Position numbers and translations under genes: made by a program | Shown here: positions 1-64,000 of the stretch, one piece after another | Layout of the letters: each line of letters starts with the position of its first letter | Numbering within the stretch: the stretch's first letter is position 1 | The notes under the pieces: model-generated | What the model saw: the letters and a program-made list of their open reading frames with translations, nothing else | Told to the model about the DNA's origin: nothing | Database searches by the model: none | From: Escherichia coli | GTDB lineage: Bacteria; Pseudomonadota; Gammaproteobacteria; Enterobacterales; Enterobacteriaceae | Assembly: GCF_024298765.1 (NCBI RefSeq) | Contig: NZ_CP101210.1 | Reading direction: 5' to 3' (one strand) | Length of the DNA: 64,000 nt

Positions 1-2398
1 AACGGCTAATTTCCATATAGCGCAACCAGTTAATTGCTGAACCCGCGGTCATATTGTCTTTCACCACCGCATCTGCGGTGTCTTTATCCAGCCGCAAGGT
101 CATTGGCCCGCTATTTGCCAGCCAGCCGTCTTTCACTATCCATTTTTCGTTGTTTAGCCATAACGGCAATGCACCACTAAATGCCCCGGACATGGCGAAT
201 TGTTTCGGATTGACGGCGCTAACCAGTTCGCTGGATGAGAGATTATTCAGCCGCAACAGCGCCGAGTCATGTTGCGGCATGCGTAATTGTTTCATCAGCA
301 CGTTACCGCCTAACACATCGACGCTAACATCAGTCAACAGCAATGGTTCGTCTTCACTCCACGGATAACGCCCTTGCAAATCAGCCGTAATATTTTTCGC
401 TGTCACCAGATTAATCACTTCGGCAATTCGCAACGTAACGGGGCCGCGAGTCCCCAGATGCCAGGCTCCATCGGCAAAACGGAAAGGCAGGACAAAATCG
501 ACACCGTTAACCTGATTATCTGGCATCCAGGCACTACCGCCTTTCAACACACCGTGCCCTCCCGCGCGGAATCCTTGTTCAGGCGCAGCTGAAAATGCAA
601 CCTGAGCATACAGTTCGCCATCGCGTAAGTTCATCTTCCAGTCGGGTGGCACCAGCGGCTGGAATACAGTCAGTGATTGTTTAGGCCACCAGGCGTTACC
701 GCGCAGACGAATACCGTCCCAGCGACCATTTACCCGAACCGGGCCAATCTCACCAGCATGTAAATCGCCTTTAAAGAGGAAATACGTCGGATCGCGCCCA
801 TCGACGCTAAATTTTAAGGTTGATGGCGGTAACACACTGCCGCCAGTGAACAGTGTTTGCCCGGCGTCCAGTGACAGCGCGCCGCTGAAGGAGGGATGCT
901 GTGCGTCACGTACCCAGACGACAGGCTTGTCGAGAATTAATCGCGGCTTTTCTACCGTCATCGTACCGTATTGTAACTGGTCGAAACCGGTGGAGAGATC
1001 GGTCAGCGTAATCGTGCTGTCATGCCACTCACCCTTTCCTGCGACATCCCAGGTGGCATTCATCGGTGTAAAACTGCCTTTTCCCCAGTAGCGCCACTGC
1101 CAGCGGCCAGCGTCAGGGAGAAAATCATTCGCCAGCCCATCCATATGCAGCACGAAATCGCCCAGTTCATTTTCATGCGCCTGCAAAATGGCCTGCAAAC
1201 GTCCGTCAACACCACGTTGGGTGACTTTTACACCCGCTAAAGGCCAGCGGATTTCATCGATGTCCAGCGAATCGATGACTCTTCCCTTCGAACGTAATAA
1301 CGCGCCTGGCTCAAAGGCCAGCGTTGGGTCAGTCAGACTTCCGCTTAGCTGCGCAGGTAAACGGGCATATAAAATGAGGTCCGCCTGTTTCGCTTCACCG
1401 GTCAGTTGCATAGGCAGCTGGCTGTTATCCATGCTTAATTTTCCTGGGCCAAAATTTAGCACCGCGTTGCCTTTACCCGCTTGCCCCTGGGTCAGCACAC
1501 TCAGTCGTCCGCTGACCAGAGCGTTCTCGAGCCCTGCCTGCCAGTTGTCGACTTTGACACCCAGTCGGCCACTCAAAGGAAAACCTGCATACGGCCAGCT
1601 CCAGCGACCATCGCTTACGGTCAATTGTTGACGAGTAATTTGCCACGGCAAATCGAGCAACGGATCGCCGTTATCCCGTGCCAGCACAATCAATTGCCCG
1701 CTATTTTCCTGCCAGTCCAGCTCGGCATCCACCAGTGACGGTTCCTGCGGCAAGTTTAACGTCGCAGTAGCATGGCCACTTACAGGAAGTCCATCCGGCA
1801 CTAGCGGCATAGTAAATTCCCCCACCAGTTTTACCGGCGGCTGATTTTCAAACGCGGCGACATCCAGTTCGCTGACTGTAAGTTGTTGCCCTTTAAGCTG
1901 GCCTTGAAATTTAACTTTTTCGCCCTGATAACGCAGTTGCTGGATATCAGAGGTTAACGCGAGAGAGAGTTTTCCCTGCCACTCCTGCCAGGGAGAAAAA
2001 ATCAGTTTATCGATATTGATCCAGGTGTTAGGCAACATGGCCTGCCACTGCGCGAGGGTTTTTGGAGCGGCAGGCGATTGCTCCGTCTGCGGCAATTTCG
2101 CCAGACAAGCAGAATCAAGTTCTACCGTGCCGACGTTCAATAACCAGCGGCTCGGATGTGAAAGGCTGGCGTTGGTGATATGCGCAAGCTGACAATCTCC
2201 CACCAGATAACGGAGATCGGGAATGATTAAACCTTTACGCGTAATGCGTGGGCTTTCATCTAATGCAATACGTGTCCCGAGCGGTAGCCAGATGCCCGCC
2301 AGCGTGGGAACCCACAAGCCGAGCGTCATCAGCAGCGTCAACGGCACAAGAATAATCAGTAATAACAGCGCGAGAACGGCTTTATATTTACCCAGCAT
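1..2398 (-). CDS. ydbH: YdbH-like large exported protein (AsmA-like), partial; 3' end lies beyond the window edge
   Basis: Reverse-strand start ATG at 2398..2396 reads MLGKYKAVLALLLLIIL (hydrophobic N-terminal anchor); no complete reverse ORF is listed in 1..2400, consistent with one long frame running off the edge; sits upstream of and divergent from ldhA as in K-12. Confidence 0.8.
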   Translation of the reverse strand, partial: MLGKYKAVLALLLLIILVPLTLLMTLGLWVPTLAGIWLPLGTRIALDESPRITRKGLIIPDLRYLVGDCQLAHITNASLSHPSRWLLNVGTVELDSACLAKLPQTEQSPAAPKTLAQWQAMLPNTWINIDKLIFSPWQEWQGKLSLALTSDIQQLRYQGEKVKFQGQLKGQQLTVSELDVAAFENQPPVKLVGEFTMPLVPDGLPVSGHATATLNLPQEPSLVDAELDWQENSGQLIVLARDNGDPLLDLPWQITRQQLTVSDGRWSWPYAGFPLSGRLGVKVDNWQAGLENALVSGRLSVLTQGQAGKGNAVLNFGPGKLSMDNSQLPMQLTGEAKQADLILYARLPAQLSGSLTDPTLAFEPGALLRSKGRVIDSLDIDEIRWPLAGVKVTQRGVDGRLQAILQAHENELGDFVLHMDGLANDFLPDAGRWQWRYWGKGSFTPMNATWDVAGKGEWHDSTITLTDLSTGFDQLQYGTMTVEKPRLILDKPVVWVRDAQHPSFSGALSLDAGQTLFTGGSVLPPSTLKFSVDGRDPTYFLFKGDLHAGEIGPVRVNGRWDGIRLRGNAWWPKQSLTVFQPLVPPDWKMNLRDGELYAQVAFSAAPEQGFRAGGHGVLKGGSAWMPDNQVNGVDFVLPFRFADGAWHLGTRGPVTLRIAEVINLVTAKNITADLQGRYPWSEDEPLLLTDVSVDVLGGNVLMKQLRMPQHDSALLRLNNLSSSELVSAVNPKQFAMSGAFSGALPLWLNNEKWIVKDGWLANSGPMTLRLDKDTADAVVKDNMTAGSAINWLRYMEISR

Positions 2399-2605
2399 GG
2401 GTAGTTAATATCCTGATTTAGCGAAAAATTAAGCATTCAATACGGGTATTGTGGCATGTTTAACCGTTCAGTTGAAGGTTGCGCCTACACTAAGCATAGT
2501 TGTTGATGAATTTTTCAATATCGCCATAGCTTTCAATTATATTTGAAATTTTGTAAAATATTTTTAGTAGCTTAAATGTGATTCAACATCACTGGAGAAA
2601 GTCTT

Positions 2606-3595
2606 ATGAAACTCGCCGTTTATAGCACAAAACAGTACGACAAGAAGTACCTGCAACAGGTGAACGAGTCCTTTGGCTTTGAGCTGGAATTTTTTGACTT
2701 TCTGCTGACGGAAAAAACCGCTAAAACTGCCAATGGCTGCGAAGCGGTATGTATTTTCGTAAACGATGACGGCAGCCGCCCGGTGCTGGAAGAGCTGAAA
2801 AAGCACGGCGTTAAATATATCGCCCTGCGCTGTGCCGGTTTCAATAACGTCGACCTTGACGCGGCAAAAGAACTGGGGCTGAAAGTAGTCCGTGTTCCAG
2901 CCTATGATCCAGAAGCCGTTGCTGAACACGCCATCGGTATGATGATGACGCTGAACCGTCGTATTCATCGCGCGTATCAGCGTACTCGTGACGCCAACTT
3001 CTCTCTGGAAGGTCTGACCGGCTTTACTATGTATGGAAAAACGGCAGGCGTTATCGGTACCGGTAAAATCGGTGTGGCGATGCTGCGCATTCTGAAAGGT
3101 TTTGGTATGCGTCTGCTGGCGTTCGATCCGTATCCAAGTGCGGCGGCACTGGAACTCGGTGTGGAGTATGTCGATCTGCCAACCCTGTTCTCTGAATCAG
3201 ACGTTATCTCTCTGCACTGCCCGCTGACACCGGAAAACTACCATCTGTTGAACGAAGCCGCCTTCGATCAGATGAAAAATGGCGTGATGATCGTCAATAC
3301 CAGTCGCGGTGCATTGATTGATTCTCAGGCGGCAATTGAAGCGCTGAAAAATCAGAAAATTGGTTCGTTGGGTATGGACGTGTATGAGAACGAACGCGAT
3401 CTGTTCTTTGAAGATAAATCCAACGACGTAATTCAGGATGACGTATTCCGTCGCCTGTCTGCCTGCCACAACGTGCTGTTTACCGGGCATCAGGCATTCC
3501 TGACAGCAGAAGCGCTGACCAGTATTTCTCAGACTACGCTGCAAAACTTAAGCAATCTGGAAAAAGGCGAAACCTGCCCGAACGAACTGGTTTAA
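2606..3595 (+). CDS. ldhA: Fermentative D-lactate dehydrogenase (D-2-hydroxyacid dehydrogenase family)
   Basis: 329-aa ORF; NAD-binding motif GVIGTGKIG; N-terminus MKLAVYSTKQYDKKYLQQVNE matches remembered LdhA. Confidence 0.97.
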   Translation: MKLAVYSTKQYDKKYLQQVNESFGFELEFFDFLLTEKTAKTANGCEAVCIFVNDDGSRPVLEELKKHGVKYIALRCAGFNNVDLDAAKELGLKVVRVPAYDPEAVAEHAIGMMMTLNRRIHRAYQRTRDANFSLEGLTGFTMYGKTAGVIGTGKIGVAMLRILKGFGMRLLAFDPYPSAAALELGVEYVDLPTLFSESDVISLHCPLTPENYHLLNEAAFDQMKNGVMIVNTSRGALIDSQAAIEALKNQKIGSLGMDVYENERDLFFEDKSNDVIQDDVFRRLSACHNVLFTGHQAFLTAEALTSISQTTLQNLSNLEKGETCPNELV

Positions 3596-3602
3596 TCTTG
3601 CC

Positions 3603-3625
3603 GCTCCCCTGCATTCCAGGGGAGC
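3603..3625 (+). terminator. Hairpin downstream of ldhA (9-bp perfect stem gctcccctg / caggggagc); weak T tract
   Basis: Inverted repeat read directly from sequence just 3' of the ldhA stop. Confidence 0.4.
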
Positions 3626-3705
3626 TTATTCAGATAATCCCCAAAGACCTTTCATCCTCTATTCTTAAAATAGTCCTGAATCAGAAACAGTAATTGAGAA
3701 CCACA

Positions 3706-4128
3706 ATGAAGAAAGTAGCCGCGCTTGTTGCGCTAAGCCTGCTGATGGCGGGATGTGTAAGTAGTGACAAAATTGCTGTAACGCCAGAACAGCTACAGCA
3801 TCATCGCTTTGTGCTGGAAAGCGTAAACGGTAAGCCCGTGACCAGCGATAAAAATCCGCCAGAAATCAGCTTTGGTGAAAAGATGATGATTTCCGGCAGC
3901 ATGTGTAACCGCTTTAGCGGTGAAGGCAAACTGTCTAATGGTGAACTGACCGCCAAAGGGCTGGCAATGACCCGTATGATGTGCGCTAACCCGCAGCTTA
4001 ATGAACTCGATAACACCATTAGCGAAATGCTGAAAGAAGGTGCACAAGTGGATCTGACCGCGAACCAGTTAACGCTGGCGACCGCGAAACAGACATTAAC
4101 TTATAAGCTGGCGGATTTAATGAATTAA
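3706..4128 (+). CDS. hslJ: Heat-shock lipoprotein HslJ
   Basis: ORF 3694..4128; start preferred at MKKVAALVALSLLMAGC (lipobox LMAGC), giving 140 aa. Confidence 0.9.
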   Translation: MKKVAALVALSLLMAGCVSSDKIAVTPEQLQHHRFVLESVNGKPVTSDKNPPEISFGEKMMISGSMCNRFSGEGKLSNGELTAKGLAMTRMMCANPQLNELDNTISEMLKEGAQVDLTANQLTLATAKQTLTYKLADLMN

Positions 4129-4391
4129 TAGCTGCCACAGCTCCCGGCGGCAAGTGACTGTTCGCTACAGCGTTTGCCGTTGGGTAATGCACACATCCCA
4201 ATCGCCGTACCATCCAGTTGGCGGGCAACAGAAAGCGAACCGCCGATCATTGCACAATTTGCTTCTCCACTACTGGACATCGACGCTTTTAAACCTGGCG
4301 CTACGTGCGCCGCAGTCGCCTGCTGAACAGGTTCACTACTACACGCCGACAACAATAAAGCGGCACACCCTACCCAAAACGCTGCTCGCAT
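4125..4391 (-). CDS. ydbJ: DUF333-type small lipoprotein YdbJ
   Basis: 88-aa ORF with lipoprotein signal (LLLSACSS); convergent with hslJ, 3' ends overlap by 4 nt. Confidence 0.85.
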   Translation of the reverse strand: MRAAFWVGCAALLLSACSSEPVQQATAAHVAPGLKASMSSSGEANCAMIGGSLSVARQLDGTAIGMCALPNGKRCSEQSLAAGSCGSY

Positions 4392-4664
4392 CTTTTCTTC
4401 CTCTGATCTTCAAGCCAAACGACACCGCCATAAATAATAGGCAGCACAGAGGGCGGCGTCGAGAGCTGTCCTGCGCGTTGCCCCGCATTTTTACTTTTTT
4501 ATGGCTATTTTTTTGCCCTCTGTTTGATCAAAACATTCATTACGCTAATGTGGGGGACACAAAAGCGAAAATGCAGAAGAAAGCCATTTGCTAAAATTGA
4601 ACGATTACTACTGGGCGCGCAGCAATTTCGTGCGCCCCTCATTTGCGCAATGTAAGGGTGTCAT

Positions 4665-7600
4665 ATGATTACTATTGACGGTAATGGCGCGGTTGCTTCG
4701 GTGGCGTTTCGCACCAGTGAAGTTATCGCCATCTACCCTATTACCCCCAGTTCCACGATGGCAGAACAGGCTGATGCATGGGCCGGAAACGGCTTGAAAA
4801 ACGTTTGGGGAGACACACCACGCGTGGTTGAAATGCAGTCGGAAGCGGGTGCTATCGCTACCGTGCATGGTGCTTTGCAAACTGGTGCCCTCTCAACATC
4901 GTTTACGTCATCGCAGGGTTTGCTGCTGATGATCCCAACGCTGTACAAACTGGCAGGCGAACTGACGCCGTTTGTCCTGCATGTTGCGGCACGTACCGTT
5001 GCCACACATGCACTCTCTATTTTTGGCGATCATTCCGACGTTATGGCGGTGCGCCAGACGGGTTGCGCGATGTTGTGTGCAGCAAGCGTCCAGGAAGCGC
5101 AAGACTTTGCTCTCATTTCGCACATCGCGACGCTGAAAAGCCGCGTGCCATTTATTCATTTCTTTGATGGTTTCCGCACATCTCACGAAATCAATAAAAT
5201 TGTCCCGCTGGCCGATGACACGATTCTTGAACTGATGCCGCAGGCAGAAATTGATGCTCATCGCGCCCGGGCACTCAACCCGGAACATCCGGTGATCCGC
5301 GGTACGTCCGCCAATCCTGACACTTATTTCCAGTCTCGCGAAGCCACCAACCCATGGTACAACGCAGTCTATGACCATGTTGAACAGGCGATGAATGATT
5401 TCGCTGCCGCGACAGGTCGTCAGTATCAGCCGTTTGAGTATTACGGGCATCCGCAAGCGGAACGGGTGATTATCCTGATGGGCTCAGCCATTGGCACATG
5501 TGAAGAAGTGGTTGATGAATTGCTGACCCGTGGCGAAAAAGTCGGCGTGCTGAAAGTTCGCCTGTACCGCCCCTTCTCCGCCAAACACTTGCTGCAAGCT
5601 CTGCCGGGATCCGTGCGCAACGTGGCGGTACTGGACAGAACCAAAGAGTCTGGTGCCCAGGCAGAACCGCTCTATCTGGATGTGATGACCGCACTGGCAG
5701 AAGCCTTTAATAATGGCGAGCGTGAAACCCTGCCCCGTGTCATTGGTGGGCGCTATGGTCTTTCATCCAAAGAATTTGGCCCGGACTGTGTACTGGCGGT
5801 ATTTGCCGAGCTCAACGCGGCTAAACCGAAAGCGCGCTTTACGGTTGGTATTTACGATGATGTAACCAATCTGTCACTGCCGTTGCCGGAAAACACCCTA
5901 CCAAACTCGGCGAAACTGGAAGCCTTGTTTTATGGCCTTGGTAGTGATGGCAGCGTTTCCGCGACCAAAAACAATATCAAGATTATCGGAAATTCCACGC
6001 CGTGGTACGCACAGGGCTATTTTGTTTACGACTCCAAAAAGGCGGGCGGCCTGACGGTTTCTCACCTTCGCGTGAGCGAACAGCCGATTCGTTCCGCTTA
6101 TCTCATTTCCCAGGCTGATTTTGTTGGCTGCCACCAGTTGCAGTTTATCGATAAATATCAGATGGCTGAGCGTTTAAAACCTGGCGGCATTTTCCTGCTT
6201 AACACGCCGTACAGCGCAGCTGAAGTGTGGTCGCGCTTGCCGCAGGAAGTTCAGGCCGTGCTAAACCAGAAAAAAGCGCGCTTCTATGTGATTAACGCGG
6301 CGAAAATCGCCCGCGAATGTGGCCTGGCGGCCCGTATTAATACCGTCATGCAGATGGCTTTTTTCCATCTGACGCAGATTCTGCCTGGCGATAGCGCCCT
6401 GGCAGAATTGCAGGGTGCGATTGCCAAAAGTTACAGTAGCAAAGGCCAGGATCTGGTGGAACGCAACTGGCAGGCTCTGGCGCTGGCACGTGAATCCGTA
6501 GAAGAAGTTCCGTTGCAGCCAGTTAATCCGCATAGCGCCAATCGACCGCCAGTGGTTTCCGATGCCGCTCCTGATTTCGTGAAAACCGTAACCGCTGCGA
6601 TGCTCGCCGGGCTTGGTGATGCCCTCCCCGTTTCGGCGCTGCCGCCAGACGGCACCTGGCCGATGGGCACCACGCGCTGGGAAAAACGCAATATCGCCGA
6701 AGAGATCCCCATCTGGAAAGAGGAACTCTGTACCCAATGTAACCACTGCGTCGCTGCTTGCCCACACTCAGCTATTCGCGCAAAAGTGGTACCGCCTGAA
6801 GCGATGGAAAACGCCCCTGCCAGCCTGCATTCGCTGGATGTGAAATCGCGTGATATGCGCGGGCAGAAATATGTCTTGCAGGTGGCTCCGGAAGATTGCA
6901 CCGGTTGTAACCTGTGCGTCGAAGTTTGCCCGGCGAAAGACCGTCAGAATCCAGAGATTAAAGCCATCAATATGATGTCTCGCCTGGAACATGTCGAAGA
7001 AGAGAAAATCAATTACGATTTCTTCCTCAACCTCCCAGAAATCGACCGTAGCAAACTGGAACGTATTGATATTCGTACATCGCAGCTGATTACACCGCTG
7101 TTTGAATATTCAGGTGCTTGCTCCGGTTGTGGCGAGACGCCGTATATTAAATTGCTGACTCAGCTCTATGGTGACCGGATGTTGATCGCTAACGCCACCG
7201 GCTGTTCTTCAATTTATGGCGGTAACCTGCCCTCTACACCGTATACCACCGATGCCAACGGTCGTGGACCGGCATGGGCGAACTCGCTATTTGAAGATAA
7301 CGCCGAATTTGGCCTTGGTTTCCGCCTGACGGTCGATCAACACCGTGTCCGCGTGCTGCGTCTGCTGGATCAATTTGCCGATAAAATCCCGGCGGAATTA
7401 CTAACTGCGTTGAAATCAGACGCCAAGCCAGAGGTTCGTCGTGAACAGGTTGCAGCTTTACGCCAGCAACTCAAAGATGTTGCCGAAGCACATGAACTGC
7501 TACGTGACGCAGATGCACTGGTAGAAAAATCAATCTGGCTGATTGGTGGTGATGGCTGGGCTTACGATATCGGCTTTGGCGGTCTGGATCATGTATTGAG

Positions 7601-8189
7601 TTTGACGGAAAACGTCAACATTCTGGTGCTGGATACGCAATGCTATTCCAACACCGGTGGTCAGGCGTCGAAAGCGACACCGCTGGGTGCAGTAACTAAG
7701 TTCGGCGAGCACGGCAAACGTAAAGCGCGTAAAGATCTTGGCGTCAGCATGATGATGTACGGTCATGTTTATGTGGCGCAGATTTCTCTCGGCGCGCAGC
7801 TCAACCAGACGGTGAAAGCGATTCAGGAAGCGGAAGCGTATCCGGGGCCATCGCTGATCATCGCTTATAGCCCCTGTGAAGAGCATGGTTACGATCTGGC
7901 ACTCAGTCACGACCAGATGCGCCAACTCACTGCCACCGGCTTCTGGCCGCTATATCGCTTCGATCCACGTCGAGCCGATGAAGGCAAACTGCCGCTGGCA
8001 CTGGATTCACGCCCGCCGTCAGAAGCACTGGAAGAAACGTTACTTCACGAGCAGCGTTTCCGTCGTCTGAATTCGCAGCAGCCAGAAGTGGCAGAACAGT
8101 TATGGAAAGATGCTGCAGCTGATTTGCAAAAACGCTATGACTTCCTGGCACAAATGGCCGGAAAAGCGGAAAAAAGCAACACCGATTAA
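4665..8189 (+). CDS. ydbK: Pyruvate:flavodoxin/ferredoxin oxidoreductase (PFOR)
   Basis: 1174-aa ORF; two 4Fe-4S ferredoxin motifs (CTQCNHCVAACP, CTGCNLCVEVCP); TPP-binding region GGDGW. Confidence 0.97.
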   Translation: MITIDGNGAVASVAFRTSEVIAIYPITPSSTMAEQADAWAGNGLKNVWGDTPRVVEMQSEAGAIATVHGALQTGALSTSFTSSQGLLLMIPTLYKLAGELTPFVLHVAARTVATHALSIFGDHSDVMAVRQTGCAMLCAASVQEAQDFALISHIATLKSRVPFIHFFDGFRTSHEINKIVPLADDTILELMPQAEIDAHRARALNPEHPVIRGTSANPDTYFQSREATNPWYNAVYDHVEQAMNDFAAATGRQYQPFEYYGHPQAERVIILMGSAIGTCEEVVDELLTRGEKVGVLKVRLYRPFSAKHLLQALPGSVRNVAVLDRTKESGAQAEPLYLDVMTALAEAFNNGERETLPRVIGGRYGLSSKEFGPDCVLAVFAELNAAKPKARFTVGIYDDVTNLSLPLPENTLPNSAKLEALFYGLGSDGSVSATKNNIKIIGNSTPWYAQGYFVYDSKKAGGLTVSHLRVSEQPIRSAYLISQADFVGCHQLQFIDKYQMAERLKPGGIFLLNTPYSAAEVWSRLPQEVQAVLNQKKARFYVINAAKIARECGLAARINTVMQMAFFHLTQILPGDSALAELQGAIAKSYSSKGQDLVERNWQALALARESVEEVPLQPVNPHSANRPPVVSDAAPDFVKTVTAAMLAGLGDALPVSALPPDGTWPMGTTRWEKRNIAEEIPIWKEELCTQCNHCVAACPHSAIRAKVVPPEAMENAPASLHSLDVKSRDMRGQKYVLQVAPEDCTGCNLCVEVCPAKDRQNPEIKAINMMSRLEHVEEEKINYDFFLNLPEIDRSKLERIDIRTSQLITPLFEYSGACSGCGETPYIKLLTQLYGDRMLIANATGCSSIYGGNLPSTPYTTDANGRGPAWANSLFEDNAEFGLGFRLTVDQHRVRVLRLLDQFADKIPAELLTALKSDAKPEVRREQVAALRQQLKDVAEAHELLRDADALVEKSIWLIGGDGWAYDIGFGGLDHVLSLTENVNILVLDTQCYSNTGGQASKATPLGAVTKFGEHGKRKARKDLGVSMMMYGHVYVAQISLGAQLNQTVKAIQEAEAYPGPSLIIAYSPCEEHGYDLALSHDQMRQLTATGFWPLYRFDPRRADEGKLPLALDSRPPSEALEETLLHEQRFRRLNSQQPEVAEQLWKDAAADLQKRYDFLAQMAGKAEKSNTD

Positions 8190-8216
8190 ATGCACTGGAT
8201 AAGGATTATCCAATTC

Positions 8217-8255
8217 TAAAAAAAAGCCCGGACGACTGTTCGGGCTTGTCTTTTT
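8217..8255. terminator. Bidirectional intrinsic terminator shared by convergent ydbK (+) and micC (-)
   Basis: GC-rich hairpin (aagcccg ... cgggctt) flanked by an A run on one side and a T run on the other. Confidence 0.75.
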
Positions 8256-8327
8256 ATATGTTGGAAAATCAGTAGCAATGCAATGGCCCAACAGAAAATA
8301 AAATCTGTGACAATAAAGGCATATAAC
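8218..8327 (-). ncRNA. micC: MicC sRNA (Hfq-dependent repressor of ompC/ompD)
   Basis: Reverse complement reads GTTATATGCCTTTATTGTCACAGATTTTATTTTCTGTTGGGCCATTGCATTGCTACTGATTTTCCAACATATAAAAAGACAAGCCCGAACAGTCGTCCGGGCTTTTTTT, matching remembered MicC with about one mismatch; located between ydbK and ompN. Confidence 0.9.
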
Positions 8328-8554
8328 CCGCGCAGAATAACGTATAGCAAATTAAAAGTATAATTTTTATTTTGTATGTATTATCTTCAATACATTCACC
8401 AGACTTATTATCATTTCCGTAGAATTATTTGATTAAGGTTTTACTTAAGGCGTAACAAATGATATTTATCGGCTAACTGAACTTCTCCTTTAGGATGTTT
8501 TCACTCCCCGAAATGGGGATAAAAGGCAAATAAAATAACTAAAGGATTTATTCA

Positions 8555-9688
8555 ATGAAAAGCAAAGTACTGGCACTTTTAATTCCTGCCCTGCTCGCCG
8601 CAGGTGCTGCACATGCAGCCGAAGTTTATAATAAAGACGGCAACAAATTAGATCTGTATGGCAAAGTTGATGGCCTGCATTATTTTTCTGATAATTCAGC
8701 GAAAGATGGCGACCAGAGCTATGCGCGTCTGGGTTTTAAAGGCGAAACCCAAATTAACGATCAACTCACTGGCTACGGTCAATGGGAATACAATATTCAG
8801 GCAAACAACACTGAATCTTCAACAAACCAGTCATGGACCCGTCTGGCATTTGCCGGACTGAAATTTGCAGATTACGGTTCTTTCGATTACGGACGTAATT
8901 ATGGCGTAATGTACGACATCGAAGGCTGGACCGATATGCTGCCTGAATTTGGCGGTGACTCTTATACCAATGCAGACAACTTTATGACTGGTCGTGCCAA
9001 CGGCGTCGCGACTTATCGTAATACTGATTTCTTCGGTCTGGTAAATGGTCTGAACTTCGCGGTGCAGTATCAAGGTAACAACGAAGGAGCCAGTAATGGT
9101 CAGGAAGGCACCAACAACGGACGTGATGTTCGCCATGAAAACGGTGACGGCTGGGGTCTTTCCACAACATATGATTTAGGCATGGGCTTTAGCGCTGGTG
9201 CGGCATACACCTCTTCTGACCGCACCAATGACCAGGTTAACCATACTGCGGCGGGTGGTGATAAAGCAGACGCGTGGACTGCTGGGCTAAAATACGATGC
9301 TAACAATATTTACCTGGCAACCATGTATTCAGAAACGCGTAACATGACCCCGTTTGGCGACAGCGATTATGCAGTTGCGAACAAAACCCAGAACTTTGAA
9401 GTTACTGCACAGTACCAGTTTGATTTTGGTCTGCGTCCGGCAGTCTCTTTCCTGATGTCTAAAGGCCGTGACCTGCACGCTGCCGGTGGTGCAGACAACC
9501 CGGCAGGTGTTGATGATAAAGATCTGGTTAAATACGCCGATGTTGGCGCGACTTACTATTTCAATAAAAACATGTCCACTTATGTTGACTATAAAATCAA
9601 CCTGTTGGATGAAGATGACAGCTTCTACGCTGCCAACGGCATCTCTACCGATGATATTGTCGCTTTAGGTCTGGTTTATCAGTTCTAA
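8555..9688 (+). CDS. ompN: Outer membrane porin OmpN (OmpC/OmpF family)
   Basis: 377-aa ORF; signal peptide [21 protein letters not shown]; C-terminal porin signature ending YQF. Confidence 0.95.
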
Positions 9689-9694
9689 ATCCTC

Positions 9695-9720
9695 CTGCCC
9701 GCTGTTATGGCGGGCTTTTT
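9695..9720 (+). terminator. Intrinsic terminator after ompN
   Basis: Hairpin ctgcccgc / ggcgggc followed by TTTTT. Confidence 0.7.
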
Positions 9721-9747
9721 CTGCTTATTCTTCCTCCTTTGATCTAA

Positions 9748-10263
<516 letters not shown>

Positions 10264-10270
10264 CACTAAC

Positions 10271-10295
10271 GCCCGCACATTGCTGCGGGCTTTTT
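10271..10295 (+). terminator. Intrinsic terminator after uspF
   Basis: Hairpin gcccgca / tgcgggc followed by TTTTT. Confidence 0.7.
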
Positions 10296-10438
10296 GATTC
10301 ATTTCGCAAATGTGCTGACATTTTCCCCTCTAATCCGTACCATACACGCCACAGTTTTTATATCAGATTTCTTATGCTGGGCGTTCCGGCATGACGCATA
10401 CTCTTCTGATGCCATATAACGAATTGAGTCGCTTTTAA

Positions 10439-11374
10439 ATGTCGCAAAATCAAGAAATTAGTAAGAAAGAACAATACAACCTGAACAAATTACAAAAACG
10501 TCTGCGTCGTAACGTGGGCGAAGCCATTGCTGACTTCAATATGATTGAAGAAGGCGATCGCATCATGGTTTGCCTCTCCGGGGGTAAAGACAGCTATACC
10601 ATGCTGGAAATTCTGCGCAATTTGCAGCAAAGCGCGCCAATCAATTTTTCGCTGGTGGCTGTTAACCTCGATCAAAAGCAACCGGGCTTCCCGGAACACG
10701 TTCTGCCCGAGTATCTTGAAAAGCTGGGCGTTGAGTACAAGATTGTGGAAGAGAACACTTACGGTATCGTGAAAGAGAAGATTCCGGAGGGCAAAACCAC
10801 TTGCTCACTGTGTTCTCGTCTTCGTCGCGGTATCCTTTATCGCACCGCAACGGAACTGGGGGCGACGAAGATCGCGCTGGGTCACCATCGTGACGATATC
10901 CTGCAAACGTTGTTCTTAAATATGTTCTACGGCGGCAAGATGAAAGGTATGCCTCCGAAACTGATGAGCGATGATGGCAAACATATTGTGATTCGTCCGC
11001 TGGCCTACTGCCGCGAGAAAGATATTCAGCGCTTTGCCGATGCAAAAGCGTTCCCGATTATTCCGTGCAACCTGTGCGGTTCACAGCCTAACCTGCAACG
11101 TCAGGTGATTGCTGACATGTTGCGTGACTGGGATAAACGTTATCCAGGGCGTATCGAGACGATGTTCAGCGCGATGCAGAATGTGGTGCCGTCGCATCTG
11201 TGCGATACCAACCTGTTCGATTTCAAAGGTATTACCCACGGTTCTGAAGTGGTTAACGGGGGTGATCTGGCGTTTGATCGCGAAGAGATCCCTCTACAAC
11301 CGGCGGGTTGGCAGCCTGAAGAAGATGAAAATCAGTTGGATGAGTTACGGCTGAATGTGGTTGAAGTGAAATAA
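10439..11374 (+). CDS. ttcA: tRNA 2-thiocytidine biosynthesis protein TtcA (PP-loop ATPase), with the native prophage-free N-terminus
   Basis: 311-aa ORF; PP-loop motif SGGKDS; CxxC pairs; N-terminus [12 protein letters not shown] differs from the remembered Rac-altered K-12 N-terminus. Confidence 0.93.
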
Positions 11375-11375
11375 C

Positions 11376-11455
11376 CCGGATAGCGCCCGATGCGCAAGCT
11401 TACCGGGCTACTCTTATGGAGGCCGGATAAGACGCGGCCAGCGTCGCATCCGGCA
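11376..11455. repeat. REP/BIME palindromic units between convergent ttcA and dbpA
   Basis: Contains gccggataagacgcggccagcgtcgcatccggc, the classic E. coli REP consensus shape. Confidence 0.8.
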
Positions 11456-11502
11456 ATCCCGAAGAAGATGTTTACTCTTGCACCCTGCGATTCAACATTT
11501 CA

Positions 11503-12876
11503 TTATTTTAATAACCGCACCCGGCACGTTTTTCCTTTAATCTTCCCGCCCTGTAACTGTTTCCATGCTTTATGAGCAACAGCCTGACGCACCGCGACAT
11601 AGACATGCGCCGGATGCACGGCGATTTTGCCAATATCTGCGCCATCAAGCCCGATATCTCCTGTCAGCGCACCTAATACATCACCCGGGCGCATTTTGGC
11701 TTTTTTCCCGCCATCGATACATAACGTTGCCATTTCTGCTTCCAGCGGCACAATGGAACTATTAACTGGCGGCGTTTGCCAGTTAAGTTTTATCTGCAAC
11801 ATGTCAGAAATGATATTGGCCCGCTGTGCTTCTTCCGGGGCACAGAAACTGATCGCCAGACCGCTATTTCCTGCACGAGCTGTACGACCGATGCGATGTA
11901 CATGAACTTCAGGGTCCCACGCCAGCTCAAAGTTCACCACCAGCTCAAGCGATTTTATATCCAGACCACGCGCAGCAACATCAGTCGCGACCAGTACACG
12001 GGCGCTACCGTTAGCAAAACGTACCAGGGTCTGATCGCGATCGCGTTGCTCCAGATCGCCGTGTAACGACAATGCACTTTGCCCTACTTCATTCAGCGCG
12101 TCGCAGACAGACTGGCAATCTTTTTTGGTATTGCAAAACACCACGCAAGAGGATGGCTGATGCAAGCTTAATAACCGTTGCAACAGAGGAATTTTGCCTT
12201 TGCTGGATGTCTCATAAAATTGTTGTTCAATAGGTGGCAGAGCATCTGTTGAGTCAATTTCAATCGCTAAAGGATCGCGTTGCACTCTTCCGCTGATTGC
12301 GGCGATGGCTTCCGGCCAGGTTGCCGAAAACAGAAGCGTCTGTCGAGATGCTGGCGCAAAACGGATGACATCATCAATGGCATCGCTAAATCCCATATCC
12401 AGCATGCGGTCGGCCTCATCCATCACCAGCGTATTCAACGCATCCAGTGATACCGTGCCTTTTTGCAGATGATCCAGCATACGGCCCGGCGTTGCCACGA
12501 TAATATGCGGCGCATGTTGCAACGAATCACGCTGCATACCGAACGGTTGACCACCGCACAACGTCAAAATTTTGGTATTTGGCAGAAAACGCGCCAGCCG
12601 ACGCAATTCACCTGCCACCTGATCCGCCAGTTCACGCGTAGGACACAGCACTAAAGCCTGGGTTTGAAATAGCGACGCATCAATTTGCTGTAACAAGCCG
12701 AGGCCAAAAGCCGCCGTTTTGCCGCTGCCGGTTTTCGCCTGCACGCGAACATCTTTTCCGGCAAGGATCGTCGGAAGCGCGGCGGCCTGCACCGGCGTCA
12801 TGGTTAAATAACCCAACTCATTAAGGTTCGTGAGTTGGGCGGGAGGCAAAACATTCAGGGTAGAAAAAGCGGACAC
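11503..12876 (-). CDS. dbpA: ATP-dependent RNA helicase DbpA (DEAD-box, 23S rRNA-specific)
   Basis: 457-aa ORF; Walker A (GSGKT), DEAD box (VMDEAD), SAT and HRIGRTAR motifs all visible. Confidence 0.96.
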   Translation of the reverse strand: MSAFSTLNVLPPAQLTNLNELGYLTMTPVQAAALPTILAGKDVRVQAKTGSGKTAAFGLGLLQQIDASLFQTQALVLCPTRELADQVAGELRRLARFLPNTKILTLCGGQPFGMQRDSLQHAPHIIVATPGRMLDHLQKGTVSLDALNTLVMDEADRMLDMGFSDAIDDVIRFAPASRQTLLFSATWPEAIAAISGRVQRDPLAIEIDSTDALPPIEQQFYETSSKGKIPLLQRLLSLHQPSSCVVFCNTKKDCQSVCDALNEVGQSALSLHGDLEQRDRDQTLVRFANGSARVLVATDVAARGLDIKSLELVVNFELAWDPEVHVHRIGRTARAGNSGLAISFCAPEEAQRANIISDMLQIKLNWQTPPVNSSIVPLEAEMATLCIDGGKKAKMRPGDVLGALTGDIGLDGADIGKIAVHPAHVYVAVRQAVAHKAWKQLQGGKIKGKTCRVRLLK

Positions 12877-12905
12877 AATTTATTCTCGTGGTCATCGACG
12901 CAAAG

Positions 12906-13079
12906 TCAGCAGGCGCGTATCCTCGCAGATCTACGCTCACGATGCGACAATTTAATCGGTTCTTCGTCGGGTGGTGGGTCAGGCATGGGTTGCGGGCGAG
13001 GGATCGGATCGGGCACTGGAACAGGATCGCCAGGAATCGGTTCAGGGACAGGAATTTGCAAATAAATAAGTGTCGTCAT
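12906..13079 (-). CDS. Candidate proline-rich small protein (57 aa) between fnrS and dbpA
   Basis: Reverse-strand ORF MTTLIYLQIPVPEPIPGDPVPVPDPIPRPQPMPDPPPDEEPIKLSHRERRSARIRAC; GGAGG 5 nt upstream of the ATG; ends 30 nt before the dbpA start; may correspond to an annotated K-12 small protein but I cannot confirm the name. Confidence 0.4.
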   Translation of the reverse strand: MTTLIYLQIPVPEPIPGDPVPVPDPIPRPQPMPDPPPDEEPIKLSHRERRSARIRAC

Positions 13080-13136
13080 ATTTCCCTCCGGTCATTGGGT
13101 GGACTCTTAAAGGGTAGACGCTGACAAATAACAGGC

Positions 13137-13258
13137 AAAAAAAAGCCGACTCATCAAAGTCGGCGTCGTACGAATCAATTGTGCTATGCAGTAATTCAAA
13201 AAAGGAAGTAAGACAATATGGAGCGCAACGCCCATCGCTTGACGTTGCATTCACCTGC
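13137..13258 (-). ncRNA. fnrS: FnrS sRNA (FNR-activated, anaerobic)
   Basis: Reverse complement reads GCAGGTGAATGCAACGTCAAGCGATGGGCGTTGCGCTCCATATTGTCTTACTTCC...GACTTTGATGAGTCGGCTTTTTTTT with terminal hairpin and U tail; located between zntB and dbpA. Confidence 0.9.
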
Positions 13259-13293
13259 AAGAGAGATATTGCCCTGAATGGGTAGAGAGTTTA

Positions 13294-13307
13294 TTGACTT
13301 CGCTCAA
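13294..13307 (-). promoter_or_regulatory. FNR box centred about 42 bp upstream of the fnrS 5' end (class II activation position)
   Basis: TTGACttcgCTCAA approximates the FNR consensus TTGAT-N4-ATCAA with one half-site mismatch. Confidence 0.7.
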
Positions 13308-13353
13308 ACTTTGCGGCGTTTTTGTATACAGACAGCCGGGAAAATTGCTTTTG

Positions 13354-14358
<1,005 letters not shown>

Positions 14359-14591
14359 TTATTTTGTAGTCTAGCCTTCTGGCCCTGTTACGCAACATCT
14401 CATCACCCCATTACCCTGAAATGATTAATAAAATTCTGTCTAAATTGAATACAAAAAGCAAAATGCTTTTCCATATACAAACCGTGTGAAGTGTTAAATA
14501 GCGTCTATCATTATCAGAATTATCTGATCATATGACGTGGCTTTTTTGCGATCGGATAGCAACAAAAATTGATAAAAATAACGGGATCTCA

Positions 14592-15824
14592 ATGATTACG
14601 CACAACTTCAATACCCTGGACTTACTCACCAGTCCTGTCTGGATCGTTTCGCCCTTTGAGGAACAGTTAATTTATGCCAACAGCGCGGCGCGACTGTTGA
14701 TGCAAGACCTCACGTTTAGTCAGCTACGAACCGGTCCCTATTCCGTCTCCTCACAAAAAGAACTGCCGAAATACCTCTCCGATCTGCAAAACCAACACGA
14801 TATTATCGAAATCCTCACCGTTCAGCGCAATGAAGAGGAAACAGCATTGAGCTGTCGGCTTGTTTTGCGAAAGCTGACAGAAGCAGAACCGGTGATTATT
14901 TTCGAAGGTATCGAAGCACCGGCAACGCTGGGTTTAAAAGCCAGTCGCTCGGCAAATTATCAGCGCAAAAAACAAGGTTTTTATGCGCGCTTTTTTCTGA
15001 CTAACTCTGCACCAATGTTGTTGATTGACCCCTCACGAGATGGCCAAATCGTCGATGCTAACCTCGCCGCGCTCAATTTCTATGGCTATAACCATGAAAC
15101 GATGTGCCAGAAACATACTTGGGAAATAAATATGCTCGGGCGACGCGTCATGCCTATCATGCATGAAATTTCGCATTTACCCGGTGGCCATAAGCCTTTG
15201 AATTTTGTTCATAAACTGGCGGATGGTTCGACTCGTCATGTGCAGACCTATGCCGGTCCGATTGAAATTTATGGCGACAAGCTCATGTTATGTATTGTGC
15301 ATGATATTACTGAGCAAAAACGGCTGGAGGAGCAGCTGGAACATGCTGCCCACCATGACGCGATGACCGGATTACTGAATCGGCGACAGTTTTATCACAT
15401 TACCGAGCCAGGCCAAATGCAGCACCTCGCCATCGCTCAGGATTACAGCTTATTGCTCATCGACACCGATCGTTTTAAACACATTAACGATCTCTATGGG
15501 CATTCTAAAGGTGATGAGGTGTTATGCGCCCTCGCCCGCACCCTCGAAAGTTGCGCTCGCAAAGGCGATTTGGTGTTTCGTTGGGGAGGCGAAGAGTTTG
15601 TCTTATTGCTACCAAGAACCCCACTGGATACCGCGCTTTCGCTGGCTGAAACTATCCGCGTAAGCGTGGCAAAAGTGAGTATTTCGGGCTTACCACGCTT
15701 TACCGTCAGCATTGGTGTGGCGCATCACGAAGGAAATGAAAGCATCGATGAACTGTTTAAACGCGTTGATGATGCTTTGTATCGGGCGAAAAATGATGGA
15801 CGCAACCGCGTGCTGGCGGCATAA
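14592..15824 (+). CDS. dgcM: Diguanylate cyclase DgcM (PAS-PAS-GGDEF)
   Basis: ORF 14532..15824; start preferred at MITHNFNTLDLL (410 aa); GGDEF active site RWGGEEF present. Confidence 0.93.
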   Translation: MITHNFNTLDLLTSPVWIVSPFEEQLIYANSAARLLMQDLTFSQLRTGPYSVSSQKELPKYLSDLQNQHDIIEILTVQRNEEETALSCRLVLRKLTEAEPVIIFEGIEAPATLGLKASRSANYQRKKQGFYARFFLTNSAPMLLIDPSRDGQIVDANLAALNFYGYNHETMCQKHTWEINMLGRRVMPIMHEISHLPGGHKPLNFVHKLADGSTRHVQTYAGPIEIYGDKLMLCIVHDITEQKRLEEQLEHAAHHDAMTGLLNRRQFYHITEPGQMQHLAIAQDYSLLLIDTDRFKHINDLYGHSKGDEVLCALARTLESCARKGDLVFRWGGEEFVLLLPRTPLDTALSLAETIRVSVAKVSISGLPRFTVSIGVAHHEGNESIDELFKRVDDALYRAKNDGRNRVLAA

Positions 15825-15844
15825 GCCGCGGATGCGTCTCGAGA

Positions 15845-16408
15845 TCAACGGCTGCGCTTAGCGTGGCGCTCCCAGTTTTCTTGCTTCGCCTGCGCCGTTT
15901 TACGTAGTGCGACGTAACACGCCCCGCTGCCGCCATGATGCGGTAGCGCGGTGCAATATGCCTGAACATCATCAAATTCGGTCAGCCAGCGCGCCACATA
16001 GCTGCGGACAATATTGGCATGCGATTTATCATCCCGCCCTTTACCATGAATAATCAGCACGTTACGCAAACCATCCGCCATGGCTTGTTGAATGAAACTG
16101 AACATCATTTTGCGGCACTCTTCCACCGGCTGGCGCAAAAGATTCAGGCTCGCCTGTTGCGGATATTTACCACTGCGCAGCTTATCCAGCACCCCATGTT
16201 GCAACCCTTCCCGCCGAAACTCCAGCGGCTGACTTAGCGGGATGATGTCGAGAAATCCGGTGGTGAGGAAATTATCAAGTTGCAGCGTGTCGATACGCTG
16301 CGGCGCACGTTGGTTACGCGTTGGATGCCAGTGGACATCTGTAGCACGTTTCAGCGGCTGGACATCTTCCATGGCGTCAAGAAACAGCGATTTGTCGTCA
16401 AGGTTCAT
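15845..16408 (-). CDS. smrA: Smr-domain DNA endonuclease SmrA
   Basis: 187-aa ORF; Smr domain (LIIHGKGRDDKS...); synteny next to dgcM. Confidence 0.9.
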   Translation of the reverse strand: MNLDDKSLFLDAMEDVQPLKRATDVHWHPTRNQRAPQRIDTLQLDNFLTTGFLDIIPLSQPLEFRREGLQHGVLDKLRSGKYPQQASLNLLRQPVEECRKMMFSFIQQAMADGLRNVLIIHGKGRDDKSHANIVRSYVARWLTEFDDVQAYCTALPHHGGSGACYVALRKTAQAKQENWERHAKRSR

Positions 16409-16602
16409 GTAACCTCCTATGCACCTTCACACGTCGTGATTCAGACGGGTTAATTGTTCATACTTACTGCATCGTTCCCTTCACAGATTGAAACAATACT
16501 CTACTTCATACCTGTGAGTATCTGCGCAGGCGGGGCATTTTATACTAGCCTGTTAGCAGTATCGAACAGTTTAGCCCGAGTTTAATTCAGCACAGGCTCC
16601 GA

Positions 16603-18117
16603 TCAGGATGATTTATTCATAGCAGGAACCAACAAAAATGCGATAAATAACAGACCACTGATTAGCAGAAAGGTATCCGAAAATGCCATAGTTTGCGCCT
16701 CCCTCAGCATCAACTGACTCAATAATTTGGTTGAAGCCAGTATTTCCGATGTCTGGTCACTTCCACTGCGATTAAAAAACAAAGCACTTCTGGAAATGAA
16801 GTCATTCACCGTATGGGGAACAGAAACCATTTTTTCACCCATTCTCGAAAAATGAAAATTAGTTCGATTATTGAGAATAGAGCCACACAGGGCAATACCA
16901 ATCGCGCCCCCAAGATTACGTGTTAAATTAAATACACCAGAGGCTAACTTCAGCCGTTCCTTTGGAATTCCCCCCAGCGTTAATGTTACGATGGGGGCCA
17001 TCGCAAACTGCTGCGAAATCCCTCTAATTGCCTGTGGAAACAGTAACTCCTGCCATCCCCATTCGTGGGTTATAGGGGTAAAAAGATACATTGAAAACAC
17101 AAATCCACCCAGCCCCGCCATCAACAGCCATCGCAGATTTATTTTTTTACTTAACCAGAAGTAAAAGGGAACAGAAAATAACTGGAAAATACCTGTTGTG
17201 CAAACGGCAAAACCTATCTCTTCGGCATTTAATCCGCGAACCTGCCCCAAAAACACAGGTATTAAATATACAGTAGAGAATATCCCAACCCCTCCAGAAA
17301 AAGAAAAAAAACATCCCAGCGTGAAATTTTTATCCTTAAAAGCATGAAGATCCATTATCGGATTGGATATTGTAAGTGTACGCGCAGCAAATAAAATAAA
17401 ACTCACCAATGCCAGAACTGATGTCAGCAAAATAGTATTATCATCCAGCCATCCCCAGCGCGCTCCTTCTTCAAGGGTATATTCCAGACATCCCAGTGTC
17501 ATGGCCAACAGGATAATACTCGGATAATCAGCAACTTTCAGTAAAGAGAGATCAGGTTTATCAAAATTAACCAGAAAAGGAATACTCAAAACTAAATATA
17601 TGCCAGGTAATATATTGATATAAAATAGCCATCGCCAGTCGAGGTTATCAGTGATCCAGCCCCCCAGAGTTGGCCCTAGCGTCGGTGACAGTGAGGCCAG
17701 CGCACTGACTACCGCAGCAGCCAACCCCAACTCTTTACCCTGGTAATAAATAAACGCCGTCGTGAAAACTAAAGGGATCATGGATGCGCCAGCCGCTCCC
17801 TGTAAAGCACGAAACAAAATCATGATCTGAATATTCCATGCAAGTCCACACGCGATACTCATTAAAGTAAATATTCCCGCGGATAGAGTAAAAAGCCAAC
17901 GAGTGGAAAATACCCGTGACAGCCACCCAGAGAGCGGAATAACAATAATCTCAGCAATTAAATAGCTGGTCTGAAGCCAGGCCATTTCGTCTTTACCTGC
18001 GGACAGACCACCACCTATTTCATTTAGGGATGACGATACAATTTGAATATCAAGCTGAGCAATAAATAATCCCATACACATACTGGCGAAAGCAATATGT
18101 TTACGCATAGACATCAT
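16603..18117 (-). CDS. MFS drug efflux transporter, EmrB/QacA (DHA2, 14-TMS) type; not a K-12 gene at this position
   Basis: 504-aa hydrophobic ORF with MFS architecture; start overlaps the stop of the upstream HlyD-family gene by 4 nt (operon). Confidence 0.8.
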   Translation of the reverse strand: MMSMRKHIAFASMCMGLFIAQLDIQIVSSSLNEIGGGLSAGKDEMAWLQTSYLIAEIIVIPLSGWLSRVFSTRWLFTLSAGIFTLMSIACGLAWNIQIMILFRALQGAAGASMIPLVFTTAFIYYQGKELGLAAAVVSALASLSPTLGPTLGGWITDNLDWRWLFYINILPGIYLVLSIPFLVNFDKPDLSLLKVADYPSIILLAMTLGCLEYTLEEGARWGWLDDNTILLTSVLALVSFILFAARTLTISNPIMDLHAFKDKNFTLGCFFSFSGGVGIFSTVYLIPVFLGQVRGLNAEEIGFAVCTTGIFQLFSVPFYFWLSKKINLRWLLMAGLGGFVFSMYLFTPITHEWGWQELLFPQAIRGISQQFAMAPIVTLTLGGIPKERLKLASGVFNLTRNLGGAIGIALCGSILNNRTNFHFSRMGEKMVSVPHTVNDFISRSALFFNRSGSDQTSEILASTKLLSQLMLREAQTMAFSDTFLLISGLLFIAFLLVPAMNKSS

Positions 18118-19145
18118 CTCTCATCGACACTGACGGTGACGGACAGTCCCGGGCGAAGAAGTTGCTTTAATTCCTTTGCGTCGTCAAATGCAATCCGTAC
18201 CGGGACACGCTGAACAATTTTGGTGAAATTGCCAGTGGCATTTTCTATCGGAATCAAGCTGAAACTGGCTCCTGTCGCTGGGGAAAGGCTTTCAATGTGA
18301 CCGTGAAACACTTCCCCTTTGAGAATATCAGCACGGATCTCAGCCTTCATTCCTGGCTTCATTCCCGCTATTTGGTTTTCTTTATAATTTGCATCAACCC
18401 ACAACTCACTGACTGGTACAAGTGAAACTAACGATGTGCCGCCTTCCACCCAACTGCCTGTATGGGCGCTGCGGTTTGCGACAATGCCATCAATCGGCGC
18501 ACGAACAAGGGTATATTCCAGATCCAGTAGTGCCTGAGTCAAAGCGGCCTGAACTTCTTCGATACTCGCACGTACGTTTTCTTCCTGAGCAGATAAAACT
18601 GCCAGCCGTTGCTTCTCCACCAGGAAATCGTTCGCGGCTTTGCGCTCCTTTGCTGCGACCTGCTGGTAGTCAAACCTGGCGTTATCAATAATTTGCTGCG
18701 ATATTGCCGCTGATTGTACGAGTTTTTCATAACGTTCAGTATCTCGCAGGCGCTTTTGCTCCTCATGTTTTACTGCCTGCCATGTTTCACTGGCACTTTG
18801 AATTATCGACTGCTGCATCGTAATAGTGGCTTGAATGCTTTCGAGATTGGCTTTTCTACTTTTTATTTTTGCCTCAAGCCTGGCGACATTTGCACGATAA
18901 TCCCGATCATCGAGACGCAGGATAATATCGCCTTTTTTTACGCTCTGATTATCACGCACCTCTATAGCAGAAATATAACCAGAAACTTTACTTGCCACCG
19001 TGGTAATATTACCACCAATGTAAGCATCATCCGTCGTCTGTATAAATCTTCCTTTGCTTACCCACCAGATAAAAAAGACAACGCCAGCCAAAATAATACC
19101 GATCGCTACTACCCCAATAAGCTGTTTTTTAGAAATTATCATCAC
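18114..19145 (-). CDS. HlyD-family membrane fusion protein (EmrA-like periplasmic adaptor)
   Basis: 343-aa ORF: N-terminal TM anchor (VVAIGIILAGVVFFIWW), long coiled-coil region, C-terminal beta-barrel-like domain; translationally coupled to the MFS gene. Confidence 0.8.
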   Translation of the reverse strand: MMIISKKQLIGVVAIGIILAGVVFFIWWVSKGRFIQTTDDAYIGGNITTVASKVSGYISAIEVRDNQSVKKGDIILRLDDRDYRANVARLEAKIKSRKANLESIQATITMQQSIIQSASETWQAVKHEEQKRLRDTERYEKLVQSAAISQQIIDNARFDYQQVAAKERKAANDFLVEKQRLAVLSAQEENVRASIEEVQAALTQALLDLEYTLVRAPIDGIVANRSAHTGSWVEGGTSLVSLVPVSELWVDANYKENQIAGMKPGMKAEIRADILKGEVFHGHIESLSPATGASFSLIPIENATGNFTKIVQRVPVRIAFDDAKELKQLLRPGLSVTVSVDER

Positions 19146-19500
19146 TCTTTACACCGTATATATCCGGAAACTTGCATTCGCCATATTTAAAATTTAACAT
19201 GGCTTATTTGATGATTTCTGACAAAATACCTACTGTAAATGACAATCACACTGCAACCCAAAGCATCACCAGGGCATCACATTATCGGACTGGATTCGGA
19301 ACATCTGAATGGAGGCACAGTTCCCTGGCATAAACATCTCTATGCCCAGTTGCTTTACCCGGCTGAAGGAGTCGTTCGTGTATGGGCTGGAGAAAGCGTC
19401 TGGCTAGTGCATGCCAGCAGCGCGCTTTGGCTGCCCCCACAAATGCCGCATAAGTTTGTTGCGACAGGCAACGTACTTTTAAAAACCGTACTGGTTTCAG

Positions 19501-19509
19501 AAGCGGAAA
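19501..19509. repeat. Left copy of the 9-bp target site duplication (AAGCGGAAA)
   Basis: Identical 9-mer directly abuts both ends of the IS (19501..19509 and 20567..20575). Confidence 0.9.
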
Positions 19510-20566
19510 GGCTTTGTTGAATAAATCAAATTTCGGGTAAGTCTCCCCCGTAGCGGGTTGTGTTTTCAGGCAATACGCACGCTTTCAGGTATACCTGCTT
19601 TCGTCATTTTGTTCAGCGCTCGTACCAGGGCCATAGCCTCCGCAACCTGACCATCGTAGTCACGCAGCGTCAGTGCCCCCCCGAACAGCTGTTTTACCCG
19701 GTACATCGCCGTTTCCGCTATCGAGCGACGGTTGTAATCTGTTGTCCATTTCCACCGCGCATTACTCCCGGTCATTCGCTGATTAGCCACTGCACGGTTA
19801 CGGTCTGCATATTCACCGGGCCAGTAACCCGCACCTTTTCGGGGAGGGATAAGCGCGCTGATTTTCTTACGCCGCAGTTCATCGTGACATAGCCGGGTAT
19901 CGTAAGCGCCATCGGCGGCGGCTGACCTGATTTTCCGGTGGGTTTGCCGGATTAACCCGGGGAAGGCCTCTGAGTCCGTAACGTTGTTCAGCGACAGGTC
20001 TGCACAGATGATTTCATGTGTTTTACTGTCAACGGCGAGATGCAGCTTACGCCAGATACGGCGGCGTTCCTGGCCATGCTTTTTGACTTTCCACTCGCCT
20101 TCACCGAAGACCTTCAGCCCGGTGGAATCAATCACCAGATGTGCGATTTCACCCCGGGTGGGCGTTTTGAAACTGACATTAACCGACTTTGCCCGCCTGC
20201 TGACACAGCTGTAATCCGGGCAGCGTAGCGGAACGTTCATCAGAGAAAAAATGGAATCAATAAAGCCCTGCGCAGCGCGCAGGGTCAGCCTGAATACGCG
20301 TTTAATGACCAGCACAGTCGTGATGGCAAGGTCAGAATAGCGCTGAGGTCTGCCTCGTGAAGAAGGTGTTGCTGACTCATACCAGGCCTGAATAGCTTCA
20401 TCATCCAGCCAGAAAGTTATGGAGCCACGGTTGATGAGGGCTTTATTGTAGGTGGGCCAGTTGGTGATTTTGAACTTTTGCTTTGCCACGGAACGGTCTG
20501 CGTTGTCGGGAAGATACGTGATCTGATCCTTCAACTCAGCAAAAGTTCGATTTATTCAACAAAGCC
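19510..20566 (-). mobile_element. IS903-like insertion sequence (IS5 family, IS903 group), 1057 bp
   Basis: Terminal 18-bp inverted repeats GGCTTTGTTGAATAAATC at 19510..19527 and, inverted, at 20549..20566; right end matches the remembered IS903 end GGCTTTGTTGAATAAATCGAACTTTTGCTGAGTTGAAGGATCAGATC; single transposase ORF; flanked by 9-bp direct repeats. Confidence 0.92.
19566..20534 (-). CDS. IS903-family DDE transposase
   Basis: 322-aa ORF (true start may be internal) resembling the remembered IS903 transposase (e.g. GRPQRYSDLAI..., WRKLHLAVD...THEIICADLSLNNVTD...); transcribed toward the HlyD/MFS genes. Confidence 0.9.
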   Translation of the reverse strand: MKDQITYLPDNADRSVAKQKFKITNWPTYNKALINRGSITFWLDDEAIQAWYESATPSSRGRPQRYSDLAITTVLVIKRVFRLTLRAAQGFIDSIFSLMNVPLRCPDYSCVSRRAKSVNVSFKTPTRGEIAHLVIDSTGLKVFGEGEWKVKKHGQERRRIWRKLHLAVDSKTHEIICADLSLNNVTDSEAFPGLIRQTHRKIRSAAADGAYDTRLCHDELRRKKISALIPPRKGAGYWPGEYADRNRAVANQRMTGSNARWKWTTDYNRRSIAETAMYRVKQLFGGALTLRDYDGQVAEAMALVRALNKMTKAGIPESVRIA

Positions 20567-20575
20567 AAGCGGAAA
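20567..20575. repeat. Right copy of the 9-bp target site duplication (AAGCGGAAA)
   Basis: See left copy. Confidence 0.9.
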
Positions 20576-21190
20576 GTGAAACGCTGGGAAAAGTTTGCTT
20601 CATGACGGGTATTTCACCCCTGTTAAGAGAATTACTAATTGCAATTAACCAACTTCCACCGTCGCAAAGTACCACAGATAAACAACAGTTACGTTTTTCA
20701 GCCCTCGAGACACTGATACTTCAGGAAATAAAAATGGGGGTGAAAATGTCACTTGAACTCCCTTGGCCAAATGATGAGCGGCTACAGCAGCTTTGTGAGA
20801 ATTTGCTAAACAACCAAGGGTATCTGCCAACACTGGATAATCTAGCGGATAAAATTAACGTCAGTAGCCGTACACTCATGCGCTTATTTGTTAAAGAGAC
20901 GGGATTAACATTTCGCCACTGGGTTCAGCAAATGCACGTTATTTCTGCAGTGACGCTTCTTGATGATGGATATTCGTTGACCAAAATTGCCCATCGTCTG
21001 GGCTATGCCTCAGCTGAATCGTTCGGCAATATGTTTAAGCGTCGAACGGGCTACTCGCCCGGTAAATTTACTCGTCGATTAACGATGCATGATTATGCAA
21101 TCACAAGGCAAATGATTTAACTTATATTTTCGTGAAATCTGTCACTGAAGAAAATTGGCAACGGATGGGTAAAACCGTTATAACACTGTC

Positions 21191-21285
21191 ACCGGTCACC
21201 AGGACCCCAGGCCGGATTTAAGACGAGGATGCACTGCTGTGTGTACTGTAGAGTCTGGCGGATGTCGACAGGCTCTATTTTTTTA
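21191..21285 (+). ncRNA. mcaS: McaS (IsrA) sRNA, CsrA-binding regulator of motility and biofilm
   Basis: ACCGGTCACCAGGACCCCAGGCCGGATTTAAGACGAGGATGCACTGCTGTGTGTACTGTAGAGTCTGGCGGATGTCGACAGGCTCTATTTTTTT matches remembered McaS core with GGA motifs and intrinsic terminator; from memory, so the 5' boundary is approximate. Confidence 0.65.
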
Positions 21286-21663
21286 TTCATTTTTTAGCTC
21301 TGTAAATAACCACATTCTCGCCGGGATTGGGGAATGAGTGACGAGATCAGTGGTGTCTGGCGGCTATCACGCCACAGAATCAAATAACAGATAGCCTACG
21401 GTAAAATTTCGCTGACTGGAATTATCCCACCCTCGATCCATGTGATGGCTTGCCCTCATTTCTTCAGGCAGAAAAATCAAAAAATCGCTTTATGCTATCA
21501 GACTGCGACAAACCAGACGCGAAACTGGGTACTTACTATTCGTTAGTCTTGCCCTATCCGCTTATCTTTTTGGTGGTATGGCTGCTGATGTTGCTGGCGT
21601 GGTATCTTGTTGGTCTGCCGATAGGTCCGGGGATTTACCCACGTTTGTCTTAAGAGAGAACGG

Positions 21664-22179
21664 ATGCTGAGATTACTTGAAGAAAAAATTGCCACGCCAC
21701 TGGGTCCACTATGGGTGATTTGCGATGAGCAATTTCGCCTGCGGGCGGTTGAATGGGAAGAGTACAGCGAACGCATGGTGCAGCTGCTGGACATCCATTA
21801 TCGCAAAGAAGGCTATGAGCGCATTTCTGCCGCCAACCCAGGTGGTTTAAGCGACAAGCTTCGTGAATATTTTGCCGGTAATCTTAGCATTATTGATACG
21901 CTTCCCACTGCCACGGGGGGGACGCCATTTCAGCGCGAAGTCTGGAAAACACTGCGCACCATCCCCTGCGGGCAGGTAATGCATTATGGCCAACTGGCTG
22001 AACAATTAGGCCGCCCTGGCGCAGCGCGTGCCGTAGGTGCGGCAAATGGATCGAATCCCATCAGCATCGTCGTACCTTGCCATCGGGTTATTGGCCGAAA
22101 CGGCACCATGACCGGATATGCAGGCGGAGTTCAGCGAAAAGAGTGGTTATTGCGCCACGAAGGTTATCTTTTGCTGTAA
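21664..22179 (+). CDS. ogt: O6-alkylguanine-DNA alkyltransferase
   Basis: 171-aa ORF; active-site motif PCHRV. Confidence 0.95.
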
Positions 22180-22340
22180 ACATTAAACAATTTGTGCCAG
22201 CTTGTTCACACTTTTATATAAAGTTACCCTTAACAACTTAAGGGTTTTCAAATAGATAGACATATATTTACATCTAATATCGGAATTCTCTGCTGTTAAG
22301 GTTTGCTTAGACTTACTTGCTCCCTAAAAAGATGTTAAAA

Positions 22341-22354
22341 TTGACAAATATCAA
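22341..22354 (+). promoter_or_regulatory. FNR box at the fnr promoter (autoregulation)
   Basis: TTGACaaatATCAA, near-perfect FNR consensus, about 20 bp upstream of the fnr start codon. Confidence 0.75.
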
Positions 22355-22373
22355 TTACGGCTTGAGCAGACCT

Positions 22374-23126
22374 ATGATCCCGGAAAAGCGAATTATACGG
22401 CGCATTCAGTCTGGCGGTTGTGCTATCCATTGCCAGGATTGCAGCATCAGCCAGCTTTGCATCCCGTTCACACTCAACGAACATGAGCTTGATCAGCTTG
22501 ATAATATCATTGAGCGGAAGAAGCCTATTCAGAAAGGCCAGACGCTGTTTAAGGCTGGTGATGAACTTAAATCGCTTTATGCCATCCGCTCCGGTACGAT
22601 TAAAAGTTATACCATCACTGAGCAAGGCGACGAGCAAATCACTGGTTTCCATTTAGCAGGCGACCTGGTGGGATTTGACGCCATCGGCAGCGGCCATCAC
22701 CCGAGCTTCGCGCAGGCGCTGGAAACCTCGATGGTATGTGAAATCCCGTTCGAAACGCTGGACGATTTGTCCGGTAAAATGCCGAATCTGCGTCAGCAGA
22801 TGATGCGTCTGATGAGCGGTGAAATCAAAGGCGATCAGGACATGATCCTGCTGTTGTCGAAGAAAAATGCCGAGGAACGTCTGGCTGCATTCATCTACAA
22901 CCTGTCCCGTCGTTTTGCCCAACGCGGCTTCTCCCCTCGTGAATTCCGCCTGACGATGACTCGTGGCGATATTGGTAACTATCTGGGCCTGACGGTAGAA
23001 ACCATCAGCCGTCTGCTGGGTCGCTTCCAGAAAAGCGGTATGCTGGCAGTCAAAGGTAAATACATCACCATCGAAAATAACGATGCGCTGGCCCAGCTTG
23101 CTGGTCATACGCGTAACGTTGCCTGA
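22374..23126 (+). CDS. fnr: Anaerobic global regulator FNR (CRP/FNR family)
   Basis: ORF 22317..23126; start preferred at [29 protein letters not shown] (250 aa); N-terminal Cys cluster and C-terminal HTH. Confidence 0.96.
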
Positions 23127-23277
23127 TTTTTCCGCATAACTCACTATCCTTCTGTCATATCATTAAATTTTTCTGATTTATTGATCTGGCAGAAGGTTCA
23201 TCACTGTTTCATTCACCAGATATGGGTTAATCTTTTAATTACAAACTGCGTTGACAGTTGTTGTAAGGAGACCCTGT

Positions 23278-24228
23278 ATGGCTATGTATCAGAACATGCT
23301 CGTTGTTATCGATCCTAACCAGGACGACCAACCAGCATTGCGGCGAGCTGTTTATTTACATCAACGGATTGGTGGCAAAATTAAAGCCTTTTTGCCGATC
23401 TATGACTTCTCATACGAAATGACCACCCTGCTCTCTCCGGACGAACGTACCGCTATGCGTCAGGGCGTCATCAGCCAGCGTACAGCCTGGATCCACGAGC
23501 AGGCAAAATATTATCTCAATGCTGGCGTTCCCATTGAAATTAAAGTGGTCTGGCATAACCGTCCTTTCGAAGCCATCATTCAGGAAGTGATCAGCGGCGG
23601 GCACGATTTGGTGCTAAAAATGGCGCACCAACATGACCGTCTGGAAGCGGTGATTTTTACGCCAACGGACTGGCATCTGTTACGCAAATGCCCAAGCCCG
23701 GTGTGGATGGTGAAAGACCAGCCGTGGCCGGAAGGGGGTAAGGCGCTGGTGGCGGTGAATCTCGCCAGTGAAGAGCCGTATCATAATGCGCTCAATGAAA
23801 AACTGGTCAAAGAGACGATCGAACTGGCGGAACAAGTCAACCATACCGAAGTTCATCTGGTTGGCGCTTATCCGGTAACGCCAATTAATATCGCGATTGA
23901 ACTGCCGGAATTTGATCCGAGCGTTTATAACGATGCCATTCGTGGGCAACATTTGCTGGCAATGAAAGCCCTGCGGCAGAAATTCGGCATTAATGAAAAC
24001 ATGACGCACGTAGAAAAAGGTCTGCCAGAAGAGGTGATTCCTGATTTGGCGGAGCATTTACAGGCGGGGATTGTGGTTCTGGGCACGGTCGGACGCACCG
24101 GTATTTCAGCGGCATTCCTCGGCAACACGGCGGAACAGGTGATTGATCATCTTCGCTGCGACCTGCTGGTCATTAAACCTGACCAGTATCAGACACCCGT
24201 TGAACTGGATGACGAAGAAGACGATTAA
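23278..24228 (+). CDS. uspE: Universal stress protein E (tandem Usp domains)
   Basis: ORF 23251..24228; start preferred at [13 protein letters not shown] (316 aa). Confidence 0.93.
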
Positions 24229-24277
24229 CGACTCTTCAATAACTGACAAGGCCCGAGTTATCGGGCCTATTTTTTAC

Positions 24278-24535
24278 TTACTGCTCTTCGCCGCCAAGAA
24301 AATAAATTCCCAACGGGATTGCCAGCAACACAGTAAAGACCAGGCTATAAACAAAAATCATCGATGACTGAATCACATACATTGATGTCGTCCACTCAGA
24401 CAGCGGAATATTGTACTGTTCTATAACGCCGCCGATGGTCGCGCGAGTCACAACCGACGCCGCAATAATGAAAACCGCCAACAAACCAAAGAGAAATTTC
24501 TTCCCTTTCGCTGACTTCAGTTTCGCCATAATCAT
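24278..24535 (-). CDS. ynaJ: Small inner-membrane protein YnaJ
   Basis: 85-aa ORF with two predicted TM helices; synteny. Confidence 0.85.
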   Translation of the reverse strand: MIMAKLKSAKGKKFLFGLLAVFIIAASVVTRATIGGVIEQYNIPLSEWTTSMYVIQSSMIFVYSLVFTVLLAIPLGIYFLGGEEQ

Positions 24536-24778
24536 GATGTAATCCTTGTGCAGACAAATTTCTTGTTACCTAAACGTAACAATACCATGACATTTCACCG
24601 TTGTCTGCTCTGAAAACCTCACCTCTTAGCTGGATTTACAATCAACGCATTGATTAGTTAGCTAATGTTGCTACTTCCTTCCCTGACTATTGATGATCTG
24701 AATGAATTGTCGCGGTAAAATAGCCCCGCCAGGGGTTTCCGGCATGACGACAATTATCTGGAGGAGCCTGATAAAACA

Positions 24779-25810
24779 ATGATCGCTGAACTGTTTACAA
24801 ATAATGCGCTAAATCTGGTCATTATTTTCGGTAGCTGCGCAGCATTGATTCTGATGAGCTTTTGGTTTCGCCGCGGAAATCGTAAAAGAAAAGGTTTTTT
24901 ATTCCATGCGGTGCAATTTTTAATCTACACCATAATTATCAGTGCTGTTGGTAGCATCATTAATTATGTTATAGAAAACTATAAACTCAAATTTATCACC
25001 CCAGGCGTTATCGATTTTATCTGTACGTCCCTGATTGCGGCTATTCTGACGATTAAGCTATTTCTGCTGATTAATCAGTTTGAAAAACAGCAGATTAAAA
25101 AAGGTCGCGATATCACCAGTGCGCGGATTATGTCGCGTATCATCAAAATCACCATTATTGTGGTGCTTGTTCTGCTTTATGGCGAACATTTCGGCATGAG
25201 CCTTTCTGGCTTGTTGACCTTTGGTGGTATTGGTGGTCTGGCTGTCGGTATGGCCGGTAAAGATATTCTGAGTAACTTCTTTTCCGGGATTATGCTCTAT
25301 TTCGACCGTCCTTTTAGTATTGGCGACTGGATCCGTTCACCGGACAGAAATATCGAAGGTACAGTAGCGGAAATTGGCTGGCGAATTACCAAAATTACGA
25401 CCTTTGATAATCGTCCGTTGTACGTACCGAACTCGCTGTTTTCGTCAATCAGCGTAGAAAACCCAGGACGAATGACCAACCGGCGCATTACCACGACCAT
25501 TGGTTTACGTTATGAGGATGCGGCAAAAGTGGGCGTTATTGTCGAAGCCGTACGTGAGATGCTGAAAAATCACCCGGCCATCGACCAGCGACAAACCTTA
25601 CTGGTTTATTTCAACCAGTTTGCTGACTCTTCATTGAATATTATGGTTTATTGCTTTACCAAAACCACGGTATGGGCTGAATGGCTTGCTGCACAGCAAG
25701 ACGTTTATTTGAAGATTATCGATATTGTACAGTCACACGGCGCGGACTTTGCCTTCCCCAGCCAGACGCTGTATATGGATAACATTACACCGCCGGACCA
25801 GGGTCGCTAA
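24779..25810 (+). CDS. ynaI: MscS-family low-conductance mechanosensitive channel YnaI
   Basis: 343-aa ORF; N-terminal TM helices followed by an MscS-type domain. Confidence 0.92.
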
Positions 25811-25860
25811 ATCAGACATCACTGGCGTTATCCACAAGGGTAACGCCAGTTCCCATCACA

Positions 25861-27474
25861 TCAATGCTTCACAATATACATAGTCCGACTGTACGCCACA
25901 TCTTCCGGGTTATTAATGGGATAACCTTTCAGCCACGGCTTGATTAATCGTCCATTGGTATATTGATAAATTGGTGCAATCGGTGCTTGCTCCATGAGGA
26001 TTTTTTCTGCCGCATTGTAATCGGCATTACGCGCTTTAACGGTATTTTCCGTTGATGCCTGGGCCAGTACTTTGTCGTATGCCGGATTGTTAAAGCGTGA
26101 AATATTTCCTGAATGCGTTGACGTTAATAATGTCAGGAAAGTGGAGGGTTCATTATAATCCCCTACCCACGAGGCTCGGATAACATCAAAATTGCCGGTG
26201 TTACGGCTATCGATATAGGTTTTCCATTCCTGATTTTGCAATTTAACATCTAAGCCAAGGTTCTTTTTCCACATTGATGCTACAGCAATCGCAATTTTTT
26301 GATGGTTTTCTGAAGTGTTATACAAAAGCGTCAGCTTCAGCGGTTTTTGCGGACCATAACCAGCTGCGCTCAACAAAGTTTTTGCCTGCGCATTCAGTTC
26401 TTCCTGACTCATTTGTTCAAACGGCGAAGGTTCCGGCGTAAATCCTGCAGTAACATCTGGTGTAAAATGCCACGCTGGCTTTTCGCCCGTTCCCAACACT
26501 TTTTCGGTCATCAGGCGGCGATCTATCGTCATACTTAATGCCAGGCGAACACGCTGATCGGCCGTCGGCCCTTTTTGCGTGTTAAACGCATAATAATAGG
26601 TCCCGAGCTGTGGCGGCGTATAAACCTGCCCCGGAATATCCTTCAACAGCTTCTGATACATATTTTTCGGGAAGGATTCGGTGATATCAATATCCCCCGC
26701 GAGATAACGCTTAGTGGCTGCGGATTCCTGATTAATTGGCAGGAAGGTCACTTTTTGCAGCACCGTTTTGGCGTTATCCCAATAATGGGTATTCGGTACC
26801 ACGACCAGTTTTTCATTGACTACGCGCTCTTTAAGAACATAAGCGCCATTACCGATCAGATTTCCGGGTTTCGTCCACTCTTTACTGCTTTCTACGTTGG
26901 CTTTTTGCACCGGGAAGAAGGCAAAGTTAGCGGTTAAATTCACAAACCACGGCAACGGTTTATCAAGCTGGATTTTCAAAGTTTGGGCATCAACTGCGGT
27001 GACGCCAAGCTGGTCAGGCGCGGCTTTACCATCAATAATCGCCTGTGCGTTGTTGATTCCCGCCAGCGCGGCAAACCATGCAAATGGCGACAATGTTTTT
27101 GGGTCCACCAGACGTTGCCAGCTGTAGACAAAATCTTGCGCCGTTACCGGTGTGCCATCCGCCCATTTTGCGTTATCGCGCAGGGTAAAAGTCCAGATAC
27201 GGTTGTCATTACTTTTCCACTGAGTCGCAACGCCGGGGACAATCTCCCCTTTCTCGTTCTGATTCACCAGTCCTTCAAACAGATCGCGAATGACCTGAAT
27301 CTCTGGCAGGCCCACGGCTTTAGCGGGATCCAGCGACGCAGGCTCATCTTTAATGTGGCGCACCAGCTCCTGCTTCTCTGCCAGTACTGTGCCGCTCGGA
27401 ACTTCAGCAGCATACGAAAGAGAAATGCTGCTGACCAACAGCGCACAACACGTGACTGAAACAGAGTGCTTCAT
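25861..27474 (-). CDS. mppA: Periplasmic murein tripeptide-binding protein MppA (oligopeptide SBP family 5)
   Basis: ORF 25861..27495; start preferred at MKHSVSVTCCALLVSSISLSYA (signal peptide), 537 aa. Confidence 0.94.
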   Translation of the reverse strand: MKHSVSVTCCALLVSSISLSYAAEVPSGTVLAEKQELVRHIKDEPASLDPAKAVGLPEIQVIRDLFEGLVNQNEKGEIVPGVATQWKSNDNRIWTFTLRDNAKWADGTPVTAQDFVYSWQRLVDPKTLSPFAWFAALAGINNAQAIIDGKAAPDQLGVTAVDAQTLKIQLDKPLPWFVNLTANFAFFPVQKANVESSKEWTKPGNLIGNGAYVLKERVVNEKLVVVPNTHYWDNAKTVLQKVTFLPINQESAATKRYLAGDIDITESFPKNMYQKLLKDIPGQVYTPPQLGTYYYAFNTQKGPTADQRVRLALSMTIDRRLMTEKVLGTGEKPAWHFTPDVTAGFTPEPSPFEQMSQEELNAQAKTLLSAAGYGPQKPLKLTLLYNTSENHQKIAIAVASMWKKNLGLDVKLQNQEWKTYIDSRNTGNFDVIRASWVGDYNEPSTFLTLLTSTHSGNISRFNNPAYDKVLAQASTENTVKARNADYNAAEKILMEQAPIAPIYQYTNGRLIKPWLKGYPINNPEDVAYSRTMYIVKH

Positions 27475-27532
27475 AAGTTTCCCTCTAACCGACATTAAAA
27501 TTGATGCGTAATTATTTGTTTCGCCTTAAAGA

Positions 27533-27562
27533 AATGCAAACAACTTCCATCAAAAAAGTGAC
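27533..27562. promoter_or_regulatory. Copy A of a conserved 30-nt motif (AAATGCAAACAACTTCCATCAAAAAAGTGA) upstream of mppA
   Basis: Near-identical copy at 30643..30672 upstream of mpaA (28 of 30 positions); function unknown. Confidence 0.5.
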
Positions 27563-27810
27563 AAAGGAAGCATCAAATGTTTTAAGTATCAATATATCAA
27601 ATCAGATTTAGTGTAAATAATAGTCTCCAAAATGCGGTAAAGCACATAGAACTCCGAACACTACGTTCGGGCTTCGCACGTTCAAACCCGTTTTCGGTAT
27701 CATAATCAGCATCTGTCGCCATTGTACGAAGAATAAAAAATAACCAAAACGTTGAAAGGAACTGAGAATACGTTAAGAGAAAAATTAAATTAATGTATCA
27801 GCAAGTAGTG

Positions 27811-28710
27811 CTAAACAGCACCTTTATACTTCAGCCTATCTATAAATAATGAGAATGCCGAGCCAGCATGTCGACGGTGTGGATAGTACAGGTGATAACC
27901 GGGTAAATCTGGTGTGAATTTATCCAAAACACGTATCAGTTTTTTTTCTTTAATAGCCCGCTCAACCTGATCATAAGGTAGATACGCCAATCCATGCCCA
28001 TCAATTGCAGCATCAATGATCAGGTCTATCGTATTCAGTAAAAGCTGACCTTCCATGCGAACACGAACTTCACGTCCACCGCGTATTAATCTCCAGCGAT
28101 TTGCTGTACCCGATGTGGGAAGATACAAATTAATTGCCTGATGATCTATTAATTGTGACACTGAGGTTGGAGCACTTCGACGAGAAAAATAATCCGGTGA
28201 GCCAACAATAGCCATTGGTATATCTGGCCCGATTCGAATGGCGATCATATCTTTATCCATCTCCCCACCCAGACGGACGCCTGCATCAAAACGTTCAGAA
28301 ACGACATCGGTCAAACCATAATCAATGGTAAGCTGGATATCAATTTCAGGATGCGATTTCAGGAATGTGCGCATAGCTGGTAACAATATCGTTTTTGCTG
28401 CATGTTCTACAGTAGTAATACGTATTGTCCCGGATGGGCGGTTCTGCAGATCGCTCAGGGATGTCAGGGCAGAATCTATGTCATGCAACATAGGGCCAAG
28501 AACAGACAAAAGATGCTCGCCCGCTTCAGTGGGTACAACGCTGCGCGTGGTTCGTGTCAGAAGCCGCAATCCCAATCGTTCTTCTATACGGCGCACTATC
28601 TGGCTTAAAGCTGACTGCGCCATGCTCAGGCGGGCTGCTGCGCGAGTGAAGCTACGCTCCTCTGCAACGACGACAAACGCCATCAGATCAGCGATTTCTT
28701 CACGCTTCAT
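27811..28710 (-). CDS. pgrR: LysR-family regulator PgrR (YcjZ)
   Basis: 299-aa ORF; N-terminal LysR HTH (FTRAAARLSMAQSALSQ); divergent from ycjY. Confidence 0.92.
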   Translation of the reverse strand: MKREEIADLMAFVVVAEERSFTRAAARLSMAQSALSQIVRRIEERLGLRLLTRTTRSVVPTEAGEHLLSVLGPMLHDIDSALTSLSDLQNRPSGTIRITTVEHAAKTILLPAMRTFLKSHPEIDIQLTIDYGLTDVVSERFDAGVRLGGEMDKDMIAIRIGPDIPMAIVGSPDYFSRRSAPTSVSQLIDHQAINLYLPTSGTANRWRLIRGGREVRVRMEGQLLLNTIDLIIDAAIDGHGLAYLPYDQVERAIKEKKLIRVLDKFTPDLPGYHLYYPHRRHAGSAFSLFIDRLKYKGAV

Positions 28711-28847
28711 TCAGTATCTCCATACAATCTATTAATCATTTAAATGATAGGTCTAATCATGATTTTGGGTCTAATCAACTTAATGATCAATATCTATAGT
28801 GATATCACCAACCGTCAAAACGAACCGACAACTCCATGAGGAACGGA

Positions 28848-29768
28848 ATGATGAATAATAAAGTCAGCTTCACTAACAGCAATAATCCAACCATCTCTTT
28901 GTCTGCAGTGATCTATTTCCCTCCAAAATTTGATGAAACCCGTCAGTATCCGGCAATTGTGGTATCTCACCCAGGTGGGGGCGTTAAAGAGCAAACGGCT
29001 GGAACCTATGCCGAAAAACTGGCGGAAAAGGGATTTGTCACTATTGCTTATGACGCATCTTATCAAGGTGAAAGCGGCGGCGAGCCGCGTCAGTTAGAAA
29101 ACCCATACATTCGTACTGAAGACGTCAGTGCCGTGATTGATTACCTGACAACGCTTTCTTATGTCGACAATAGCCGAATTGGTGCGATGGGAATTTGTGC
29201 CGGTGCAGGATATACAGCCAATGCTGCAATTCAGGATCGCCGCATCAAGGCCATCGGTACTGTTAGTGCGGTCAATATTGGTTCGATGTTCCGTAATGGT
29301 TGGGAAAACAATGTGAAATCTATAGATGCCCTACCATACGTTGACGCGGGTTCAAACGCCCGAACCAGCGATATTAGCAGCAGAGAATACGCCACTATGC
29401 CACTGGCACCAATGAAGGAGTCCGATGCGCCGAACGAAGAACTGCGTCAGGCCTGGGAGTATTACCATACCCCTCGCGCGCAGTATCCAACAGCACCGGG
29501 TTACGCTACTTTGCGCAGCCTTAACCAGATTATTACCTATGATGCTTACCATATGGCGGAAGTGTACCTGACTCAGCCGATACAGATTGTGGCGGGCAGC
29601 CAGGCAGGGAGCAAATGGATGAGTGACGACCTGTACGATCGAGCATCAAGCCAGGATAAACGCTATCACATTGTTGAAGGCGCAAACCATATGGATCTTT
29701 ATGACGGCAAAGTCTATGTGGCTGAAGCAATTTCAGTATTAGCTCCGTTCTTTGAGGAAACTCTGTAA
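28848..29768 (+). CDS. ycjY: Alpha/beta hydrolase (dienelactone hydrolase-like) YcjY
   Basis: ORF 28836..29768; start at ATG 28848 preferred on RBS spacing; start uncertain by 4 codons. Confidence 0.88.
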   Translation: MMNNKVSFTNSNNPTISLSAVIYFPPKFDETRQYPAIVVSHPGGGVKEQTAGTYAEKLAEKGFVTIAYDASYQGESGGEPRQLENPYIRTEDVSAVIDYLTTLSYVDNSRIGAMGICAGAGYTANAAIQDRRIKAIGTVSAVNIGSMFRNGWENNVKSIDALPYVDAGSNARTSDISSREYATMPLAPMKESDAPNEELRQAWEYYHTPRAQYPTAPGYATLRSLNQIITYDAYHMAEVYLTQPIQIVAGSQAGSKWMSDDLYDRASSQDKRYHIVEGANHMDLYDGKVYVAEAISVLAPFFEETL

Positions 29769-29838
29769 TGAAACATATTCAAATCCGTAATAGTGATATG
29801 GCCTGGCATATTGCTGCCAATAATCTGGGAAAAGTTTC

Positions 29839-30477
29839 ATGAAAAATGTACTGATTCTTGGTGCTGGCGGTCAGATAGCCCGCCATGTGATTAATCAACT
29901 GGCAGATAAACAAACCATTAAACAAACTTTATTTGCCCGTCAGCCAGCAAAAATCCACAAACCCTATCCCACTAATAGCAAGATTATTATGGGGGATGTA
30001 CTGAATCATGCAGCACTGAAGCAGGCCATGCAGGGACAGGATGTTGTGTATGCCAACCTTACGGGGGAAGATTTAGATATTCAGGCAAATTCAGTGATCG
30101 CTGCGATGAAAGCCGGTGATGTTAAACGTCTGATCTTTGTTCTTTCCCTCGGTATTTATGATGAAGTTCCAGGAAAATTTGGCGAATGGAATAATGCAGT
30201 TATTGGTGAACCCCTAAAACCATTCCGCAGGGCTGCAGATGCAATTGAGGCTTCTGGACTGGAATATACAATTCTTCGCCCTGCCTGGCTGACTGATGAA
30301 GATATTATTGATTATGAGCTTACCTCACGCAATGAACCATTCAAAGGTACGATCGTATCACGTAAGAGTGTCGCAGCATTAATTACAGATATCATCGATA
30401 AACCTGAGAAACACATTGGTGAGAATATAGGAATCAATCAACCCGGGACTGATGGCGATAAGCCATTCTTCATGTAA
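29839..30477 (+). CDS. NAD(P)-binding Rossmann-fold protein (NmrA/atypical SDR-like); intact form of the locus remembered as ymjC/ymjD fragments in K-12
   Basis: 212-aa ORF; N-terminal dinucleotide-binding motif LILGAGGQIA. Confidence 0.8.
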   Translation: MKNVLILGAGGQIARHVINQLADKQTIKQTLFARQPAKIHKPYPTNSKIIMGDVLNHAALKQAMQGQDVVYANLTGEDLDIQANSVIAAMKAGDVKRLIFVLSLGIYDEVPGKFGEWNNAVIGEPLKPFRRAADAIEASGLEYTILRPAWLTDEDIIDYELTSRNEPFKGTIVSRKSVAALITDIIDKPEKHIGENIGINQPGTDGDKPFFM

Positions 30478-30642
30478 ATCAATTATATAGCTACCATCGT
30501 ACTGTACTATGTGCAGTACGATTTATTAAACTTATTAAGGTGAACTGATCAATCAGATGCGATTAACATGTGTAGAACCAGTAAGAATAAAATACGCCAT
30601 GTATATAACATTACGACAATTCTAATATCTGCACATCAATGA

Positions 30643-30672
30643 AAATGCAAACAACTTCCGGCAAAAAAGTGA
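30643..30672. promoter_or_regulatory. Copy B of the conserved 30-nt motif (AAATGCAAACAACTTCCGGCAAAAAAGTGA) upstream of mpaA
   Basis: See copy A. Confidence 0.5.
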
Positions 30673-30767
30673 TACAAGATCGATAACATAGCGTTGAAGA
30701 AAAGGATTTGATAATCCGCAAAATTTGCACAACACTGCCTGTAATACTTCCTGAACCAGAGACGATC

Positions 30768-31470
30768 ATGACCGTAACTCGCCCACGCGCCGAACGCGGC
30801 GCATTTCCGCCCGGTACAGAACATTACGGACGTTCATTATTGGGCGCGCCGTTAATCTGGTTTCCGGCCCCTGCAGCCAGTCACGAAAGTGGTTTGATTC
30901 TGGCTGGCACTCACGGTGATGAAAACTCTTCGATCGTCACGCTCTCCTGTGCTCTGCGGACTTTGACACCGTCTTTGCGCCGCCATCATGTGGTGCTGTG
31001 TGTGAATCCTGACGGCTGCCAGTTAGGGTTACGGGCCAATGCTAATGGTGTGGATTTAAACCGAAACTTTCCGGCGGCGAACTGGAAGGAAGGTGAAACC
31101 GTTTATCGCTGGAACAGCGCCGCTGAAGAACGTGATGTCGTATTGCTGACAGGTGACAAACCTGGCTCCGAACCTGAAACCCAGGCGCTGTGCCAGCTTA
31201 TACACCGCATTCAACCTGCCTGGGTGGTCTCATTCCACGATCCGCTGGCCTGTATTGAAGATCCCAGACACAGCGAATTAGGTGAATGGCTGGCCCAGGC
31301 GTTTGAATTGCCTCTGGTAACCAGCGTCGGTTATGAAACGCCTGGCTCTTTCGGTAGTTGGTGTGCAGATCTCAACTTGCATTGCATCACCGCAGAGTTT
31401 CCACCCATCTCCTCCGACGAAGCCAGCGAAAAATATCTCTTTGCGATGGCAAACTTGCTGCGCTGGCATC

Positions 31471-31496
<26 letters not shown>
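30768..31496 (+). CDS. mpaA: Murein peptide amidase A (M14 zinc carboxypeptidase family)
   Basis: ORF 30708..31496; start preferred at MTVTRPRAERGAFPPG (242 aa). Confidence 0.93.
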
Positions 31497-32446
<950 letters not shown>

Positions 32447-32554
32447 TGTTGTCGCGGTGGTCTGCGGATTAAGCGCAAATAGCGTTTGCTGTGTTATTGA
32501 CAGTTAGCATAAACTAGGTGTGACGTTAACTATATGTAAACAGGAAAGATAATC

Positions 32555-33061
32555 ATGTCACAAACCGTTCATTTCCAGGGCAACCCGGTTACAGTCGCCA
32601 ATTCCATCCCGCAGGCGGGTAGCAAAGCGCAGACTTTTACTCTCGTGGCAAAAGATCTGTCTGACGTCACCCTCGGTCAGTTTGCGGGTAAACGCAAAGT
32701 GCTGAACATTTTCCCGAGTATTGATACCGGTGTTTGCGCCGCATCAGTACGTAAGTTTAACCAACTGGCAACAGAGATCGACAACACCGTTGTGCTGTGT
32801 ATCTCTGCCGATCTGCCGTTCGCCCAGTCTCGTTTCTGCGGCGCAGAAGGTCTGAACAACGTTATCACCCTCTCCACTTTCCGTAACGCTGAATTCCTGC
32901 AAGCCTACGGTGTGGCAATTGCTGATGGCCCACTGAAAGGTCTGGCAGCGCGTGCCGTTGTGGTTATTGATGAAAATGACAATGTGATTTTCAGCCAGCT
33001 GGTGGATGAAATCACCACCGAGCCGGATTACGAAGCAGCTCTGGCTGTACTGAAAGCATAA
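32555..33061 (+). CDS. tpx: Thiol peroxidase (atypical 2-Cys peroxiredoxin)
   Basis: 168-aa [38 protein letters not shown]... Confidence 0.96.
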
Positions 33062-33104
33062 GTTAATATGCCTGATGGTGTTGCACCATCAGGCATATTC
33101 GCGC

Positions 33105-34646
33105 TTACTCTTCGTTCTTCTTCTGACTCAGACCGTATTCCCGCAACTTATTGGCAATCGCGGTATGTGAAACGCCGAGACGTTTTGCCAGTTTGCGCGT
33201 GCTGGGATAATTGCGATAAAGCTGGGTTAATACCGAGCGTTCAAAACGACTGGTGATTTCGTCCAGCGAACCTTCCATCGCATCTTCGCCCACGGCTACC
33301 GTTGCGGCGTCATAATCCGGCAACAAAATATCCTGTGGACGCAGCTCATAACCGTCCAGTTGTGTCAGTGCGCGATAGATAGCGTTCTTTAACTGCCGCA
33401 CATTTCCCGGCCACGCATAACGTGTAAGCACAGTATTCAGGTCAGCGGCCAGTTTCGGACGCGGCACGCCCTGCTCGTCGGCAAAGCGGGCGACGAACAG
33501 CTCGGTTAACGGCATGATGTCCTGCGGACAGTCACGTAGCGGCGGCAGATTGAGCGTCAACACGTTCAGACGATAATAGAGATCTTCACGGAACACGCCT
33601 TTTTGCACCAGTTCGACCAAATTCTTCTGCGTAGCGCAAATCACCCTTACATCGACATGCACTTCATGATCTTCACCAACTCGACGGAAAGTACCATCAT
33701 TGAGGAAACGCAGTAATTTCGCCTGCATCCTTGGCGACATCTCGCCTATCTCATCTAACAGCACCGAACCACCGTTCGCCTGCTCAAAGAACCCTTTTTT
33801 ACCTTCCGGAGCATGACCAAACAGTTCACTCTCGACCGCATCTTCCGGTATAGACGCGCAGTTCAGCGCCAGGTAAGGTTTGCCCGCTCGTGGGCTTGCC
33901 TGATGGCAGGCGTAGGCAAAGAGATCTTTACCTGTACCGGTGTCACCCGTAATCAGCAACGGCGCGCTTAGCATCGCCAGTTTCTGCGCCTGTTCGACAA
34001 CATGCTTCATTTTCGGGCTGACGGCGACAATTTGACTGAAGGCACTGACGTCCTGGGCGGCGACATTCTGCAACTGACGGCCCATACGAATCGTCGAGCG
34101 CAACATCACCACCGCACCGGTCAGAACATGTTGATCATTTTCATCCTGAAGATAAACAGGCGTAATCTCCATCAGGAAATTCTGCCCATTAATAACAACA
34201 TGCTCGTTATGCGAGTCTTGCGGTTCGCTTTCCAGCCAGCGTAAAAAATTAAAGCCGTTAATTAATTGCGCGGCGGTATGGTTGCGCAGGCGATCCAATT
34301 TTTGCCCAAAAAGCTGACAGCTCGCCGGGTTCGCCATATCCACTTTGCTTTTCATATCAACAGAAAGCACAGGCTCAGGCAACGCCTCCAGTAACGCGCT
34401 CAACGCCAGATGCTCACGTTCGGAAGGCATCCACGGAACAGTGCGCACATCGGTAACACCTGCAATACGGCGTATTTCGGCCATCAGACTGCTGAAACTT
34501 TCAAATTCCAGTTCGGCAAAATTGAGGTAGATTCGCCCAATGGGGTCAATCTCAATACCGCGTAAATCAATGCCTCTCAGCACCAGTAGATCGAGTAATT
34601 CGCGGGTCAGACCAAGTCGGTCTTCACAAAAGACTTCCAGACGCAT
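33105..34646 (-). CDS. tyrR: Aromatic amino acid regulator TyrR
   Basis: ORF 33105..34673; start preferred at MRLEVFCEDRLG (513 aa); central AAA+ domain (GDTGTGKDL) and C-terminal HTH. Confidence 0.95.
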   Translation of the reverse strand: MRLEVFCEDRLGLTRELLDLLVLRGIDLRGIEIDPIGRIYLNFAELEFESFSSLMAEIRRIAGVTDVRTVPWMPSEREHLALSALLEALPEPVLSVDMKSKVDMANPASCQLFGQKLDRLRNHTAAQLINGFNFLRWLESEPQDSHNEHVVINGQNFLMEITPVYLQDENDQHVLTGAVVMLRSTIRMGRQLQNVAAQDVSAFSQIVAVSPKMKHVVEQAQKLAMLSAPLLITGDTGTGKDLFAYACHQASPRAGKPYLALNCASIPEDAVESELFGHAPEGKKGFFEQANGGSVLLDEIGEMSPRMQAKLLRFLNDGTFRRVGEDHEVHVDVRVICATQKNLVELVQKGVFREDLYYRLNVLTLNLPPLRDCPQDIMPLTELFVARFADEQGVPRPKLAADLNTVLTRYAWPGNVRQLKNAIYRALTQLDGYELRPQDILLPDYDAATVAVGEDAMEGSLDEITSRFERSVLTQLYRNYPSTRKLAKRLGVSHTAIANKLREYGLSQKKNEE

Positions 34647-34793
34647 GGGAACCTTCACCTGAAAAAAGAACAATTAATATGATGATATGACACTATTTGG
34701 ATAGCAGGAAGGTTTCTGTCAACAATGATTGACACAAAGACGGAAAAACGGGCACTTCGGCGTAAAGATATCCGGTCAGCACCCGATATTGCA

Positions 34794-35855
34794 TTATTTT
34801 TCGCTGGGCGTTTTGCCTTTTTGCAGCGTCTCTTTCACCTGACCGATAAGCTGACGACGGAAATCCCCGAGGCGAGGTTTGTCATCTTCAATCCACGGCA
34901 GCGGGCGGCAAAGTTCCATAGCTTTAATCCCCAGTCGTGCCGTCAGAAGTCCAGCACCAATCCCCTGAGCTGCCCGGGTAGACAAACGCGCAGCGAGATC
35001 TTGCGACATCCAGTCCATCCCCACTTCGCGCACCAGTTCGCTGGCTCCGGCGAAAGCGATATTCAGCAATACCAGCTTAAACAGGCGCAAACGGCTGTAA
35101 TATCCCAGTTCAATGCCATACAGCGTGGCGATGCGATTAATCAAACGCAGATTGCGCCAGGCGATAAACGCCATATCCACCAGCGCCAGAGGGCTGACCG
35201 CAATCATCAACGTTGATTCCGCTGCCGAACGGCTGATTTCGCGCCGCGCCTGGGCATCTAAAACTGGCTGGACCAAATGCGCATACAAACTGACCACTTC
35301 ACGGTCGTTTTGCGTTTCATGGATTGAGGCATACCAGCGTTGCAGCGCCGGATGTGACTGATCGATGCCCGCCTGCTGTGCCAGTTTTTCGCAAAATGCG
35401 CGGCCTTTACCCGTGCCGTGACTATGCAATAAATCACGCGCTTCGTCGCGTTCATGGGCGCGCTGTCGCAAGCGCCATAAGCGCCGCCACTCTGTTACCA
35501 CAGAACCTACACCAGCGCCGATAATCAATGCCCCAGCGGCACATCCACCCAGCGCCACCCAGTCCTGGGTTTGCCAGGCGTTCATTGTCCACTGTACACC
35601 CTGCCCGACAACGCTTGCGCCAAACAGAGCCAACCCGCCCATCACCATTTTGCGCCACAGGCTGCGTTTCGGACGTAACGCTGCGTCCATCACCGCTTCA
35701 ACTTGCCCCTCTTCTTCCTGCGCTTCGTCGAGCGTGGCCGGGGCAAAATTTTGCGCCTGATTTTCGTCAAAGGTCTGCTGCGCCCTGAATTTTGGATTCT
35801 GATCGACCTCCAGTGGACCGTCGAAATCAATACGTGGTTTTAACGGTTCGGTCAT
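34794..35855 (-). CDS. ycjF: UPF0283 inner-membrane protein YcjF
   Basis: 353-aa ORF; stop/start overlap with upstream ycjX. Confidence 0.9.
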
Positions 35856-37249
35856 CGCAATTTATCTCCTATTAAAAATTCCAGCGCAGCATCAAGGCGA
35901 ATATGCGGCAGCGGTTTGTCGACATCCATCACCTGCGGACGAAACGCCTCAAACTGGAAGCCTTGCTTATCCCAGAACGCCTGACCGGGCAAACGAGCGG
36001 GAACTTCGCCAGGATAAACAGTGAGCGGTGCGCCATCGCTGAGTCGATTACCGCGCAGCGCCGGGATTTTCTCACCGTTAACATCAATAATGCCGCTGGT
36101 GGTCGCCTGAACTGACGCCAGCCCCAGGCAGTCCATGCTGATCCCTTCGAACGCCGCATTTTGCCAGGCATCCTGAATCAGTTGTTGCAGTAATGAAACC
36201 ATATTAGCGTGCTGATCGATGGTCACATGGTCCGCTTTAGTGGCAGCAAACAATAGCTTATCGATAACCGGCGAAAACAAACGCCGGAACAGGGTACGCT
36301 GCCCGTAGTGGAAACTTTGCATCAGCTGCGTCAGCGCCAGACGCATATCATTAAATGCCTGTGGTCCACTGTTGAGCGGTTGCAGGCAGTCCACCAGCAC
36401 AATCTGGCGGTCAAAACGCAGGAAGTGATTTTTATAGAATCCTTTCACCACCTTCTCGCAGTAATAATTAAAACGCTCGCGCAACATTCCGGCGTTGGTG
36501 TGTTTATCGGCCTGCGCCAGTTTAGACTCGCCCCAGGCATCGACATCTGGCCATGGGAAGAATTGCAGCGCGGGCGCACCTGCCATATCTCCCGGCAAGA
36601 CAAAGCGCCCAGGCTGAATAAAGTGCAGCCCCTGCTGTTTACAGTGGTGGAGATAATCGGTCCACGCGGCGGCAATGTCTGCCAGCCGGTTTTCGTCGGC
36701 AGGCGCTAGCGGGTCCAGCCCTTCGCACATCATTCGCCATTTCGCCGACCATTCGCCGCGCTGACCATTGAGTAAGCCCGTCATCTGGCGCGACCAGCTT
36801 AAATAGTCCTGCGCCAGCATCGGCAGGTCGAGCAACCATTCGCCGGGGTAATCCACAATCTCCAGATACAGCGTGGAGGTATCCTTAAAGTGGCGCAGCA
36901 GCGAATCGTTCGATTTATAGCGTAGCGCCAGGCGAATTTCGCTGACGCCGCGCGTTGGCGTCGGCCAGGCGGGAGGATCGCCATATAACTGCGCCAGTCC
37001 TTCATCATAGGTGAAGCGCGGAATGCCAAAGTCACGCTGGGGAATGCGTTTTACGCCCAGCAGGCGTTCTTCACGCACCGCACTTAATAGCGGCAAACGT
37101 GCTCCGGCATGAATATTGAGCAACTGATTAACCATCGCGGTGATAAACGCTGTTTTGCCGCTGCGGCTAAGTCCGGTTACAGCGAGGCGCAGATGTCTGT
37201 CGACACCCCGATTCACCAGCGCATTAAGTTCATTTTTAAGTCGCTTCAT
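35852..37249 (-). CDS. ycjX: P-loop NTPase YcjX
   Basis: ORF 35852..37330; start preferred at [15 protein letters not shown] (465 aa); Walker A GLSRSGKT. Confidence 0.9.
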
Positions 37250-37403
37250 TGCTGTCCTGTGCTGCTCTGAAGACCAGAAAAAAATCATTCGTAAGGATAT
37301 GAATGTGGGGGCCAGGCCATTGATTATCAACTGCCCGTGTTGTCATCGACGGGCGAACTCCATAAGATGTGCAACATTCACGTTCGGACGGAGTTCCTGA
37401 CCT

Positions 37404-38402
37404 ATGTCCCCTACTATTTATGATATTGCCAGGGTTGCAGGCGTATCAAAATCCACCGTATCACGCGTGCTGAATAAGCAAACCAATATCTCCCCGGAAG
37501 CGCGCGAAAAAGTGTTACGGGCCATTGAAGAATTACAGTATCAACCAAACAAGCTGGCACGCGCGCTGACCTCTTCGGGTTTTGATGCCATTATGGTGAT
37601 TTCTACCCGTTCGACCAAAACTACGGCGGGTAATCCGTTTTTCTCGGAAGTTTTACATGCCATCACCGCCAAAGCTGAAGAAGAAGGTTTCGACGTGATA
37701 TTGCAGACGTCGCACAACCTGGCAGAAGACTTACAAAAATGCGAAAGCAAAATTAAGCAGAAAATGATTAAAGGCATTATTATGCTAAGTTCGCCAGCGG
37801 ATGAGTCATTTTTTGCCCAACTCGATAAATATGATATTCCGGTGGTGGTAATTGGCAAAGTTGAAGGTCAATATGCCCATGTTTATTCTGTCGATACCGA
37901 TAATTTTGGCGACAGCATTGCGTTGACCGATGCGTTAATTGAAAGTGGGCATCAAAATATTGCCTGCCTGCATGCTCCGCTTGATGTCCATGTCTCGGTT
38001 GACCGCGTTAATGGCTATAAGCAAAGTCTGGCTGCGCATAATATTGCAGTGCGTGATGAATGGATTGTTGACGGCGGTTATACCCATGAAACAGCCTTGC
38101 AAGCCGCACGGCAATTATTAAGCCAGTCGCCGTTGCCAGAAGCCGTATTTGCCACTGACAGCCTGAAATTAATGAGCATTTATCGTGCGGCAGCAGAGAA
38201 AAATATTGCTATTCCGCAGCAGTTAGCGGTGGTGGGCTATAGCAATGAAACGCTGTCATTTATTTTAACGCCTGCACCAGGCGGCATCGATGTTCCGACG
38301 CAGGAGTTAGGTCAACAAAGCTGCGAGTTATTATTCCAGCTAATTGCCGGAAAACCGTCACCACAAAATATTACCGTTGCTACGCATATGTCGTTGAAAT
38401 AA
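37404..38402 (+). CDS. ycjW: LacI-family transcriptional repressor YcjW
   Basis: 332-aa ORF; N-terminal LacI HTH ([21 protein letters not shown]). Confidence 0.93.
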
Positions 38403-38408
38403 ATGTAT

Positions 38409-38438
38409 GCCGGATTTGGCGCTCGCCCCGCATCCGGC
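38409..38438. repeat. REP-like palindromic unit between ycjW and ompG
   Basis: gccggatttggcgctcgccccgcatccggc. Confidence 0.6.
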
Positions 38439-38452
38439 AATTTAGCACAATA

Positions 38453-39358
38453 TCAGAACGAGTAATTCACCCCAACACCCGCATAATGGAATTTATCGCT
38501 GTCGCCTTCGTCGTGATCCTGCCACTCAAACGCGTATTCCAGCGAAACGGAAAGACCATTCTGGAAATCATAACCGTAAAATAACCCCACACGGTTAAAA
38601 TCATGGCCTTCACGTTCAATATCATCCTGCCAGTCCCAGTTACTCCAGCGATCCAGCCCAATGCGCGTATACGGCGTCACCGAGTGGTTGCCGAGCGTCA
38701 GCGGCAAATAGGCGCGAATTTCTTGCGTGGAAAACTCACCGTTATTGCGGCTATCATCCATATTGAAACCGCGCTCGAGATAATAGTTCACTCGCAAGGC
38801 AACCGTTTCGTTGAAGGTATATTGCAGACCCGTTTCCGTTTCGACACGGGTATCAGCATAACCGGTCGTATTCAGATCGTTGGCAAATTTATACATCGAC
38901 AGCCAACCGTTGAAACGTAAATCGTCAGTCAGTTTCACATCCCAGTCTGGCGCAATTTTCCAGCGCTGCATATTCGCCGTGTCTTTACCCGGTTCATCAA
39001 CGTAGTGATAACCATAATTACGGAAACCACCAGTCAGACCGAAACTGAAATCATCGCTTTCGAGGAACTGATAATGTACCTCCAGCTCCGGGCGATCAAA
39101 CCACGTTCCACGTTTACCCGCGCTATAATCTACCGGCCCTTCCTGATAATAGGCCAGAGAAATTCTCCACGGCCCGTTGGCGGCATTAAAATAGACAGAA
39201 GGCTCCGCCAGCCCATCCATATCTTCGCCATAACCCTCGACGTTTTCTATTTCGTACATCGCGCCGATATTAAAGTGCCAGTCGTTCTTTTCCTCGGCCT
39301 GTGCGCAGGCCATTCCCGCACACATCACCAGTGCGGTACAGGGTAATAATTTTTTCAT
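38453..39358 (-). CDS. ompG: Outer membrane porin OmpG
   Basis: 301-aa ORF with signal peptide and beta-barrel pattern ending in F. Confidence 0.94.
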   Translation of the reverse strand: MKKLLPCTALVMCAGMACAQAEEKNDWHFNIGAMYEIENVEGYGEDMDGLAEPSVYFNAANGPWRISLAYYQEGPVDYSAGKRGTWFDRPELEVHYQFLESDDFSFGLTGGFRNYGYHYVDEPGKDTANMQRWKIAPDWDVKLTDDLRFNGWLSMYKFANDLNTTGYADTRVETETGLQYTFNETVALRVNYYLERGFNMDDSRNNGEFSTQEIRAYLPLTLGNHSVTPYTRIGLDRWSNWDWQDDIEREGHDFNRVGLFYGYDFQNGLSVSLEYAFEWQDHDEGDSDKFHYAGVGVNYSF

Positions 39359-39402
39359 TATTGTTCCTTGTATTATCCTGGGGGAATGCCTTCCCCCTGT
39401 AT

Positions 39403-40485
39403 TTAGCGAATTGCTATTTCCGTTTCTGCATCAAAGAAATGACATTTAGTCATATCAAAATGAATAGTGATATTTTCTCCTGCATGATAATCATTTAACG
39501 CACCAGCACGGACCACCAGTTCGTGCCCCCCAACCGTGGTGTAGAGCATAAATTCAGCACCGGTTAATTCTGCCACGCTAATTTTGGCGGAAATGTTATT
39601 TTCCTCTTGCGCTTGCGGCTGAATATCTTCCGGGCGTATTCCCATCACAATGGGCTTATGCAAACTTTCCTGTGTTTTCAGAACCGCTAATTTCTCCTCG
39701 GGAATGGTTAATTTAAGCGTTTCCGTAACGAATTTATCGCCATCAATCGTGCCGCGAATAAAATTCATTGCAGGTGATCCTATAAATCCGGCAACAAACA
39801 TATTCGCGGGTTGGTTATAAACCGTTTTCGGCGCACCTACTTGCTGAACAATCCCATCCTTCATAATCACAATCCGCGTCGCCATGGTCATCGCTTCGGT
39901 CTGATCGTGGGTCACGTAGATCATGGTGGTGTTCAGTTTCTGATGCAGCTTGCTGATCTCTGCGCGCATTTGCACGCGCAGCTTGGCATCCAGGTTAGAG
40001 AGCGGCTCATCCATTAAAAACACGCCCGCTTCGCGCACAATCGCCCGCCCAAGCGCCACTCGCTGACGTTGCCCGCCGGAAAGCGCGCCCGGCTTGCGTT
40101 TCAGGTACTCACGCAGGCCGAGAATTTGCGCCGCCCAGTTCACCCGCTCATCAATCACCTCTCTGGCGATTTTTTGCATCTTCAGGCCAAACGCCATGTT
40201 GTCGTAGACCGTCATATGCGGATACAGCGCGTAGTTCTGGAACACCATCGCGATATTGCGTGCTTTGGCTGGAACGTCATTCATTCGTTTGCCGTCGATC
40301 AACAGATCACCGCCGCTGATCTCCTCAAGCCCGGCAATCATACGCAGGGTGGTCGATTTACCGCAGCCCGACGGGCCGACAAACACGATGAACTCTTTAT
40401 CGGCAATCTCCAGGCTGAAGTCCTTCACCACATGCACCTGGTTATCGTAGATCTTTTGAATATGTTGTAACGAAAGCTGTGCCAT
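39403..40485 (-). CDS. ycjV: ABC transporter ATP-binding protein YcjV (MalK-like), intact
   Basis: 360-aa ORF; Walker A GPSGCGKST, signature LSGGQRQR, Walker B FLMDEPLSNLD. Confidence 0.9.
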   Translation of the reverse strand: MAQLSLQHIQKIYDNQVHVVKDFSLEIADKEFIVFVGPSGCGKSTTLRMIAGLEEISGGDLLIDGKRMNDVPAKARNIAMVFQNYALYPHMTVYDNMAFGLKMQKIAREVIDERVNWAAQILGLREYLKRKPGALSGGQRQRVALGRAIVREAGVFLMDEPLSNLDAKLRVQMRAEISKLHQKLNTTMIYVTHDQTEAMTMATRIVIMKDGIVQQVGAPKTVYNQPANMFVAGFIGSPAMNFIRGTIDGDKFVTETLKLTIPEEKLAVLKTQESLHKPIVMGIRPEDIQPQAQEENNISAKISVAELTGAEFMLYTTVGGHELVVRAGALNDYHAGENITIHFDMTKCHFFDAETEIAIR

Positions 40486-40498
40486 GTTGATTCCTTTG

Positions 40499-41158
40499 CT
40501 ATACGTTTTGCCAGAAGGCCGATAACCGCGGCCAGGTCAGGGAGTCCGTTGAGGGCAACAATAATTGCGCCCCGGTTAAGCCCGCGCCGATCCCCACCGA
40601 GCGCATACCGCTGGCGTTAATGGCGTCAATGCCCGCCTGCGCATCTTCAATGCCGATACATGCCTGCGGCGGCACGCCCAGTCCGGCACAGGCGGCGAGA
40701 AAGATTTCCGGGTCCGGTTTCGAGTTTTTAAGTTGGGAAGCGTCCGCGCAGAAGGTGAAAAACTCGCGCAGCTCCAGCGCTGCTAAAATCGTCGGCGCAT
40801 TCAGGGAGACAGAAGCCAGCCCTATAGGGATCTGCTGTGCACGGAGATCTGCCAGCAAATTGCGAATGCCGGGCAGCACAGCATTAACCGTCAGTTCGCG
40901 CAGTGAGTGGACGTAGAGCAGATTTTTGCGATACGCCAGTTGAGCCCTCTCCTGCGGGTTAAAGTCGCCCTCTTTGCCCCCGTGTTGCAGAATGCGCCGC
41001 AGAGACTCATCGCGGCTGATCCCTTTTAGGGATTCGTTAAACTGCGCATCAATGCTGATGCCAATTTCAGCGGCAATCTGCTGCCACGCCTTGAAATGCA
41101 GATGCGCGGTATCGGTGATTACACCATCCAGATCGAAAATTACCCCTTGCAGTTTCAT
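40499..41158 (-). CDS. ycjU: Beta-phosphoglucomutase (HAD superfamily)
   Basis: 219-aa ORF; HAD motif [11 protein letters not shown]. Confidence 0.93.
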
Positions 41159-43422
41159 TCATCCTCCTGATGCGTGGTAGCGGTCCCATTGAAGGGCAAA
41201 ATAAAATCACCCAAACAGAAAACAGATTCTTCAGCCACAGATATAAGCTGCCCGTTCAAACGCAGTGAAACGGGCGCAGAAGTTCGAATCGCAATACGCT
41301 GCGCGTCGAGAGTGACCTGTAATTCGCAGCCCTGCCAGAACAGAGGGAAAGACAACTGTTGCCACTGCTCAGGTAACGCTGGATTGAGATGCAATTCACC
41401 GTTACGCACGCTCACCCCGGCAAAACCCTGAATCGCCCCCAGCCAAATAGCGCCAGTTGCGGCTGCGTGGATACCGTCATCACAGCTATGCGGATCAGCA
41501 CCAAGATCGATTTCAGTCCCCTCCCGCCAGAACTGATAACTTTGCGCCAACAGGCCACAGCGTGCGGCAACAATGCCGTGGATCGCTTTACTCAGTGAAG
41601 AGTCGTGAATGGTGCGCGGTTCATAAAATTGCAGATTGGCAAGACACGATGCCGCTGAGTACTGCTCCGGCAGCATGTAATTGAGCATCACCACATCAGC
41701 TTGTTTGAGGATCTGCATCTCGTTCACTTCTGCGCGTGAATAATCCAGCAGAATGGTTTGCTTCCCCGCCGCCGCTTTGTATTTCGCCAGATTAATCGCT
41801 GGTTTCGCCATAAACGAATCATCCTGCGGCAAAACGCCGTCAGGCTGAATTTCTGGCAGCCGCAGTTCTTTGAGGAATATTTCGGCACGATGAATAAACG
41901 CGTCGTCGCTACAACCAAACTGACGAGCGATATTCAGCGCCTGCTGGACGTTGTAATACGCCATATAGCTGGTGAAGGCGTTATTATTGACATGTTCGGT
42001 ATATTCGTCTGGCCCAATAACATCATGAATTTCCAGACGGTCGTTAACCCTCACCGTGCGGCTAATCCAGAACTTTGCAGTTTCCAGAAGTAGCGCCATG
42101 CCTTCATGAGCAATGAAACTTTCATCCCCCGTGGTCTGCCAGTATTGAACAACCGCCCAGGCGATATCGGCGACCAGATGATGTTCCGCCTGCGCCGAGG
42201 CCACTTTTTGCCGCAGCCCGGTGCGAATGTTAATGGCGGCAAATTCCGGCGTCTCTTCTTCGCCGCTGCGCGCGCTTTCCCACGGAAATAGCGCGCCCTG
42301 CCAGCCGTTGCGTCGCGCTTTCTCCTGCGCGCCTGGCAAGTTGTGCCAGCGATAACGCAGTAAACTTCGGGCAACCGTCGGATCGCTAAACAGATGAAAC
42401 GGCAGTAAAAATACTTCCGTATCCCAGAAAACGTGGCCTTTGTAGCCTTCCCCGGTCAAACCTTTTGCCGCAATACTGCTGCGCTCGTCGTGAGCAGGCG
42501 TCATGATGCGTAGGTGATAAAGCGCATAATCTAACGCTTGCTGATCGTGCGCATCGCCACCGTTTACCGTGATACGACGTTTCTGCCACCATTGACGCCA
42601 GTTTTCTGTGGATGCTGCAAGAAGTTGGTCGTAACTCTGCTGTACATACATTTCAAGCTGACGAAGCGATGCACTGCCCCACTCGTCTAAAGCGACGAGT
42701 CTGTCGTCCCGCCAGTCGATCCACACCCGTTTTTGCAGCGTCAGCGTTTCGCCTGCGTGAAGTTGCGCACTGGTATGTTGCAGCAAGCGGCGCTCTTTGG
42801 CGGTATAGCATTGCTGCACATCACCGCTCACCTTACAGCAACAGCTGATGGCCACATCACTGCGCCCATCCTGGGTGGTGTAGATCCCCTGCATCAGATG
42901 CTGACCAAATACCCGCAACTGGGTTTCGTCGAGATGTTGGCGACCGTGGTTGGTTTGCGTGGCGTCAATGCCTGTTGAAATCAGCACTAACGCGTCGGCG
43001 TCCAGTGGCGTAATAGTGATTTCCAGCGCAATGAGCGGCAGTTGGTCTGCCGAAACAAAGCGACGGCTGACGATGGTGTAACGCGCGCCGTTACTGGTAC
43101 ACCAGACAACGTTGCGGCGTAATTCGCCACTGGCAAAGTCAAGCTCACGCTGCCAGGCTTCGCGGGATAACGAGAAAACCTCACCATTTATGGCAATCTC
43201 CATCCCCACGACATCAGGCAGGTTCACCAGTTCGTTGATTTCACCCTTACCCGCTCGATGATACAGCCCCGCCAGATACATGCCGCGCGTCTGGCGCGTG
43301 TAATCTTCTTCATGGCTGGCGCGAAGCCCAAGATAGCCGTTCCCCTGCGCCATCAGTGAAGCATACTTGTTCAGGGTATGCTGGCTGAAATGGGGTTCTG
43401 ATAACGTTACTGGCCTGGTCAT
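41155..43422 (-). CDS. ycjT: Kojibiose phosphorylase (GH65 family)
   Basis: 755-aa ORF; stop overlaps the ycjU start (ATGA). Confidence 0.93.
41173..41189 (-). promoter_or_regulatory. Copy 1 of a 17-nt repeat (gene-sense ATGGGACCGCTACCACG), 17-33 nt upstream of the ycjU start inside the ycjT 3' end
   Basis: Exact 17-mer also at 51101..51117 upstream of ycjM; imperfect dyad (TGG.A..CG..T.CCA); candidate LacI-type (YcjW) operator. Confidence 0.45.
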
Positions 43423-44474
43423 AATTCAACACGCGTCCCTGTTTCTGCGGATTGATACAACGCCGCCACCAGTTGCTGGATGATGTACCCCTGCTCGGCG
43501 TCGGCTATCATCACGGGCTTGCCCTGTACGTGATTGATAAAGGCTTCCATGCTGCGCAAATGGCGGTTGTCGTCTGCCATTTCCCGTTGCATCAGCGTCA
43601 TTAATTCACCGTTGTTATCGGTGTAGAGATGTGCCGGAAACAGCGTCGCACCGGCTTTATCACCACAAAAGCTGACATTCATAATCGACTGTTCGCGGAT
43701 GTTGAGTGCAAATGACGTTTCCAGCCACAGAATGCCGCCGTTATGAAATTCAATGGTGCCAAACAGCGAATCTTCGACGCTGTAAGTTGCCGGATACCAC
43801 TCGCCAAATTGACCACAGCTCTTTTGTGTGCCGATCTTTTGAAAGCTATGCGCGGTCACGCTTTTCACCGCCGGAAAGCCCAGTACATACATCGCCGCAT
43901 CCAGCATATGAATGCCGATGTCAATAAGCGGCCCGCCGCCCTGCAATTCTTTATTGGTAAAAACGCCCCAGCCGGGAACGCCGCAGCGACGCAGGGCGCG
44001 GGCGGTGGTAACGTAAATCTCTCCCAAAACGCCGTTGGTCACCTGTTCACGCAGCTGTTGCGTATCGAGTGCAAAACGATGGTGAAAGTCGTAGGCCAGC
44101 ACCTTGCCCTGTTTGCGCGCGGTATCGCACATTTCCCGCGCCTGTTCTGGCGTCATGGCGGGCGGTTTTTCGCACATCACATGGCAGCCCGCTTCCAGCG
44201 CCATCAGGGTATGTTCGTAATGAAAACGGTTAGGTGAGCAGACGCTAACCACATCAGGTTTCACCGCCAGCAGCATGGCCTGCGGATCGTCCCACACGGA
44301 TGCATTCCCGTATTTTTCTGCCAGCGCCTGCGCCTGGGAAAGGCGGCTGTCACAGACAGCCACCAGTTCCAGATCGTTGCGGGTGCAGTAGTACGAAGCA
44401 TGAACTTTATCCGCCACCTGGCCCGCGCCTATTATCGCGACCCGCAGCGGAGAGCTTGTCATTGCACTTTTCAC
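43419..44474 (-). CDS. ycjS: Gfo/Idh/MocA-family sugar dehydrogenase (glucoside 3-dehydrogenase)
   Basis: 351-aa ORF; N-terminal Rossmann motif IIGAGQVA. Confidence 0.9.
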   Translation of the reverse strand: MKSAMTSSPLRVAIIGAGQVADKVHASYYCTRNDLELVAVCDSRLSQAQALAEKYGNASVWDDPQAMLLAVKPDVVSVCSPNRFHYEHTLMALEAGCHVMCEKPPAMTPEQAREMCDTARKQGKVLAYDFHHRFALDTQQLREQVTNGVLGEIYVTTARALRRCGVPGWGVFTNKELQGGGPLIDIGIHMLDAAMYVLGFPAVKSVTAHSFQKIGTQKSCGQFGEWYPATYSVEDSLFGTIEFHNGGILWLETSFALNIREQSIMNVSFCGDKAGATLFPAHLYTDNNGELMTLMQREMADDNRHLRSMEAFINHVQGKPVMIADAEQGYIIQQLVAALYQSAETGTRVEL

Positions 44475-44483
44475 AAAGACCTC

Positions 44484-45281
44484 TTAGCAGGTACGCAACC
44501 AGGCCAAAGAATCACGGTACGCCTGGGCTGGATCTTCCGCCCGGATGCGCCCTTCGTACACCACATAGCCCTGATAGTTATCCGCGCGCAGCTGTTCAAA
44601 CAGCGCGTGGAAATCCAGGGTGCCGCTGCCCGGCTGGTAGCGATGGTTATCGGCAATATGCACATGACCGAGCAGGTCGCGGTTGTCATGCAGCGCCTGC
44701 GCCAGGTTATCTTCTTCGATATTCATGTGATAGAAATCGCCGATAATCTGTACATGTTTAAGATCGTTTTCGACGATGTAACGGCGGGCATCGGCGAGGG
44801 TGTTGATCATGTGATCCTGATAACGGTTTAACGGTTCGAGGTACACCACGGTTCCGGTACATGCGGCCACCTTTTCCAGTACGCGCAGGGAATCACTCAC
44901 CATTTTGCGGTCGCCGTCCAGGCTACGCGGCGAGGTCATCGGCGGTAAGCGGAAGGTAAACATGCCCCATGCAGCCGGAACGACGATACCTTTACCGCCC
45001 ACTTCTGCCAGAGCTTCAAGAATGCGTTCGATCTGCTTTAAGCCATTAAGTCGACGCTCCTCGATAAAGTCGCCAATCCAACCGTCATAGCCACCGCAGG
45101 CGGTGGTCACCGGTAAACCGGTTTCTTTGATTGCTGCTTTGACTTCTTCGAGATTGTTGACCAGCAGTTTGCCGTCAATCTCAAAACCATCGAAACCCAT
45201 CTCTTTGATATAACGAAATTTCTCCAGAATGTTTTCCGGAAAGAACGCCTGATTCTGTGTGCCGATTTTCATTTTTTTCAT
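44484..45281 (-). CDS. ycjR: Sugar epimerase/isomerase (xylose isomerase-like TIM barrel)
   Basis: 265-aa ORF; real start may be the internal MKIGTQNQ (262 aa). Confidence 0.9.
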   Translation of the reverse strand: MKKMKIGTQNQAFFPENILEKFRYIKEMGFDGFEIDGKLLVNNLEEVKAAIKETGLPVTTACGGYDGWIGDFIEERRLNGLKQIERILEALAEVGGKGIVVPAAWGMFTFRLPPMTSPRSLDGDRKMVSDSLRVLEKVAACTGTVVYLEPLNRYQDHMINTLADARRYIVENDLKHVQIIGDFYHMNIEEDNLAQALHDNRDLLGHVHIADNHRYQPGSGTLDFHALFEQLRADNYQGYVVYEGRIRAEDPAQAYRDSLAWLRTC

Positions 45282-45290
45282 TCCTTTGAA

Positions 45291-46343
45291 TTAAAACGTA
45301 ACGCCCATTTTGATGCTCTGTTCCGGATGCTGGTCGACATACTGCATGTAGCTTTCCGGGCTGTTAGCAAAGGTCACCACCGGGTCGATTAAATCTTCAC
45401 AATTGAGATAACCGTTCATCAGCAGTTCCCAGCAGGTTTCTTCAATACGCTTGCGACTCCAGCGCGGATAATCCGGGTTCGGCTCGCTGCACGCACGGGA
45501 GAAAACAATTTTGGCGTTGTTGAAATGCGCTTCGCGTCCGAGGTTAAAACCTTCGGCAAACGGTTTGGCAAACGCGACATACGAGATGGTGCCGCCATAT
45601 GCCAGACCTCGTAGCGCCGATTGCAGCGCGTCGGCATAGCCGCTGGTTTCGATAATCACATCGGCACCCTGCTTGCCGGTTAGCGTTTTGATCTCTTTGC
45701 CTACGTCAGTGCCAATGGGGTTAAGGCAGAAATCCGCGCCATGGCGACGGGCAATCTCACAGCGATGGGCGATAGGATCGACGCCAATCACCACCGACGC
45801 GCCAGCACGTTTAGCCAGTTGAATGGCAATTTGACCGATCGCGCCAAGCCCTACCACCACCACAAAATCGCCCACGCGCACATTGGCATCGCGCACGCCG
45901 CTCATGGCAAACTGCGCCGGGTCGTAGCAGACAGCGTTTTTCCACGAACTGCCTTGCGGCATTTTGCGCAGCTTGTAGTTATTCACTGCGTTAATGATGA
46001 CCGTCTCGGAGAGCGGGCCGTAGCCGCATACGCTGTCGCCCACCGCGTAGTCGGTAACGTCGCTGCCGCACTCGATAATGTCGCCAACCACCATGTTGCC
46101 AAGCTGGAATTTGCCAAACTCAATGCCGCGCGGCGCATCTGCCGGACGCGGGGTGAACATCTGCCATTCGCCGTTAAAGTCTTCATCGATAAACGGACTG
46201 GCAGCGCGGAAATCGACCACTTCCGTCCCGTGCTTCGGTGCGCCGAAGCGCACGCGGATCTTCACTTCATTGGCTAAAATCGCCCGATCTTCATACTCAA
46301 CCAGCGCAGCAACGCGCGGTGCTGTGGCTACTAACTTTTTCAT
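45291..46343 (-). CDS. ycjQ: Zinc-dependent MDR-family alcohol/sugar dehydrogenase
   Basis: 350-aa ORF; Rossmann motif GLGAIGQ. Confidence 0.9.
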   Translation of the reverse strand: MKKLVATAPRVAALVEYEDRAILANEVKIRVRFGAPKHGTEVVDFRAASPFIDEDFNGEWQMFTPRPADAPRGIEFGKFQLGNMVVGDIIECGSDVTDYAVGDSVCGYGPLSETVIINAVNNYKLRKMPQGSSWKNAVCYDPAQFAMSGVRDANVRVGDFVVVVGLGAIGQIAIQLAKRAGASVVIGVDPIAHRCEIARRHGADFCLNPIGTDVGKEIKTLTGKQGADVIIETSGYADALQSALRGLAYGGTISYVAFAKPFAEGFNLGREAHFNNAKIVFSRACSEPNPDYPRWSRKRIEETCWELLMNGYLNCEDLIDPVVTFANSPESYMQYVDQHPEQSIKMGVTF

Positions 46344-46373
46344 GTAAAACTCCTTGTAAAGAAACTCGCCGCT

Positions 46374-47216
46374 TTAGCCCTTCACGCCACCGGCGGTCAA
46401 ACCACTCTTAATAAAACGTTCCGAAAGCGCGTACATAATCACCACCGGCAATGCGGTCACCAGCGAGGCCGCCATCATCCGTCCCCAGATGTAATCAGGC
46501 GTACTGAACAGCGCGTTCAGTCCCACAGGTAAGGTGAAATTGCTGGCGCTGGAGAGGAAAATCGACGCAAACAGATAGTCGTTCCACGCCACCATAAAGC
46601 AGTAGACGAACACGGATATCAGCCCGGACATCGCCAGGGGCACGGTGATACGGAAGATGATTTGCAGACGGTTGAGGCCATCCATCATCGCCGCTTCTTC
46701 GATCTCATCAGGGATGGTGTCGAAGTAGCTTTTCAGCATAAACACGGCGGTGGGCAGGGTTTGCGTCACCATGGTAATGATCAGCGCCATCTCGGTGTCG
46801 TAAATACCAAGCGCGGTGATGATTTTGAACAGCGGCACCACCAGCAAAATGCCAGAGAACATGTACACCGTGTAAAAGCTGGCGTTGATGGTCATCCGGC
46901 CTTTAAAGCGCAGGCGGGAAAGCGCGTAAGCTCCGAGAATGCCGAGAAATACCGCCACCACGGATGAAACCACCGACACCACCATGCTGTTACGGAAGTA
47001 GTCGACAAACGGGAAAATCATCGGGTTAAAAATGTCGACATAATGCTCCAGCGTCCACTGTTGCGGCAGCAGCGTAGGATGCAGCGAGATCGCCTCTTTT
47101 GCGCTCTTGAACGAGGTCATCAGCATCACAAAAAACGGAAACAGCGTGATGATGAGAAACAGCGCCAGCCCGCAGTAAAAACCGATGCGACTGAGTGTGC
47201 GTTTATTTGTTGCCAT
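46374..47216 (-). CDS. ycjP: ABC transporter permease (MalG-like)
   Basis: 280-aa polytopic membrane ORF; overlaps ycjO 3' end. Confidence 0.9.
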   Translation of the reverse strand: MATNKRTLSRIGFYCGLALFLIITLFPFFVMLMTSFKSAKEAISLHPTLLPQQWTLEHYVDIFNPMIFPFVDYFRNSMVVSVVSSVVAVFLGILGAYALSRLRFKGRMTINASFYTVYMFSGILLVVPLFKIITALGIYDTEMALIITMVTQTLPTAVFMLKSYFDTIPDEIEEAAMMDGLNRLQIIFRITVPLAMSGLISVFVYCFMVAWNDYLFASIFLSSASNFTLPVGLNALFSTPDYIWGRMMAASLVTALPVVIMYALSERFIKSGLTAGGVKG

Positions 47217-48084
47217 TGAGGTTCACCCGTTTTCTGGTCAGCAGAATGACAGCGAAAATAATGATGAAGAGCACCACTGAGATCGCCGCCGCTTTCCCTA
47301 AGTCATTAAAGGCAAAGGCGGTTTTGTAGAGATAGACACCGAGAATATCGACCTTGGTCGTCAGCAGATAAACATCCGCGAACATGTAGAACATCCAGAT
47401 GGTGCGCAGGGTCACCACCGTCGCCAGGACCGGCATAATCGCGGGCAGCGTGACGATACGAAACCGTTGCCAGGCATTAGCGCCATCCATCTCTGCCGCT
47501 TCGTACAGCGATTTGTCGATGGTCTGCAAAATCGCCAGAAACGAAATAAAGGCATACGGGAAGTAGCGCCAGATGGCGAACAGCACCACCAGCACAAAGC
47601 TACTGCCCGGATTATCGAACCACAGCGGTGCCTGCTCATAGAGATGCAGAAGATCGACGCCGAGGTAGTTCACAATGCCGTAACCGTTGTTGAACATGTA
47701 TTTCCAGGCGAACACCAGCGAAATAGACGGCGTTACGTAGGAGAGGATCACCAGCGAACGCGCGGTTTTGCGCAGGCGGAACTCGCGGTTGAAAAACATC
47801 GCCACGGCCAGCCCGAGCACGGCGCTGCCCGCCACCACCAGTGTGGTATACCAGACCGTCATCCACAGCGAGTGCCAGAAGCCGGGATCGGAGAGAATAC
47901 GCACGTAGTTGCTCACCCCAACAAACGTTGACTCGATGTTGGGATTAAGCGGCAGACGTAAAAAACTGATTTCGATATTCGACACCATCGGCCACGCCAC
48001 CAGACCGCCCAGCAGTAATAAGCTGGGCGCGAGAAGCAACAGCGCAAAGGGCATATCGGAACGACCTGAAAAAAGCCTGTTCAT
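47203..48084 (-). CDS. ycjO: ABC transporter permease (MalF-like)
   Basis: 293-aa polytopic membrane ORF. Confidence 0.9.
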   Translation of the reverse strand: MNRLFSGRSDMPFALLLLAPSLLLLGGLVAWPMVSNIEISFLRLPLNPNIESTFVGVSNYVRILSDPGFWHSLWMTVWYTTLVVAGSAVLGLAVAMFFNREFRLRKTARSLVILSYVTPSISLVFAWKYMFNNGYGIVNYLGVDLLHLYEQAPLWFDNPGSSFVLVVLFAIWRYFPYAFISFLAILQTIDKSLYEAAEMDGANAWQRFRIVTLPAIMPVLATVVTLRTIWMFYMFADVYLLTTKVDILGVYLYKTAFAFNDLGKAAAISVVLFIIIFAVILLTRKRVNLNGNK

Positions 48085-48104
48085 TGCGGATTCCTGTCCT
48101 GGGT

Positions 48105-49397
48105 TTAGCGCTGTTCAACCAACTCATCCAGCTTTTTCTGGCTCGTTTGCAGCGTGCCAGGGAGGTCGGCTTTACCCACGGTGACGTTATGCACCATGGA
48201 GCTCACCACGCCAGAACCCGTCACATCGCCCATGCGGGTAAAATTTTTATCCCCTACTGCGCCAAAGACCTGAATATTTGGCAGTTCGCTGATTAACTGA
48301 TTTGGCAGCTCACCCAGCGCCTTAATAACGTCGTTGTCTTTCCAGGTGGCGGTAGTGACAACCGCTTTGTTCACCGGCAGCGCCGCGCCTGGCGACATCA
48401 TCACCCAGTCGGCAATGTTGTCTGCCTGCTCCATAAAGGTGACAAATTTTTCAGCCGCTTCCGTCTCTTCGGCCTTTTGCCCGGCGGTAATGGTCAGCGA
48501 GGTCAACATGCCGTAGACCGCAGAGTTTTTCTCGGTGGGTACAACGAAACCAACGTTTTTCGGATCGCCCTCTTTAATCACAGCCGGAAGGATATAGGTG
48601 GAGTAAATCGCCATCGGCGCGGTGCCGTTCATAAAAGCGTCTTTCACTTCCATGATGTCGTTAGAACCCGGCATGGTGTTGGCAGCAAGGTCGCGGTAAT
48701 AGGTCAGCGCCTGCATCATCTCTGGGGTATCAAGGGTGATTTTGCCTTCGGCGTTAAAGACGTTAGCCTGATTGGATAACGCAAACTGGGAGAAAGATTG
48801 TTCCGTCAGCACACTTTCTGCCGTAGGCAGTGCAATGCCATATTTTTTATTCGCCGGGTCATTCAGTTTCTGCGCGACATCCAGCAATTGCTGCCAGTTT
48901 TTCGGCTCCTCCAGCCCGGCTTTTGCCAGCACATCTTTGCGATACCAGATGCCGCCAATCCATGCGCTCACGGGAACACCGGTCCAGGCGCTGCCATCTT
49001 CGGTGCGCACAATACGCAGTACGCCATCGTAGAACGCGCCTTCACCAACGTTGCTGATGACCGTGGCAACCGCTTTACGATCGATAAGCTGCTCTTTGTC
49101 CATAACTTTGGCGTAGTCATGGCTGGTTTCGATCACTTCCGGCAGCGAGCCGCTACGTGACAGGGTTATGACTTTGGTGTTATAGGCATCTTCTTCCACT
49201 GGCACTTGTTTAACGGTGATGCCCGGGTTTTCTTTTTCAAAACGGGCAATCAATTTACTGATAACGGCCTGGCGCTCCTGCTCCACCGAAGAATGCATAA
49301 ATTCGATGGATACATGGGTTTTATTTTCTTCTTTACAGCCTGAAATCAGGGCGCAGGAAACCAGTGCTGATAACAGCACGATTTTTGATTTAATCAT
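48105..49397 (-). CDS. ycjN: Periplasmic sugar-binding protein of the ABC transporter
   Basis: 430-aa ORF with lipoprotein-type signal (LISGC). Confidence 0.9.
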   Translation of the reverse strand: MIKSKIVLLSALVSCALISGCKEENKTHVSIEFMHSSVEQERQAVISKLIARFEKENPGITVKQVPVEEDAYNTKVITLSRSGSLPEVIETSHDYAKVMDKEQLIDRKAVATVISNVGEGAFYDGVLRIVRTEDGSAWTGVPVSAWIGGIWYRKDVLAKAGLEEPKNWQQLLDVAQKLNDPANKKYGIALPTAESVLTEQSFSQFALSNQANVFNAEGKITLDTPEMMQALTYYRDLAANTMPGSNDIMEVKDAFMNGTAPMAIYSTYILPAVIKEGDPKNVGFVVPTEKNSAVYGMLTSLTITAGQKAEETEAAEKFVTFMEQADNIADWVMMSPGAALPVNKAVVTTATWKDNDVIKALGELPNQLISELPNIQVFGAVGDKNFTRMGDVTGSGVVSSMVHNVTVGKADLPGTLQTSQKKLDELVEQR

Positions 49398-49410
49398 GAG
49401 ATGTTCCTTT

Positions 49411-51090
49411 TTATTTAATCCACATAACCTGCCAGGGGCGCAGCGTTATTTCATTACCCAATATATCAACTTCACTAATCAGATCCCGACCATGCAGATC
49501 AGTAATATTTATATGCTGAATATTTTCACTGACATTAAACAATCCTGTCAGACAATTACCATCCGCGTTGCTTCTTTGAATACACATTACGGATGAATTA
49601 ACCGTATCGATGGTAAAATCATTATCCGGATGAAACTCGTTATGGCTGCGACGAAGTGTAATTAAACGCGACAACTGATGATATACCGCATGCCTTAATG
49701 TAGCTTCATCGTTCAGTTCCTGTGTTATCTCTTCACTGTGATATTTTTTACGGTTAATCGCACGGTTATATCCGAGTTTTTCGACACCTGCGTAATCATT
49801 ACGCGAGCCCAGAATACTTTGAATATATATCGCTGGCACACCGGGGAAACTTAACAAAATCGCACGGGCAAGGATAAACCTGGCACAACGTTCTACATCG
49901 CTACTCTCGCGGCGGCTTAACGCATCCATATAGGTGACATTTATTTCATAGGGACTGCGCGTACCGTCGGGATTATTTTTCCAGTTTACTAATGCACCTT
50001 CCTGCTGTAATGCCTCGACCAGCGCTAATATTTCGCTTTCTGGTAACAAGCCACGCAGTGGGTTCAACCCGATGCCATCGTGAGAGGCGAGGAAGTTAAA
50101 CCAGGTGGTGTTGCTGGAAGGTAGTGTCAGGTTTTGCGCCCACGCACAAAGCGCCTCAACGTTCTGTTTTTGCACCGCATGCAGCACCAGCGGCGGCAGC
50201 GAGAACTGGTACACCATATGCGCTTCGTCATCGCCTTCGCCAAAGTAAGCAATGTTGTCTTTATGCGGAACATTGGTCTCGGTAATGATCACTGTACCTG
50301 GTGCTACGTCATCAATAATCGACCATAACAGCTTGATAATCAGATGTGTTTTTTCCAGATGGATGCAGCTTGTTCCTGGCTCTTTCCACATAAAGCCAAC
50401 GGCATCCAGCCGGACATATTCTGCGCCCTTTTCCAGGTAGCACAGCAATACATCCACCATCGCCAGCAACACTTCAGGGCTACGGTAATTGAGGTCAATT
50501 TGATCGTCGCTAAAGGTGGTCCATAAATGGCGCGTGGAATTATCGCGCATCTGGAATGGCGTTAATAACGGTAACGCACGCGGGCGAGTGACGGCGCTGA
50601 GATCGGTTTGCGGGTCAACGGCAATAAAAAAATCTTCAAAACCTGGCTGCTGTTGTAAATAGTTTTTAAACCATTCACTTTTTGCCGACATATGGTTGCA
50701 GACAAAATCAAACATTAAATGACTGCATTCACCGAGTTGCTGAATATCCTGCCACTCCCCCGCTTCACTGGCGACCTGATGATAATCAATTACCGAAAAG
50801 CCATCATCAGATGACCATGGATAAAACGGCAACAAATGAACATGTGAAAAAATGCTTTGAAGCCATTGAGGGTAAAACTGATTAAATGTGGGTAGTGGTT
50901 TTAAATCATTACTGTGAAATTGATCAGCATAGGTAATTAACACGACATCACTTTCATCCCAGTGTTTTTTACGTCGCTGTGTAATTAATCGTTTCGCACT
51001 CTCAAGACGCGTTACAAGTTTCTGTAAATGAGTTGCGGTAAATGTTCCACCGTAGATTTCGTCCAGGTAATCCGTAATTTTCTGTTCCAT
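49411..51090 (-). CDS. ycjM: GH13 sucrose-phosphorylase-like enzyme (glucosylglycerate phosphorylase)
   Basis: ORF 49411..51117; start preferred at MEQKITDYLDEIYGG (559 aa). Confidence 0.92.
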   Translation of the reverse strand: MEQKITDYLDEIYGGTFTATHLQKLVTRLESAKRLITQRRKKHWDESDVVLITYADQFHSNDLKPLPTFNQFYPQWLQSIFSHVHLLPFYPWSSDDGFSVIDYHQVASEAGEWQDIQQLGECSHLMFDFVCNHMSAKSEWFKNYLQQQPGFEDFFIAVDPQTDLSAVTRPRALPLLTPFQMRDNSTRHLWTTFSDDQIDLNYRSPEVLLAMVDVLLCYLEKGAEYVRLDAVGFMWKEPGTSCIHLEKTHLIIKLLWSIIDDVAPGTVIITETNVPHKDNIAYFGEGDDEAHMVYQFSLPPLVLHAVQKQNVEALCAWAQNLTLPSSNTTWFNFLASHDGIGLNPLRGLLPESEILALVEALQQEGALVNWKNNPDGTRSPYEINVTYMDALSRRESSDVERCARFILARAILLSFPGVPAIYIQSILGSRNDYAGVEKLGYNRAINRKKYHSEEITQELNDEATLRHAVYHQLSRLITLRRSHNEFHPDNDFTIDTVNSSVMCIQRSNADGNCLTGLFNVSENIQHINITDLHGRDLISEVDILGNEITLRPWQVMWIK

Positions 51091-51100
51091 GTTGCCTTTC

Positions 51101-51117
51101 CGTGGTAGCGGTCCCAT
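51101..51117 (-). promoter_or_regulatory. Copy 2 of the 17-nt repeat, 11-27 nt upstream of the ycjM start codon
   Basis: See copy 1. Confidence 0.45.
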
Positions 51118-51303
51118 GAAACGAGAGACTACTCCGCAGAAAATAAACTGTCAATTGAGCACAAGGGTTTTAGTCACGCAGGAAATCATTTTTTACCAGG
51201 GAAAAAGCGTATTTGTGAGCTGACGCAAATAATCTATGGGGATGTACATAAGGTGTGACAGAAAAAGTAAACGGCGCATAAGCGCCGCTTAGGGTGGATT
51301 CTT

Positions 51304-51618
51304 TTAACCTTTGACCTTCGGCATTGCGATGTCTTTCAGGCCACCGGCGTTCTCAACGTGGGTATATCCCATCTCGCTAAGGATCTCTTTTGCCTGCCCT
51401 GACTGGCGTCCGGCATTGCAATACACTTTCACGGTGTCGTTTTTATCCGGAACGGCGGTGGCAATGCGCTCTTTCACTTCCTTCAGGGGAATATTGATGG
51501 CCCCCTGAACGTGCTCTTGCTGATACTGCTCAGGAACACGAACATCGATCCAGTGTTCAGCGGCGAAAACGGGCAGTGAAAACACCAGTGTCAGAGCAAG
51601 TAAGCCTTTTTTAAACAT
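51304..51618 (-). CDS. pspE: Periplasmic thiosulfate sulfurtransferase (rhodanese) PspE
   Basis: 104-aa ORF with signal peptide; active-site Cys in CNAGRQS. Confidence 0.95.
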   Translation of the reverse strand: MFKKGLLALTLVFSLPVFAAEHWIDVRVPEQYQQEHVQGAINIPLKEVKERIATAVPDKNDTVKVYCNAGRQSGQAKEILSEMGYTHVENAGGLKDIAMPKVKG

Positions 51619-51692
51619 GTAAGCGTCCTTCTATGGATGAAAATTGCCATCCATAATACGCCTTAGCTTTAACAATTTTTGCGAAACTCCCC

Positions 51693-51914
51693 TCACCTTT
51701 TATAACGCTGCGCCAGTTTATTGGCAGCCCGACTTAACAGCGGTTCCAGCGCCACAGCCAGCAACATTTTCAGCGGTCGGCGAGCAACTGATTTTATCGC
51801 CCAGCCCGCCACACCCGCCGGGCCATAGCGCAGTGCGGTAAGAAGTACCAGCTTGCCTGCTAATTTGAAACCAGGCTTCACCTTTTGCCCGGCCTGTTGC
51901 CAGCGAGTATTCAT
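51693..51914 (-). CDS. pspD: Phage shock protein D
   Basis: ORF 51693..51926; start preferred at [10 protein letters not shown] (73 aa). Confidence 0.9.
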
Positions 51915-51922
51915 AACTTTCC

Positions 51923-52282
51923 TCACAGTTGACGGAAACGGCTACGTAACGTGAAAGTATCGGAAGTGACATAACGTTCCATCTCGCGTAAACGCGTTTC
52001 ACTTGCCGCCAGTTCACGGTCGACTTCATCCAGCAATTCACTGCTGGAAGGTAGCTGCTCACCAAAGGCCATGTTGTCCGGCATTGGATCAAGCGCAAAT
52101 GACAAAATGATGTAAGCAACCAGGGTAAACAGCGCCAGACCGAAGAAAATCGACAGCACCACCAGGATACGCACCAGTTTTACTGGTACATCAAAATAGT
52201 TGGCAATCCCGGCGCAGACGCCACGGACCATGCCCTGCTGTGGAATACGCCATAATTTTTTATTGAGATTAATGCCCGCCAT
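51923..52282 (-). CDS. pspC: Phage shock protein C
   Basis: 119-aa [32 protein letters not shown]..., single TM. Confidence 0.95.
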
Positions 52283-52506
52283 TAGCGATCCCTCCAGTTC
52301 GGATGTTCTGCATCAAGAATGGATTCCAGCGCCTGAATACGTTCGCGCATCCGTTTTGCTTCATCAGCCAGTTGCGCTAATCGCTGCTGCTCACTTTGCG
52401 ACAATTCACTGCGACCAGAACGATTGCTGTAATGCAGCCATAACCAGATCGGTAAAACAAACAGCACAAAAATGGTTAACGGAATAGCCAGAAATAGCGC
52501 GCTCAT
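52282..52506 (-). CDS. pspB: Phage shock protein B
   Basis: 74-aa ORF, MSALFLAIPLTIFVLFVLPIWLWLHY... Confidence 0.95.
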   Translation of the reverse strand: MSALFLAIPLTIFVLFVLPIWLWLHYSNRSGRSELSQSEQQRLAQLADEAKRMRERIQALESILDAEHPNWRDR

Positions 52507-52559
52507 AAGGACTCCTTAGACGATGAGCGGCGGCGCGTTCGGACGCCGCCTGGATGTTA

Positions 52560-53300
<741 letters not shown>

Positions 53301-53394
53301 TTATCTTTTTGATTTATAAAGATCTGATTGAAGAATCAACAGCAACATGCCAGGATGAATTAGCGAATTACACTAACAAGTGGCGAATTTCATC

Positions 53395-54372
53395 ATGGCA
53401 GAATACAAAGATAATTTACTTGGTGAGGCGAATAGCTTTCTCGAAGTGCTGGAACAGGTTTCGCATCTCGCACCACTGGATAAACCGGTGCTCATCATCG
53501 GCGAACGCGGCACCGGTAAAGAGTTGATTGCCAGCCGCCTGCATTATCTCTCCTCCCGTTGGCAAGGGCCGTTTATTTCCCTTAACTGCGCGGCGTTAAA
53601 TGAAAATCTGCTGGATTCCGAACTGTTTGGTCACGAAGCGGGGGCGTTTACCGGTGCGCAAAAACGTCATCCTGGGAGATTTGAACGTGCCGATGGCGGT
53701 ACGCTATTTCTTGATGAACTCGCTACGGCACCGATGATGGTGCAGGAAAAATTATTGCGTGTGATTGAGTACGGTGAACTGGAGCGCGTTGGCGGTAGCC
53801 AGCCATTGCAGGTGAATGTGCGGTTGGTATGCGCGACGAATGCCGATCTCCCGGCGATGGTCAATGAAGGCACTTTTCGCGCTGACCTGCTCGACCGGCT
53901 GGCTTTTGATGTTGTGCAACTGCCACCCCTGCGCGAGCGCGAAAGCGACATTATGCTGATGGCAGAACACTTTGCCATCCAGATGTGTCGGGAAATCAAG
54001 CTGCCTCTGTTCCCGGGGTTTACGGAGCGCGCCAGAGAAACATTGCTGAATTATCGCTGGCCGGGAAATATTCGTGAATTGAAAAACGTGGTGGAACGTT
54101 CAGTATATCGCCACGGCACCAGCGATTATCCGCTTGATGACATTATTATTGATCCCTTTAAACGGCGTCCGCCTGAAGACGCTATCGCCGTTTCAGAAAT
54201 CACCTCGCTTCCAACACTGCCGCTGGATTTACGTGAGTTTCAGATGCAGCAGGAAAAAGAGTTGCTGCAACTCAGTTTGCAACAAGGGAAATATAACCAG
54301 AAGCGCGCGGCTGAATTACTGGGGTTAACCTATCATCAGTTCCGCGCGTTGTTGAAAAAGCACCAGATTTAG
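53395..54372 (+). CDS. pspF: Sigma-54 activator PspF (bacterial enhancer-binding protein)
   Basis: ORF 53380..54372; start preferred at MAEYKDNLLGEAN (325 aa); Walker A GERGTGKE, GAFTGA motif, C-terminal HTH. Confidence 0.96.
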   Translation: MAEYKDNLLGEANSFLEVLEQVSHLAPLDKPVLIIGERGTGKELIASRLHYLSSRWQGPFISLNCAALNENLLDSELFGHEAGAFTGAQKRHPGRFERADGGTLFLDELATAPMMVQEKLLRVIEYGELERVGGSQPLQVNVRLVCATNADLPAMVNEGTFRADLLDRLAFDVVQLPPLRERESDIMLMAEHFAIQMCREIKLPLFPGFTERARETLLNYRWPGNIRELKNVVERSVYRHGTSDYPLDDIIIDPFKRRPPEDAIAVSEITSLPTLPLDLREFQMQQEKELLQLSLQQGKYNQKRAAELLGLTYHQFRALLKKHQI

Positions 54373-54393
54373 CGAAGTTGGGCAATACAACTT

Positions 54394-54474
54394 GCCGGAT
54401 GCGGCGTGAACGCCTTATCCGGCATACATAATCAATACGTTGTTTGCAGGCCTGATAAGCGCAGCGCATCAGAC
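54394..54474. repeat. REP/BIME palindromic units between convergent pspF and puuE
   Basis: tgccggatgcggcgtgaacgccttatccggcatac plus a second unit (gcctgataagcgcagcgcatcag). Confidence 0.8.
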
Positions 54475-54491
54475 ATTATTGCGTTGGGCTA

Positions 54492-55757
54492 TTAATCGTT
54501 CAGCGCATCCTGCAAAATTTTCATTGCCGCATCGAATTGCGCATCCGGGATGGTCAGCGGATACAGGAAACGAATCACGTTGCCGTATGCGCCACAGGTC
54601 AGCAGAAGCAGCCCCTGCGCCAGCGCGCGTTGCTGGATTTTCTGTGCAATCGCCGCTGACGGCTCGCCCGTTTGCGGATCGTTAAACTCTGCCGCAATCA
54701 TAGACCCCAGACCGCGTACCGCCGCGATGGCCGGAACGCTTTCTTTGGCATCAATCAACGTGTTTGTCAGGCGCTGGCCCAGTTGATTCGCGCGTTCACA
54801 GAGTGATTCTTTGTCGATAATGTTGAGTACAGCGTGCGCGGCAGCCACCGCCAGCGGGTTACCGGCGTAGGTGCCGCCAAGCCCGCCCGGCGCGGGTGCG
54901 TCCATAATATTCGCGTTACCGACCACGCCCGAAAGCGGCATCCCGCCCGCGAGGCTTTTCGCCATCGTCATTAAGTCTGGCTTGTCAGCATAATGGTCCA
55001 TGGCAAACAATTTACCGGTACGCGCAAAACCGCTTTGCACTTCATCAGCAATCATCACAATACCGTGCTCGTCGCACAGGCGGCGAATGGCGGCAACCAG
55101 CTCTTTTGGCGCAACGTTGAAACCGCCTTCGCCCTGCACCGGTTCGAAAATAATCGCCGCCACCTGCTTCGCTTCAATGTCCGATTTAAACAAGCGTTCG
55201 ATGGCGTCGAGGGAGTCCTGCGTTGAAACGTCATGTAAATCTGACGGATAAGGTACGTGATATACCGAACCGGGGAACGGGCCGAAGCCGATTTTGTACG
55301 GCGCGACCTTTCCGGTCAGCGCCATGGTCATATATGTACGACCGTGGAAGCCGCCGCTAAACGCAATCACGCCAGGGCGTCCGGTATGGGCGCGGGCGAT
55401 TTTCACCGCGTTCTCCACCGCTTCCGCACCGGTGGTGAAGAACGCAGTTTTAGCCTGCCCGCTCACCGGGGCAAGGGCGTTGATTTTCTCCGCCAGGGTG
55501 ACGTAGCTTTCGTACGGCACAATCTGATACGCCGTGTGGGTAAACTGTTGCAATTGCTGCTCCACCGCCGCGACCAGATCAGGGTGGCGATGCCCGGTAT
55601 TCAGCACCGCAATGCCTGCGGCGAAATCGATGTATTCGTTGCCCTCTACGTCCTTCAGCATGGCGTTTTCTGCCGACTGGGCGAAGAAGTTACACATCAC
55701 GCCAACCCCGCGAGGGGTAGCAGAAAGACGACGCTGATGGAATTCATTGTTGCTCAT
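54492..55757 (-). CDS. puuE: 4-aminobutyrate aminotransferase (class III PLP enzyme)
   Basis: 421-aa ORF, MSNNEFHQRRLSATPRGVGVMCNFFA... Confidence 0.95.
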   Translation of the reverse strand: MSNNEFHQRRLSATPRGVGVMCNFFAQSAENAMLKDVEGNEYIDFAAGIAVLNTGHRHPDLVAAVEQQLQQFTHTAYQIVPYESYVTLAEKINALAPVSGQAKTAFFTTGAEAVENAVKIARAHTGRPGVIAFSGGFHGRTYMTMALTGKVAPYKIGFGPFPGSVYHVPYPSDLHDVSTQDSLDAIERLFKSDIEAKQVAAIIFEPVQGEGGFNVAPKELVAAIRRLCDEHGIVMIADEVQSGFARTGKLFAMDHYADKPDLMTMAKSLAGGMPLSGVVGNANIMDAPAPGGLGGTYAGNPLAVAAAHAVLNIIDKESLCERANQLGQRLTNTLIDAKESVPAIAAVRGLGSMIAAEFNDPQTGEPSAAIAQKIQQRALAQGLLLLTCGAYGNVIRFLYPLTIPDAQFDAAMKILQDALND

Positions 55758-55794
55758 GTTTCACACCTTTTGACTCTTCACTGTTAATCGGAAA

Positions 55795-57075
55795 TTAAAC
55801 GCCCAGACGATCGCGCAGGCTGTAATAAGCCGCGCCCATCGCGGTAAACGGAACGCGCAGCGTGCGCCCGCCGGGGAACGGGTAATGCGGCAGATTGGCG
55901 AAGGCGTCGAAACGCTCGGCGTCACCGCGCAGCAGTTCAGCAATCAAACGCCCGGCGAGGTGGGTACAGGTGACGCCGTGGCCGCTGTAGCCCTGCATGT
56001 AGTAGATGTTGGTATCGAGGCGACCAAACTGCGGCATGCGTGACAGGGTCAGCAGGAAGTTGCCCGTCCAGCGGTAATCAATTTTCACGCCCTTCAGTTG
56101 CGGGAAGGTTTTCAGCAGTTTCGGCACCACAAGGCGCTCAACATCGTCCGGGTCGCGTGCGCCGTAGACCACGCCGCCGCCGTACAGCAGGCGGTTATCG
56201 GCGGTAAGACGGTAGTAATCAAGCAGATAGTTACAGTCTTCCACACAGTAGTTTTTCGGGATCAGCGAACGGGCTAAATCTTCCGACAGCCGTTCGGTGG
56301 TGATCACCTGCGTGCCGCACGGCATGCTGCGTTTCGCTAGTTCCGGCTCTACTTTATCGCCCAGGTAGGCATTCCCGGCGACAATCACATACTTCGCCGT
56401 CACCTGACCATTGGCAGTCCGCACCACGGCTGGCGTGGTGTGCTGGATCTGCGTCACTGCGGAAAGCTCATGCACGCGCCCGCCGTTCAGGCGGATGGCA
56501 TCGGCTTCACCAATGGCGAGGTTTAGCGGGTGAATATGCCCACCGCTGTGATCCAGCAGCGCACCAGTGTAGCGATCGCTGGCGACCTCGCGGCGAATAG
56601 CGTTGGCGTCCAGCAGCTCCAGCTGTTTATTGCCGTAGCGTTCCCAGTTCTCTTTCTGCTCTTCGAGTGTGGCGAGCTGTTTATCATTCATCGCCACAAA
56701 CAGACCGCCGGGGCGATAGTCGCAGTCAATCTGATAACGTTTGATACGTTCGCGGATGATCTCGCCACCCTCGAACATCATGCTGCCGAGCATACGGGCG
56801 GTATCCATGCCGTAGCTTTTTTCGATCACGTCGATGTCGCGGCTGTAGGAGTTCACAAGCTGCCCGCCGTTGCGTCCGCTCGCGCCAAAGCCGATGCGTG
56901 AGGCTTCGAGAACCACCACGTCAAAGCCCGCTTCCGCCAGATGCAGCGCGGAGGAAAGCCCGGTATAGCCGCCGCCGACCACGCAAACGTCGCAGGAAAT
57001 CGACTCATTCAGCGTGTCGAATGGCGCGTATTTATTCGCACTGGCGGCGTAGTAACTGCTGGTGTGTTCGGTCAT
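55795..57075 (-). CDS. puuB: Gamma-glutamylputrescine oxidase (FAD-dependent)
   Basis: 426-aa ORF; FAD-binding motif VVGGGYTG. Confidence 0.95.
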   Translation of the reverse strand: MTEHTSSYYAASANKYAPFDTLNESISCDVCVVGGGYTGLSSALHLAEAGFDVVVLEASRIGFGASGRNGGQLVNSYSRDIDVIEKSYGMDTARMLGSMMFEGGEIIRERIKRYQIDCDYRPGGLFVAMNDKQLATLEEQKENWERYGNKQLELLDANAIRREVASDRYTGALLDHSGGHIHPLNLAIGEADAIRLNGGRVHELSAVTQIQHTTPAVVRTANGQVTAKYVIVAGNAYLGDKVEPELAKRSMPCGTQVITTERLSEDLARSLIPKNYCVEDCNYLLDYYRLTADNRLLYGGGVVYGARDPDDVERLVVPKLLKTFPQLKGVKIDYRWTGNFLLTLSRMPQFGRLDTNIYYMQGYSGHGVTCTHLAGRLIAELLRGDAERFDAFANLPHYPFPGGRTLRVPFTAMGAAYYSLRDRLGV

Positions 57076-57076
57076 T

Positions 57077-58564
57077 TCAGGCCTCCAGGCTTATCCAGAT
57101 GGTTTTCAGTTCGGTGAATTTTTCAAGGGCATGCAGGGATTTGTCGCGCCCGTTGCCGCTCTGCTTATAGCCGCCAAACGGCACGGTCATATCGCCGTCG
57201 TTGTAGTTATTGACGAAGACGGAGCCGGCTTTCAGGCGGCGACTCATGCGGTGCGCGCGGGAGAGGTCGCGCGTCCATACCGCCGCGCCAAGTCCGTACT
57301 GGCTGTCGTTGGCAAGCTGTAGCGCCTGTTCTTCTGATGTGAAACGCGTGACCACCAGCACCGGACCGAAAATCTCTTCGCGGCTTAAGGACGCATTCGG
57401 GTCTACCTCCACAAAGATGGTCGGGCCGATGGCGGCAGCCAGCTCGGCGTTACGGCCATCCAGCAGCAGTTGCCCTTTGCTTTCGCCTTCCCGAATAAAG
57501 CTATGGACCGAGTCGGCGTGGGCGCAGTCGATTAAGGTGCCCATGGTGGTTGCGGGATCAAGCGGATGGCCCGGCTGCCAGTTTTGCGCTTGCTGTTTTA
57601 ACAGGGCTAAGAATTCATCGGCGATGCTCTCTTCCAGCAACAGGCGCGTTCCGGCGATACACACCTGCCCCTGGTTGTAGAAAATGCCCGCAGCGGTCGC
57701 GCTCGCCGCTTTTTGCAAATCCGGACAGTCGGCGAAAACGATGTTGGCGCTTTTGCCGCCCGCTTCCAGCCAGACGCGTTTCATGTTGCTGTCGCCCGCG
57801 TCCTTCAGCAGCTGTTTCCCGGTGCGGGTTGAGCCAGTAAAGGCAATGGCATCGATATCGTTATGGCGCGAAAGCGCCTGCCCGGCTTCATGACCAAAAC
57901 CCGTCACCACGTTCAACACACCATCCGGCAGCCCCGCTTCTTTCGCCAGCCCCGCGAGACGAATCGCACTGAGCGGTGATTTTTCAGACGGTTTTAGAAT
58001 CACGCTGTTTCCCGCCGCCAGCGCCGGGCCGAGTTTCCAGCAAGTCAGCAGCAGCGGGAAGTTCCACGGCACGATGGCGGCAATCACGCCGACCGGTTCA
58101 CGCACGATCATCGCCAGCTCATGGCTACTGGTGGTCGCCACTTCGCCATACACTTTGTCGATCGCTTCGGCGTACCAGCGAATGGCGCGCGCCGCGCCGG
58201 GAATATCATCACGCAGGCTGTGACGAATCGGTTTACCGGTGTCGAGCGTTTCCAGCAGCGCCAGTTCTTCAGCGTTGGCTTCCATTAAATCGGCGAGTTT
58301 ATTCAGCACCGCTTTACGCTTAGCCGGAGAAGAGAGTGACCAGTCGCCACGTTCAAACACGCCGCGTGCTGCGCTCACCGCACGGTCAATATCGACGCTC
58401 TTGCCGCGGGCAATATTCGCCAGCGGTGCCTGGGTGACCGGATCAACGGTTTCAAAAGTTTCATTTTCCGCCGCAGCAGTATATTCACCGTTAATAAATA
58501 AGCGGGTTTCAATGGCGAGACTTAACGCTTTATCCTGCCAGTAAGCCAGATGATGAAAATTCAT
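57077..58564 (-). CDS. puuC: Gamma-glutamyl-gamma-aminobutyraldehyde dehydrogenase (ALDH family)
   Basis: ORF 57077..58660; start preferred at MNFHHLAYWQDKALSL (495 aa). Confidence 0.93.
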   Translation of the reverse strand: MNFHHLAYWQDKALSLAIETRLFINGEYTAAAENETFETVDPVTQAPLANIARGKSVDIDRAVSAARGVFERGDWSLSSPAKRKAVLNKLADLMEANAEELALLETLDTGKPIRHSLRDDIPGAARAIRWYAEAIDKVYGEVATTSSHELAMIVREPVGVIAAIVPWNFPLLLTCWKLGPALAAGNSVILKPSEKSPLSAIRLAGLAKEAGLPDGVLNVVTGFGHEAGQALSRHNDIDAIAFTGSTRTGKQLLKDAGDSNMKRVWLEAGGKSANIVFADCPDLQKAASATAAGIFYNQGQVCIAGTRLLLEESIADEFLALLKQQAQNWQPGHPLDPATTMGTLIDCAHADSVHSFIREGESKGQLLLDGRNAELAAAIGPTIFVEVDPNASLSREEIFGPVLVVTRFTSEEQALQLANDSQYGLGAAVWTRDLSRAHRMSRRLKAGSVFVNNYNDGDMTVPFGGYKQSGNGRDKSLHALEKFTELKTIWISLEA

Positions 58565-58713
58565 TATGACTCCTGTTTCACGTCTATCAGATATATGCAG
58601 TTTGTGAACGTCAGGGCGCAGAGATCCCCGGGCCGTATGCCCGTTTATTTCTGGCGACATTCTTTATAGATTGCCGGGCGCATTGCGCTTACCCGGCTTA
58701 CAGAACAAAAAGA

Positions 58714-59271
58714 TTAAAACGTGGTGGGCGTATGGGCGCTGATAATTCGGCAAATACCTGCCGACGTATTACTGAAACTGTGCGGGATGCCGGTATTAAT
58801 GGCATAACTTTGCCCCGCGACGAGATGATAATCCTGACCATTAATCGTCAGAACAATTTCACCTTCCAGTACAGTGCCTATTTCCTCACCCTGATGCTTA
58901 ATTCTTTCCCCAGTGGTTGTGCCCGGCTGGTAAGTTTCAAAGATCATCGCCAGCGTGCGATTCGGGTTACCGTTATGAACCAGCTTCATTGACACACCCT
59001 GACTGCCCATCTCAATTAAGTCGTCCTGATTAATGACGACCTGCGGCTCATCAGGTTTTTCCGGCTCGGAAAAGAATTCCGAGAGTGACAGACCATACAC
59101 CTTCAGCAGCTTTTGCAGCGTACTGATGGCAGGGCTGACTTTATCTTGTTCTATCGTACTGATAGCACTGTGAGTCAGCCCGGAGAGTTCGGCGGCACGA
59201 CGTTGTGAAAGCCCCTGCTGCTGGCGGATTTCCGACAAGCGTTTTCCTGGCGCCAGTCCCTCATCACTCAT
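58714..59271 (-). CDS. puuR: Repressor PuuR (XRE-type HTH plus cupin)
   Basis: 185-aa ORF; HTH region LSEIRQQQGLSQRRAAELSGLTHSAISTIEQ. Confidence 0.95.
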   Translation of the reverse strand: MSDEGLAPGKRLSEIRQQQGLSQRRAAELSGLTHSAISTIEQDKVSPAISTLQKLLKVYGLSLSEFFSEPEKPDEPQVVINQDDLIEMGSQGVSMKLVHNGNPNRTLAMIFETYQPGTTTGERIKHQGEEIGTVLEGEIVLTINGQDYHLVAGQSYAINTGIPHSFSNTSAGICRIISAHTPTTF

Positions 59272-59297
59272 ATTTGCATTTCCTTAAACTGTAGTGG

Positions 59298-60062
59298 TCA
59301 GAGTCGCTGTTTTTCAGCGATATGGTGCTGACAAGCGGTGATAAAGCCCTCGAACAATATACGCGAAAGCGCGTACTCGCTACTGTTCCATTCCGGGTGC
59401 CACTGTACGCCCAGCGCAAAAGGATGATTGATGACGCTAACCGCCTCAACTAAGCCATCCGGCGAGCGAGCTTCAACACGCAACCGTGGGCTAACGACCT
59501 TCGCCCCTTGTCCATGCAGAGAGTTTACCCAAAAGTTGCTACATTCAGGTAACAACGCAGACAGTAATCCCCCCTCTTCAACCTGAACTTCATGCGACGG
59601 CGCATATTGCTGCTCCACCGGCAGTTCGGGATCTTCCCGATGTTCCAGCAATTCAGGCTGTTCGCACAGCTTGCGATGCAACGAACCACCGGTTGCCACC
59701 ACCAGTTCCTGTAAACCCCGGCAGATGGCGAAAATGGGGATGCGCCTTTCGAGTGCGGCATTAATTAACGCCATGCTCAGAAGATCACGCCCAGGATCGG
59801 CGTCAGGCTCATCGCCGTTTTCACCATATAGGTGCGGCTGCACATTGCTGGGACTACCAGGAAGATAAATGCCATCGAGTTTCGGCAAAAGTTGTTCAAG
59901 TAATGACGGTTCCGCCAGCGCATGTGGCAGCGCAATTGGCAAGCCGCCTGCGTGGATGATGGCATTCAGGTACTTTTCTTGCAGAGTCTGGGTCGCATGA
60001 CCCTTAAGCCTGTTCCTGCACATTACGACACCGATAACCGGATTGTTCATTATATTTTCCAT
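59298..60062 (-). CDS. puuD: Gamma-glutamyl-GABA hydrolase (class I glutamine amidotransferase-like)
   Basis: ORF 59298..60074; start preferred at MENIMNNPVIGVV (254 aa). Confidence 0.93.
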   Translation of the reverse strand: MENIMNNPVIGVVMCRNRLKGHATQTLQEKYLNAIIHAGGLPIALPHALAEPSLLEQLLPKLDGIYLPGSPSNVQPHLYGENGDEPDADPGRDLLSMALINAALERRIPIFAICRGLQELVVATGGSLHRKLCEQPELLEHREDPELPVEQQYAPSHEVQVEEGGLLSALLPECSNFWVNSLHGQGAKVVSPRLRVEARSPDGLVEAVSVINHPFALGVQWHPEWNSSEYALSRILFEGFITACQHHIAEKQRL

Positions 60063-60273
60063 GCTCAATCTCACAAAGTGGACTAAATTATCGCCATTAC
60101 TGCGCTTTAAATGACCTTTATGTTCAATATTTTTTCAATCTAGCAGTGGGTTTTCATTTTTGCAAACTCAATTTAACATTTGACAAACATTTAGTTTGCA
60201 TACAGATTCGAATAGTGGTCATTATATTTTACGCTTTGATAACGAGCGGAAAACAAACCAAAGGCGAAGAATC

Positions 60274-61692
60274 ATGGAAACCAATATCGTTGAAGTAGAG
60301 AACTTTGTTCAGCAGTCAGAAGAGAGGCGGGGTAGCGCCTTTACGCAGGAAGTGAAACGCTACCTGGAGCGCTACCCGAATACGCAATATGTTGATGTTT
60401 TACTTACCGATTTGAATGGTTGCTTCCGTGGAAAACGTATTCCTGTTTCAAGCCTGAAGAAGCTCGAGAAAGGGTGTTATTTCCCGGCCTCGGTGTTTGC
60501 AATGGATATTCTGGGCAACGTAGTAGAAGAAGCGGGCCTGGGTCAGGAAATGGGCGAGCCGGATCGTACCTGTGTTCCTGTTCTCGGTTCCTTAACCCCT
60601 TCTGCCGCCGATCCAGAGTTTATCGGTCAGATGCTCCTGACCATGGTCGATGAAGATGGCGCTCCCTTTGACGTTGAGCCGCGGAACGTTCTTAACCGCC
60701 TGTGGCAGCAGCTGCGCCAGCGCGGATTGTTCCCGGTCGTAGCGGTAGAGCTGGAGTTCTATTTACTGGATCGCCAGCGCGACGCTGAAGGATATCTGCA
60801 ACCGCCCTGCGCGCCCGGCACCGATGACCGCAATACACAAAGCCAGGTTTACTCCGTTGATAACCTCAACCACTTCGCCGACGTGCTCAATGATATTGAT
60901 GAGCTGGCGCAGTTACAGCTGATTCCGGCAGATGGCGCGGTCGCCGAGGCCTCGCCAGGTCAGTTTGAAATCAATCTTTACCATACCGATAACGTGCTGG
61001 AAGCTTGCGATGATGCGCTGGCACTAAAACGCCTGGTGCGTCTGATGGCAGAAAAGCATAAGATGCACGCCACTTTTATGGCGAAGCCGTATGAAGAGCA
61101 CGCGGGCAGCGGGATGCATATCCATATCAGTATGCAAAATAATCGTGGCGAGAACGTGCTTTCTGACGCGGAAGGCGAAGATTCGCCGCTGCTGAAAAAG
61201 ATGCTCGCCGGGATGATTGACCTGATGCCGTCATCAATGGCGTTGCTGGCACCAAACGTGAACTCGTATCGCCGCTTCCAGCCGGGGATGTATGTACCGA
61301 CGCAGGCGTCGTGGGGCCATAACAACCGCACCGTCGCCCTGCGTATTCCCTGCGGCGATCGCCATAATCACCGCGTGGAATATCGCGTGGCGGGTGCCGA
61401 TGCCAACCCGTATCTGGTGATGGCGGCGATTTTTGCCGGTATTTTGCATGGCCTTGATAACGAACTGCCATTACAGGAAGAAGTCGAAGGTAACGGGCTG
61501 GAACAGGAAGGCTTACCCTTCCCGATTCGCCAGAGCGATGCCCTGGGTGAGTTTATCGAGAATGATCACCTGCGCCGCTATTTAGGCGAACGCTTCTGCC
61601 ATGTCTATCACGCCTGTAAAAATGATGAGCTGTTGCAGTTTGAGCGCCTCATCACAGAAACAGAAATTGAGTGGATGTTGAAAAACGCGTAA
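60274..61692 (+). CDS. puuA: Gamma-glutamylputrescine synthetase (glutamine synthetase family)
   Basis: ORF 60196..61692; start preferred at METNIVEVENFVQQ (472 aa). Confidence 0.95.
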   Translation: METNIVEVENFVQQSEERRGSAFTQEVKRYLERYPNTQYVDVLLTDLNGCFRGKRIPVSSLKKLEKGCYFPASVFAMDILGNVVEEAGLGQEMGEPDRTCVPVLGSLTPSAADPEFIGQMLLTMVDEDGAPFDVEPRNVLNRLWQQLRQRGLFPVVAVELEFYLLDRQRDAEGYLQPPCAPGTDDRNTQSQVYSVDNLNHFADVLNDIDELAQLQLIPADGAVAEASPGQFEINLYHTDNVLEACDDALALKRLVRLMAEKHKMHATFMAKPYEEHAGSGMHIHISMQNNRGENVLSDAEGEDSPLLKKMLAGMIDLMPSSMALLAPNVNSYRRFQPGMYVPTQASWGHNNRTVALRIPCGDRHNHRVEYRVAGADANPYLVMAAIFAGILHGLDNELPLQEEVEGNGLEQEGLPFPIRQSDALGEFIENDHLRRYLGERFCHVYHACKNDELLQFERLITETEIEWMLKNA

Positions 61693-61837
61693 TACCCCTT
61701 GCGGGGTTGTTTCATCGGCCTGAGCGGAGCCAGGCCTGACATTTGCTGGTAATCCAGACATTTCCCGGATGTCGCGTTATGGAGCGCAGGCGGCAACGGG
61801 CTTCCGTTAACGATTAAGACTGTGACGAGGAAATGAG

Positions 61838-62005
61838 ATGATGCCGATGATTAAATCCCCGCATGGCGAGGGAGGCTGCGTATGCGCCCCTCCTGCGACT
61901 GACTGGACTCCGCCCCCTCTGCTTCCCTTGCTAAACAGGTTTGATTTCAGGTCGACACGACCGCAAACCTTATTACGCAGGGGAGGCAGCAATTATGGCT
62001 ATTAA
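61838..62005 (+). CDS. Candidate 55-aa upstream ORF overlapping the puuP start
   Basis: ATG at 61838 with GAGG 7 nt upstream; [55 protein letters not shown]; stop at 62003..62005 overlaps the puuP ATG (61995) by 11 nt; no homology evidence. Confidence 0.25.
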
Positions 62006-63380
62006 TTCACCACTGAATATTGCTGCGCAACCTGGCAAAACCCGTCTGCGAAAATCACTGAAATTGTGGCAGGTGGTGATGATGGGTCTGGCCTATCTCA
62101 CGCCGATGACCGTATTTGATACTTTTGGTATTGTCTCCGGCATTAGCGACGGTCACGTTCCGGCGTCCTATTTGCTGGCGCTGGCGGGCGTGCTGTTTAC
62201 CGCTATCAGCTACGGCAAACTGGTTCGCCAGTTTCCGGAGGCCGGTTCGGCCTATACCTACGCGCAAAAGTCGATTAACCCGCACGTCGGATTTATGGTC
62301 GGCTGGTCATCGCTGCTGGATTATCTCTTTTTGCCGATGATCAACGTTTTGTTGGCGAAAATCTATCTCTCCGCCCTCTTCCCGGAAGTGCCGCCGTGGG
62401 TGTGGGTGGTAACCTTCGTTGCCATTTTAACCGCCGCGAATCTGAAGAGCGTCAACCTGGTCGCTAACTTCAATACCTTGTTTGTACTGGTGCAAATCTC
62501 CATCATGGTGGTGTTTATCTTCCTGGTTGTTCAGGGACTGCATAAAGGAGAAGGCGTTGGCACCGTCTGGTCACTTCAGCCGTTTATCAGCGAGAACGCG
62601 CACCTGATCCCAATTATTACCGGGGCGACGATTGTCTGTTTCTCCTTCCTCGGTTTCGATGCGGTGACCACGCTTTCGGAAGAGACGCCGGACGCCGCAC
62701 GCGTGATCCCGAAAGCCATCTTCCTGACGGCGGTATACGGCGGCGTTATCTTTATCGCTGCGTCGTTCTTTATGCAGCTGTTCTTTCCCGATATCAGCCG
62801 CTTTAAAGACCCGGACGCCGCACTGCCTGAAATTGCGCTATACGTCGGCGGCAAGCTCTTCCAGTCGATTTTCCTCTGTACCACGTTTGTGAACACGTTA
62901 GCGTCTGGCCTGGCGTCGCACGCCAGCGTGTCGCGTCTGCTGTATGTGATGGGGCGTGACAATGTGTTTCCGGAGCGCGTGTTTGGCTATGTGCACCCGA
63001 AATGGCGGACTCCGGCACTGAACGTCATTATGGTCGGGATTGTCGCGTTGTCAGCGCTGTTCTTTGATTTAGTCACCGCGACAGCATTGATTAACTTCGG
63101 TGCTCTGGTGGCATTTACCTTCGTAAATCTGTCGGTGTTTAATCATTTCTGGCGGCGTAAAGGAATGAATAAAAGCTGGAAGGATCACTTCCACTATTTG
63201 CTGATGCCGCTGGTTGGCGCGCTGACGGTGGGTGTGTTGTGGGTTAACCTCGAGTCAACGTCACTGACACTCGGTCTGGTATGGGCTTCGTTAGGCGGCG
63301 CATATTTGTGGTATCTGATCCGCCGCTATCGCAAAGTGCCGTTGTATGATGGTGACAGAACGCCGGTGAGCGAAACGTAA
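61995..63380 (+). CDS. puuP: Putrescine importer PuuP (APC superfamily)
   Basis: ORF 61941..63380; start preferred at [26 protein letters not shown] (461 aa). Confidence 0.94.
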
Positions 63381-63513
63381 TAGTCGGATGCGCGGCGCAT
63401 TATCCTGCCTGAGGGTAATGCACCGCGCCATTAACTATAAAAAGATGTATGACCCGGATCACGAGTGCTATCATCCGCCCTTATGCTTAGCGCATTAACC
63501 CCAGGGGCAAATA

Positions 63514-63759
63514 ATGAACCACGATATCCCGCTAAAATATTTTGATATTGCCGATGAGTACGCGACCGAATGCGCAGAGCCTGTCGCAGACGCTGAACGC
63601 ACACCGCTGGCCCTCTACTTCCAGTTACTGCTCACCCGTTTGATGAACAATGAAGAGATCAGCGAAGAAGCCCAACATGAAATGGCTGCTGAAGCGGGGA
63701 TTAATCCCGTACGCATTGATGAGATCGCAGAGTTTTTGAATCAATGGGGTAATGAGTAA
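63514..63759 (+). CDS. ymjA: Small acidic protein YmjA
   Basis: 81-aa ORF; synteny downstream of puuP. Confidence 0.85.
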
Positions 63760-63791
63760 TTATTTCATTGCAGACTCTCGGTCAGTATCGT

Positions 63792-63826
63792 TGTCCGGAT
63801 AAAGCGTTCACGCCGCATCCGGCTAA
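63792..63826. repeat. REP palindromic unit downstream of ymjA
   Basis: tgtccggataaagcgttcacgccgcatccggcta. Confidence 0.7.
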
Positions 63827-64000
63827 CAATGACACGCACTGCAGCGTGCCTCAATGGGTTTCTCACGATCGTACCGCTCTGCTCCTCGCTAAGTTGTTCT
63901 GTGAGTTATAGTTATAGAGAAATCACGGGTACGAATGTTGAACAGATGGCGACGTCATCTGTTCAACGACCAACCACACGGCCCTCATTACGACCCCTGA

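Follow-up and report, generated by a model that had tools for sequence, protein, structure and literature searches.

The window analysed here is a 64,000-nucleotide (64-kb) stretch of Escherichia coli DNA, to which all positions refer unless K-12 is named. Positions 24536-24778 correspond exactly to the 243-bp non-coding spacer (42% GC) between the divergently transcribed ynaJ and ynaI genes, which is uninterrupted and contains no insertion sequence (IS). The ynaJ gene (24278-24535, minus strand) encodes an 85-amino-acid small membrane protein of the DUF2534 type and is identical to its K-12 counterpart at 257 of 258 nucleotides and at all 85 amino acids. The ynaI gene (24779-25810, plus strand) encodes a 343-amino-acid low-conductance mechanosensitive channel of the MscS family; it matches K-12 at 1020 of 1032 nucleotides, with two amino-acid differences, and its product hits the MscS-family mechanosensitive channel models. 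Both gene names are those given by the RefSeq annotation of matching genomes. The local gene order is uspE (plus strand, ending at 24228), a hairpin terminator, ynaJ (minus), the spacer, ynaI (plus) and mppA (minus). The hairpin, which is GC-rich and has T runs on both sides, occupies positions 24249-24268 between the convergent uspE and ynaJ genes; this bidirectional ynaJ-uspE terminator is a model in studies of RNA polymerase collisions (bioRxiv 10.1101/2022.10.23.513370). No Rfam family was matched in the spacer, and the only small RNA genes found in the window at the Rfam gathering threshold are MicC (8210-8330, minus), FnrS (13141-13258, minus) and McaS (21191-21286, plus).

The K-12 MG1655 locus (NC_000913.3, 1394891-1397622) has the same divergent ynaI/ynaJ arrangement as the window, but its spacer is occupied. 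The MG1655 annotation places there the 1195-bp element IS5F, with the insH4 gene (b1331), at 1396044-1397238 between ynaI (b1330) and ynaJ (b1332). The first-pass annotation of the window had stated that K-12 carries an insH/IS5 copy between these two genes, and had noticed that the spacer is uninterrupted here; both statements proved correct, and K-12 does carry an IS at this position. When IS5F and one copy of the tetranucleotide CTAA are removed from the K-12 spacer, the remaining sequence is the window spacer, with 0 mismatches over 243 bp. The K-12 flank on the ynaI side is 121 bp long and ends with ...TTAGCTAA, the flank on the ynaJ side is 126 bp long and starts with CTAACTAA..., and the right joined length is reached only if 4 bp are duplicated. 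Similarly, the BLAST segments obtained by comparing the whole window with K-12 break at the IS5 point and overlap by 4 bp, at 24658-24661. The alignment to K-12, which had been proposed as the way to locate the insertion point, thus gave both this point and the 4-bp CTAA duplication. From the reconstruction and the segment overlap, the unoccupied IS5 target is the tetranucleotide at 24658-24661, which reads TTAG on the plus strand and CTAA on the minus strand. It is present once in the window, whereas in K-12 a CTAA stands at either end of IS5F; the window thus lacks both the element and the second CTAA.

This target is the middle one of three abutting tetranucleotides of the IS5 target type (TTAG-TTAG-CTAA, 24654-24665), and positions 24658-24665 form the palindrome TTAGCTAA. 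IS5 has been reported to insert at CTAA/CTAG sites; K-12 BW25113 contains 11 IS5 copies, one of them at ynaI/ynaJ, and a strain with a clean deletion of this copy has been built (PMC11677980). The empty site is therefore already known, as an ordinary strain polymorphism documented in the MG1655 annotation and in the literature. We regard it as very highly probable that the window shows the divergent ynaJ-ynaI promoter region in its ancestral state, into which IS5 had never inserted, and that the K-12 lineage gained an IS5 element at CTAA. In the history that we propose, the 1195-bp IS5 would have inserted, in the K-12 lineage, into the CTAA equivalent to 24658-24661, duplicating these 4 bp, while the window strain, a non-K-12 strain near-identical to D10 and to poultry/APEC-type isolates, would never have received the insertion.

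An absent IS can also be a product of assembly, in which an element present in the strain is dropped or collapsed, and multi-copy IS elements are a classic cause of assembly errors. Such an artefact is extremely unlikely here, for the following reasons. First, repeats usually break contigs rather than vanish seamlessly. Second, no IS5 sequence was found anywhere in the 64-kb window, neither by blastn and megablast with the K-12 IS5F element nor by tblastn with InsH. In the spacer itself, we found neither an element of about 1195 bp with the IS5 terminal inverted repeats (GGAAGGTGCGAA...) nor insH, both of which were recovered from the K-12 positive control. Third, the 823-bp junction-free sequence, which runs from ynaJ through the spacer into the beginning of ynaI, is 100% identical in many independent complete genomes. 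Fourth, the genome of D10 (NZ_CP010157.1) is collinear with the entire window, has an identical uninterrupted spacer and differs from the window by only 6 SNPs in 63 kb; the empty site and the identical spacer also occur in strain 104, APEC O78:H4 and APEC O2-211. Fifth, the same assembly has resolved a multi-copy IS element, IS903B, with its ends and its target duplication intact.

This IS903B copy is 1057 bp long (19510-20566), is bounded by the inverted repeats 19510-19542 and 20534-20566 (GGCTTTGTTGAATAAATC...), and is flanked by the 9-bp target duplication AAGCGGAAA at 19501-19509 and 20567-20575. Its transposase matches the NF033579 model (E=7e-107), and the element shares 99.4% DNA identity with annotated IS903B copies. 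The IS903-like element that had been noticed as the only IS of the window is thus identified as IS903B, and it is indeed the only one. IS903B is classed in the IS5 family, in the IS903 group, but its DNA is unrelated to that of IS5 proper. It lies inside the gene of an AraC-family regulator belonging to an MFS/HlyD efflux module, and the two halves of this gene are found at 19239-19520 and 20602-21120. It is missing in D10, of which it is the sole insertion difference with the window (1066 bp), and no transposase is annotated in D10 across the whole matching stretch. As IS903B is absent from the near-identical D10 and from the other closest genomes, it is a very recent strain-specific insertion.

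The distribution of the empty and filled sites was studied in 5426 complete E. coli genomes. Using the 823-bp sequence as the query for the empty site, the uninterrupted form was found in 5055 of them (93%); as this is the majority state, finding it in the window hardly raises a question of chance. With the two K-12 junctions as queries (L001 5925-6164 and 7120-7359), the left one (ynaI flank plus IS5 end) was found in 353 genomes and the right one (IS5 end plus ynaJ flank) in 346, while 14 genomes had neither the uninterrupted form nor the left junction. The difference of seven genomes that have the left junction without the right one may correspond to IS5-adjacent deletions, such as the IS5-mediated loss of ynaJ-uspE-fnr reported in K-12 stocks (PMC2072959). 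We inspected by name 64 junction-positive records, namely the best 60 of the 346 for the right junction and 4 of the 353 for the left junction. Most of these 64 are named K-12 derivatives, such as MG1655, C600, J53, DH5alpha, DH1, NCM3722, HB101/RR1, NEB strains and similar ones; the few others resemble K-12 in genome size (4.5-4.7 Mb) and in IS5 copy number (9-18 places).

To look beyond complete E. coli genomes, we used a degenerate pattern for a YnaI motif, which returned 114 loci, 24 of which have ynaJ directly upstream and divergent. These 24 loci come from Escherichia (E. albertii, E. whittamii, Escherichia sp. E1V33 and two E. coli), many Citrobacter, and the subspecies arizonae and diarizonae of Salmonella enterica. 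In all 23 loci where both gene starts are intact, the spacer is uninterrupted and 234-249 bp long. The occurrence of such a spacer in other Escherichia, in Citrobacter and in Salmonella indicates that the empty site is ancestral, and, as read from these comparisons of sequences, the K-12 insertion is most probably a recent lineage-specific event.

The same data bear on another history, in which an ancestor of the window strain had IS5 at the site and then lost it by precise excision. Precise excision would leave an identical outcome, a single CTAA in a 243-bp spacer, so that the spacer sequence by itself fits both histories equally well. It is nevertheless hardly credible as an explanation. 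The filled site was seen in K-12-lineage genomes only, among those inspected, and the empty form is that of 93% of E. coli and of all the Escherichia, Citrobacter and Salmonella species sampled. In addition, the window strain shows a divergence of 1-4% from K-12 over the region, together with several large structural differences, and it therefore does not descend from K-12.

These structural differences are as follows. In the BLAST comparison, the window is collinear with K-12 except for the Rac prophage, the abgRABT region, IS5F, 660 bp and two small indels. Rac (K-12 1411899-1434958) is absent, as had been claimed in the first-pass annotation: K-12 position 1411941 joins 1434959, and the two K-12 flanks overlap by 43 bp at window positions 10446-10488. 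At these positions, in the 3' end of ttcA, lies the Rac attachment site in its empty state; ttcA is intact, and D10 is likewise annotated with an intact ttcA and without Rac. The abgRABT genes of K-12 are replaced by a segment of about 4.7 kb (16419-21084, in a region extending to 21507), which carries genes for a DHA2 MFS efflux permease (frameshifted according to the D10 annotation), an HlyD-family protein and the AraC-family regulator; short remnants of abgR and abgT are kept beside it and the McaS small RNA gene is retained (21191-21286). A 23-kb query including this segment was covered over at least 80% of its length in about 1464 of the 5426 genomes.

Two further genes had been described as intact in the window and lesioned in K-12. 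For ycjV, the statement holds on the basis of the annotation of the near-identical D10, which has an intact 1083-bp gene for an ABC ATP-binding protein where K-12 has the ycjV/ymjB pseudogenes. For the ymjC/D-type gene, it holds too. The 660 bp that the window has in addition to K-12, at 29977-30638, complete a gene for an SDR-family oxidoreductase, of which ymjC/ymjD are the remnants in K-12, and in D10, too, the SDR oxidoreductase gene annotated at the place of the ymjC/ymjD fragments is intact. However, 2292 of the 5426 complete genomes share the ymjC/D deletion junction of the K-12 type; the deletion is therefore a widespread polymorphism and not a K-12-specific lesion. Altogether, the features of the K-12 lineage absent from the window are IS5F at ynaI/ynaJ, Rac in ttcA, abgRABT, the ycjV/ymjB split and the ymjC/ymjD remnant. 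The small differences comprise the ycjW-ompG interval, which is about 78 bp in K-12 versus about 17 bp in the window (38404-38422), and the puuR-puuC spacer, where K-12 has about 121 bp more than the window (58665-58668); both possibly correspond to REP-type elements.

As a step towards the organization of the spacer, we aligned 23 species-representative spacers from Escherichia, Citrobacter and Salmonella, and read promoters from conservation and resemblance to the consensus. Three blocks are invariant: AACAATACCATGACA (24579-24593), TGTCTG (24602-24607) and TAAAAT (24716-24721). They are common to the window and to the spacers of E. albertii, E. whittamii, Citrobacter spp. and S. enterica subsp. 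arizonae and diarizonae. We infer that they represent the candidate core promoter of ynaJ and the candidate -10 element of ynaI. On the ynaJ side (24579-24607, minus strand), the blocks would supply a -35 element CAGACA (24607-24602), a 17-nucleotide spacer and an extended -10 element TGgTATTGT (24587-24579). On the ynaI side, the candidate -10 element TAAAAT (24716-24721, plus strand) is invariant in 23 of the 23 spacers and lies 55-60 nucleotides from the ATG in 22 of them. A stricter consensus scan, at the threshold that it applies, did not call any sigma-70-type promoter in the spacer.

The candidate ynaJ promoter is overlapped by two symmetrical elements. The palindrome TTGTTAC-N6-GTAACAA (24563-24582), which is largely conserved, overlaps the candidate -10/start region and appears operator-like. 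It is enclosed by an 8-bp inverted repeat, GCAGACAA / TTGTCTGC, whose arms are 43 bp apart (24550-24608) and are kept across Escherichia, Citrobacter and Salmonella. Judging from their conservation and position, the palindrome and the repeat could be binding sites for regulators.

Some other elements of the spacer were considered and set aside. An ORF of 26 codons (24702-24782) has a stop codon that shares an ATGA with the start of ynaI. It is unlikely to be a genuine upstream ORF, because Citrobacter and Salmonella do not conserve its ATG and because the ORF lies upstream of the candidate -10 element TAAAAT. We do not claim a structured leader RNA on either side, the folding z-scores being −2.56 on the ynaJ side and −1.26 on the ynaI side. 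The folds of the putative ynaI leader vary between species, and the arms of the ynaJ-side repeat (24550-57 and 24601-08) straddle the candidate promoter, so that they are unlikely to be found in one transcript.

The middle of the spacer is more variable. Its least conserved part is 24614-24643 (identity 0.57-0.59), and neither this central part nor the exact TTAG/CTAA cluster is kept beyond the close relatives of E. coli. The spacer would be an ordinary back-to-back promoter region, with a candidate promoter on either side of this variable middle. The K-12 IS5 landed in the middle, at 24658-24661, which is 51 bp upstream of the candidate ynaJ -35 element and 55 bp upstream of the candidate ynaI -10 element. 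Both candidate core promoters should therefore survive in K-12, and this position suggests that the K-12 insertion spares both of them and is presumably neutral. That the IS5 target sits between two conserved candidate core promoters is, in our reading of the alignment, a modest addition to what was already known. Consistent with an intact core promoter in K-12, ynaI transcripts are easily detected in Frag1, a strain derived from K-12 (PMC3508906).

The insertion could also have functional consequences, if the divergent promoters of the wild-type spacer share upstream elements or are coupled, and if the K-12 IS5 disrupts or rewires them, thereby causing a regulatory difference. The activation of glpFK, flhDC and bgl, among other genes, by IS5 elements inserted upstream of promoters lends this idea some weight. 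In addition, a distance of only about 50 bp separates the target from either candidate core promoter, and on the ynaI side the target adjoins the conserved motif GCTAAT (24661-24666). However, the GCTAAT motif stays contiguous with the ynaI side through the target duplication, the target lies next to the part of the spacer where conservation is lowest, and the Frag1 mRNA indicates that ynaI is expressed in a K-12 derivative. Our literature search found no report of an expression effect of the ynaI/ynaJ IS5 copy. We therefore consider a regulatory difference unlikely; slightly less probable still is the specific version in which the uninterrupted spacer gives the ynaJ and ynaI promoters common upstream elements or topological coupling, and in which the K-12 IS5 has uncoupled them. 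We thus retain the ancestral, never-occupied promoter region as the reading of the window, with an insertion gained in the K-12 lineage.

The same locus is known for the rearrangements of fnr in K-12 stocks. The b1331 IS5 next to ynaI is one of the partners whose recombination generates the ynaJ-uspE-fnr deletion in some W3110 and MG1655 stocks (PMC2072959), and IS5-mediated rearrangements around fnr are also reported by Sawers 2005, as cited in PMC3149613. The window differs in that IS5 is found neither at ynaJ/ynaI nor upstream of fnr; its ogt-fnr spacer is 194 bp, the same as in MG1655. As a consequence, the window strain has no substrate for the ynaJ-uspE-fnr deletion, and other strains with the empty site likewise lack the IS5 copy involved in it.

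The empty ynaJ-ynaI site is useful as a strain marker, and it is neither novel nor surprising. It confirms both the non-K-12 E. coli origin of the window and the status of IS5F/insH4 as a marker of the laboratory K-12 lineage rather than of the species. Studies of ynaI and ynaJ regulation performed in K-12 deal with a 1.2-kb IS5 between the two promoter regions, unlike 93% of the sequenced E. coli. If the promoters were uncoupled by this element, the expression of the YnaI channel and of YnaJ as measured in K-12 would not be representative of the species.

Follow-up and report, generated by a model that had tools for sequence, protein, structure and literature searches.

The stretch of DNA analysed here (the window) comprises 64,000 nucleotides from Escherichia coli (contig NZ_CP101210.1). 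Between ycjY and mpaA it carries an uninterrupted gene of 212 codons, as stated by the original prediction, which had been made from the sequence alone. This gene, called SDR in the following, is the last gene of a cassette that includes ycjY, the divergently oriented regulator gene pgrR and the remnant of a further gene, Hyd2, and that is bracketed by a direct repeat. The features of the locus are summarized in Table 1.

Table 1. Features of the SDR locus and their positions in the window
Feature	Position	Strand	Remarks
Left direct repeat, core AAATGCAAACAACTTCCATCAAAAAAGTG	27532..27568	+	Native mppA-mpaA spacer sequence; brackets the cassette
pgrR (ycjZ), LysR-family cassette regulator	27811..28710	-	Divergent from ycjY; Pfam HTH_1 and LysR_substrate; RefSeq pgrR
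Dyad ATCATTTAAATGAT, candidate PgrR operator	28735..28748	.	pgrR-ycjY control region; unique in the window
ycjY, first alpha/beta hydrolase	28848..29768	+	RefSeq start 28848; 310 aa if read from the in-frame ATG at 28836
Remnant ORF MKHIQIRNSDMAWHIAANNLGKVS*	29768..29842	+	24 codons; equivalent of K-12 ymjD (21 codons); in-frame deletion remnant of Hyd2
Intact SDR gene	29839..30477	+	212 codons; ATG start; PF13460 atypical SDR; final gene in the cassette operon
Segment absent from K-12 MG1655	29977..30641	.	665 bp; SDR from codon 47 to the stop, and the next 164 bp of spacer
Hairpin	30496..30522	+	19 nt past the SDR stop; stem of 12 bp with a UAU loop, followed by UUAUUAAACUU; deleted in K-12
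Right direct repeat	30643..30679	+	Right edge of the insertion; start of the native mpaA upstream region
mpaA (murein tripeptide amidase)	30768..31496	+	Neighbor, not member, of the cassette; NCBIfam NF007897 equivalog, E 3e-144

The SDR ORF is a genuine gene and no chance reading frame: at least 1000 public contigs encode exactly this protein, its identity to a crystallized Shigella protein is 98%, and its pN/pS is 0.06–0.15 among E. coli alleles (0.12 against Pseudocitrobacter). It is already catalogued: RefSeq lists it as “SDR family oxidoreductase”, and the crystal structure of the Shigella ortholog dates from 2011. In a Pfam search, PF13460 (NAD_binding_10) matched residues 8–189 over profile positions 1–184 of 184 (E 2.7e-54), a full-length match with 184.3 bits over a gathering threshold of 27.2. 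Epimerase and NmrA gave weaker matches, the latter (PF05368; 46 bits, E 5.5e-12) being restricted to residues 2–100 and profile positions 3–104 of 298. Membership in the NmrA-like family was rejected, as the protein has 212 amino acids and no C-terminal NmrA domain.

An alignment of 34 family members from three phyla revealed the residues that characterize this protein. The N-terminal dinucleotide-binding motif GAGGQIA occupies residues 8–14, of which G8, A9 and G11 are invariant, as is R34. The position of R34 after β2 suggests recognition of the 2′-phosphate, and the SDR probably prefers NADPH. In these sequences, the lysine of the YxxxK motif is absent and an invariant A132 is found at the aligned position. 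The region that would hold the Ser...Tyr-x-x-x-Lys triad of classical or extended SDRs, an assignment we rejected, reads P-[FY]-R-x-A-A, and S103 is variable (S, A, T or C). Because the catalytic triad is missing, the protein can be classified only as an atypical SDR. Within the block LGIYDEVPGKFGEWNN, residues 112–119 (GKFGEWNN) are invariant and the remainder nearly so; this loop is family-specific and positioned where a substrate lid would be.

Structure prediction and a fold search had both been suggested at the outset. The AF2 model (pLDDT 89.9) shows the alternating β-α-β elements of a Rossmann fold, and its best neighbors in Foldseek are 3QVO, the Veillonella structures 3R6D, 4HNG and 4HNH, human BLVRB, YlbE and ChuY. 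The top match, 3QVO (TM 0.88/0.95), is a Rossmann-fold NAD(P)-binding protein of Shigella flexneri solved by structural genomics. It is the 98% identical protein mentioned above, aligned over all 212 residues, and effectively the same protein. Four of the five substitutions are K48Q, V69I, G93C and G115V; the fifth is likewise conservative. The Veillonella parvula SDR (3R6D, 4HNG, 4HNH, 4IPT; 29–30% identity, TM 0.86–0.90) is likewise a single domain of 210–220 amino acids and shares GAxGQIA, the Arg after β2, RLTWL/RPAWL and the C-terminal GxPGTxxDKP tail, but not the loop sequence YDEVPGKFGEWNN.

Alignment to K-12, also part of the original proposal, located the lesion in that strain: relative to the window, MG1655 lacks a segment beginning at SDR codon 47, and hence has no intact copy of the ORF, as predicted. 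What remains as ymjC are SDR codons 1–46 fused to 14 foreign codons, and in RefSeq the remaining 138 bp are listed as a pseudogene (“NAD-dependent dehydratase, missing C-terminus”). The survival of this 5′ part of the gene in K-12 shows that the change was a deletion and not a gain. The pairwise alignment of the window with locus L001 leaves the breakpoint ambiguous by one or two A residues, and with a junction overlap of just 1–2 nt we discarded microhomology as the cause. The deletion ends at most 1 bp from the right direct repeat, and neither the junction alignment nor the repeat search revealed a repeat that accounts for its stopping at the cassette edge.

The second K-12 fragment has a different origin. 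While both ymjC and ymjD had been taken as remnants of the NAD(P)-binding gene, this holds for ymjC only: ymjD is the same remnant of a second hydrolase, Hyd2, that is found in the window. Codons 1–18 of the remnant ORF are identical to the N-terminus of Hyd2 in locus L004 and are joined in frame to the last Hyd2 codons, with ∼869 bp missing relative to the long allele. Its start overlaps the ycjY stop (TAATG) and its stop overlaps the SDR start (ATGA). The SDR gene thus lies downstream of and in the same orientation as ycjY with translationally coupled junctions, which is the arrangement of the K-12 ycjY operon. The window differs from the “ycjY-ymjDC-mpaA” of K-12 in that its reductase gene is complete, and the operon and regulon described in the literature under this name derive from a doubly deleted allele. 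The idea that the window holds the ancestral functional gene is correct insofar as the SDR is undeleted and selectively kept; the locus as a whole is not fully ancestral, as it shares the Hyd2 deletion. In the annotation of this locus, ymjC and ymjD should be treated as remnants of two different genes.

Hyd2 is an alpha/beta hydrolase of 310 amino acids and a paralog of YcjY. It is intact (933 bp) in strains 13KWH46, CUVET18-1475 and L26, and in this full cassette ycjY runs 1 nt into Hyd2, which is followed by SDR after a gap of 17 bp. YcjY itself matches the Pfam families DLH, Peptidase_S15, Hydrolase_4 and Abhydrolase_1 as well as PDB entry 5XB6, “uncharacterized protein YcjY” (E 1.9e-199). 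In NCBIfam, YcjY comes closest to the UilS lactonase family, but its 87 bits are far below the cutoff of 400; we therefore rejected YcjY as an AHL lactonase and take the match only as pointing to esterase or lactonase chemistry, not to membership. The ATCA-N6-TGAT core of the candidate operator dyad is kept in the cassettes of a Klebsiella plasmid, Pseudocitrobacter and alpha-proteobacteria, and ycjY/ycjZ was among the PgrR sites recovered by genomic SELEX in K-12 (PMC5934670).

SDR and mpaA are separated by 290 bp, which contain the hairpin listed in Table 1. The RNA fold of positions 30470–30560 has a minimum free energy of –20 kcal/mol (z = –2.09), and the position of the hairpin as well as ∼85 nt past the SDR stop are common to the copy on a K. 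aerogenes plasmid. A scan of this spacer for consensus terminators and promoters returned no terminator on the plus strand and no convincing promoter. The hairpin was not called because its U-tract is too weak, which makes a terminator role hypothetical; it is a candidate for either a weak intrinsic terminator or a 3′ stabilizer of the cassette transcript. As it is not a canonical terminator, transcription may read through from SDR into mpaA in window-type strains. An Rfam scan of positions 27400–31000 (E ≤ 1) found no riboswitch or sRNA in the spacer, its single result being a sub-threshold chance match in pgrR (RAGATH-10, 24 bits versus 41). An alignment of outgroup spacers shows that 125 bp of ancestral sequence are preserved upstream of mpaA; they contain a conserved block, TTTGCACAACACTGC, at 30724–30738. 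The MpaA proteins of E. albertii and E. fergusonii fall into the same 90% cluster as that of E. coli.

Among 5,426 complete E. coli genomes, about 23% carry the full cassette with Hyd2 and about 30% the window type (no Hyd2, intact SDR), while 42% are of the K-12 type (exact junction in 2292 genomes, at ≥99% identity in 2280) and 3% (168 genomes) have an empty site. The 665-bp segment is present in 2900 genomes (∼53%), which hold the undeleted allele. Decay also occurs in other forms: besides the deletion, Hyd2 shows a frameshift in O157:H7 and a nonsense mutation in KO11FL, the SDR gene is disrupted by an IS in MSHS 133, the strain with the most similar flanks, and pgrR is frameshifted in strain L26. 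Together with the loss of SDR in all K-12-type genomes, these cases would suit a history in which the SDR is a dispensable, decaying passenger of an old horizontal transfer, intact by chance and without a current role now that its partner Hyd2 is gone. We consider this unlikely, since the SDR is under continuing purifying selection across phylogroups: the low pN/pS values given above include window-type alleles (0.15 for the window against Nissle), and of 29 full-length copies in a spread sample, annotation treats 28 as intact.

Three observations identify pgrR-ycjY-Hyd2-SDR as one cassette inserted into the old divergent mppA/mpaA spacer. First, mppA and mpaA are directly divergent with ∼180 bp between them in the 168 empty-site E. 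coli genomes and in seven outgroup genomes, among them Citrobacter, Pseudocitrobacter faecalis and Enterobacter mori. Second, the repeat search revealed a direct repeat of 29–37 nt flanking the cassette (37 nt, 86% identity, spacing 3111). Its pattern occurs at exactly two sites, with none expected by chance. Strain EC488, which has the empty site, carries one copy of the repeat, and a single copy is also recognizable in Citrobacter, Pseudocitrobacter and Enterobacter. In ST648-type strains, the empty site may be either primary or the product of excision between the repeats. Third, the GC3 of the cassette genes is 0.35–0.47 versus 0.53–0.55 for mpaA, ycjG, tpx and tyrR, and 0.50 for mppA on the other flank. 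A queH-like fragment lies between the left repeat and pgrR (∼27639–27713); blastn and tblastn searches of 80 cassette-bearing loci gave no meaningful trace of its donor.

The same four genes are syntenic outside E. coli. The amino acid identities of LysR/YcjY/Hyd2/SDR are 87/93/86/83% in Pseudocitrobacter, 73/85/64/69% in Afipia and 71/82/82/69% in Mesorhizobium; Hyphomicrobium shows the same synteny, and the four genes also occur in alpha- and beta-proteobacteria. In the cassettes of these four genera, pgrR orthologs (71–87% identity) occupy the same position, as they do on Klebsiella plasmids. These plasmids are conjugative and carry the four genes with identical sizes and spacing between unrelated flanks. 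Pairs of hydrolase and SDR are also found in Burkholderiales, Stenotrophomonas, Rhodobacterales, Rhizobiales and Bacteroidota, and additional neighbors include an OYE-type flavin oxidoreductase, a flavodoxin-like-fold reductase and an MFS transporter. In none of 80 loci is the SDR accompanied by mpaA, ycjG or mppA (within 4 kb) or by tpx, and there is thus no conserved co-occurrence with the murein-peptide recycling genes. Homologs of the SDR in Lactobacillaceae (∼50% identity) have neither an adjacent hydrolase nor an adjacent regulator; the lack of the former indicates that the reductase can work alone.

These data bear on the proposal, made in the original prediction, that the SDR is an ancestral part of a PgrR-controlled peptidoglycan-peptide locus and as such a handle on the biology of MpaA. 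It would then belong to a salvage operon ycjY-SDR-mpaA and act on a murein-derived metabolite, a step lost by K-12. The gene adjoins mpaA in the same orientation, and the synonymous divergence of the cassette at this site is core-like (pS 0.04–0.08), which indicates a residence long enough for functional integration. Reports on K-12 assign mpaA to the PgrR regulon as ycjY-ymjDC-mpaA (PMC5934670; PMC3946193), together with ycjG and ycjXF-tyrR (PMC5934670), and over-expression of ycjY perturbs cell division, leading to filamentation (PMC3614548); both would fit a cell-wall role. We nevertheless regard this proposal as quite improbable. The adjacency of mppA and mpaA without the cassette in the outgroups and 168 E. 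coli genomes contradicts an ancestral association, and in at least 25 other genomes and on plasmids the partners of the SDR are a LysR regulator and two hydrolases, with no murein-peptide gene nearby. At the locus itself, a spacer with a hairpin lies between SDR and mpaA, mpaA retains its native upstream region, and E. coli strains without the reductase (42%) or the whole cassette (3%) have kept mpaA, ycjG and mppA. As the cassette was acquired horizontally and landed beside mpaA, the SDR probably owes its link to peptidoglycan recycling to the accidental choice of insertion site, and with its conserved partners elsewhere being the regulator and the hydrolases, it makes a poor handle on MpaA.

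The closest characterized structural relatives of the SDR are reductases of the same fold. Human BLVRB, a biliverdin-IX-beta/flavin reductase (1HDO, 1HE3), has a PF13460-type fold and the same size (TM about 0.78–0.81, 20% identity), although its substrate-pocket residues are not conserved in the SDR. BLVRB catalyzes NADPH-dependent hydride transfer without the classical Tyr-Lys pair of SDRs. The anaerobilin reductase ChuY/ShuY (5FFQ, 5GUY; phmmer E 3e-6, TM 0.76–0.82, about 20% identity) is likewise an accessory-genome reductase in a dedicated operon, but in its case the chu operon for haem utilization of E. coli and Shigella; no haem or flavin genes were found in the neighborhood of the SDR. 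Across reductases of the BLVRB/ChuY type, Foldseek returned TM values of 0.75–0.82 (E 1e-11 to 1e-15). It is very unlikely that the protein is instead a non-enzymatic, NmrA-like redox sensor that binds NAD(P)(H) and modulates PgrR or another regulator, as might be read from the weak N-terminal NmrA match, the missing Tyr/Lys pair and the deposition of 3QVO as “NmrA family protein”: the full-length match is to NAD_binding_10 as opposed to about 100 of 298 positions for NmrA, BLVRB and ChuY are true reductases that also lack YxxxK, the invariant loop is located at the would-be substrate lid, and the Lactobacillaceae homologs have no regulator beside them.

We therefore favor, as a reasonably probable explanation, that the SDR is a functional NAD(P)H-dependent, BLVRB/ChuY-like PF13460 reductase within a mobile cassette of PgrR, two paralogous serine hydrolases and SDR, which would serve as a detoxification or catabolic module and not in murein recycling. 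The cassette entered the divergent promoter region that mppA and mpaA shared ancestrally, in an early E. coli lineage, and ∼30 nt of the spacer were duplicated. Stepwise decay would then have removed Hyd2, leaving the ymjD remnant and the state of the window, and subsequently the 3′ four-fifths of the SDR gene together with the downstream hairpin, leaving ymjC and the state of K-12. By analogy to their families and judging from the neighboring genes, on which our view of the chemistry of SDR, YcjY and Hyd2 is based, PgrR could sense a small molecule and derepress the operon, an ester or lactone would be opened by the hydrolases YcjY and Hyd2, and the product or a related compound of electrophilic or planar nature (a quinone, enone or carbonyl, for example) would receive a hydride that the SDR transfers from NADPH. 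The cassette as a whole would then be a detoxification or catabolic module rather than a murein-peptide recycling step; this substrate class, the preference for NADPH, the cooperation of SDR and hydrolases and the independence from mpaA are what we infer, while the data show the integrity of the gene, its fold and cofactor-type motifs, the conservation of the cassette, the polarity of the insertion, the deletion junctions and the purifying selection. Because Hyd2 is absent from the window, the pathway may be incomplete in this strain. Work on the function of the cassette is best begun with a strain in which none of the four genes is damaged, such as 13KWH46, or with one of the Klebsiella plasmid copies, rather than with the window and its missing hydrolase.

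More tentatively, and with some doubt, we suggest that the name of PgrR as a “peptidoglycan recycling regulator” and the operon ycjY-ymjD-ymjC-mpaA are by-products of the K-12 allele. By taking the 3′ end of SDR and the terminal hairpin, the K-12 deletion could have directed transcription from PycjY straight into mpaA, while PgrR would really be dedicated to the mobile hydrolase-hydrolase-reductase cassette. If true, window-type and full-cassette strains would transcribe mpaA chiefly from its own ancestral promoter, and what PgrR governs in them would be an unrelated pathway for detoxification or catabolism, built on ester/lactone and reductase chemistry. Statements on the PgrR-mpaA regulon that are based on K-12 may not transfer to the ∼53% of E. 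coli (about 2,900 of 5,426 genomes) with the undeleted allele, and pgrR-ycjY-Hyd2-SDR is best treated as one horizontally acquired, plasmid-borne cassette outside the murein-peptide recycling cluster.

The original prediction of an uninterrupted 212-aa reading frame between ycjY and mpaA was borne out by the ORF listing, the raw sequence of the window and Pfam. The product of this gene (SDR, an atypical NAD(P)H-binding short-chain reductase) matches the whole profile of PF13460 (NAD_binding_10) with an E value of 2.7e-54, followed by partial matches, at the N terminus, to NmrA, Epimerase and 3Beta_HSD; in NCBIfam, no model scored at or above its cutoff. The neighboring genes had also been named correctly: the LysR family regulator PgrR, the alpha/beta hydrolase YcjY and MpaA (equivalog NF007897, E 3e-144), with ycjG and then tpx beyond mpaA. 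At least 1,000 public contigs encode the exact SDR protein, named "SDR family oxidoreductase" or "NAD(P)H-binding protein". The finding is real, and the gene is an ordinary, already annotated one.

Features of the SDR locus, in window coordinates
Feature	Coordinates	Strand	Description
Direct repeat bracketing the block	27532-27568 and 30643-30679		37 nt, 86% identity
Position of queH fragment	27639-27713	-	between left repeat and pgrR stop
ATCA-N6-TGAT dyad	28735-28748		pgrR-ycjY control region
megablast query	28700-31600
End of ycjY	29768
Remnant ORF	29768..29842		24 codons, in ycjY-SDR gap
Segment compared with L004 3492-3535	29823-29850		around SDR start
SDR	29839..30477	+	212 codons, ATG start
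Gap in K-12	29977..30641		665 bp
Overlap at ISVsa5 borders	30024-30032		9 bp
Hairpin	30496-30522		12-bp stem, 19 nt past SDR stop
Conserved block TTTGCACAACACTGC	30724-30738		~30 nt upstream of mpaA start
Start of mpaA	30768

A megablast search of 5,426 complete E. coli genomes matched the locus in 5,417 of them. K-12 MG1655 showed only 77% query coverage, split into two pieces. In the alignment, the gap (1-2 nt ambiguity, at a run of A) begins exactly at SDR codon 47, and the remainder of the gene is lost together with 164 bp of downstream spacer. What is left encodes 60 aa, consisting of 46 SDR codons followed by KMQTTSGKKVIQDR; its first 138 bp are a RefSeq pseudogene "missing C-terminus". 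This 60-aa remainder is ymjC. Because the authentic 5′ end of SDR is kept in K-12, the difference is a deletion in K-12, not a gain in the window strain, and the claim that K-12 carries only a remnant of SDR holds.

The second remnant, ymjD, has a different origin. Some genomes, such as OkiPb01687, contain ∼880 extra bp between ycjY and SDR, annotated as a second alpha/beta hydrolase (Hyd2) with 41% identity to YcjY. In the window, this gap measures 70 nt, and codons 1-18 of the short ORF within it are identical to the Hyd2 N-terminus, joined in frame to the last Hyd2 codons. The junction is shared by K-12, where a stop comes earlier and leaves a 21-codon Hyd2 remnant, which is ymjD. It was therefore wrong to regard ymjC and ymjD as pieces of one gene. 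Since Hyd2 is lost and SDR kept, the window represents an intermediate state. Hyd2 is intact (933 bp) in strains 13KWH46, CUVET18-1475 and L26, frameshifted in O157:H7 and interrupted by a stop at codon 13 in KO11FL. The long allele of OkiPb01687 (L004) has 12 extra bp (ATGAGAAATATT) directly before the SDR start, which form a tandem near-repeat with ATGAAAAATGTA, offer an alternative upstream ATG (MRNIMKNV...) and are missing from both the window and K-12. Some database entries give a 216-aa form of SDR.

Among the 5,426 genomes, the segment deleted in K-12 is present in 2,900 (53%) and Hyd2 in 1,272 (23%), so that by subtraction ∼30% carry the window-type allele. The exact K-12 junction occurs in 2,292 genomes (42%), nearly all at ≥99% identity, which indicates a single inherited event. 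A further 168 (3%) have an empty site with mppA directly facing mpaA, and ∼1% show other lesions. In MSHS 133, for example, ISVsa5 (IS4 family, IS10-like) lies inside SDR (2640-4616 of its locus, L003), with flanks 100% identical to the window and a 9-bp overlap between the two matching pieces. Nissle 1917 shows the reverse of the K-12 state: SDR is intact and mpaA (3569-4297 of locus L002) is an annotated pseudogene with an internal stop. In strain L26, the three structural genes are intact and pgrR is frameshifted; should PgrR act as a repressor, the cassette would be expressed constitutively in this strain.

The label "ancestral" for SDR does not hold. In the empty-site strain EC488, which is without pgrR, ycjY, Hyd2 and SDR, mppA and mpaA stand back to back, 182 bp apart. 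The same arrangement was found in three Citrobacter, three Pseudocitrobacter faecalis and one Enterobacter mori genomes, each with an SBP_bac_5 gene divergent from Peptidase_M14, then ycjG, tpx and tyrR. The direct repeat bracketing the four genes has a core of 29 nt with two mismatches, where none is expected by chance, and corresponds to native spacer, single-copy in EC488 and recognizably so in the outgroups. The GC3 of the four genes is 0.35-0.47, compared with 0.53-0.55 for mpaA, ycjG, tpx and tyrR and 0.50 for mppA. The whole pgrR-ycjY-Hyd2-SDR block is thus an insertion, and an old one within E. coli, since pS among SDR alleles is core-like (0.04-0.08). The 168 empty sites could be either primary or repeat-mediated excisions. 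On its right side, the K-12 deletion stops no more than 1 bp from where the right repeat begins (30641-30643), i.e., the insertion boundary, and the left junctions of the ymjD and ymjC deletions both end in C[CT]AATA; neither coincidence is accounted for by a repeat or by microhomology. Inside the block, related strains (L004, L085) carry a RefSeq-annotated 75-93 bp fragment of queH (epoxyqueuosine reductase), which may be donor-derived; it had no match among the 80 cassette-bearing loci described below.

We scanned contigs from one genome per species with the SDR protein and searched the resulting 80 loci by tblastn with the window neighbors. The scan returned no other Escherichia, no Salmonella and no Citrobacter. 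The best relatives were found in a Pseudocitrobacter MAG (83%) and in alpha-, beta- and gamma-proteobacteria (58-70%), followed by Bacteroidota and Lactobacillaceae (45-55%). The arrangement LysR | YcjY - Hyd2 - SDR recurs in Pseudocitrobacter (87/93/86/83% for LysR/YcjY/Hyd2/SDR), Afipia (73/85/64/69%), Mesorhizobium (71/82/82/69%) and Hyphomicrobium. In Stenotrophomonas, Paraburkholderia, Caballeronia and Achromobacter, YcjY-Hyd2-SDR is combined with another LysR, and in Paracoccus, Rhizobium, Shinella and many Bacteroidota SDR adjoins a Hyd2-type or YcjY-type hydrolase. MpaA, YcjG, MppA and Tpx were found in none of the 80 loci, and the proposed link of SDR to peptidoglycan does not hold. 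Conjugative plasmids of K. pneumoniae and K. aerogenes carry all four genes with identical spacing and the same lengths (900, 921, 933 and 639 bp) between unrelated flanks, one adjoined by an IS110 transposase. The dyad is preserved between E. coli and the copies in alpha-proteobacteria, so the regulator and its probable operator travel with the cassette, which is a conserved, mobile unit. Two PLSDB records with SDR (H154, H155) are 4.9 Mb each, evidently mislabelled chromosomes, and therefore inflate E. coli plasmid counts for SDR.

Conservation was assessed with 34 SDR homologs from three phyla. Invariant residues are G8, A9 and G11 of the GAxGQIA motif, R34 after beta-2, at a position that would be typical for recognition of the NADP 2′-phosphate, and R147 and W150 of RPAWL (P148 and L151 nearly so). 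In the highly conserved LGIYDEVPGKFGEWNN block (residues 104-119), G105, E109 and G112-N119 are invariant and L104, I106, Y107 and V110 nearly invariant. Conservation extends to the NKPGTDGDKP tail, and an invariant Ala replaces the YxxxK lysine. Confidence in the AF2 model is high (pLDDT 89.9, pTM 0.89) and lower at residues ∼101-130, a probable lid. Foldseek ranked 3QVO first, then a Veillonella SDR (3R6D, 4HNG, 4HNH, 4IPT), with further matches to BLVRB, YlbE, 4JGB and ChuY (TM 0.75-0.90 for the listed neighbors), in agreement with a PDB sequence search. Among the E. coli alleles, pN/pS ranges from 0.06 to 0.15; the comparison with Pseudocitrobacter gave 0.12.

Our literature and database search found no biochemical function for SDR, Hyd2 or YcjY (PDB 5XB6, "uncharacterized protein"). 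Weak hints come from the best NCBIfam match of YcjY, the UilS acyl-homoserine-lactonase family (87 bits, far below the cutoff of 400), and from genes directly after SDR: an Old-Yellow-Enzyme-type flavin oxidoreductase in Paraburkholderia and Achromobacter, a flavodoxin-like-fold reductase plus RibD_C in Stenotrophomonas and an MFS transporter in Afipia. Weak, too, are the enrichment of "ymjC, putative oxidoreductase" in lactic-acid-resistant isolates in a pan-genome study (PMC9602453) and the filamentation upon ycjY over-expression (PMC3614548). It is reasonably likely that SDR is a cofactor-dependent reductase within this cassette; that the substrate is a small electrophilic or planar compound is far more tentative. 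In the reading that we favor, SDR would reduce this substrate with NADPH, acting together with the ester/lactone hydrolases under PgrR control, and the cassette would serve in detoxification or catabolism.

Within the intact cassette, the 1-nt overlap of ycjY and Hyd2 is followed by a gap of 17 bp between Hyd2 and SDR; the remnant ORF of the window shares nucleotides with the gene on either side (TAATG with ycjY, ATGA with SDR). The distance from the SDR stop to the mpaA start is 290 bp, with 125 bp of the ancestral mpaA upstream region kept, TTTGCACAACACTGC among them. The hairpin in this spacer (MFE -20 kcal/mol, z = -2.1 in its 91-nt context) was not called by a consensus terminator scan because of its weak U-tract; the K. 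aerogenes plasmid copy shares the first ∼85 nt past the SDR stop, including the hairpin position. TTTGCACAACACTGC is invariant in E. coli, Citrobacter, Pseudocitrobacter and Enterobacter within an otherwise divergent spacer and is probably a native regulatory element of mpaA or mppA. In K-12, the hairpin is gone and only 81 bp separate the ymjC stop from mpaA. PMC3946193 and PMC5934670 list ycjY-ymjDC(-mpaA) of K-12 as an operon that belongs to the regulon of PgrR, the "regulator of peptidoglycan recycling". The deletion in K-12 possibly strengthened or created PgrR control of mpaA, and what has been described as the PgrR regulon on the basis of K-12 may mirror a mobile cassette in a derived allelic form with two deletions.

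Follow-up and report, generated by a model that had tools for sequence, protein, structure and literature searches.

The ATPase subunits MalK and UgpC of Escherichia coli have the same domain architecture and motifs as YcjV. Work by Hekstra and Tommassen dating from 1993 is said to have found that MalK and UgpC are interchangeable between their systems. YcjV differs from both in that it is encoded in a different operon and goes with a different binding protein. The best relative of solved structure is MsmX of Bacillus subtilis (PDB 6YIR), a multitask ATPase that combines an ABC domain with the OB/TOBE architecture as YcjV does and that aligns with it over the full length. MsmX is the product of an orphan gene and serves several importers, whereas the gene for YcjV lies inside its own operon. 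The sequence identity between YcjV and MsmX is 64%, and an intact YcjV, identified by its BL21 accession, has been expressed in B. subtilis, where it accumulated; it was purified and was active as an ATPase in vitro (PMC7658222).

The genes ycjMNOPQRSTUV-ompG form an operon that is repressed by YcjW (PMC6599011). In the reference annotation of E. coli K-12 MG1655 (NC_000913.3) the ycjV locus is split into two pseudogenes, ycjV b1318 (1380821-1381789) and ymjB b4524 (1381789-1381902). The literature routinely terms the K-12 gene a pseudogene, and metabolic engineering makes use of it as a neutral site for chromosomal integration (PMC10380740); the locus has also been used for integration without being labeled a pseudogene (PMC11731478). 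The ycjV frameshift of K-12 is not mentioned in three open-access papers on the cluster (PMC6599011, PMC11543891, PMC13053599), and a literature search for 'ymjB' found nothing relevant.

Here we describe the ycjV gene in a stretch of 64,000 nucleotides of E. coli DNA (contig NZ_CP101210.1 of assembly GCF_024298765.1), called the window below. The gene is in all likelihood the ordinary, ancestral and intact E. coli allele, and K-12 differs by the loss of a single G from a tract of six (G6). The comparison with K-12, BL21(DE3) and the complete genomes of the species bears on an earlier sequence-only reading of the window, in which the intact gene was taken as a reason to prefer this strain over K-12 for work on the ycj pathway.

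The ycj cluster in the window

The cluster ycjMNOPQRSTUV-ompG/ycjW is complete in the window, with ycjM to ycjV and ompG all on the minus strand (Table 1). The products of ycjM, N, O, P, Q, R, S, T and U and of ompG and ycjW are full length and align with the K-12 proteins without gaps. Genes for a binding protein and for two permeases with EAA loops accompany ycjV. The sequence-only reading had taken the set of transporter genes to be complete, which holds for YcjN, YcjO, YcjP and YcjV and extends to OmpG, YcjW and both presumed operators. Lipidation of YcjN at C21 has been reported (PMC11543891). YcjW ChIP peaks have been reported at sites that match both copies of the 14-bp sequence TGGGACCGCTACCA, including one 'between ycjT and ycjU' (PMC6599011). 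K-12 has the same sequence as the window in the 3'-most 177 nt of the pspE-ycjM intergenic region, which end at the ycjM ATG.

Table 1. Positions in the window of ycjV, its G6 tract and the surrounding ycj genes and presumed operators
Feature	Position	Strand	Remarks
ycjW, LacI-family repressor, 332 aa	37404..38402	plus	divergent, intact
ompG, monomeric porin, 301 aa	38453..39358	minus	
ycjV	39403..40485	minus	intact 360-aa ATPase subunit of predicted YcjNOP-V ABC importer; ATG-to-TAA ORF
G6 tract, Gly319-Gly320 codons, gene nt 955-960	39526..39531	minus	CCCCCC on plus strand; K-12 deletion site
ycjU/pgmB, beta-phosphoglucomutase	40499..41158	minus	
ycjT, kojibiose phosphorylase, 755 aa	41155..43422	minus	full length; 96.4% aa identity to K-12, gapless
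presumed YcjW operator 2	41175..41188	minus	second exact copy of TGGGACCGCTACCA; ycjT/ycjU junction
ycjS, 351 aa	43419..44474	minus	
ycjR, 262 aa	44484..45272	minus	start as in K-12
ycjQ, 350 aa	45291..46343	minus	
ycjP, permease, 280 aa	46374..47216	minus	EAA loop EAAMMDG at residue 174
ycjO, permease, 293 aa	47203..48084	minus	EAA loop EAAEMDGA at residue 195
ycjN, lipoprotein substrate-binding protein, 430 aa	48105..49397	minus	lipobox LISGC (Cys21)
ycjM, glucosylglycerate phosphorylase, 559 aa	49411..51090	minus	K-12 start
presumed YcjW operator 1	51103..51116	minus	14-bp imperfect palindrome TGGGACCGCTACCA; directly upstream of ycjM start

Over positions 37250-51306 the cluster has 553 nucleotide mismatches to that of K-12, a divergence of 3.9% in 14 kb, and YcjM and YcjT share about 96% of their residues with the K-12 proteins. 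The divergence may be high for E. coli core genes, and the cluster may be a recombinant or lineage-specific allele.

Two of the intergenic regions deserve a separate description. In the interval where ompG and ycjW converge (38403-38455), the window lacks about 60 bases with REP-like sequence (GCCGGATAAG...) that are present in K-12. Much of the 44-nt spacer between ycjV and ompG is occupied by a strong GC hairpin of 7 pairs (GGGGGAATGCCTTCCCCC, 39380-39397), which has no T-run on the coding (minus) strand and is therefore not terminator-like; it could have an effect on ompG translation or on mRNA stability. A consensus scan around ycjV-ompG gave 3 promoter-like matches compared to a shuffle mean of 3.6, which is no excess. 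The corresponding scan for terminators gave 8 matches where about 3 were expected, none of which would end transcription of the minus strand in the ycjV-ompG spacer; there the scan brought up only the hairpin.

The YcjV subunit

A Shine-Dalgarno-like AAGGAA is found just 5' of the ycjV ATG, and the gene is flanked by the ycjU stop codon, 13 nt upstream, and the start of ompG, 44 nt downstream. Pfam profiles place an ABC_tran domain at residues 21-162 (E 1e-31), OB_MalK at 236-288 (full profile, 1-53) and TOBE_2 at 282-351, the latter covering positions 2-76 of a profile of 76, so that the C-terminal OB/TOBE domain is complete. The sequence motifs comprise the Walker A sequence GPSGCGKS (37-44), the Q-loop glutamine Q83, the signature LSGGQ (135-139), the Walker B sequence VFLMDE with the catalytic Glu (155-160), the D-loop SNLD (163-166) and the H-loop histidine H193. 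Open reading frame, domains and motif positions thus agree with the sequence-only reading, which had described an intact protein of 360 residues with all canonical motifs and had named no strand.

With NCBIfam models the protein passes the cutoff of the UgpC subfamily NF008653 (484.3 bits, cutoff 432) and stays below that of the MalK equivalog NF008233 (427.6 bits, cutoff 568), which makes it MalK-like but not MalK. The score below the MalK cutoff, together with the different operon and binding protein, makes YcjV a paralogue of MalK and UgpC rather than either of the two. The closest solved structure is that of MsmX, with an end-to-end alignment (E 1.6e-146). Based on these sequence matches in Pfam, NCBIfam and the PDB, the assignment of YcjV as a predicted type I ABC importer ATPase of the MalK/UgpC/MsmX (CUT1) kind is unambiguous.

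The window YcjV is 100% identical to the product of genes annotated as 'ABC transporter ATP-binding protein' (WP_000068008.1), and over 1.5 kb around the gene many complete genomes match the window at 100% identity, among them those of strain 104 and 2014C-3338 and of several APEC O78:H4 strains. In these genomes the gene sits between pgmB and ompG. The window ycjV is a real gene, well beyond chance, and its collinear position between ycjU/pgmB and ompG and its high identity indicate that it is the E. coli ycjV orthologue. The YcjV of BL21(DE3) (WP_000057985.1; NC_012971.2 1367187-1368269) has the same position between pgmB and ompG, the same length of 360 residues and the G6 tract. The two genes differ at 36 of 1083 nucleotides and the proteins at five residues, the changes from window to BL21 being S24N, R108K, A232S, Q289H and Q291D, none of which is in a catalytic motif.

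The lesion in K-12

The K-12 pieces ycjV' (b1318) and ymjB (b4524) form the orthologous locus with the same neighbors, and their annotation as pseudogenes bears out what the sequence-only reading had stated about K-12. A pairwise alignment of the window ycjV with NC_000913.3 1380821-1381902, the comparison proposed in that reading, located the lesion. The two sequences differ by 36 substitutions and one indel over 1083 nt (96.6% nucleotide identity), and the indel is a 1-bp deletion that leaves K-12 with five G's (G5) at 1381775-1381779 where the window has G6. The K-12 gene is thus frameshifted and substituted, rather than full length and identical to that of the window. No other indel between the window and K-12 falls inside a coding sequence anywhere in the 14-kb cluster.

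The frameshift leads to Thr321-Ser322-stop (...VGGTS*), giving a product of 322 residues from which the 40 residues 321-360 are lost. The truncated protein still has a complete ATPase core (1-235) and a portion of the C-terminal domain but loses about half of the TOBE_2 match (282-351). From the sequence, truncation at residue 320 would probably cause loss of function of ycjV in K-12. The last 37 amino acids are still encoded, unchanged, in the ymjB frame of K-12, which marks the lesion as recent. When a single G is added to the K-12 gene it becomes identical to ycjV of BL21(DE3) (0 differences in 1083 nt), which makes the lesion a single, evolutionarily recent event on a common haplotype. Between the window and this K-12/BL21 allele, which differ at 36 nucleotides and five residues, 29 codon differences are synonymous and 5 are non-synonymous, indicating purifying selection on ycjV.

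Distribution of intact and frameshifted alleles

A 35-mer across the G6 tract has an exact match in 4,582 of 5,426 complete E. coli genomes, and the 34-mer with G5 has one in 374; the one-difference band of the G6 and G5 tract searches, with 4,584 and 399 genomes, provided a mutual cross-check. The intact G6 form is present in about 92% of the E. coli genomes that carry ycjV. An intact ycjV is the species norm and not a trait of this strain. The intact gene therefore does not set the window strain apart, since about 92% of the carriers, the standard laboratory strain BL21(DE3) included, are intact as well. The window haplotype itself belongs to a minority, with 72 of about 5,006 genomes being at least 99% identical over the ycjV region. 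The ycjV region has no match in about 420 of the 5,426 complete genomes, and 6-7 matches to it are on records labeled as plasmids.

Among the G5 matches listed (60 of 374), nearly all are K-12 derivatives, such as MG1655, DH5alpha, DH1, C600, J53 and NCM3722. Outside K-12 the G5 form occurs in at least 17 genomes of wild isolates, which is a lower bound. Sixteen of the genomes with G5 have a common 3' segment, that of 2014C-3051; their sources are cattle, humans and one wild bird, and they were contributed by more than one laboratory. The set includes ten bovine OkiPb isolates, the O22:H8 isolate RM10809-3, EC6622, PEC1011 and FCI51, and the non-K-12 genomes with G5 also include 2014C-3051 and 08-00022. 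The ten OkiPb genomes look clonal and may therefore count as one G5 event. In 95-3192 the G5 form is found on an O145-type haplotype of which the listed O145 relatives all have G6. Compared pairwise, four of the G5 ycjV sequences differ from each other at 5-23 sites, and PGAP flags these genes as frameshifted. Some of the cases outside K-12 may be assembly errors.

Other features of the window

An IS903/IS102-like insertion sequence of roughly 1,057 bp is located at 19501-20576, with terminal inverted repeats GGCTTTGTTGAATAAATC..., a transposase ORF on the minus strand (19566-20534) and a flanking direct repeat of 9-10 bp (AAGCGGAAAG). It splits an AraC-family regulator gene into halves at 19239-19520 and 20602-21120, adjoining an HlyD/DHA2-MFS efflux pair. 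Strain 104, in other respects almost identical, lacks the insertion. The split gene lies in the smrA-ogt interval (about 16600-21100), where both the window strain and strain 104 have a DHA2-MFS/HlyD/AraC-regulator island and where only remnants of abgR and abgT are left, whereas the K-12-like BL21 has the full abgABT-abgR operon. The MFS gene of this island carries a PGAP-flagged frameshift in strain 104, with which the window aligns there without gaps. At the pgrR/ycjZ position (27811-28710, minus strand) a LysR-family regulator gene is intact in the window, whereas in the near-identical strain 104 it is broken by an ISVsa5/IS10-type element.

Proposed role of YcjV and alternative explanations

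Sugar import by the ycj system most likely proceeds by the following route. OmpG would pass the sugar across the outer membrane, after which the lipoprotein YcjN would deliver it to the permeases. A YcjV homodimer would dock on the EAA loops of the YcjO/YcjP heterodimer and hydrolyze ATP, which would lead to import of a glucoside-type sugar. YcjW represses the whole ycjM-V-ompG operon, presumably at the two 14-bp operators. Assembly of YcjV with YcjOP and its transport activity are predicted from sequence, and a glucoside-type cargo is likewise a prediction. For the more specific cargo named in the sequence-only reading, of the kojibiose/glucosylglycerate type, support was not obtained; in a published nanoDSF screen, which did not include glucosylglycerate or gulosides, none of the sugars tried, kojibiose, glucose and maltose among them, produced a thermal shift of purified YcjN (PMC11543891).

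The role of YcjV could be wider than this if, like MsmX, MsmK and MsiK, it energized several CUT1 sugar importers as a multitask ATPase, in which case the integrity of the gene would matter beyond the ycj system. The 64% identity to MsmX (PMC7658222), which is the nearest solved relative and the top structure match, would be consistent with such a role. However, ycjV is not an orphan but is located within its own transporter operon, and in the alignment the four charged signature residues of multitask ATPases, D77, R104, E110 and K154 in MsmX, are absent, with N77, Q104, V110 and G154 in the window YcjV instead. Moreover, the YcjV with the BL21 accession could not replace MsmX in B. subtilis (PMC7658222). 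We consider a multitask role highly improbable and reject it because of where the gene lies, which residues it has at the signature positions and how the published complementation test failed. A different view concerns the lesion itself. The G6 tract could be a slippage hot spot by which ycjV is repeatedly switched off in nature, as a contingency-like mechanism or an adaptive loss, with K-12 being one instance. That the same G5 frameshift is found outside K-12, in the genomes with the 2014C-3051 segment and in 95-3192, and that the G5 sequences are on different haplotypes would fit this explanation, and the same G-tract deletion recurring in wild B1-type isolates would hint at repeated natural loss. 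Yet six bases make a short tract for phase variation, few genomes other than those of K-12 have G5 (at least 17, compared to about 4,582 with G6), and the singleton pattern of 95-3192 fits a homopolymer assembly error equally well, which makes repeated slippage improbable.

It is more conceivable, although still doubtful, that in practice nothing depends on the gene being intact. The cluster would then be cryptic, or the truncated YcjV of 322 residues, or MalK or UgpC, would compensate in K-12. If MalK and UgpC are interchangeable, K-12 might still energize YcjOP, and the truncated product itself keeps its entire ATPase core (1-235) along with some of the C-terminal domain. In the cryptic version, YcjW would repress the cluster tightly under all tested conditions. 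Kojibiose releases YcjW from DNA in vitro, but the authors doubt that it is the natural inducer, and K-12 did not grow on minimal medium with kojibiose, with no improvement when the operon was derepressed by deletion of ycjW (PMC6599011). These observations, as well as the undetectable binding of kojibiose by YcjN (PMC11543891), agree with a cluster in which the intact ATPase is of little consequence, and the window strain would then be no better background than K-12. On the other hand, the excess of synonymous (29) over non-synonymous (5) differences and the presence of G6 in about 92% of the carriers indicate selection for the full-length protein, and loss of about half of the TOBE_2 match should disrupt the beta-barrel. 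The opposite claim is that the missing G in K-12 ycjV is the very reason for the lack of growth on kojibiose and for the elusiveness of the physiological substrate of the ycj pathway. We regard this as rather unlikely; if it were true, uptake would become measurable and the substrate identifiable in K-12 after repair of the one base, or in BL21 or in any wild strain, that of the window included.

Implications for studies of the ycj pathway

The preferred explanation remains that the window carries the ordinary intact allele and that the defect is on the side of K-12. Both the intact gene and the pseudogene status in K-12 are already known, from the reference annotation and from the metabolic-engineering literature. 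Since the K-12 pseudogene is on record and an intact gene is the species norm, the intact gene in the window carries little weight as a discovery, and the window strain offers nothing beyond BL21(DE3) for work on the ycj genes. What the comparison does make clear is that ycj physiology based on K-12, including studies on kojibiose, glucosylglycerate and gulosides and the search for ligands of YcjN, uses a strain with a frameshifted importer ATPase. The cleanest control for such work would be BL21(DE3), of which ycjV equals that of K-12 apart from one G, or K-12 itself with the missing base put back. The one-base defect is a cheap candidate explanation for the failure of K-12 on sugars of the ycj pathway.

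Follow-up and report, generated by a model that had tools for sequence, protein, structure and literature searches.

The lac operon combines an initiation-blocking operator, which overlaps the start of the transcript, with a second operator inside the first structural gene; these operators are imperfect palindromes that retain their asymmetry, and the auxiliary ones (lac O2 and lac O3) act by tetramer-mediated looping over 92–401 bp. The tetramers are formed by the C-terminal segment of LacI. In Firmicutes, dimers of the LacI-family protein CcpA, a global regulator that needs HPr-Ser-P as a corepressor, occupy intragenic cre sites, and cre sites within coding regions act as roadblocks. The dimeric LacI-family repressor PurR, according to the account of He and Zalkin (1992) given in PMC3159470, halts elongation at operators that lie within the transcribed coding sequences of purB and purR and are palindromes with a central CG. 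The purB operator, the only one of its gene, is a few hundred bp away from the promoter. Further, roadblocks formed by LacI work best against a low flux of polymerases (PMC4132739).

The closest described object is the pair of YcjW operators in Escherichia coli K-12 (Luhachack et al. 2019, Nat Commun 10:2868, PMC6599011; Gao et al. 2021, NAR 49:9696, PMC8464067), with which the locus analyzed here shares the core sequence TGGGACCGCTACCA, both positions, the repressor, and the operon. The 2019 and 2021 papers already reported the sites, the repressor, and an inducer, and we add no new element to these. Neither paper gives the internal site a mechanism or reports its conservation, and the puzzle is why a second, equally conserved operator should lie 9.9 kb inside an operon.

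The ycj locus and its repressor

The window, that is, the whole analyzed stretch of 64,000 nucleotides, comes from a non-K-12 E. coli and differs from the K-12 locus in having an intact ycjV and in that its two operator copies share 17 rather than 15 nt. The operon lies on the minus strand. Its first gene, ycjM (49411..51090), encodes a glucosylglycerate phosphorylase, and a terminator-like hairpin after pspE (51268..51291, minus strand) delimits the ycjM regulatory region on its upstream side. Toward the other end, ycjT (41155..43422), which encodes kojibiose phosphorylase, overlaps the start of ycjU (also pgmB; 40499..41158), a beta-phosphoglucomutase gene, in an ATGA. The genes that follow are ycjV (39403–40485), encoding an ABC transporter ATPase of 360 aa, and the porin gene ompG (38453–39358). 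The repressor gene ycjW (37404..38402, plus strand) is convergent with ompG, and a motif scan found no YcjW motif near its start.

YcjW has 332 aa, comprises a LacI helix-turn-helix (PF00356) and a periplasmic-binding-protein domain (Peripla_BP), and aligns with LacI residues 5–313, with no C-terminal extension. The same gene is annotated as the repressor YcjW in K-12, and ycjW and the cluster are linked in all of the loci compared. CcpA and PurR are among its closest solved relatives, with CcpA ranking second after an unnamed LacI-family regulator.

As in lac, one ycj operator (O1) is predicted to overlap the transcript start and to block initiation, a second (O2) lies inside a structural gene, and both are imperfect palindromes with their asymmetry retained; unlike lac O2 and lac O3, however, O1 and O2 are 9.9 kb apart, and YcjW lacks the tetramerization segment. 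At O2, YcjW resembles CcpA as a LacI-family dimer on an intragenic site, but it is a local repressor that is released by a sugar. Compared with the purB operator, O2 lies much farther downstream (9.9 kb), where two genes meet, and is the second copy of an operator already present near the promoter; moreover, the roadblock demonstrated for PurR is one that we infer for YcjW.

Two YcjW operators with an identical core

The 17-mer ATGGGACCGCTACCACG occurs exactly twice in the window, at 41173–41189 and 51101–51117, in both cases on the minus (gene-sense) strand, as the first-pass annotation had reported. Tolerating up to three mismatches yielded no additional match in the window (0.12 expected), and two or more matches arose in 0 of 100 shuffles. 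Exact repeats of this length are no rarity: the window holds seven independent 17-mer pairs, REP elements among them. The significance of ATGGGACCGCTACCACG therefore lies in its placement and conservation, and not in identity alone. The match over all 17 nt is a feature of this E. coli lineage alone, since the K-12 copies share just 15 nt and the internal copy differs by strain (...ACCAAAC in K-12, ...ACCACGT in UPEC 536), and the conserved unit is the 14–15 nt (A)TGGGACCGCTACCA. Direct reading of the 14-bp core agrees with its earlier description as an imperfect dyad: 10 of the 14 positions are self-complementary around a central CG at positions 7–8, and the noncomplementary pairs are 4/11 and 6/9.

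The copy before ycjM carries the O1 core at 51103–51116 and ends 10 nt before the annotated ATG (51090), which places it 11–27 nt upstream, as had been stated. The copy before ycjU carries the O2 core at 41175–41188, lies within the final codons of ycjT, where it is translated as N-G-T-A-T-T, and ends 14 nt before the ATG (41158); its distance is hence 15–31 nt, which corrects the earlier figure of 17–33 nt. A Shine-Dalgarno sequence follows each copy on its 3' side (GGAAAGG for ycjM, AGGAGG for ycjU), again in agreement with the first-pass annotation, and the spacing between O1 and O2 is 9,928 bp.

The same annotation had attributed both elements to the adjacently encoded LacI-type repressor, and the published binding data bear this attribution out. 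The two most enriched YcjW regions in ChIP-seq are those upstream of ycjM and between ycjT and ycjU, which have a 14-bp motif in common (PMC6599011). The 50-bp ycjM gel-shift probe of that study, LL58, matches the window with the central CG of TGGGACCGCTACCA at probe positions 25–26; it was shifted by YcjW, and kojibiose at 0.5–1 mM released the protein. The gel shifts used probes for O1, cyaA, and narP, with no O2 probe in the primer list; the 14-bp core at O2 is identical to that of the shifted O1 probe, and the cyaA site TGGGAACGTTACCA and the narP site TGGTAGCGTTACCA fit the TGGGACCGCTACCA pattern. In the ChIP-exo table of Gao et al. (PMC8464067), the signal-to-noise ratio is 1665 at ycjU, the strongest YcjW site, and 840 at ycjM. 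Upon coordinate conversion, the ycjU peak maps onto O2, while the peak assigned to ycjM is listed ∼105–110 bp downstream of O1, an unexplained offset. A scan of the K-12 cluster found no weaker YcjW motif under ChIP-exo peaks #18 and #19. Moreover, deletion of ycjW derepresses the entire operon (PMC6599011). YcjW is absent from the main text of Ravcheev et al. (2014), and a literature search on the ompG 'cog' deletion returned nothing useful.

The repeated element is thus real and was correctly described, and it is the YcjW binding site already published, which means that it is not new. O1 and O2 are YcjW operators, as evidenced by in vivo occupancy of both and by in vitro binding and inducer release for the O1 probe; the possibility, raised at the outset, that YcjW would fail to bind either element did not materialize.

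O1 follows a predicted σ70 promoter, PycjM (51126..51154, minus strand), which consists of a −35 element TTGACA (51154–51149), a 17-nt spacer, and a −10 element TAGTCT (51131–51126). The 17-mer begins 8 nt past the −10 element and the O1 core ∼9 nt past it, so that O1 would lie in the 5' leader of ycjM and span ∼+4 to +17 relative to the predicted start. The order TTGACA-17-TAG(T/A)(C/T)T followed by the operator is kept in all of the genera compared, with nearly invariant −35 and −10 elements. We scored promoters by a weight-matrix scan with control windows, which replaced a simple consensus scan; the latter found nothing at either site, and even the evident PycjM escaped it, since TAGTCT fits the −10 consensus at only three of six positions. 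By weight matrix, PycjM has the best promoter score on the sense strand of the operon (11.3 bits), and its median score, also 11.3 bits, was reached by no control window. With its start site predicted from sequence, O1 appears to be a promoter-proximal operator within the −35 to +20 region, and its position just past the −10 element of a conserved σ70 promoter suggests that it blocks initiation. In the absence of inducer, YcjW would sit on both operators, from which kojibiose or a related sugar would release it; at O1, it would keep polymerases from initiating the ycjMNOPQRSTUV-ompG transcript or from escaping the promoter, as happens at lacO1. Taken as a whole, an account in which both sites are YcjW operators, with O1 blocking at the promoter and O2 as a putative elongation roadblock, is very probably right.

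Conservation of the internal operator

Both operators are retained across the Enterobacteriaceae, which is a comparative result new to this work. A cross-genome motif search, suggested by the first-pass annotation, located O1 in every genus examined and in each Enterobacterales locus with coverage of that region, and it located O2, with at most one mismatch, in 50 of 55 Enterobacterales loci (exact core in 34, a flipped variant in 4, and one mismatch in 12). Across those loci, YcjT identity falls from 96% to 57%. In Firmicutes, a related motif, TGGGAGCGGTACCA, adjoins the ycjW homologs, and arrays of two to five operators occur there at a spacing of 33–55 bp.

The internal copy is under DNA-level selection that the coding constraint on YcjT does not account for, which is likewise new here. 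O2 is traversed by the final ∼12 codons of ycjT, which encode a hypervariable C-terminal extension. Within this extension, the G-T-A-T codons have a nucleotide entropy of 0–0.33 bits, as against 0.9–1.9 bits in the neighboring columns; the four-fold degenerate codons within O2 are essentially without synonymous variation, and the O2 window has the seventh lowest entropy among 754 windows along ycjT. Further, the internal operator is intergenic in Atlantibacter, 10 nt past the ycjT stop, and in Buttiauxella it is present as the reverse complement and is translated as G-S-G-T. O2 probably occupies what was originally the ycjT-ycjU spacer, with the ycjT reading frame later extended through it. 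The first-pass annotation had allowed that coding constraint might explain the internal copy and that the ycjM copy might be missing from other strains; instead, the synonymous sites are conserved and the ycjM copy is found in every genus.

The internal operator and ompG are both present in 45 loci, both absent in 3, and discordant in 3. This association is not independent evidence, because all three loci that lack both belong to one genus.

Function of the internal operator

O2 lies in transcribed sequence, 9.9 kb downstream of PycjM and inside ycjT. A YcjW dimer bound there would constitute a roadblock to elongation without a promoter of its own, stopping whatever few polymerases get past O1 or initiate by accident in the preceding 10 kb. 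The PurR sites in purB and purR, and the efficacy of LacI roadblocks against sparse polymerases, make such a role plausible. The genes beyond it, namely ycjU, ycjV, and ompG, which encodes a large open porin, would thereby be gated twice by one signal, and we infer that this tightens their repression. Given that O2 is a YcjW operator, such a roadblock has about an even chance of being its mode of action, an internal promoter is a minority possibility, and other mechanisms make up the remainder. The more specific proposal, that O2 is a dedicated promoterless checkpoint on elongation, selected in at least a dozen enterobacterial genera, and that the invariant G-T-A-T is a translated operator, is put forward tentatively, as one that falls just short of an even chance.

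The main competing explanation is that O2 serves an internal promoter in the 3' end of ycjT, which would drive a separate ycjU-ycjV-ompG transcript under YcjW repression. In its favor, in vivo binding at O2 is at least as strong as at O1, and some Firmicutes transcribe the ycjU homolog separately, beside ycjW. Moreover, deletion of ycjW raised ycjU ∼45-fold and ompG ∼40-fold, compared with ∼22-fold for ycjT, in qRT-PCR with three replicates and differing amplicons (PMC6599011); the two-fold difference between ycjT and ycjU is a small effect, the direction of which fits a roadblock, and an internal promoter fits it equally well. The E. coli sequence also has a TATTTT on the 5' side of the operator, 8 nt from the 17-mer and 9 nt from the TGGG core, a spacing equal to that of TAGTCT at O1. 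This hexamer, however, is part of D-F-I-L-P codons and gives way to TTCTTGC, TTTAGC, and the like in genera with an exact O2; it is accompanied by no acceptable −35 element, and the best combination in E. coli scores 4.0 bits, compared with 11.3 bits for PycjM. Across genera, consensus and weight-matrix scans found no σ70-like signal before O2 above the coding background in any genus, and the median score there, 4.3 bits, is equalled by 35% of random coding positions; σ70 scoring would miss a weak, activator-dependent, or non-σ70 promoter. Entropy along the ycjT alignment revealed no conserved DNA island in the 50 codons upstream of O2, in contrast to PycjM with its nearly invariant −35 and −10 hexamers. 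No entry for a transcript start near ycjU appears in the supplements of Cappable-seq and SMRT-Cappable-seq, as expected of a silent operon. We therefore consider an internal promoter unlikely. The internal control point at ycjU-ycjV that the first-pass annotation had envisaged stands as repressor occupancy, but not as an internal promoter, for which no σ70-like signal rises above background.

Were O2 the elongation checkpoint proposed above, full-length transcripts into ycjV and ompG would need O1 and O2 both to be vacant, since the two are identical in sequence, and the porin and the transporter ATPase would obtain a tighter off-state and a steeper response to inducer than the proximal catabolic genes. 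A natural roadblock at O2 would provide a clean chromosomal case of double gating by a single repressor, and it would help to explain the off-state of ompG under repressing conditions.

The presence of two identical operators in one operon could also point to DNA looping, with a YcjW oligomer bridging O1 and O2 in the manner of lac O1-O2 or gal OE-OI, and the operator arrays of Firmicutes hint at cooperative binding in that lineage. The 9,928 bp between the sites nevertheless exceed the efficient distance of tens to hundreds of bp; YcjW, at 332 aa, is without the C-terminal segment by which LacI (360 aa) tetramerizes, and it has been modelled as a dimer on PurR (Gao et al. 2021, supplementary file 9; PMC8464067). 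Looping is accordingly highly improbable.

Both copies are transcribed and lie 10–14 nt from a start codon, and the ribosome-binding site is within 1–2 nt of the core in many genera, all of which would suit an RNA-level leader motif 5' of the Shine-Dalgarno sequence, through which a protein or small RNA controls the translation of ycjM and ycjU. YcjW, however, demonstrably binds DNA, and one copy is the reverse complement of the other in Buttiauxella and in Enterobacter sp. kpr-6 (locus L040, with a single mismatch in its internal copy), an arrangement that leaves a palindromic site in duplex DNA intact while changing the RNA sequence; an RNA motif is therefore scarcely credible.

Finally, that the repeat is coincidental, as the other exact 17-mer pairs in the window might suggest, or that selection on the YcjT protein sequence alone produced the internal copy, is refuted by YcjW occupancy of both sites in vivo together with the comparative data, namely synonymous conservation inside a hypervariable tail, the position past the stop in Atlantibacter, and the different translation in Buttiauxella, and we give these explanations practically no weight. 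A DNA-binding site here dictates four residues of a protein tail, which is relevant to the annotation and evolutionary analysis of YcjT.

A repeated YcjW operator in the ycj operon

The 17-mer ATGGGACCGCTACCACG has exactly two exact matches in the window, at 41173-41189 and 51101-51117, both on the minus strand (sense for the ycj operon); no other match with three or fewer mismatches occurs in the whole window (0.12 expected). A gap of 10 nt separates the upstream copy from the annotated ycjM ATG (51090), and one of 14 nt separates the internal copy from the ycjU ATG (41158); the internal copy falls within the final codons of ycjT, where it is translated as N-G-T-A-T-T. The exact search recovered both copies at the positions reported in the first-pass annotation, which had rightly placed the internal copy inside the ycjT 3′ end, but at 17-33 nt upstream of ycjU; the actual distance is 15-31 nt. 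A sequence search located the 14-bp core, TGGGACCGCTACCA, at 51103-51116 (O1, the upstream operator core) and at 41175-41188 (O2, the internal core), both on the minus strand. As had been proposed, 10 of its 14 positions are self-complementary, with CG at the centre.

Because the window holds seven independent pairs of exact 17-mer repeats, REP elements among them, 17-nt identity by itself is weak proof. Several of these repeats come from a REP-like inverted pair, GCCGGATGCGGCGTGAACGC (54394-54413 and 63804-63823). Moreover, the full 17-nt identity is specific to the window's E. coli lineage; the sequence 3′ of the internal core is ACCAAAC in K-12 and ACCACGT in UPEC 536. The window's E. coli is distinct from K-12, with an intact ycjV and with YcjM and YcjT 96% identical to the K-12 proteins.

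The element is the published YcjW operator, the same object and already known; its initial assignment to YcjW is supported by (i) published ChIP data and (ii) a ycjM gel shift. Luhachack et al. 2019 (PMC6599011) performed ChIP-seq with FLAG-tagged YcjW, in which the sites ahead of ycjM and at the ycjT-ycjU junction ranked highest. The ycjM gel-shift probe in their supplementary primer table, GAGTAGTCTCTCGTTTCATGGGACCGCTACCACGGAAAGGCAACatgAAAC, matches the window and carries the core's central CG at probe positions 25-26 of 50. This probe was shifted by YcjW and released by kojibiose, not by trehalose or sucrose, and deletion of ycjW raised ycjM, ycjT, ycjU, and ompG mRNA 20- to 60-fold (PMC6599011). 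The weaker published sites at cyaA (TGGGAACGTTACCA) and narP (TGGTAGCGTTACCA) share the operator pattern (PMC6599011). In the ChIP-exo data of Gao et al. 2021 (PMC8464067), the YcjW signal/noise was 1665 at ycjU and 840 at ycjM, and the ycjU peak, after conversion between genome-version coordinates, coincides exactly with the internal core. By contrast, the listed ycjM peak lies past O1, on its downstream side, by ∼105-110 bp (K-12 NC_000913.2 1368320-1368355; ∼ycjM +79 to +114; window ∼50976-51011), and no motif-like sequence was found under it or under the weak third peak (ycjN, +65 to +102). The window's YcjW comprises a LacI helix-turn-helix and a periplasmic-binding-protein domain, and CcpA and PurR are among its closest solved relatives.

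Directly upstream of O1 on the minus strand lies PycjM, the predicted sigma-70 promoter of the operon, with a −35 TTGACA (51154-51149), a 17-nt spacer, and a −10 TAGTCT (51131-51126); the 17-mer begins 8 nt past the latter. Of all sigma-70-like sites on the sense strand of the operon, PycjM scores highest (11.3 bits); the TTGACA-17-TAGTCT-operator layout hardly varies between genera, and the control windows of all loci stayed below the median PycjM-type score. Given this placement, the operator spans ∼+4 to +17 relative to the predicted transcript start, a classical position from which YcjW on O1 would block initiation or promoter escape, much as at lac O1. An ATG opening the upstream 17-mer (51115-51117) is in frame with ycjM, and the ORF list gives a 568-aa ycjM product from 51117, the annotations starting at ATG 51090. 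This earlier ATG, replaced by GTG in other genera, would be leaderless, the predicted transcript start being near 51119.

Conservation of both operators and the YcjT tail

Both operators are deeply conserved, an observation added by the present analysis. We retrieved 79 loci around YcjT homologues, one genome per species; the ycjMNOPQRSTUV-ompG order with convergent ycjW is constant throughout the Enterobacterales loci, and every one covering the region upstream of ycjM has the operator there. At the ycjT-ycjU junction, 55 Enterobacterales loci contain the exact E. coli core (34), TGGGAGCGGTACCA (4), a site with one mismatch (12), or no site (5: three Chimaeribacter loci, Limnobaculum, and Budvicia, with a decayed TGCGAGCAGTGCCA). 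This set includes Escherichia, Citrobacter, Enterobacter, Leclercia, Lelliottia, Raoultella, Salmonella enterica subsp. diarizonae, Trabulsiella, Buttiauxella, Siccibacter, and Atlantibacter, with YcjT identity to the window down to 57%.

ompG and the internal operator are both present in 45 loci, both absent in 3, and discordant in 3, a pattern confounded by phylogeny. The Chimaeribacter loci (L053, L054, and L062) lack both, Budvicia (L045) keeps ompG beside its decayed site, and Limnobaculum (L071) has ∼1.1 kb inserted between ycjT and ycjU. In Escherichia sp. MOD1-EC7003 (L057), each operator has one substitution (2308 and 12235; TGGGATCGCTACCA, TGGGACCGCCACCA) and a frameshift splits ompG (14066-14967), a single case that may reflect relaxed selection. 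The locus titled Chryseobacterium sp. 18061 (L028) has an Enterobacteriaceae-type ycj cluster, laid out almost identically to that of L024 (Citrobacter sp. 18056, a record of the same project), and its assembly is probably mislabelled or contaminated.

The analysis also yielded evidence that the tail of YcjT is constrained by the internal site, not the reverse. In a 40-sequence alignment, the last ∼60 columns are the most variable part of YcjT (nucleotide entropy of 0.9-1.9 bits/site), yet the G-T-A-T codons have entropies of 0, 0.20, 0.33, and 0.06 bits; all four are four-fold degenerate, yet essentially without synonymous variation. Among 754 windows across ycjT, only six have lower entropy than the 15-nt one that covers the operator. 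Since Firmicute and Chimaeribacter YcjT end approximately at the enterobacterial D-F-I-L-P motif, O2 falls in an added C-terminal stretch, the counterpart of what was once an intergenic spacer. The ycjT of Atlantibacter stops 10 nt short of the operator; Buttiauxella has the internal operator inverted and translated as G-S-G-T. Together with the G-T-A-T invariance, these two cases rule out a coding by-product. The Buttiauxella ycjM site (TGGTACCGCTCCCA) is the exact reverse complement of its internal counterpart (TGGGAGCGGTACCA), which argues against an RNA-level motif and fits recognition of double-stranded DNA.

Possible action of the internal site

In our analysis, O2 has about an even chance of acting as an elongation roadblock, the remaining simple mechanism, which would gate ycjU, ycjV, and ompG a second time. 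PurR is described as blocking elongation from operators within the purB and purR coding sequences (PMC3159470), and LacI roadblocks are most effective at low polymerase flux (PMC4132739). Leak from a repressed promoter provides just such a low flux. Its closest likeness is the intragenic PurR-purB operator, although O2 is found at a gene junction 9.9 kb downstream of PycjM and duplicates a promoter-proximal site.

An internal promoter at ycjU, as the first-pass annotation had envisaged, is doubtful and finds no backing in the sequence. We found no promoter upstream of O2 in a consensus scan, and O2 is without a conserved one, a point added here: the median weight-matrix score (4.3 bits) is matched by 35% of random coding positions, and the 50 codons upstream of O2 hold no conserved DNA island. 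The E. coli TATTTT before O2, which is positioned relative to O2 as TAGTCT is to O1, is part of the D-F-I-L-P codons and is not retained in genera with an exact O2. The fold increases upon ycjW deletion (qRT-PCR: ycjT ∼22-fold, ycjU ∼45-fold, and ompG ∼40-fold; PMC6599011) are compatible with double gating and would also suit a weak internal promoter, the difference being too slight and the design not direct enough to discriminate between the two. Tetramerisation of LacI depends on a C-terminal segment. Looping between O2 and O1 is unlikely, given the 9,928 bp that separate them and the absence of that segment from YcjW (332 aa), which was modelled as a dimer (PMC8464067).

Near ompG, ycjV (39403-40485) is intact, with a reading frame of 360 aa, unlike in K-12 MG1655, where the annotation has it as a pseudogene in two parts, ycjV and ymjB. 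Ranking second among the sigma-70-like sites of the operon sense strand, TTGATA-17-TTTGAT (10.3 bits; ∼39430-39458, minus strand) falls at the 3′ end of ycjV. It precedes the ompG ATG by ∼70 nt and, judged by sequence, could be an ompG-proximal promoter.

Operators in Firmicute relatives

The motif is co-conserved with its regulator in Enterobacteria and Firmicutes, which was likewise added by this analysis; regulator and motif appear to have moved together with the cluster between phyla. Bacillaceae and Listeria clusters (L044, L046-L052, L055, L059-L061, L063-L067, L074, L076, and L078) contain 2-5 tandem copies of TGGGAGCGGTACCA or TGGGAGCGATACCA, mostly 33-55 bp apart, in the divergent ycjW-ycjM intergenic region (approximately positions 1800-2200 of the loci, up to ∼3800 in L060); L074 and L076, the two from Listeria, have one copy each. 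No operator copy was found at the ycjT end of the Firmicute loci. Further, in ten of them (L046, L049-L051, L055, L059, L064, L074, L076, and L078), the promoter of the cluster, ahead of the ycjM homologue, has a cre-like palindrome, gtAAGCGCTTtc, in the interval from its TTGACA to its TATAAT, which suggests CcpA catabolite control there in addition to the YcjW-type operators.

Follow-up and report, generated by a model that had tools for sequence, protein, structure and literature searches.

The small gene ymjE as a probable cis-acting leader reading frame for translation of the putrescine importer PuuP

The region between puuA and puuP of Escherichia coli holds a short open reading frame that runs into the puuP start codon, which raises the question of whether this frame is translated and what bearing it has on the synthesis of the importer encoded downstream. 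The window, that is, the whole stretch of 64,000 nucleotides that was analysed, carries the genes concerned on the plus strand. The upstream cistron puuA (glutamate-putrescine ligase) lies at 60274-61692, as assigned from the RefSeq annotation of a 100% identical record and a tblastn match of 100% over 472 amino acids, and puuP, which encodes the putrescine:H+ symporter, occupies 61995-63380. Counted from its first ATG, the frame between them spans 61838-62005 and comprises 55 codons in the open reading frame listing. The sequence-only reading had described an ATG with a GAGG 7 nt upstream and an end 8 nt past the puuP ATG, and both statements are borne out: GAGG is found at 61827-61830 ahead of the ATG at 61838, and the first base of the TAA stop (62003-62005) lies 8 nt downstream of the puuP ATG (61995-61997), with an overlap of 11 nt between the two genes. 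The stop codon is made by puuP codons 3 and 4 (ATT AAT), and its position is the same in every species with this upstream ORF (uORF). The Shine-Dalgarno (SD) sequence of the frame, GAGGAA at 61827-61832, lies where CGAGG is invariant in 27 species.

The uORF is the already annotated gene ymjE and hence no new object. A tblastn search matched it at 100% to K-12 ymjE (b4742), and the Pfam model PF23692 (YmjE-like), which has a curated cut-off of 27 bits, matched positions 1-54 of 54 with 147.5 bits (E 1e-43). In the annotated record that is 100% identical over the 501-nt query, the ymjE coding sequence is placed at 1742-1906 and puuP at 1896; the same layout, with puuA, ymjE and puuP on one strand and the puuP start overlapped, is present in NC_000913.3. 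RefSeq sets ymjE at 61841-62005, giving 54 residues from the second ATG (61841), and VanOrsdel et al. (2018) likewise start the 54-residue product at the second ATG (PMC6001520). Since codon 2 is not conserved as ATG (Raoultella has ACG, and the related leaders of the plaP type have GGG or GAG), the first ATG at 61838 is favoured by the comparison, and the annotation probably begins one codon too late. Chromosomal SPA-tagging has revealed the YmjE product, and tetracycline ribosome profiling gave a positive signal, in line with the translation expected of such a frame (PMC6001520). The level of YmjE-SPA was low in LB. No published function was found for ymjE, the record covering its existence and translation alone: that the gene exists was already known, and a regulatory role is absent from the literature searched. 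Searches of the literature on the puuP leader found no reporter, toeprint or profiling data, and likewise nothing on a leader peptide, Rho-dependent termination, an arrest peptide or Term-seq.

Conservation of the frame was examined in 47 sequences, namely 46 fetched loci and the window. No stop codon interrupts the homologous frame in any of them, whereas the two alternative frames contain 154 and 122 stops across this region, and all 47 retain the 11-nt overlap with puuP. The uORF varies from 55 to 72 codons in twelve length classes, every difference being in frame. The expectation that a functional frame should be conserved in related species is thus upheld across Enterobacterales, and the uORF accompanies puuP even where puuA is not adjacent, as in Shimwellia and Hafnia. 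Selection on the peptide is unevenly distributed. Codons 1-13 (61838-61876, plus strand; MMQMFKYPxGEGG in most genera) are the only part under peptide-level purifying selection, with a pN/pS of 0.25 in frame; for codons 5-12, where variation falls mostly at third positions, the values in the other frames are 2.43 and 0.98. Over the remaining ORF pN/pS is 0.6-0.85, near neutral, so that ymjE past about its first 13 codons appears to be constrained as RNA and not as peptide; confinement of the peptide constraint to codons 1-13 fits a role in cis rather than a folded protein. Searches with six divergent peptide forms returned no match among NCBIfam HMMs and nothing other than YmjE-like in Pfam. 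The PF23692 model itself is narrow, as the Klebsiella form scores 25.3 bits, below the cut-off, and it fails to detect the Citrobacter and Serratia forms despite their homology by position and frame.

The element of RNA structure that dominates the region is a hairpin at 61919-61989 (plus strand), whose outer stem is formed by CUGCUUCCCUUGC (61919-61931) pairing with GCAGGGGAGGCAG (61977-61989) and whose inner stem pairs AGGUUUG (61937-61943) with CAAACCU (61964-61970). The 5' arm is located inside ymjE, and the 3' arm includes the SD sequence of puuP, GGGGAGG (61980-61986), which therefore lies within the hairpin and within ymjE at the same time. The predicted folding energy is -40.1 kcal/mol (z -5.83), and 0 of 200 shuffles were as stable. 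A hairpin masking the puuP SD is predicted in all 47 sequences folded (47/47), compensatory changes occur in 7 of the 13 consensus pairs, and 96.4% of the positions are paired, compared with at most 53.6% in slid controls; the covariation score of 0.296 exceeds the slid values (at most 0.114) and was reached by 0 of 500 shuffles. The GC-rich inverted repeat that had been pointed out earlier as a possible regulatory fold is present, GGGAGGCTGCG (61870-61880) facing CGCCCCTCC (61885-61893); the decisive structure, however, is the hairpin at 61919-61989. The repeat forms a local hairpin, P5 (61870-61893, plus strand), within uORF codons 11-19, and local hairpins with differing stems are predicted at these codon positions in most taxa. 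For the P5-equivalent hairpin in 13 other taxa, E. coli excluded, 88.5% of cells are paired versus at most 48% in slid controls, with double changes in 3 pairs, which gives it modest covariation support. As the main regulatory structure P5 was rejected: it is real, but the z-scores of its segment are unremarkable and the SD hairpin dominates. A C-rich, G-poor stretch (61876-61935, plus strand) with 26 C and 12 G in 60 nt also lies within the uORF. An excess of C over G is seen in 47/47 uORFs, the E. coli stretch reaching only about the 93rd percentile of random segments of the window, and a rut-like signal acting through Rho is at most weakly suggested by this composition.

Upstream of ymjE, an alignment of 27 species (mean column identity 77%) delimits a conserved structured leader at 61710-61837 (plus strand). 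Its predicted helices are P1 (61717-61722/61731-61736, loop AGCGGAGC), P2 (61745-61749/61754-61758) and P3 (61764-61766/61798-61800 plus 61771-61775/61790-61794), and a CUUC at 61801-61804 is predicted to be able to pair with the GAGG of the uORF SD at 61827-61830. The alifold structure of the 27 species has 98.1% of its cells paired, a share of at most 47% being reached with slid partners, and compensatory changes were found in P1 and P2. One line of evidence, covariation of the RNA type in these two helices, suggests that puuP mRNAs carry this leader. Across the 27 species no variation occurs in the helices proposed to mask the SD and the AUG of ymjE, which makes a covariation signal impossible there, and E. 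coli itself has a weaker version of the helix over the AUG. The short motif GGA recurs without variation in the loops of P1 (AGCGGAGC) and P3 (AUGGAGC) and in the SD (GAGGAA); in Serratia, Hafnia and Franconibacter, a hairpin immediately before the SD carries CAGGA, CGGGA and CAGGA, respectively, in its loop. Directly after the puuA stop a terminator-like GC hairpin with a weak T tract is found at 61694-61707 (plus strand), and a GC hairpin of other sequence stands at the same place in Klebsiella, Raoultella and Lelliottia. This weak site was the only one of note in a terminator scan of 61400-62300, which found none at 61919-61995, and a sigma-70 promoter scan of the same segment found no promoter. 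A sigma-54 promoter reading of TGGAGCGCAGGCGGCA (61780-61795) was dropped, as the would-be -12 GC is AC or AT in about half of the species; the G/A exchange is compatible with helix P3, where it would give U.G and U-A pairs. A scan of 61000-62600 against Rfam 15 (E up to 10) returned four chance-level matches only, with E of at least 1.1 and far below the gathering thresholds.

Taken together, these observations make it probable that ymjE acts in cis as a leader ORF, with puuP translation coupled to translation of the leader. Two features expected of a coupled leader were found at the locus: the stop overlaps the downstream start in 47/47 sequences, and the downstream SD is sequestered in a conserved, covarying hairpin. 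The idea of a translated upstream ORF combined with regulatory RNA structure is supported by the SPA tag and ribosome profiling, by frame conservation and by the covarying hairpin. According to the proposed mechanism, the puuP ribosome-binding site (RBS; GGGGAGG, 61980-61986) would be locked in the hairpin at 61919-61989; a ribosome starting at the ymjE SD and ATG (61827-61840) would read through and melt the hairpin, and would then terminate at the UAA at 62003-62005, on top of the puuP start at 61995, where puuP may be initiated by the same or by a fresh ribosome. If the hairpin is opened by ymjE ribosomes, PuuP synthesis would be set by the frequency of ymjE translation. We infer from this arrangement that puuP translation depends on that of ymjE, and that the leader senses a signal. 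The regulated step is probably the initiation or early elongation of ymjE; the first 13 or so residues are conserved as peptide, and the structured leader of about 130 nt is predicted to be able to pair with the SD and start. Conservation of the N-terminal peptide is not accounted for by coupling alone.

A second importer gene shows a comparable design. PlaP and PuuP, the importers encoded downstream of yoeI and ymjE, are paralogues with 63% identity, and yoeI overlaps plaP by an identical 11 nt, its stop again being made by importer codons 3-4 (CAT AAC). The SD sequence GAGGAA is common to yoeI and ymjE and also precedes the leaders of Edwardsiella, Samsonia and Photorhabdus, and the N-termini are alike (M-G-Q-F-F-A-Y in YoeI, M-M-Q-M-F-K-Y in YmjE), an M-x-Q-x-F start being common to the puuP-type and plaP-type leader sets. 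An hhalign comparison of the two sets of peptides gave a probability of 66% (E 5.5e-5) over the full length, of which the part at the C-terminus is imposed by the homologous start of the importers. The two E. coli leaders also differ: YoeI has 20 residues and is far shorter than YmjE, the plaP start is covered by a weak hairpin (z -1.35), and the loop of the hairpin upstream of yoeI is without GGA. Edwardsiella, Photorhabdus and Samsonia possess long plaP-type leaders of 70-74 codons, and SD-masking hairpins are predicted in those of Edwardsiella and Photorhabdus. In published complementation experiments plaP alone performed poorly and yoeI-plaP fully, which suggests that yoeI affects PlaP expression (PMC11630599). 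In the same study puuP placed behind a vector RBS was functional without ymjE as a receptor for contact-dependent inhibition (CDI) (PMC11630599). A natural variant is found in some Serratia, where the uORF body and the hairpin are absent and a uORF-type SD drives puuP directly. This variant and the yoeI-plaP complementation bear indirectly on the proposed dependence of importer translation on the leader ORF.

Other explanations have to be weighed against coupling. It is extremely improbable that the frame is a chance opening or the functionless product of pervasive translation; the low protein level and the want of a reported phenotype would suit such an origin, which is already contradicted by the comparative data, since the frame stays open in 47/47 sequences across twelve length classes despite heavy divergence, shows coding-type selection at its N-terminus, keeps its SD and ATG, and recurs in the same design at the paralogue. 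A free-standing small protein acting in trans, for instance on PuuP or PuuA, with the overlap as ordinary operon compaction, is a more serious proposal and is still very unlikely. The tagged product is seen on immunoblots and VanOrsdel et al. suggest functions related to the adjacent genes (PMC6001520); the N-terminus is conserved and YoeI is annotated as a membrane protein. Nevertheless, about three quarters of a peptide of 55-72 residues evolves almost neutrally, the RNA hairpin arm and the SD and start of puuP account for the apparent motifs in its middle and at its C-terminus, the body of the ORF is deleted in some Serratia, and PuuP serves as a CDI receptor without ymjE (PMC11630599).

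Two further proposals leave the uORF in place and shift the point of control. Regulation could reside primarily in an RNA-binding factor (CsrA or a small RNA) or a riboswitch-like ligand that acts on the 5' leader or the ymjE SD, the uORF merely relaying the effect to puuP, which is considered quite unlikely. The conserved helices P1, P2 and P3 upstream of ymjE, the GGA shared by two loops and the SD, and the GGA-type loop hairpins before the SD in Serratia, Hafnia and Franconibacter speak for such a factor, and CsrA is known to repress iraD through the coupled leader ORF idlP. Against it, GGA is a short motif and is missing from the loop upstream of E. coli yoeI, no Rfam family matched, the literature search found no paper linking CsrA to puuP, and the helices masking the SD and AUG, being invariant, are predicted only. 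The remaining proposal, that YmjE is a regulatory nascent peptide which acts in the exit tunnel and stalls on a metabolite (putrescine or another polyamine), is unlikely too, although it extends coupling and does not exclude it: a stall would decide whether the hairpin opens, and perhaps whether Rho loads on the C-rich interior that all uORFs share. It would give a role to the N-terminus, where purifying selection on the peptide is confined to the first 13 codons, and to a (D/E)-Y-G-(P/A) motif at residues 19-22 or thereabouts in most genera. This second motif appears as RS(E/K)YGP, RIDYDGP or DYGA with constant spacing from the start (Y at residue 19-21), and its Y-G is synonymously recoded in puuP-type and plaP-type leaders, the two paralogous sets that share the M-x-Q-x-F start and the hhalign similarity. 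SpeFL, reported to be an ornithine-sensing arrest peptide, provides a precedent in the same area of metabolism (bioRxiv 10.1101/604074). On the other side, the peptide resembles no catalogued arrest peptide (YmjE-like alone in Pfam, none in NCBIfam), no stalling data were found in the literature search, the E. coli peptide of the window has lost Y-G-P and YoeI of E. coli is just 20 residues long, the C-rich stretch stands out only moderately, and putrescine-responsive transcriptional control is already provided by PuuR (PMC9397018).

The comparative data accordingly point to a leader ORF that gates PuuP translation by means of a conserved hairpin over the SD; PlaP, the second putrescine importer, is preceded by the same design and by a leader peptide with a related start. 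With coupling as the preferred reading, the orphan small protein YmjE, and probably also YoeI, would gain a concrete and testable function, and a post-transcriptional layer would be added to the control of polyamine uptake. The conserved peptide motif is flagged as a candidate metabolite-sensing nascent chain; should the sensor reading be true, it would amount to post-transcriptional feedback on polyamine import. A wider speculation, which is judged rather unlikely, sees YmjE and YoeI as the E. coli remnants of an old and undescribed family of leader peptides that sense putrescine or a related metabolite in the ribosome and gate the RBS of the importer, possibly with Rho. The traits proposed for such a family are the M-x-Q-x-F start, the (D/E)-Y-G-(P/A) at about residues 19-22, the SD-masking hairpin and the 11-nt overlap, placed before PuuP and PlaP across Enterobacterales. 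For experimental work, tagging or deletion of ymjE or yoeI and Keio-type deletions of puuP or plaP would be expected to disturb each other's expression, and puuP or plaP clones without their leaders may be mis-expressed, as seen for plaP.

Among known systems, the classical attenuators (trpL, hisL) place a leader ORF in a structured leader with alternative hairpins, and ymjE is likewise a leader ORF in a structured leader. Classical attenuation was rejected as an explanation here: downstream of the hairpin at 61919-61989 stands CAAUUAUGG and no U tract, the terminator scan gave no site there, and the frame has no conserved run of regulatory codons. Unlike that of trpL and hisL, the ymjE-puuP hairpin masks an SD rather than terminating transcription. 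TnaC and SpeFL also place a short leader ORF before a gene related to amines or polyamines, and their peptides, like YmjE, show sequence conservation at a set spacing from the start. They have no sequence similarity to YmjE and act via Rho-dependent termination, whereas ymjE combines an SD-masking hairpin with a stop/start overlap. With SpeFL the likeness includes polyamine metabolism itself (bioRxiv 10.1101/604074). Coupling by RBS unmasking is a further counterpart, in that ymjE contains the downstream SD in predicted secondary structure and its stop overlaps the puuP start. In systems of this kind, such as idlP-iraD, the stop of a short uORF lies at or beyond the start of the next gene, whose translation follows that of the uORF; to this plan the ymjE leader adds conservation of the N-terminal peptide and an extended, structured 5' region that is likewise conserved.

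The spacer of 302 nt between puuA (60274-61692) and puuP (61995-63380), both on the plus strand of the window with puuD on the minus strand, carries on the plus strand an ATG-initiated upstream ORF (uORF) of 55 amino acids (61838..62005; ORF listing of the window). Base reading places a GAGG (61827-61830) 7 nt 5' of its ATG and its TAA stop codon at 62003-62005, made of puuP codons 3-4 (ATT AAT); it overlaps puuP by 11 nt and ends 8 nt past the puuP ATG at 61995. The sequence-only reading, which had proposed a frame of exactly this length and geometry, was accurate. The uORF is real, translated and already catalogued as ymjE. A match to the 501 nt around it was found in 4374 of 5426 complete E. 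coli genomes, the region being 100% identical to that of strain 104; RefSeq names the product 'YmjE family protein' or 'protein YmjE', the K-12 MG1655 counterpart is ymjE (b4742, 1359177-1359341), and the window peptide scores 147.5 bits against the Pfam family YmjE-like (PF23692). VanOrsdel et al. (2018), who detected YmjE by chromosomal SPA tagging, mention that it had scored positive in tetracycline ribosome profiling too; on its context they say no more than that puuP follows immediately downstream (PMC6001520). According to Weaver et al., the protein is present at a low level. RefSeq and VanOrsdel et al. start the protein at the second ATG of ATGATG (window 61841; 54 amino acids). Conservation favours the first ATG (61838, 55 amino acids), the one chosen in the sequence-only reading, since Raoultella has ACG as the following codon, and the leaders of plaP-type importer genes have GGG or GAG. 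In most genera (AAATGAGATGATG) a three-codon frame, ATG AGA TGA (M-R-stop; 61833-61841), lies over the start codons of ymjE; the Klebsiella oxytoca group (GGTAGGAAATGATG) does not have it, and it is therefore probably incidental.

A PuuP scan with one genome per species gave 80 loci, 46 of which, having puuA upstream on the same strand and an ATG as puuP start, were compared with the window. All 46 loci and the window present, in the same relative frame, an ATG-initiated ORF ending 11 nt into puuP, in Escherichia, Klebsiella, Raoultella, Enterobacter, Citrobacter, Cedecea, Trabulsiella, Lelliottia, Buttiauxella, Pluralibacter, Franconibacter, Hafnia and several Serratia, among others. The lengths observed are 55, 56, 60, 61, 62, 63, 64, 65, 66, 67, 70 and 72 codons; the frame has therefore been kept by every indel. 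Over the uORF span of the 47 sequences there are no stops in its own frame versus 154 and 122 in the other two, so that the frame pointed out in the sequence-only reading is indeed conserved in related species. The uORF also accompanies puuP in Shimwellia, though no puuA lies within 2.5 kb upstream, and in Hafnia with puuA about 2 kb away. Pfam PF23692 is narrow, the Klebsiella peptide falling just under its cut-off and the Citrobacter and Serratia forms being missed. Natural deletion variants occur in Serratia oryzae, AKBS12, H1w and rubidaea (fetched loci L044, L048, L053 and L061, respectively; about 2460-2515), which lack the uORF body and the hairpin over the puuP Shine-Dalgarno sequence (SD), and in which a uORF-type SD (…ggtGAGGAAaatcccATG) abuts the puuP ATG. 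No match to the ymjE region was found in 1052 of the 5426 E. coli genomes; in strain PEC422 the match begins only just upstream of the puuP start, suggesting a replaced or disrupted leader. A locus titled Chryseobacterium sp. 18061 (L036, CACSKA010000001.1) has an Enterobacteriaceae-type puuA-ymjE-puuP arrangement with a PuuP 88% identical; this assembly is probably mislabelled or contaminated.

When 61800-62030 was folded, the MFE and centroid structures agreed in placing the puuP SD (GGGGAGG, 61980-61986) within a long plus-strand hairpin, whose outer stem pairs CUGCUUCCCUUGC (61919-61931) with GCAGGGGAGGCAG (61977-61989) and whose inner stem pairs AGGUUUG with CAAACCU. Folded alone, 61912-62000 reaches -40.1 kcal/mol (z = -5.83), and none of 200 shuffles was as stable. 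The SD lies inside such a hairpin in 47 of 47 sequences with differing stems (for example ACCCCGUUGC/GCAGCGGGGG, CCUCCC/GGGAGG and UUUCCCC/GGGGAAA). In a 36-species alignment the RNAalifold consensus has 13 pairs, and compensatory double changes occur at 7 of these; 96.4% of the cells are paired versus at most 53.6% with slid partners, and the covariation score, 0.296 versus at most 0.114, was reached by none of 500 shuffles. The hairpin is not an intrinsic terminator, because no U tract follows it. According to this fold, a ribosome on ymjE would have to unwind the hairpin before terminating over the puuP start.

Selection on ymjE is segmental. The peptide is conserved over its first ~13 codons, reading MMQMFKYP(Q/H)GEGG in most genera, and codons 5-12 vary mostly at third positions (TTC/TTT, TAT/TAC, GGC/GGA, GAG/GAA, GGA/GGG/GGC/GGT). 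Codons 1-13 have a Nei-Gojobori pN/pS of 0.25; for codons 5-12 it is 0.26, versus 2.43 and 0.98 in the other two frames, and for the remainder 0.6-0.85. What looks like a mid-peptide motif, TPLLSRF, corresponds to the 5' arm of the RNA hairpin, and the C-terminal GG..HGD to the puuP SD and start codon. A second motif, RS(E/K)YGP or RIDYDGP, with its Y at about residue 20, lies 3' of the local hairpin described below in many genera, shows synonymous codon variation and has been lost in Escherichia. The uORF interior holds a C-rich, G-poor stretch in all species; compared with random segments, that of E. coli ranks no higher than about the 93rd percentile. The inverted repeat quoted in the sequence-only reading is present (61870-61880 and 61885-61893, by base reading) and does form a local hairpin, as a minor element only; a hairpin at its codon positions in 13 other taxa is 88.5% paired versus at most 48% when slid, with double changes in 3 pairs.

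The ~130 nt 5' of the uORF are also conserved (mean column identity 77% in 27 species). On the plus strand, compensatory changes occur in the helices P1 (61717-22/61731-36, with the invariant loop AGCGGAGC) and P2 (61745-49/61754-58); in P3 there are one-sided G/A changes opposite U. Predicted pairings of CUUC (61801-04) with the uORF SD GAGG, and of an upstream GCAUCAU with AUGAUGC, are invariant across the species compared. The RNA-type covariation of P1 and P2 indicates that this region is transcribed, which suggests that it belongs to puuA-ymjE-puuP transcripts reading through the weak GC hairpin with a poor T tract directly 3' of the puuA stop (61694-61707, plus strand). This hairpin, at a site where other genera carry a GC hairpin of another sequence (CGCCCCGCAAGGGGCG), possibly acts as a leaky terminator or as a stabiliser separating puuA from the leader. 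The variable puuA-leader spacer of three loci (L028, L047 and L041) holds REP-like palindromic elements just after puuA (e.g. GTTGCCCGGTGGCGCTTCGCTTACCGGGCCTAC); a published table lists REP111 for puuA/puuP in K-12, and the K-12 annotation retrieved holds no repeat feature there. An invariant GGA is found in the P1 loop (AGCGGAGC, 61723-61730), the P3 loop (AUGGAGC, 61780-61786) and the uORF SD (GAGGAA, 61827-61832), and in Serratia, Hafnia and Franconibacter the loop of a hairpin just 5' of the SD contains CAGGA or CGGGA, a pattern that resembles CsrA sites.

The paralogous importer PlaP (63% identical to PuuP in E. coli) is preceded by yoeI, annotated with 20 amino acids (MGQFFAYATVITVKENDHVA), whose SD is GAGGAA, whose product begins M-x-Q-x-F-x-Y and whose frame ends exactly 11 nt into plaP (fetched locus L084:649-711). 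Genes of plaP type without puuA have uORFs of 70-74 codons in a like layout in Edwardsiella (L066, L069, L070, L073), Photorhabdus (L076, L079, L082, L083) and Samsonia (L081), at about 2270-2511 of these loci, the overlap being 11 nt in the first two genera and 8 nt in Samsonia. In all three an M-(G/E)-Q-x-F start is common and a (D)-Y-G-A motif occupies residues 19-22; SD-masking hairpins are found in Edwardsiella and Photorhabdus (-40 kcal/mol, z about -4.9 in the latter). Bacillus and Pseudomonas homologues lack the leader uORF, motifs, overlap and hairpin. Profile-profile comparison aligned the puuP-type and plaP-type leader peptides end to end (probability 66%, E 5.5e-5), giving moderate support to a common ancestry, only moderate because the importer start dictates the C-terminal part of the alignment. 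Halvorsen et al. (2024) reported poor complementation by plaP alone and full complementation by yoeI-plaP, which suggests that yoeI is needed for full PlaP expression; their puuP, cloned at its ATG behind a vector RBS, was functional without ymjE (PMC11630599).

Taken together, these data make it likely that ymjE is a cis-acting leader ORF: the hairpin would close the puuP RBS, ymjE translation would open it, and termination over the puuP start would pass the ribosome on to puuP at the overlap. The ORF, its translation (from the literature), the conservation of its frame, the covarying hairpin and the segmental selection are observed; that puuP depends on ymjE, and what the input signal is, we infer. 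That ymjE is a chance ORF is excluded, and a small protein acting in trans, for which the translated product might speak, is improbable, fitting poorly with a peptide that evolves almost neutrally over most of its length.

Neither the conservation of the N-terminal peptide nor the structured leader 5' of ymjE is explained by coupling alone, and this points to regulation of ymjE translation itself. The input could come through a nascent-peptide sensor encoded by ymjE, by analogy with SpeFL, the nearest precedent in polyamine metabolism; we regard this as unlikely, and YmjE as a polyamine-related sensing peptide is a speculative idea of somewhat lower standing. It is quite doubtful that the signal comes from a leader that binds a ligand or from an RNA-binding factor, for instance CsrA, at the conserved GGA motifs.

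As an object, ymjE is a known gene. Literature searches turned up no publication on its acting as a leader or in coupling, its region matched no Rfam family, and YmjE matched none of the catalogued arrest peptides. Three features appear to be undescribed: a uORF distribution wider than the narrow Pfam family, the conserved puuP SD hairpin, and the design and leader-peptide start shared by both putrescine importers. A classical attenuator is ruled out, the SD hairpin lacking a U tract and ymjE lacking codon runs. An SD hairpin combined with a stop/start overlap is the standard arrangement of coupling by RBS unmasking, and the mechanism proposed for ymjE-puuP would thus be of a known kind, leader-ORF coupling as in idlP-iraD.
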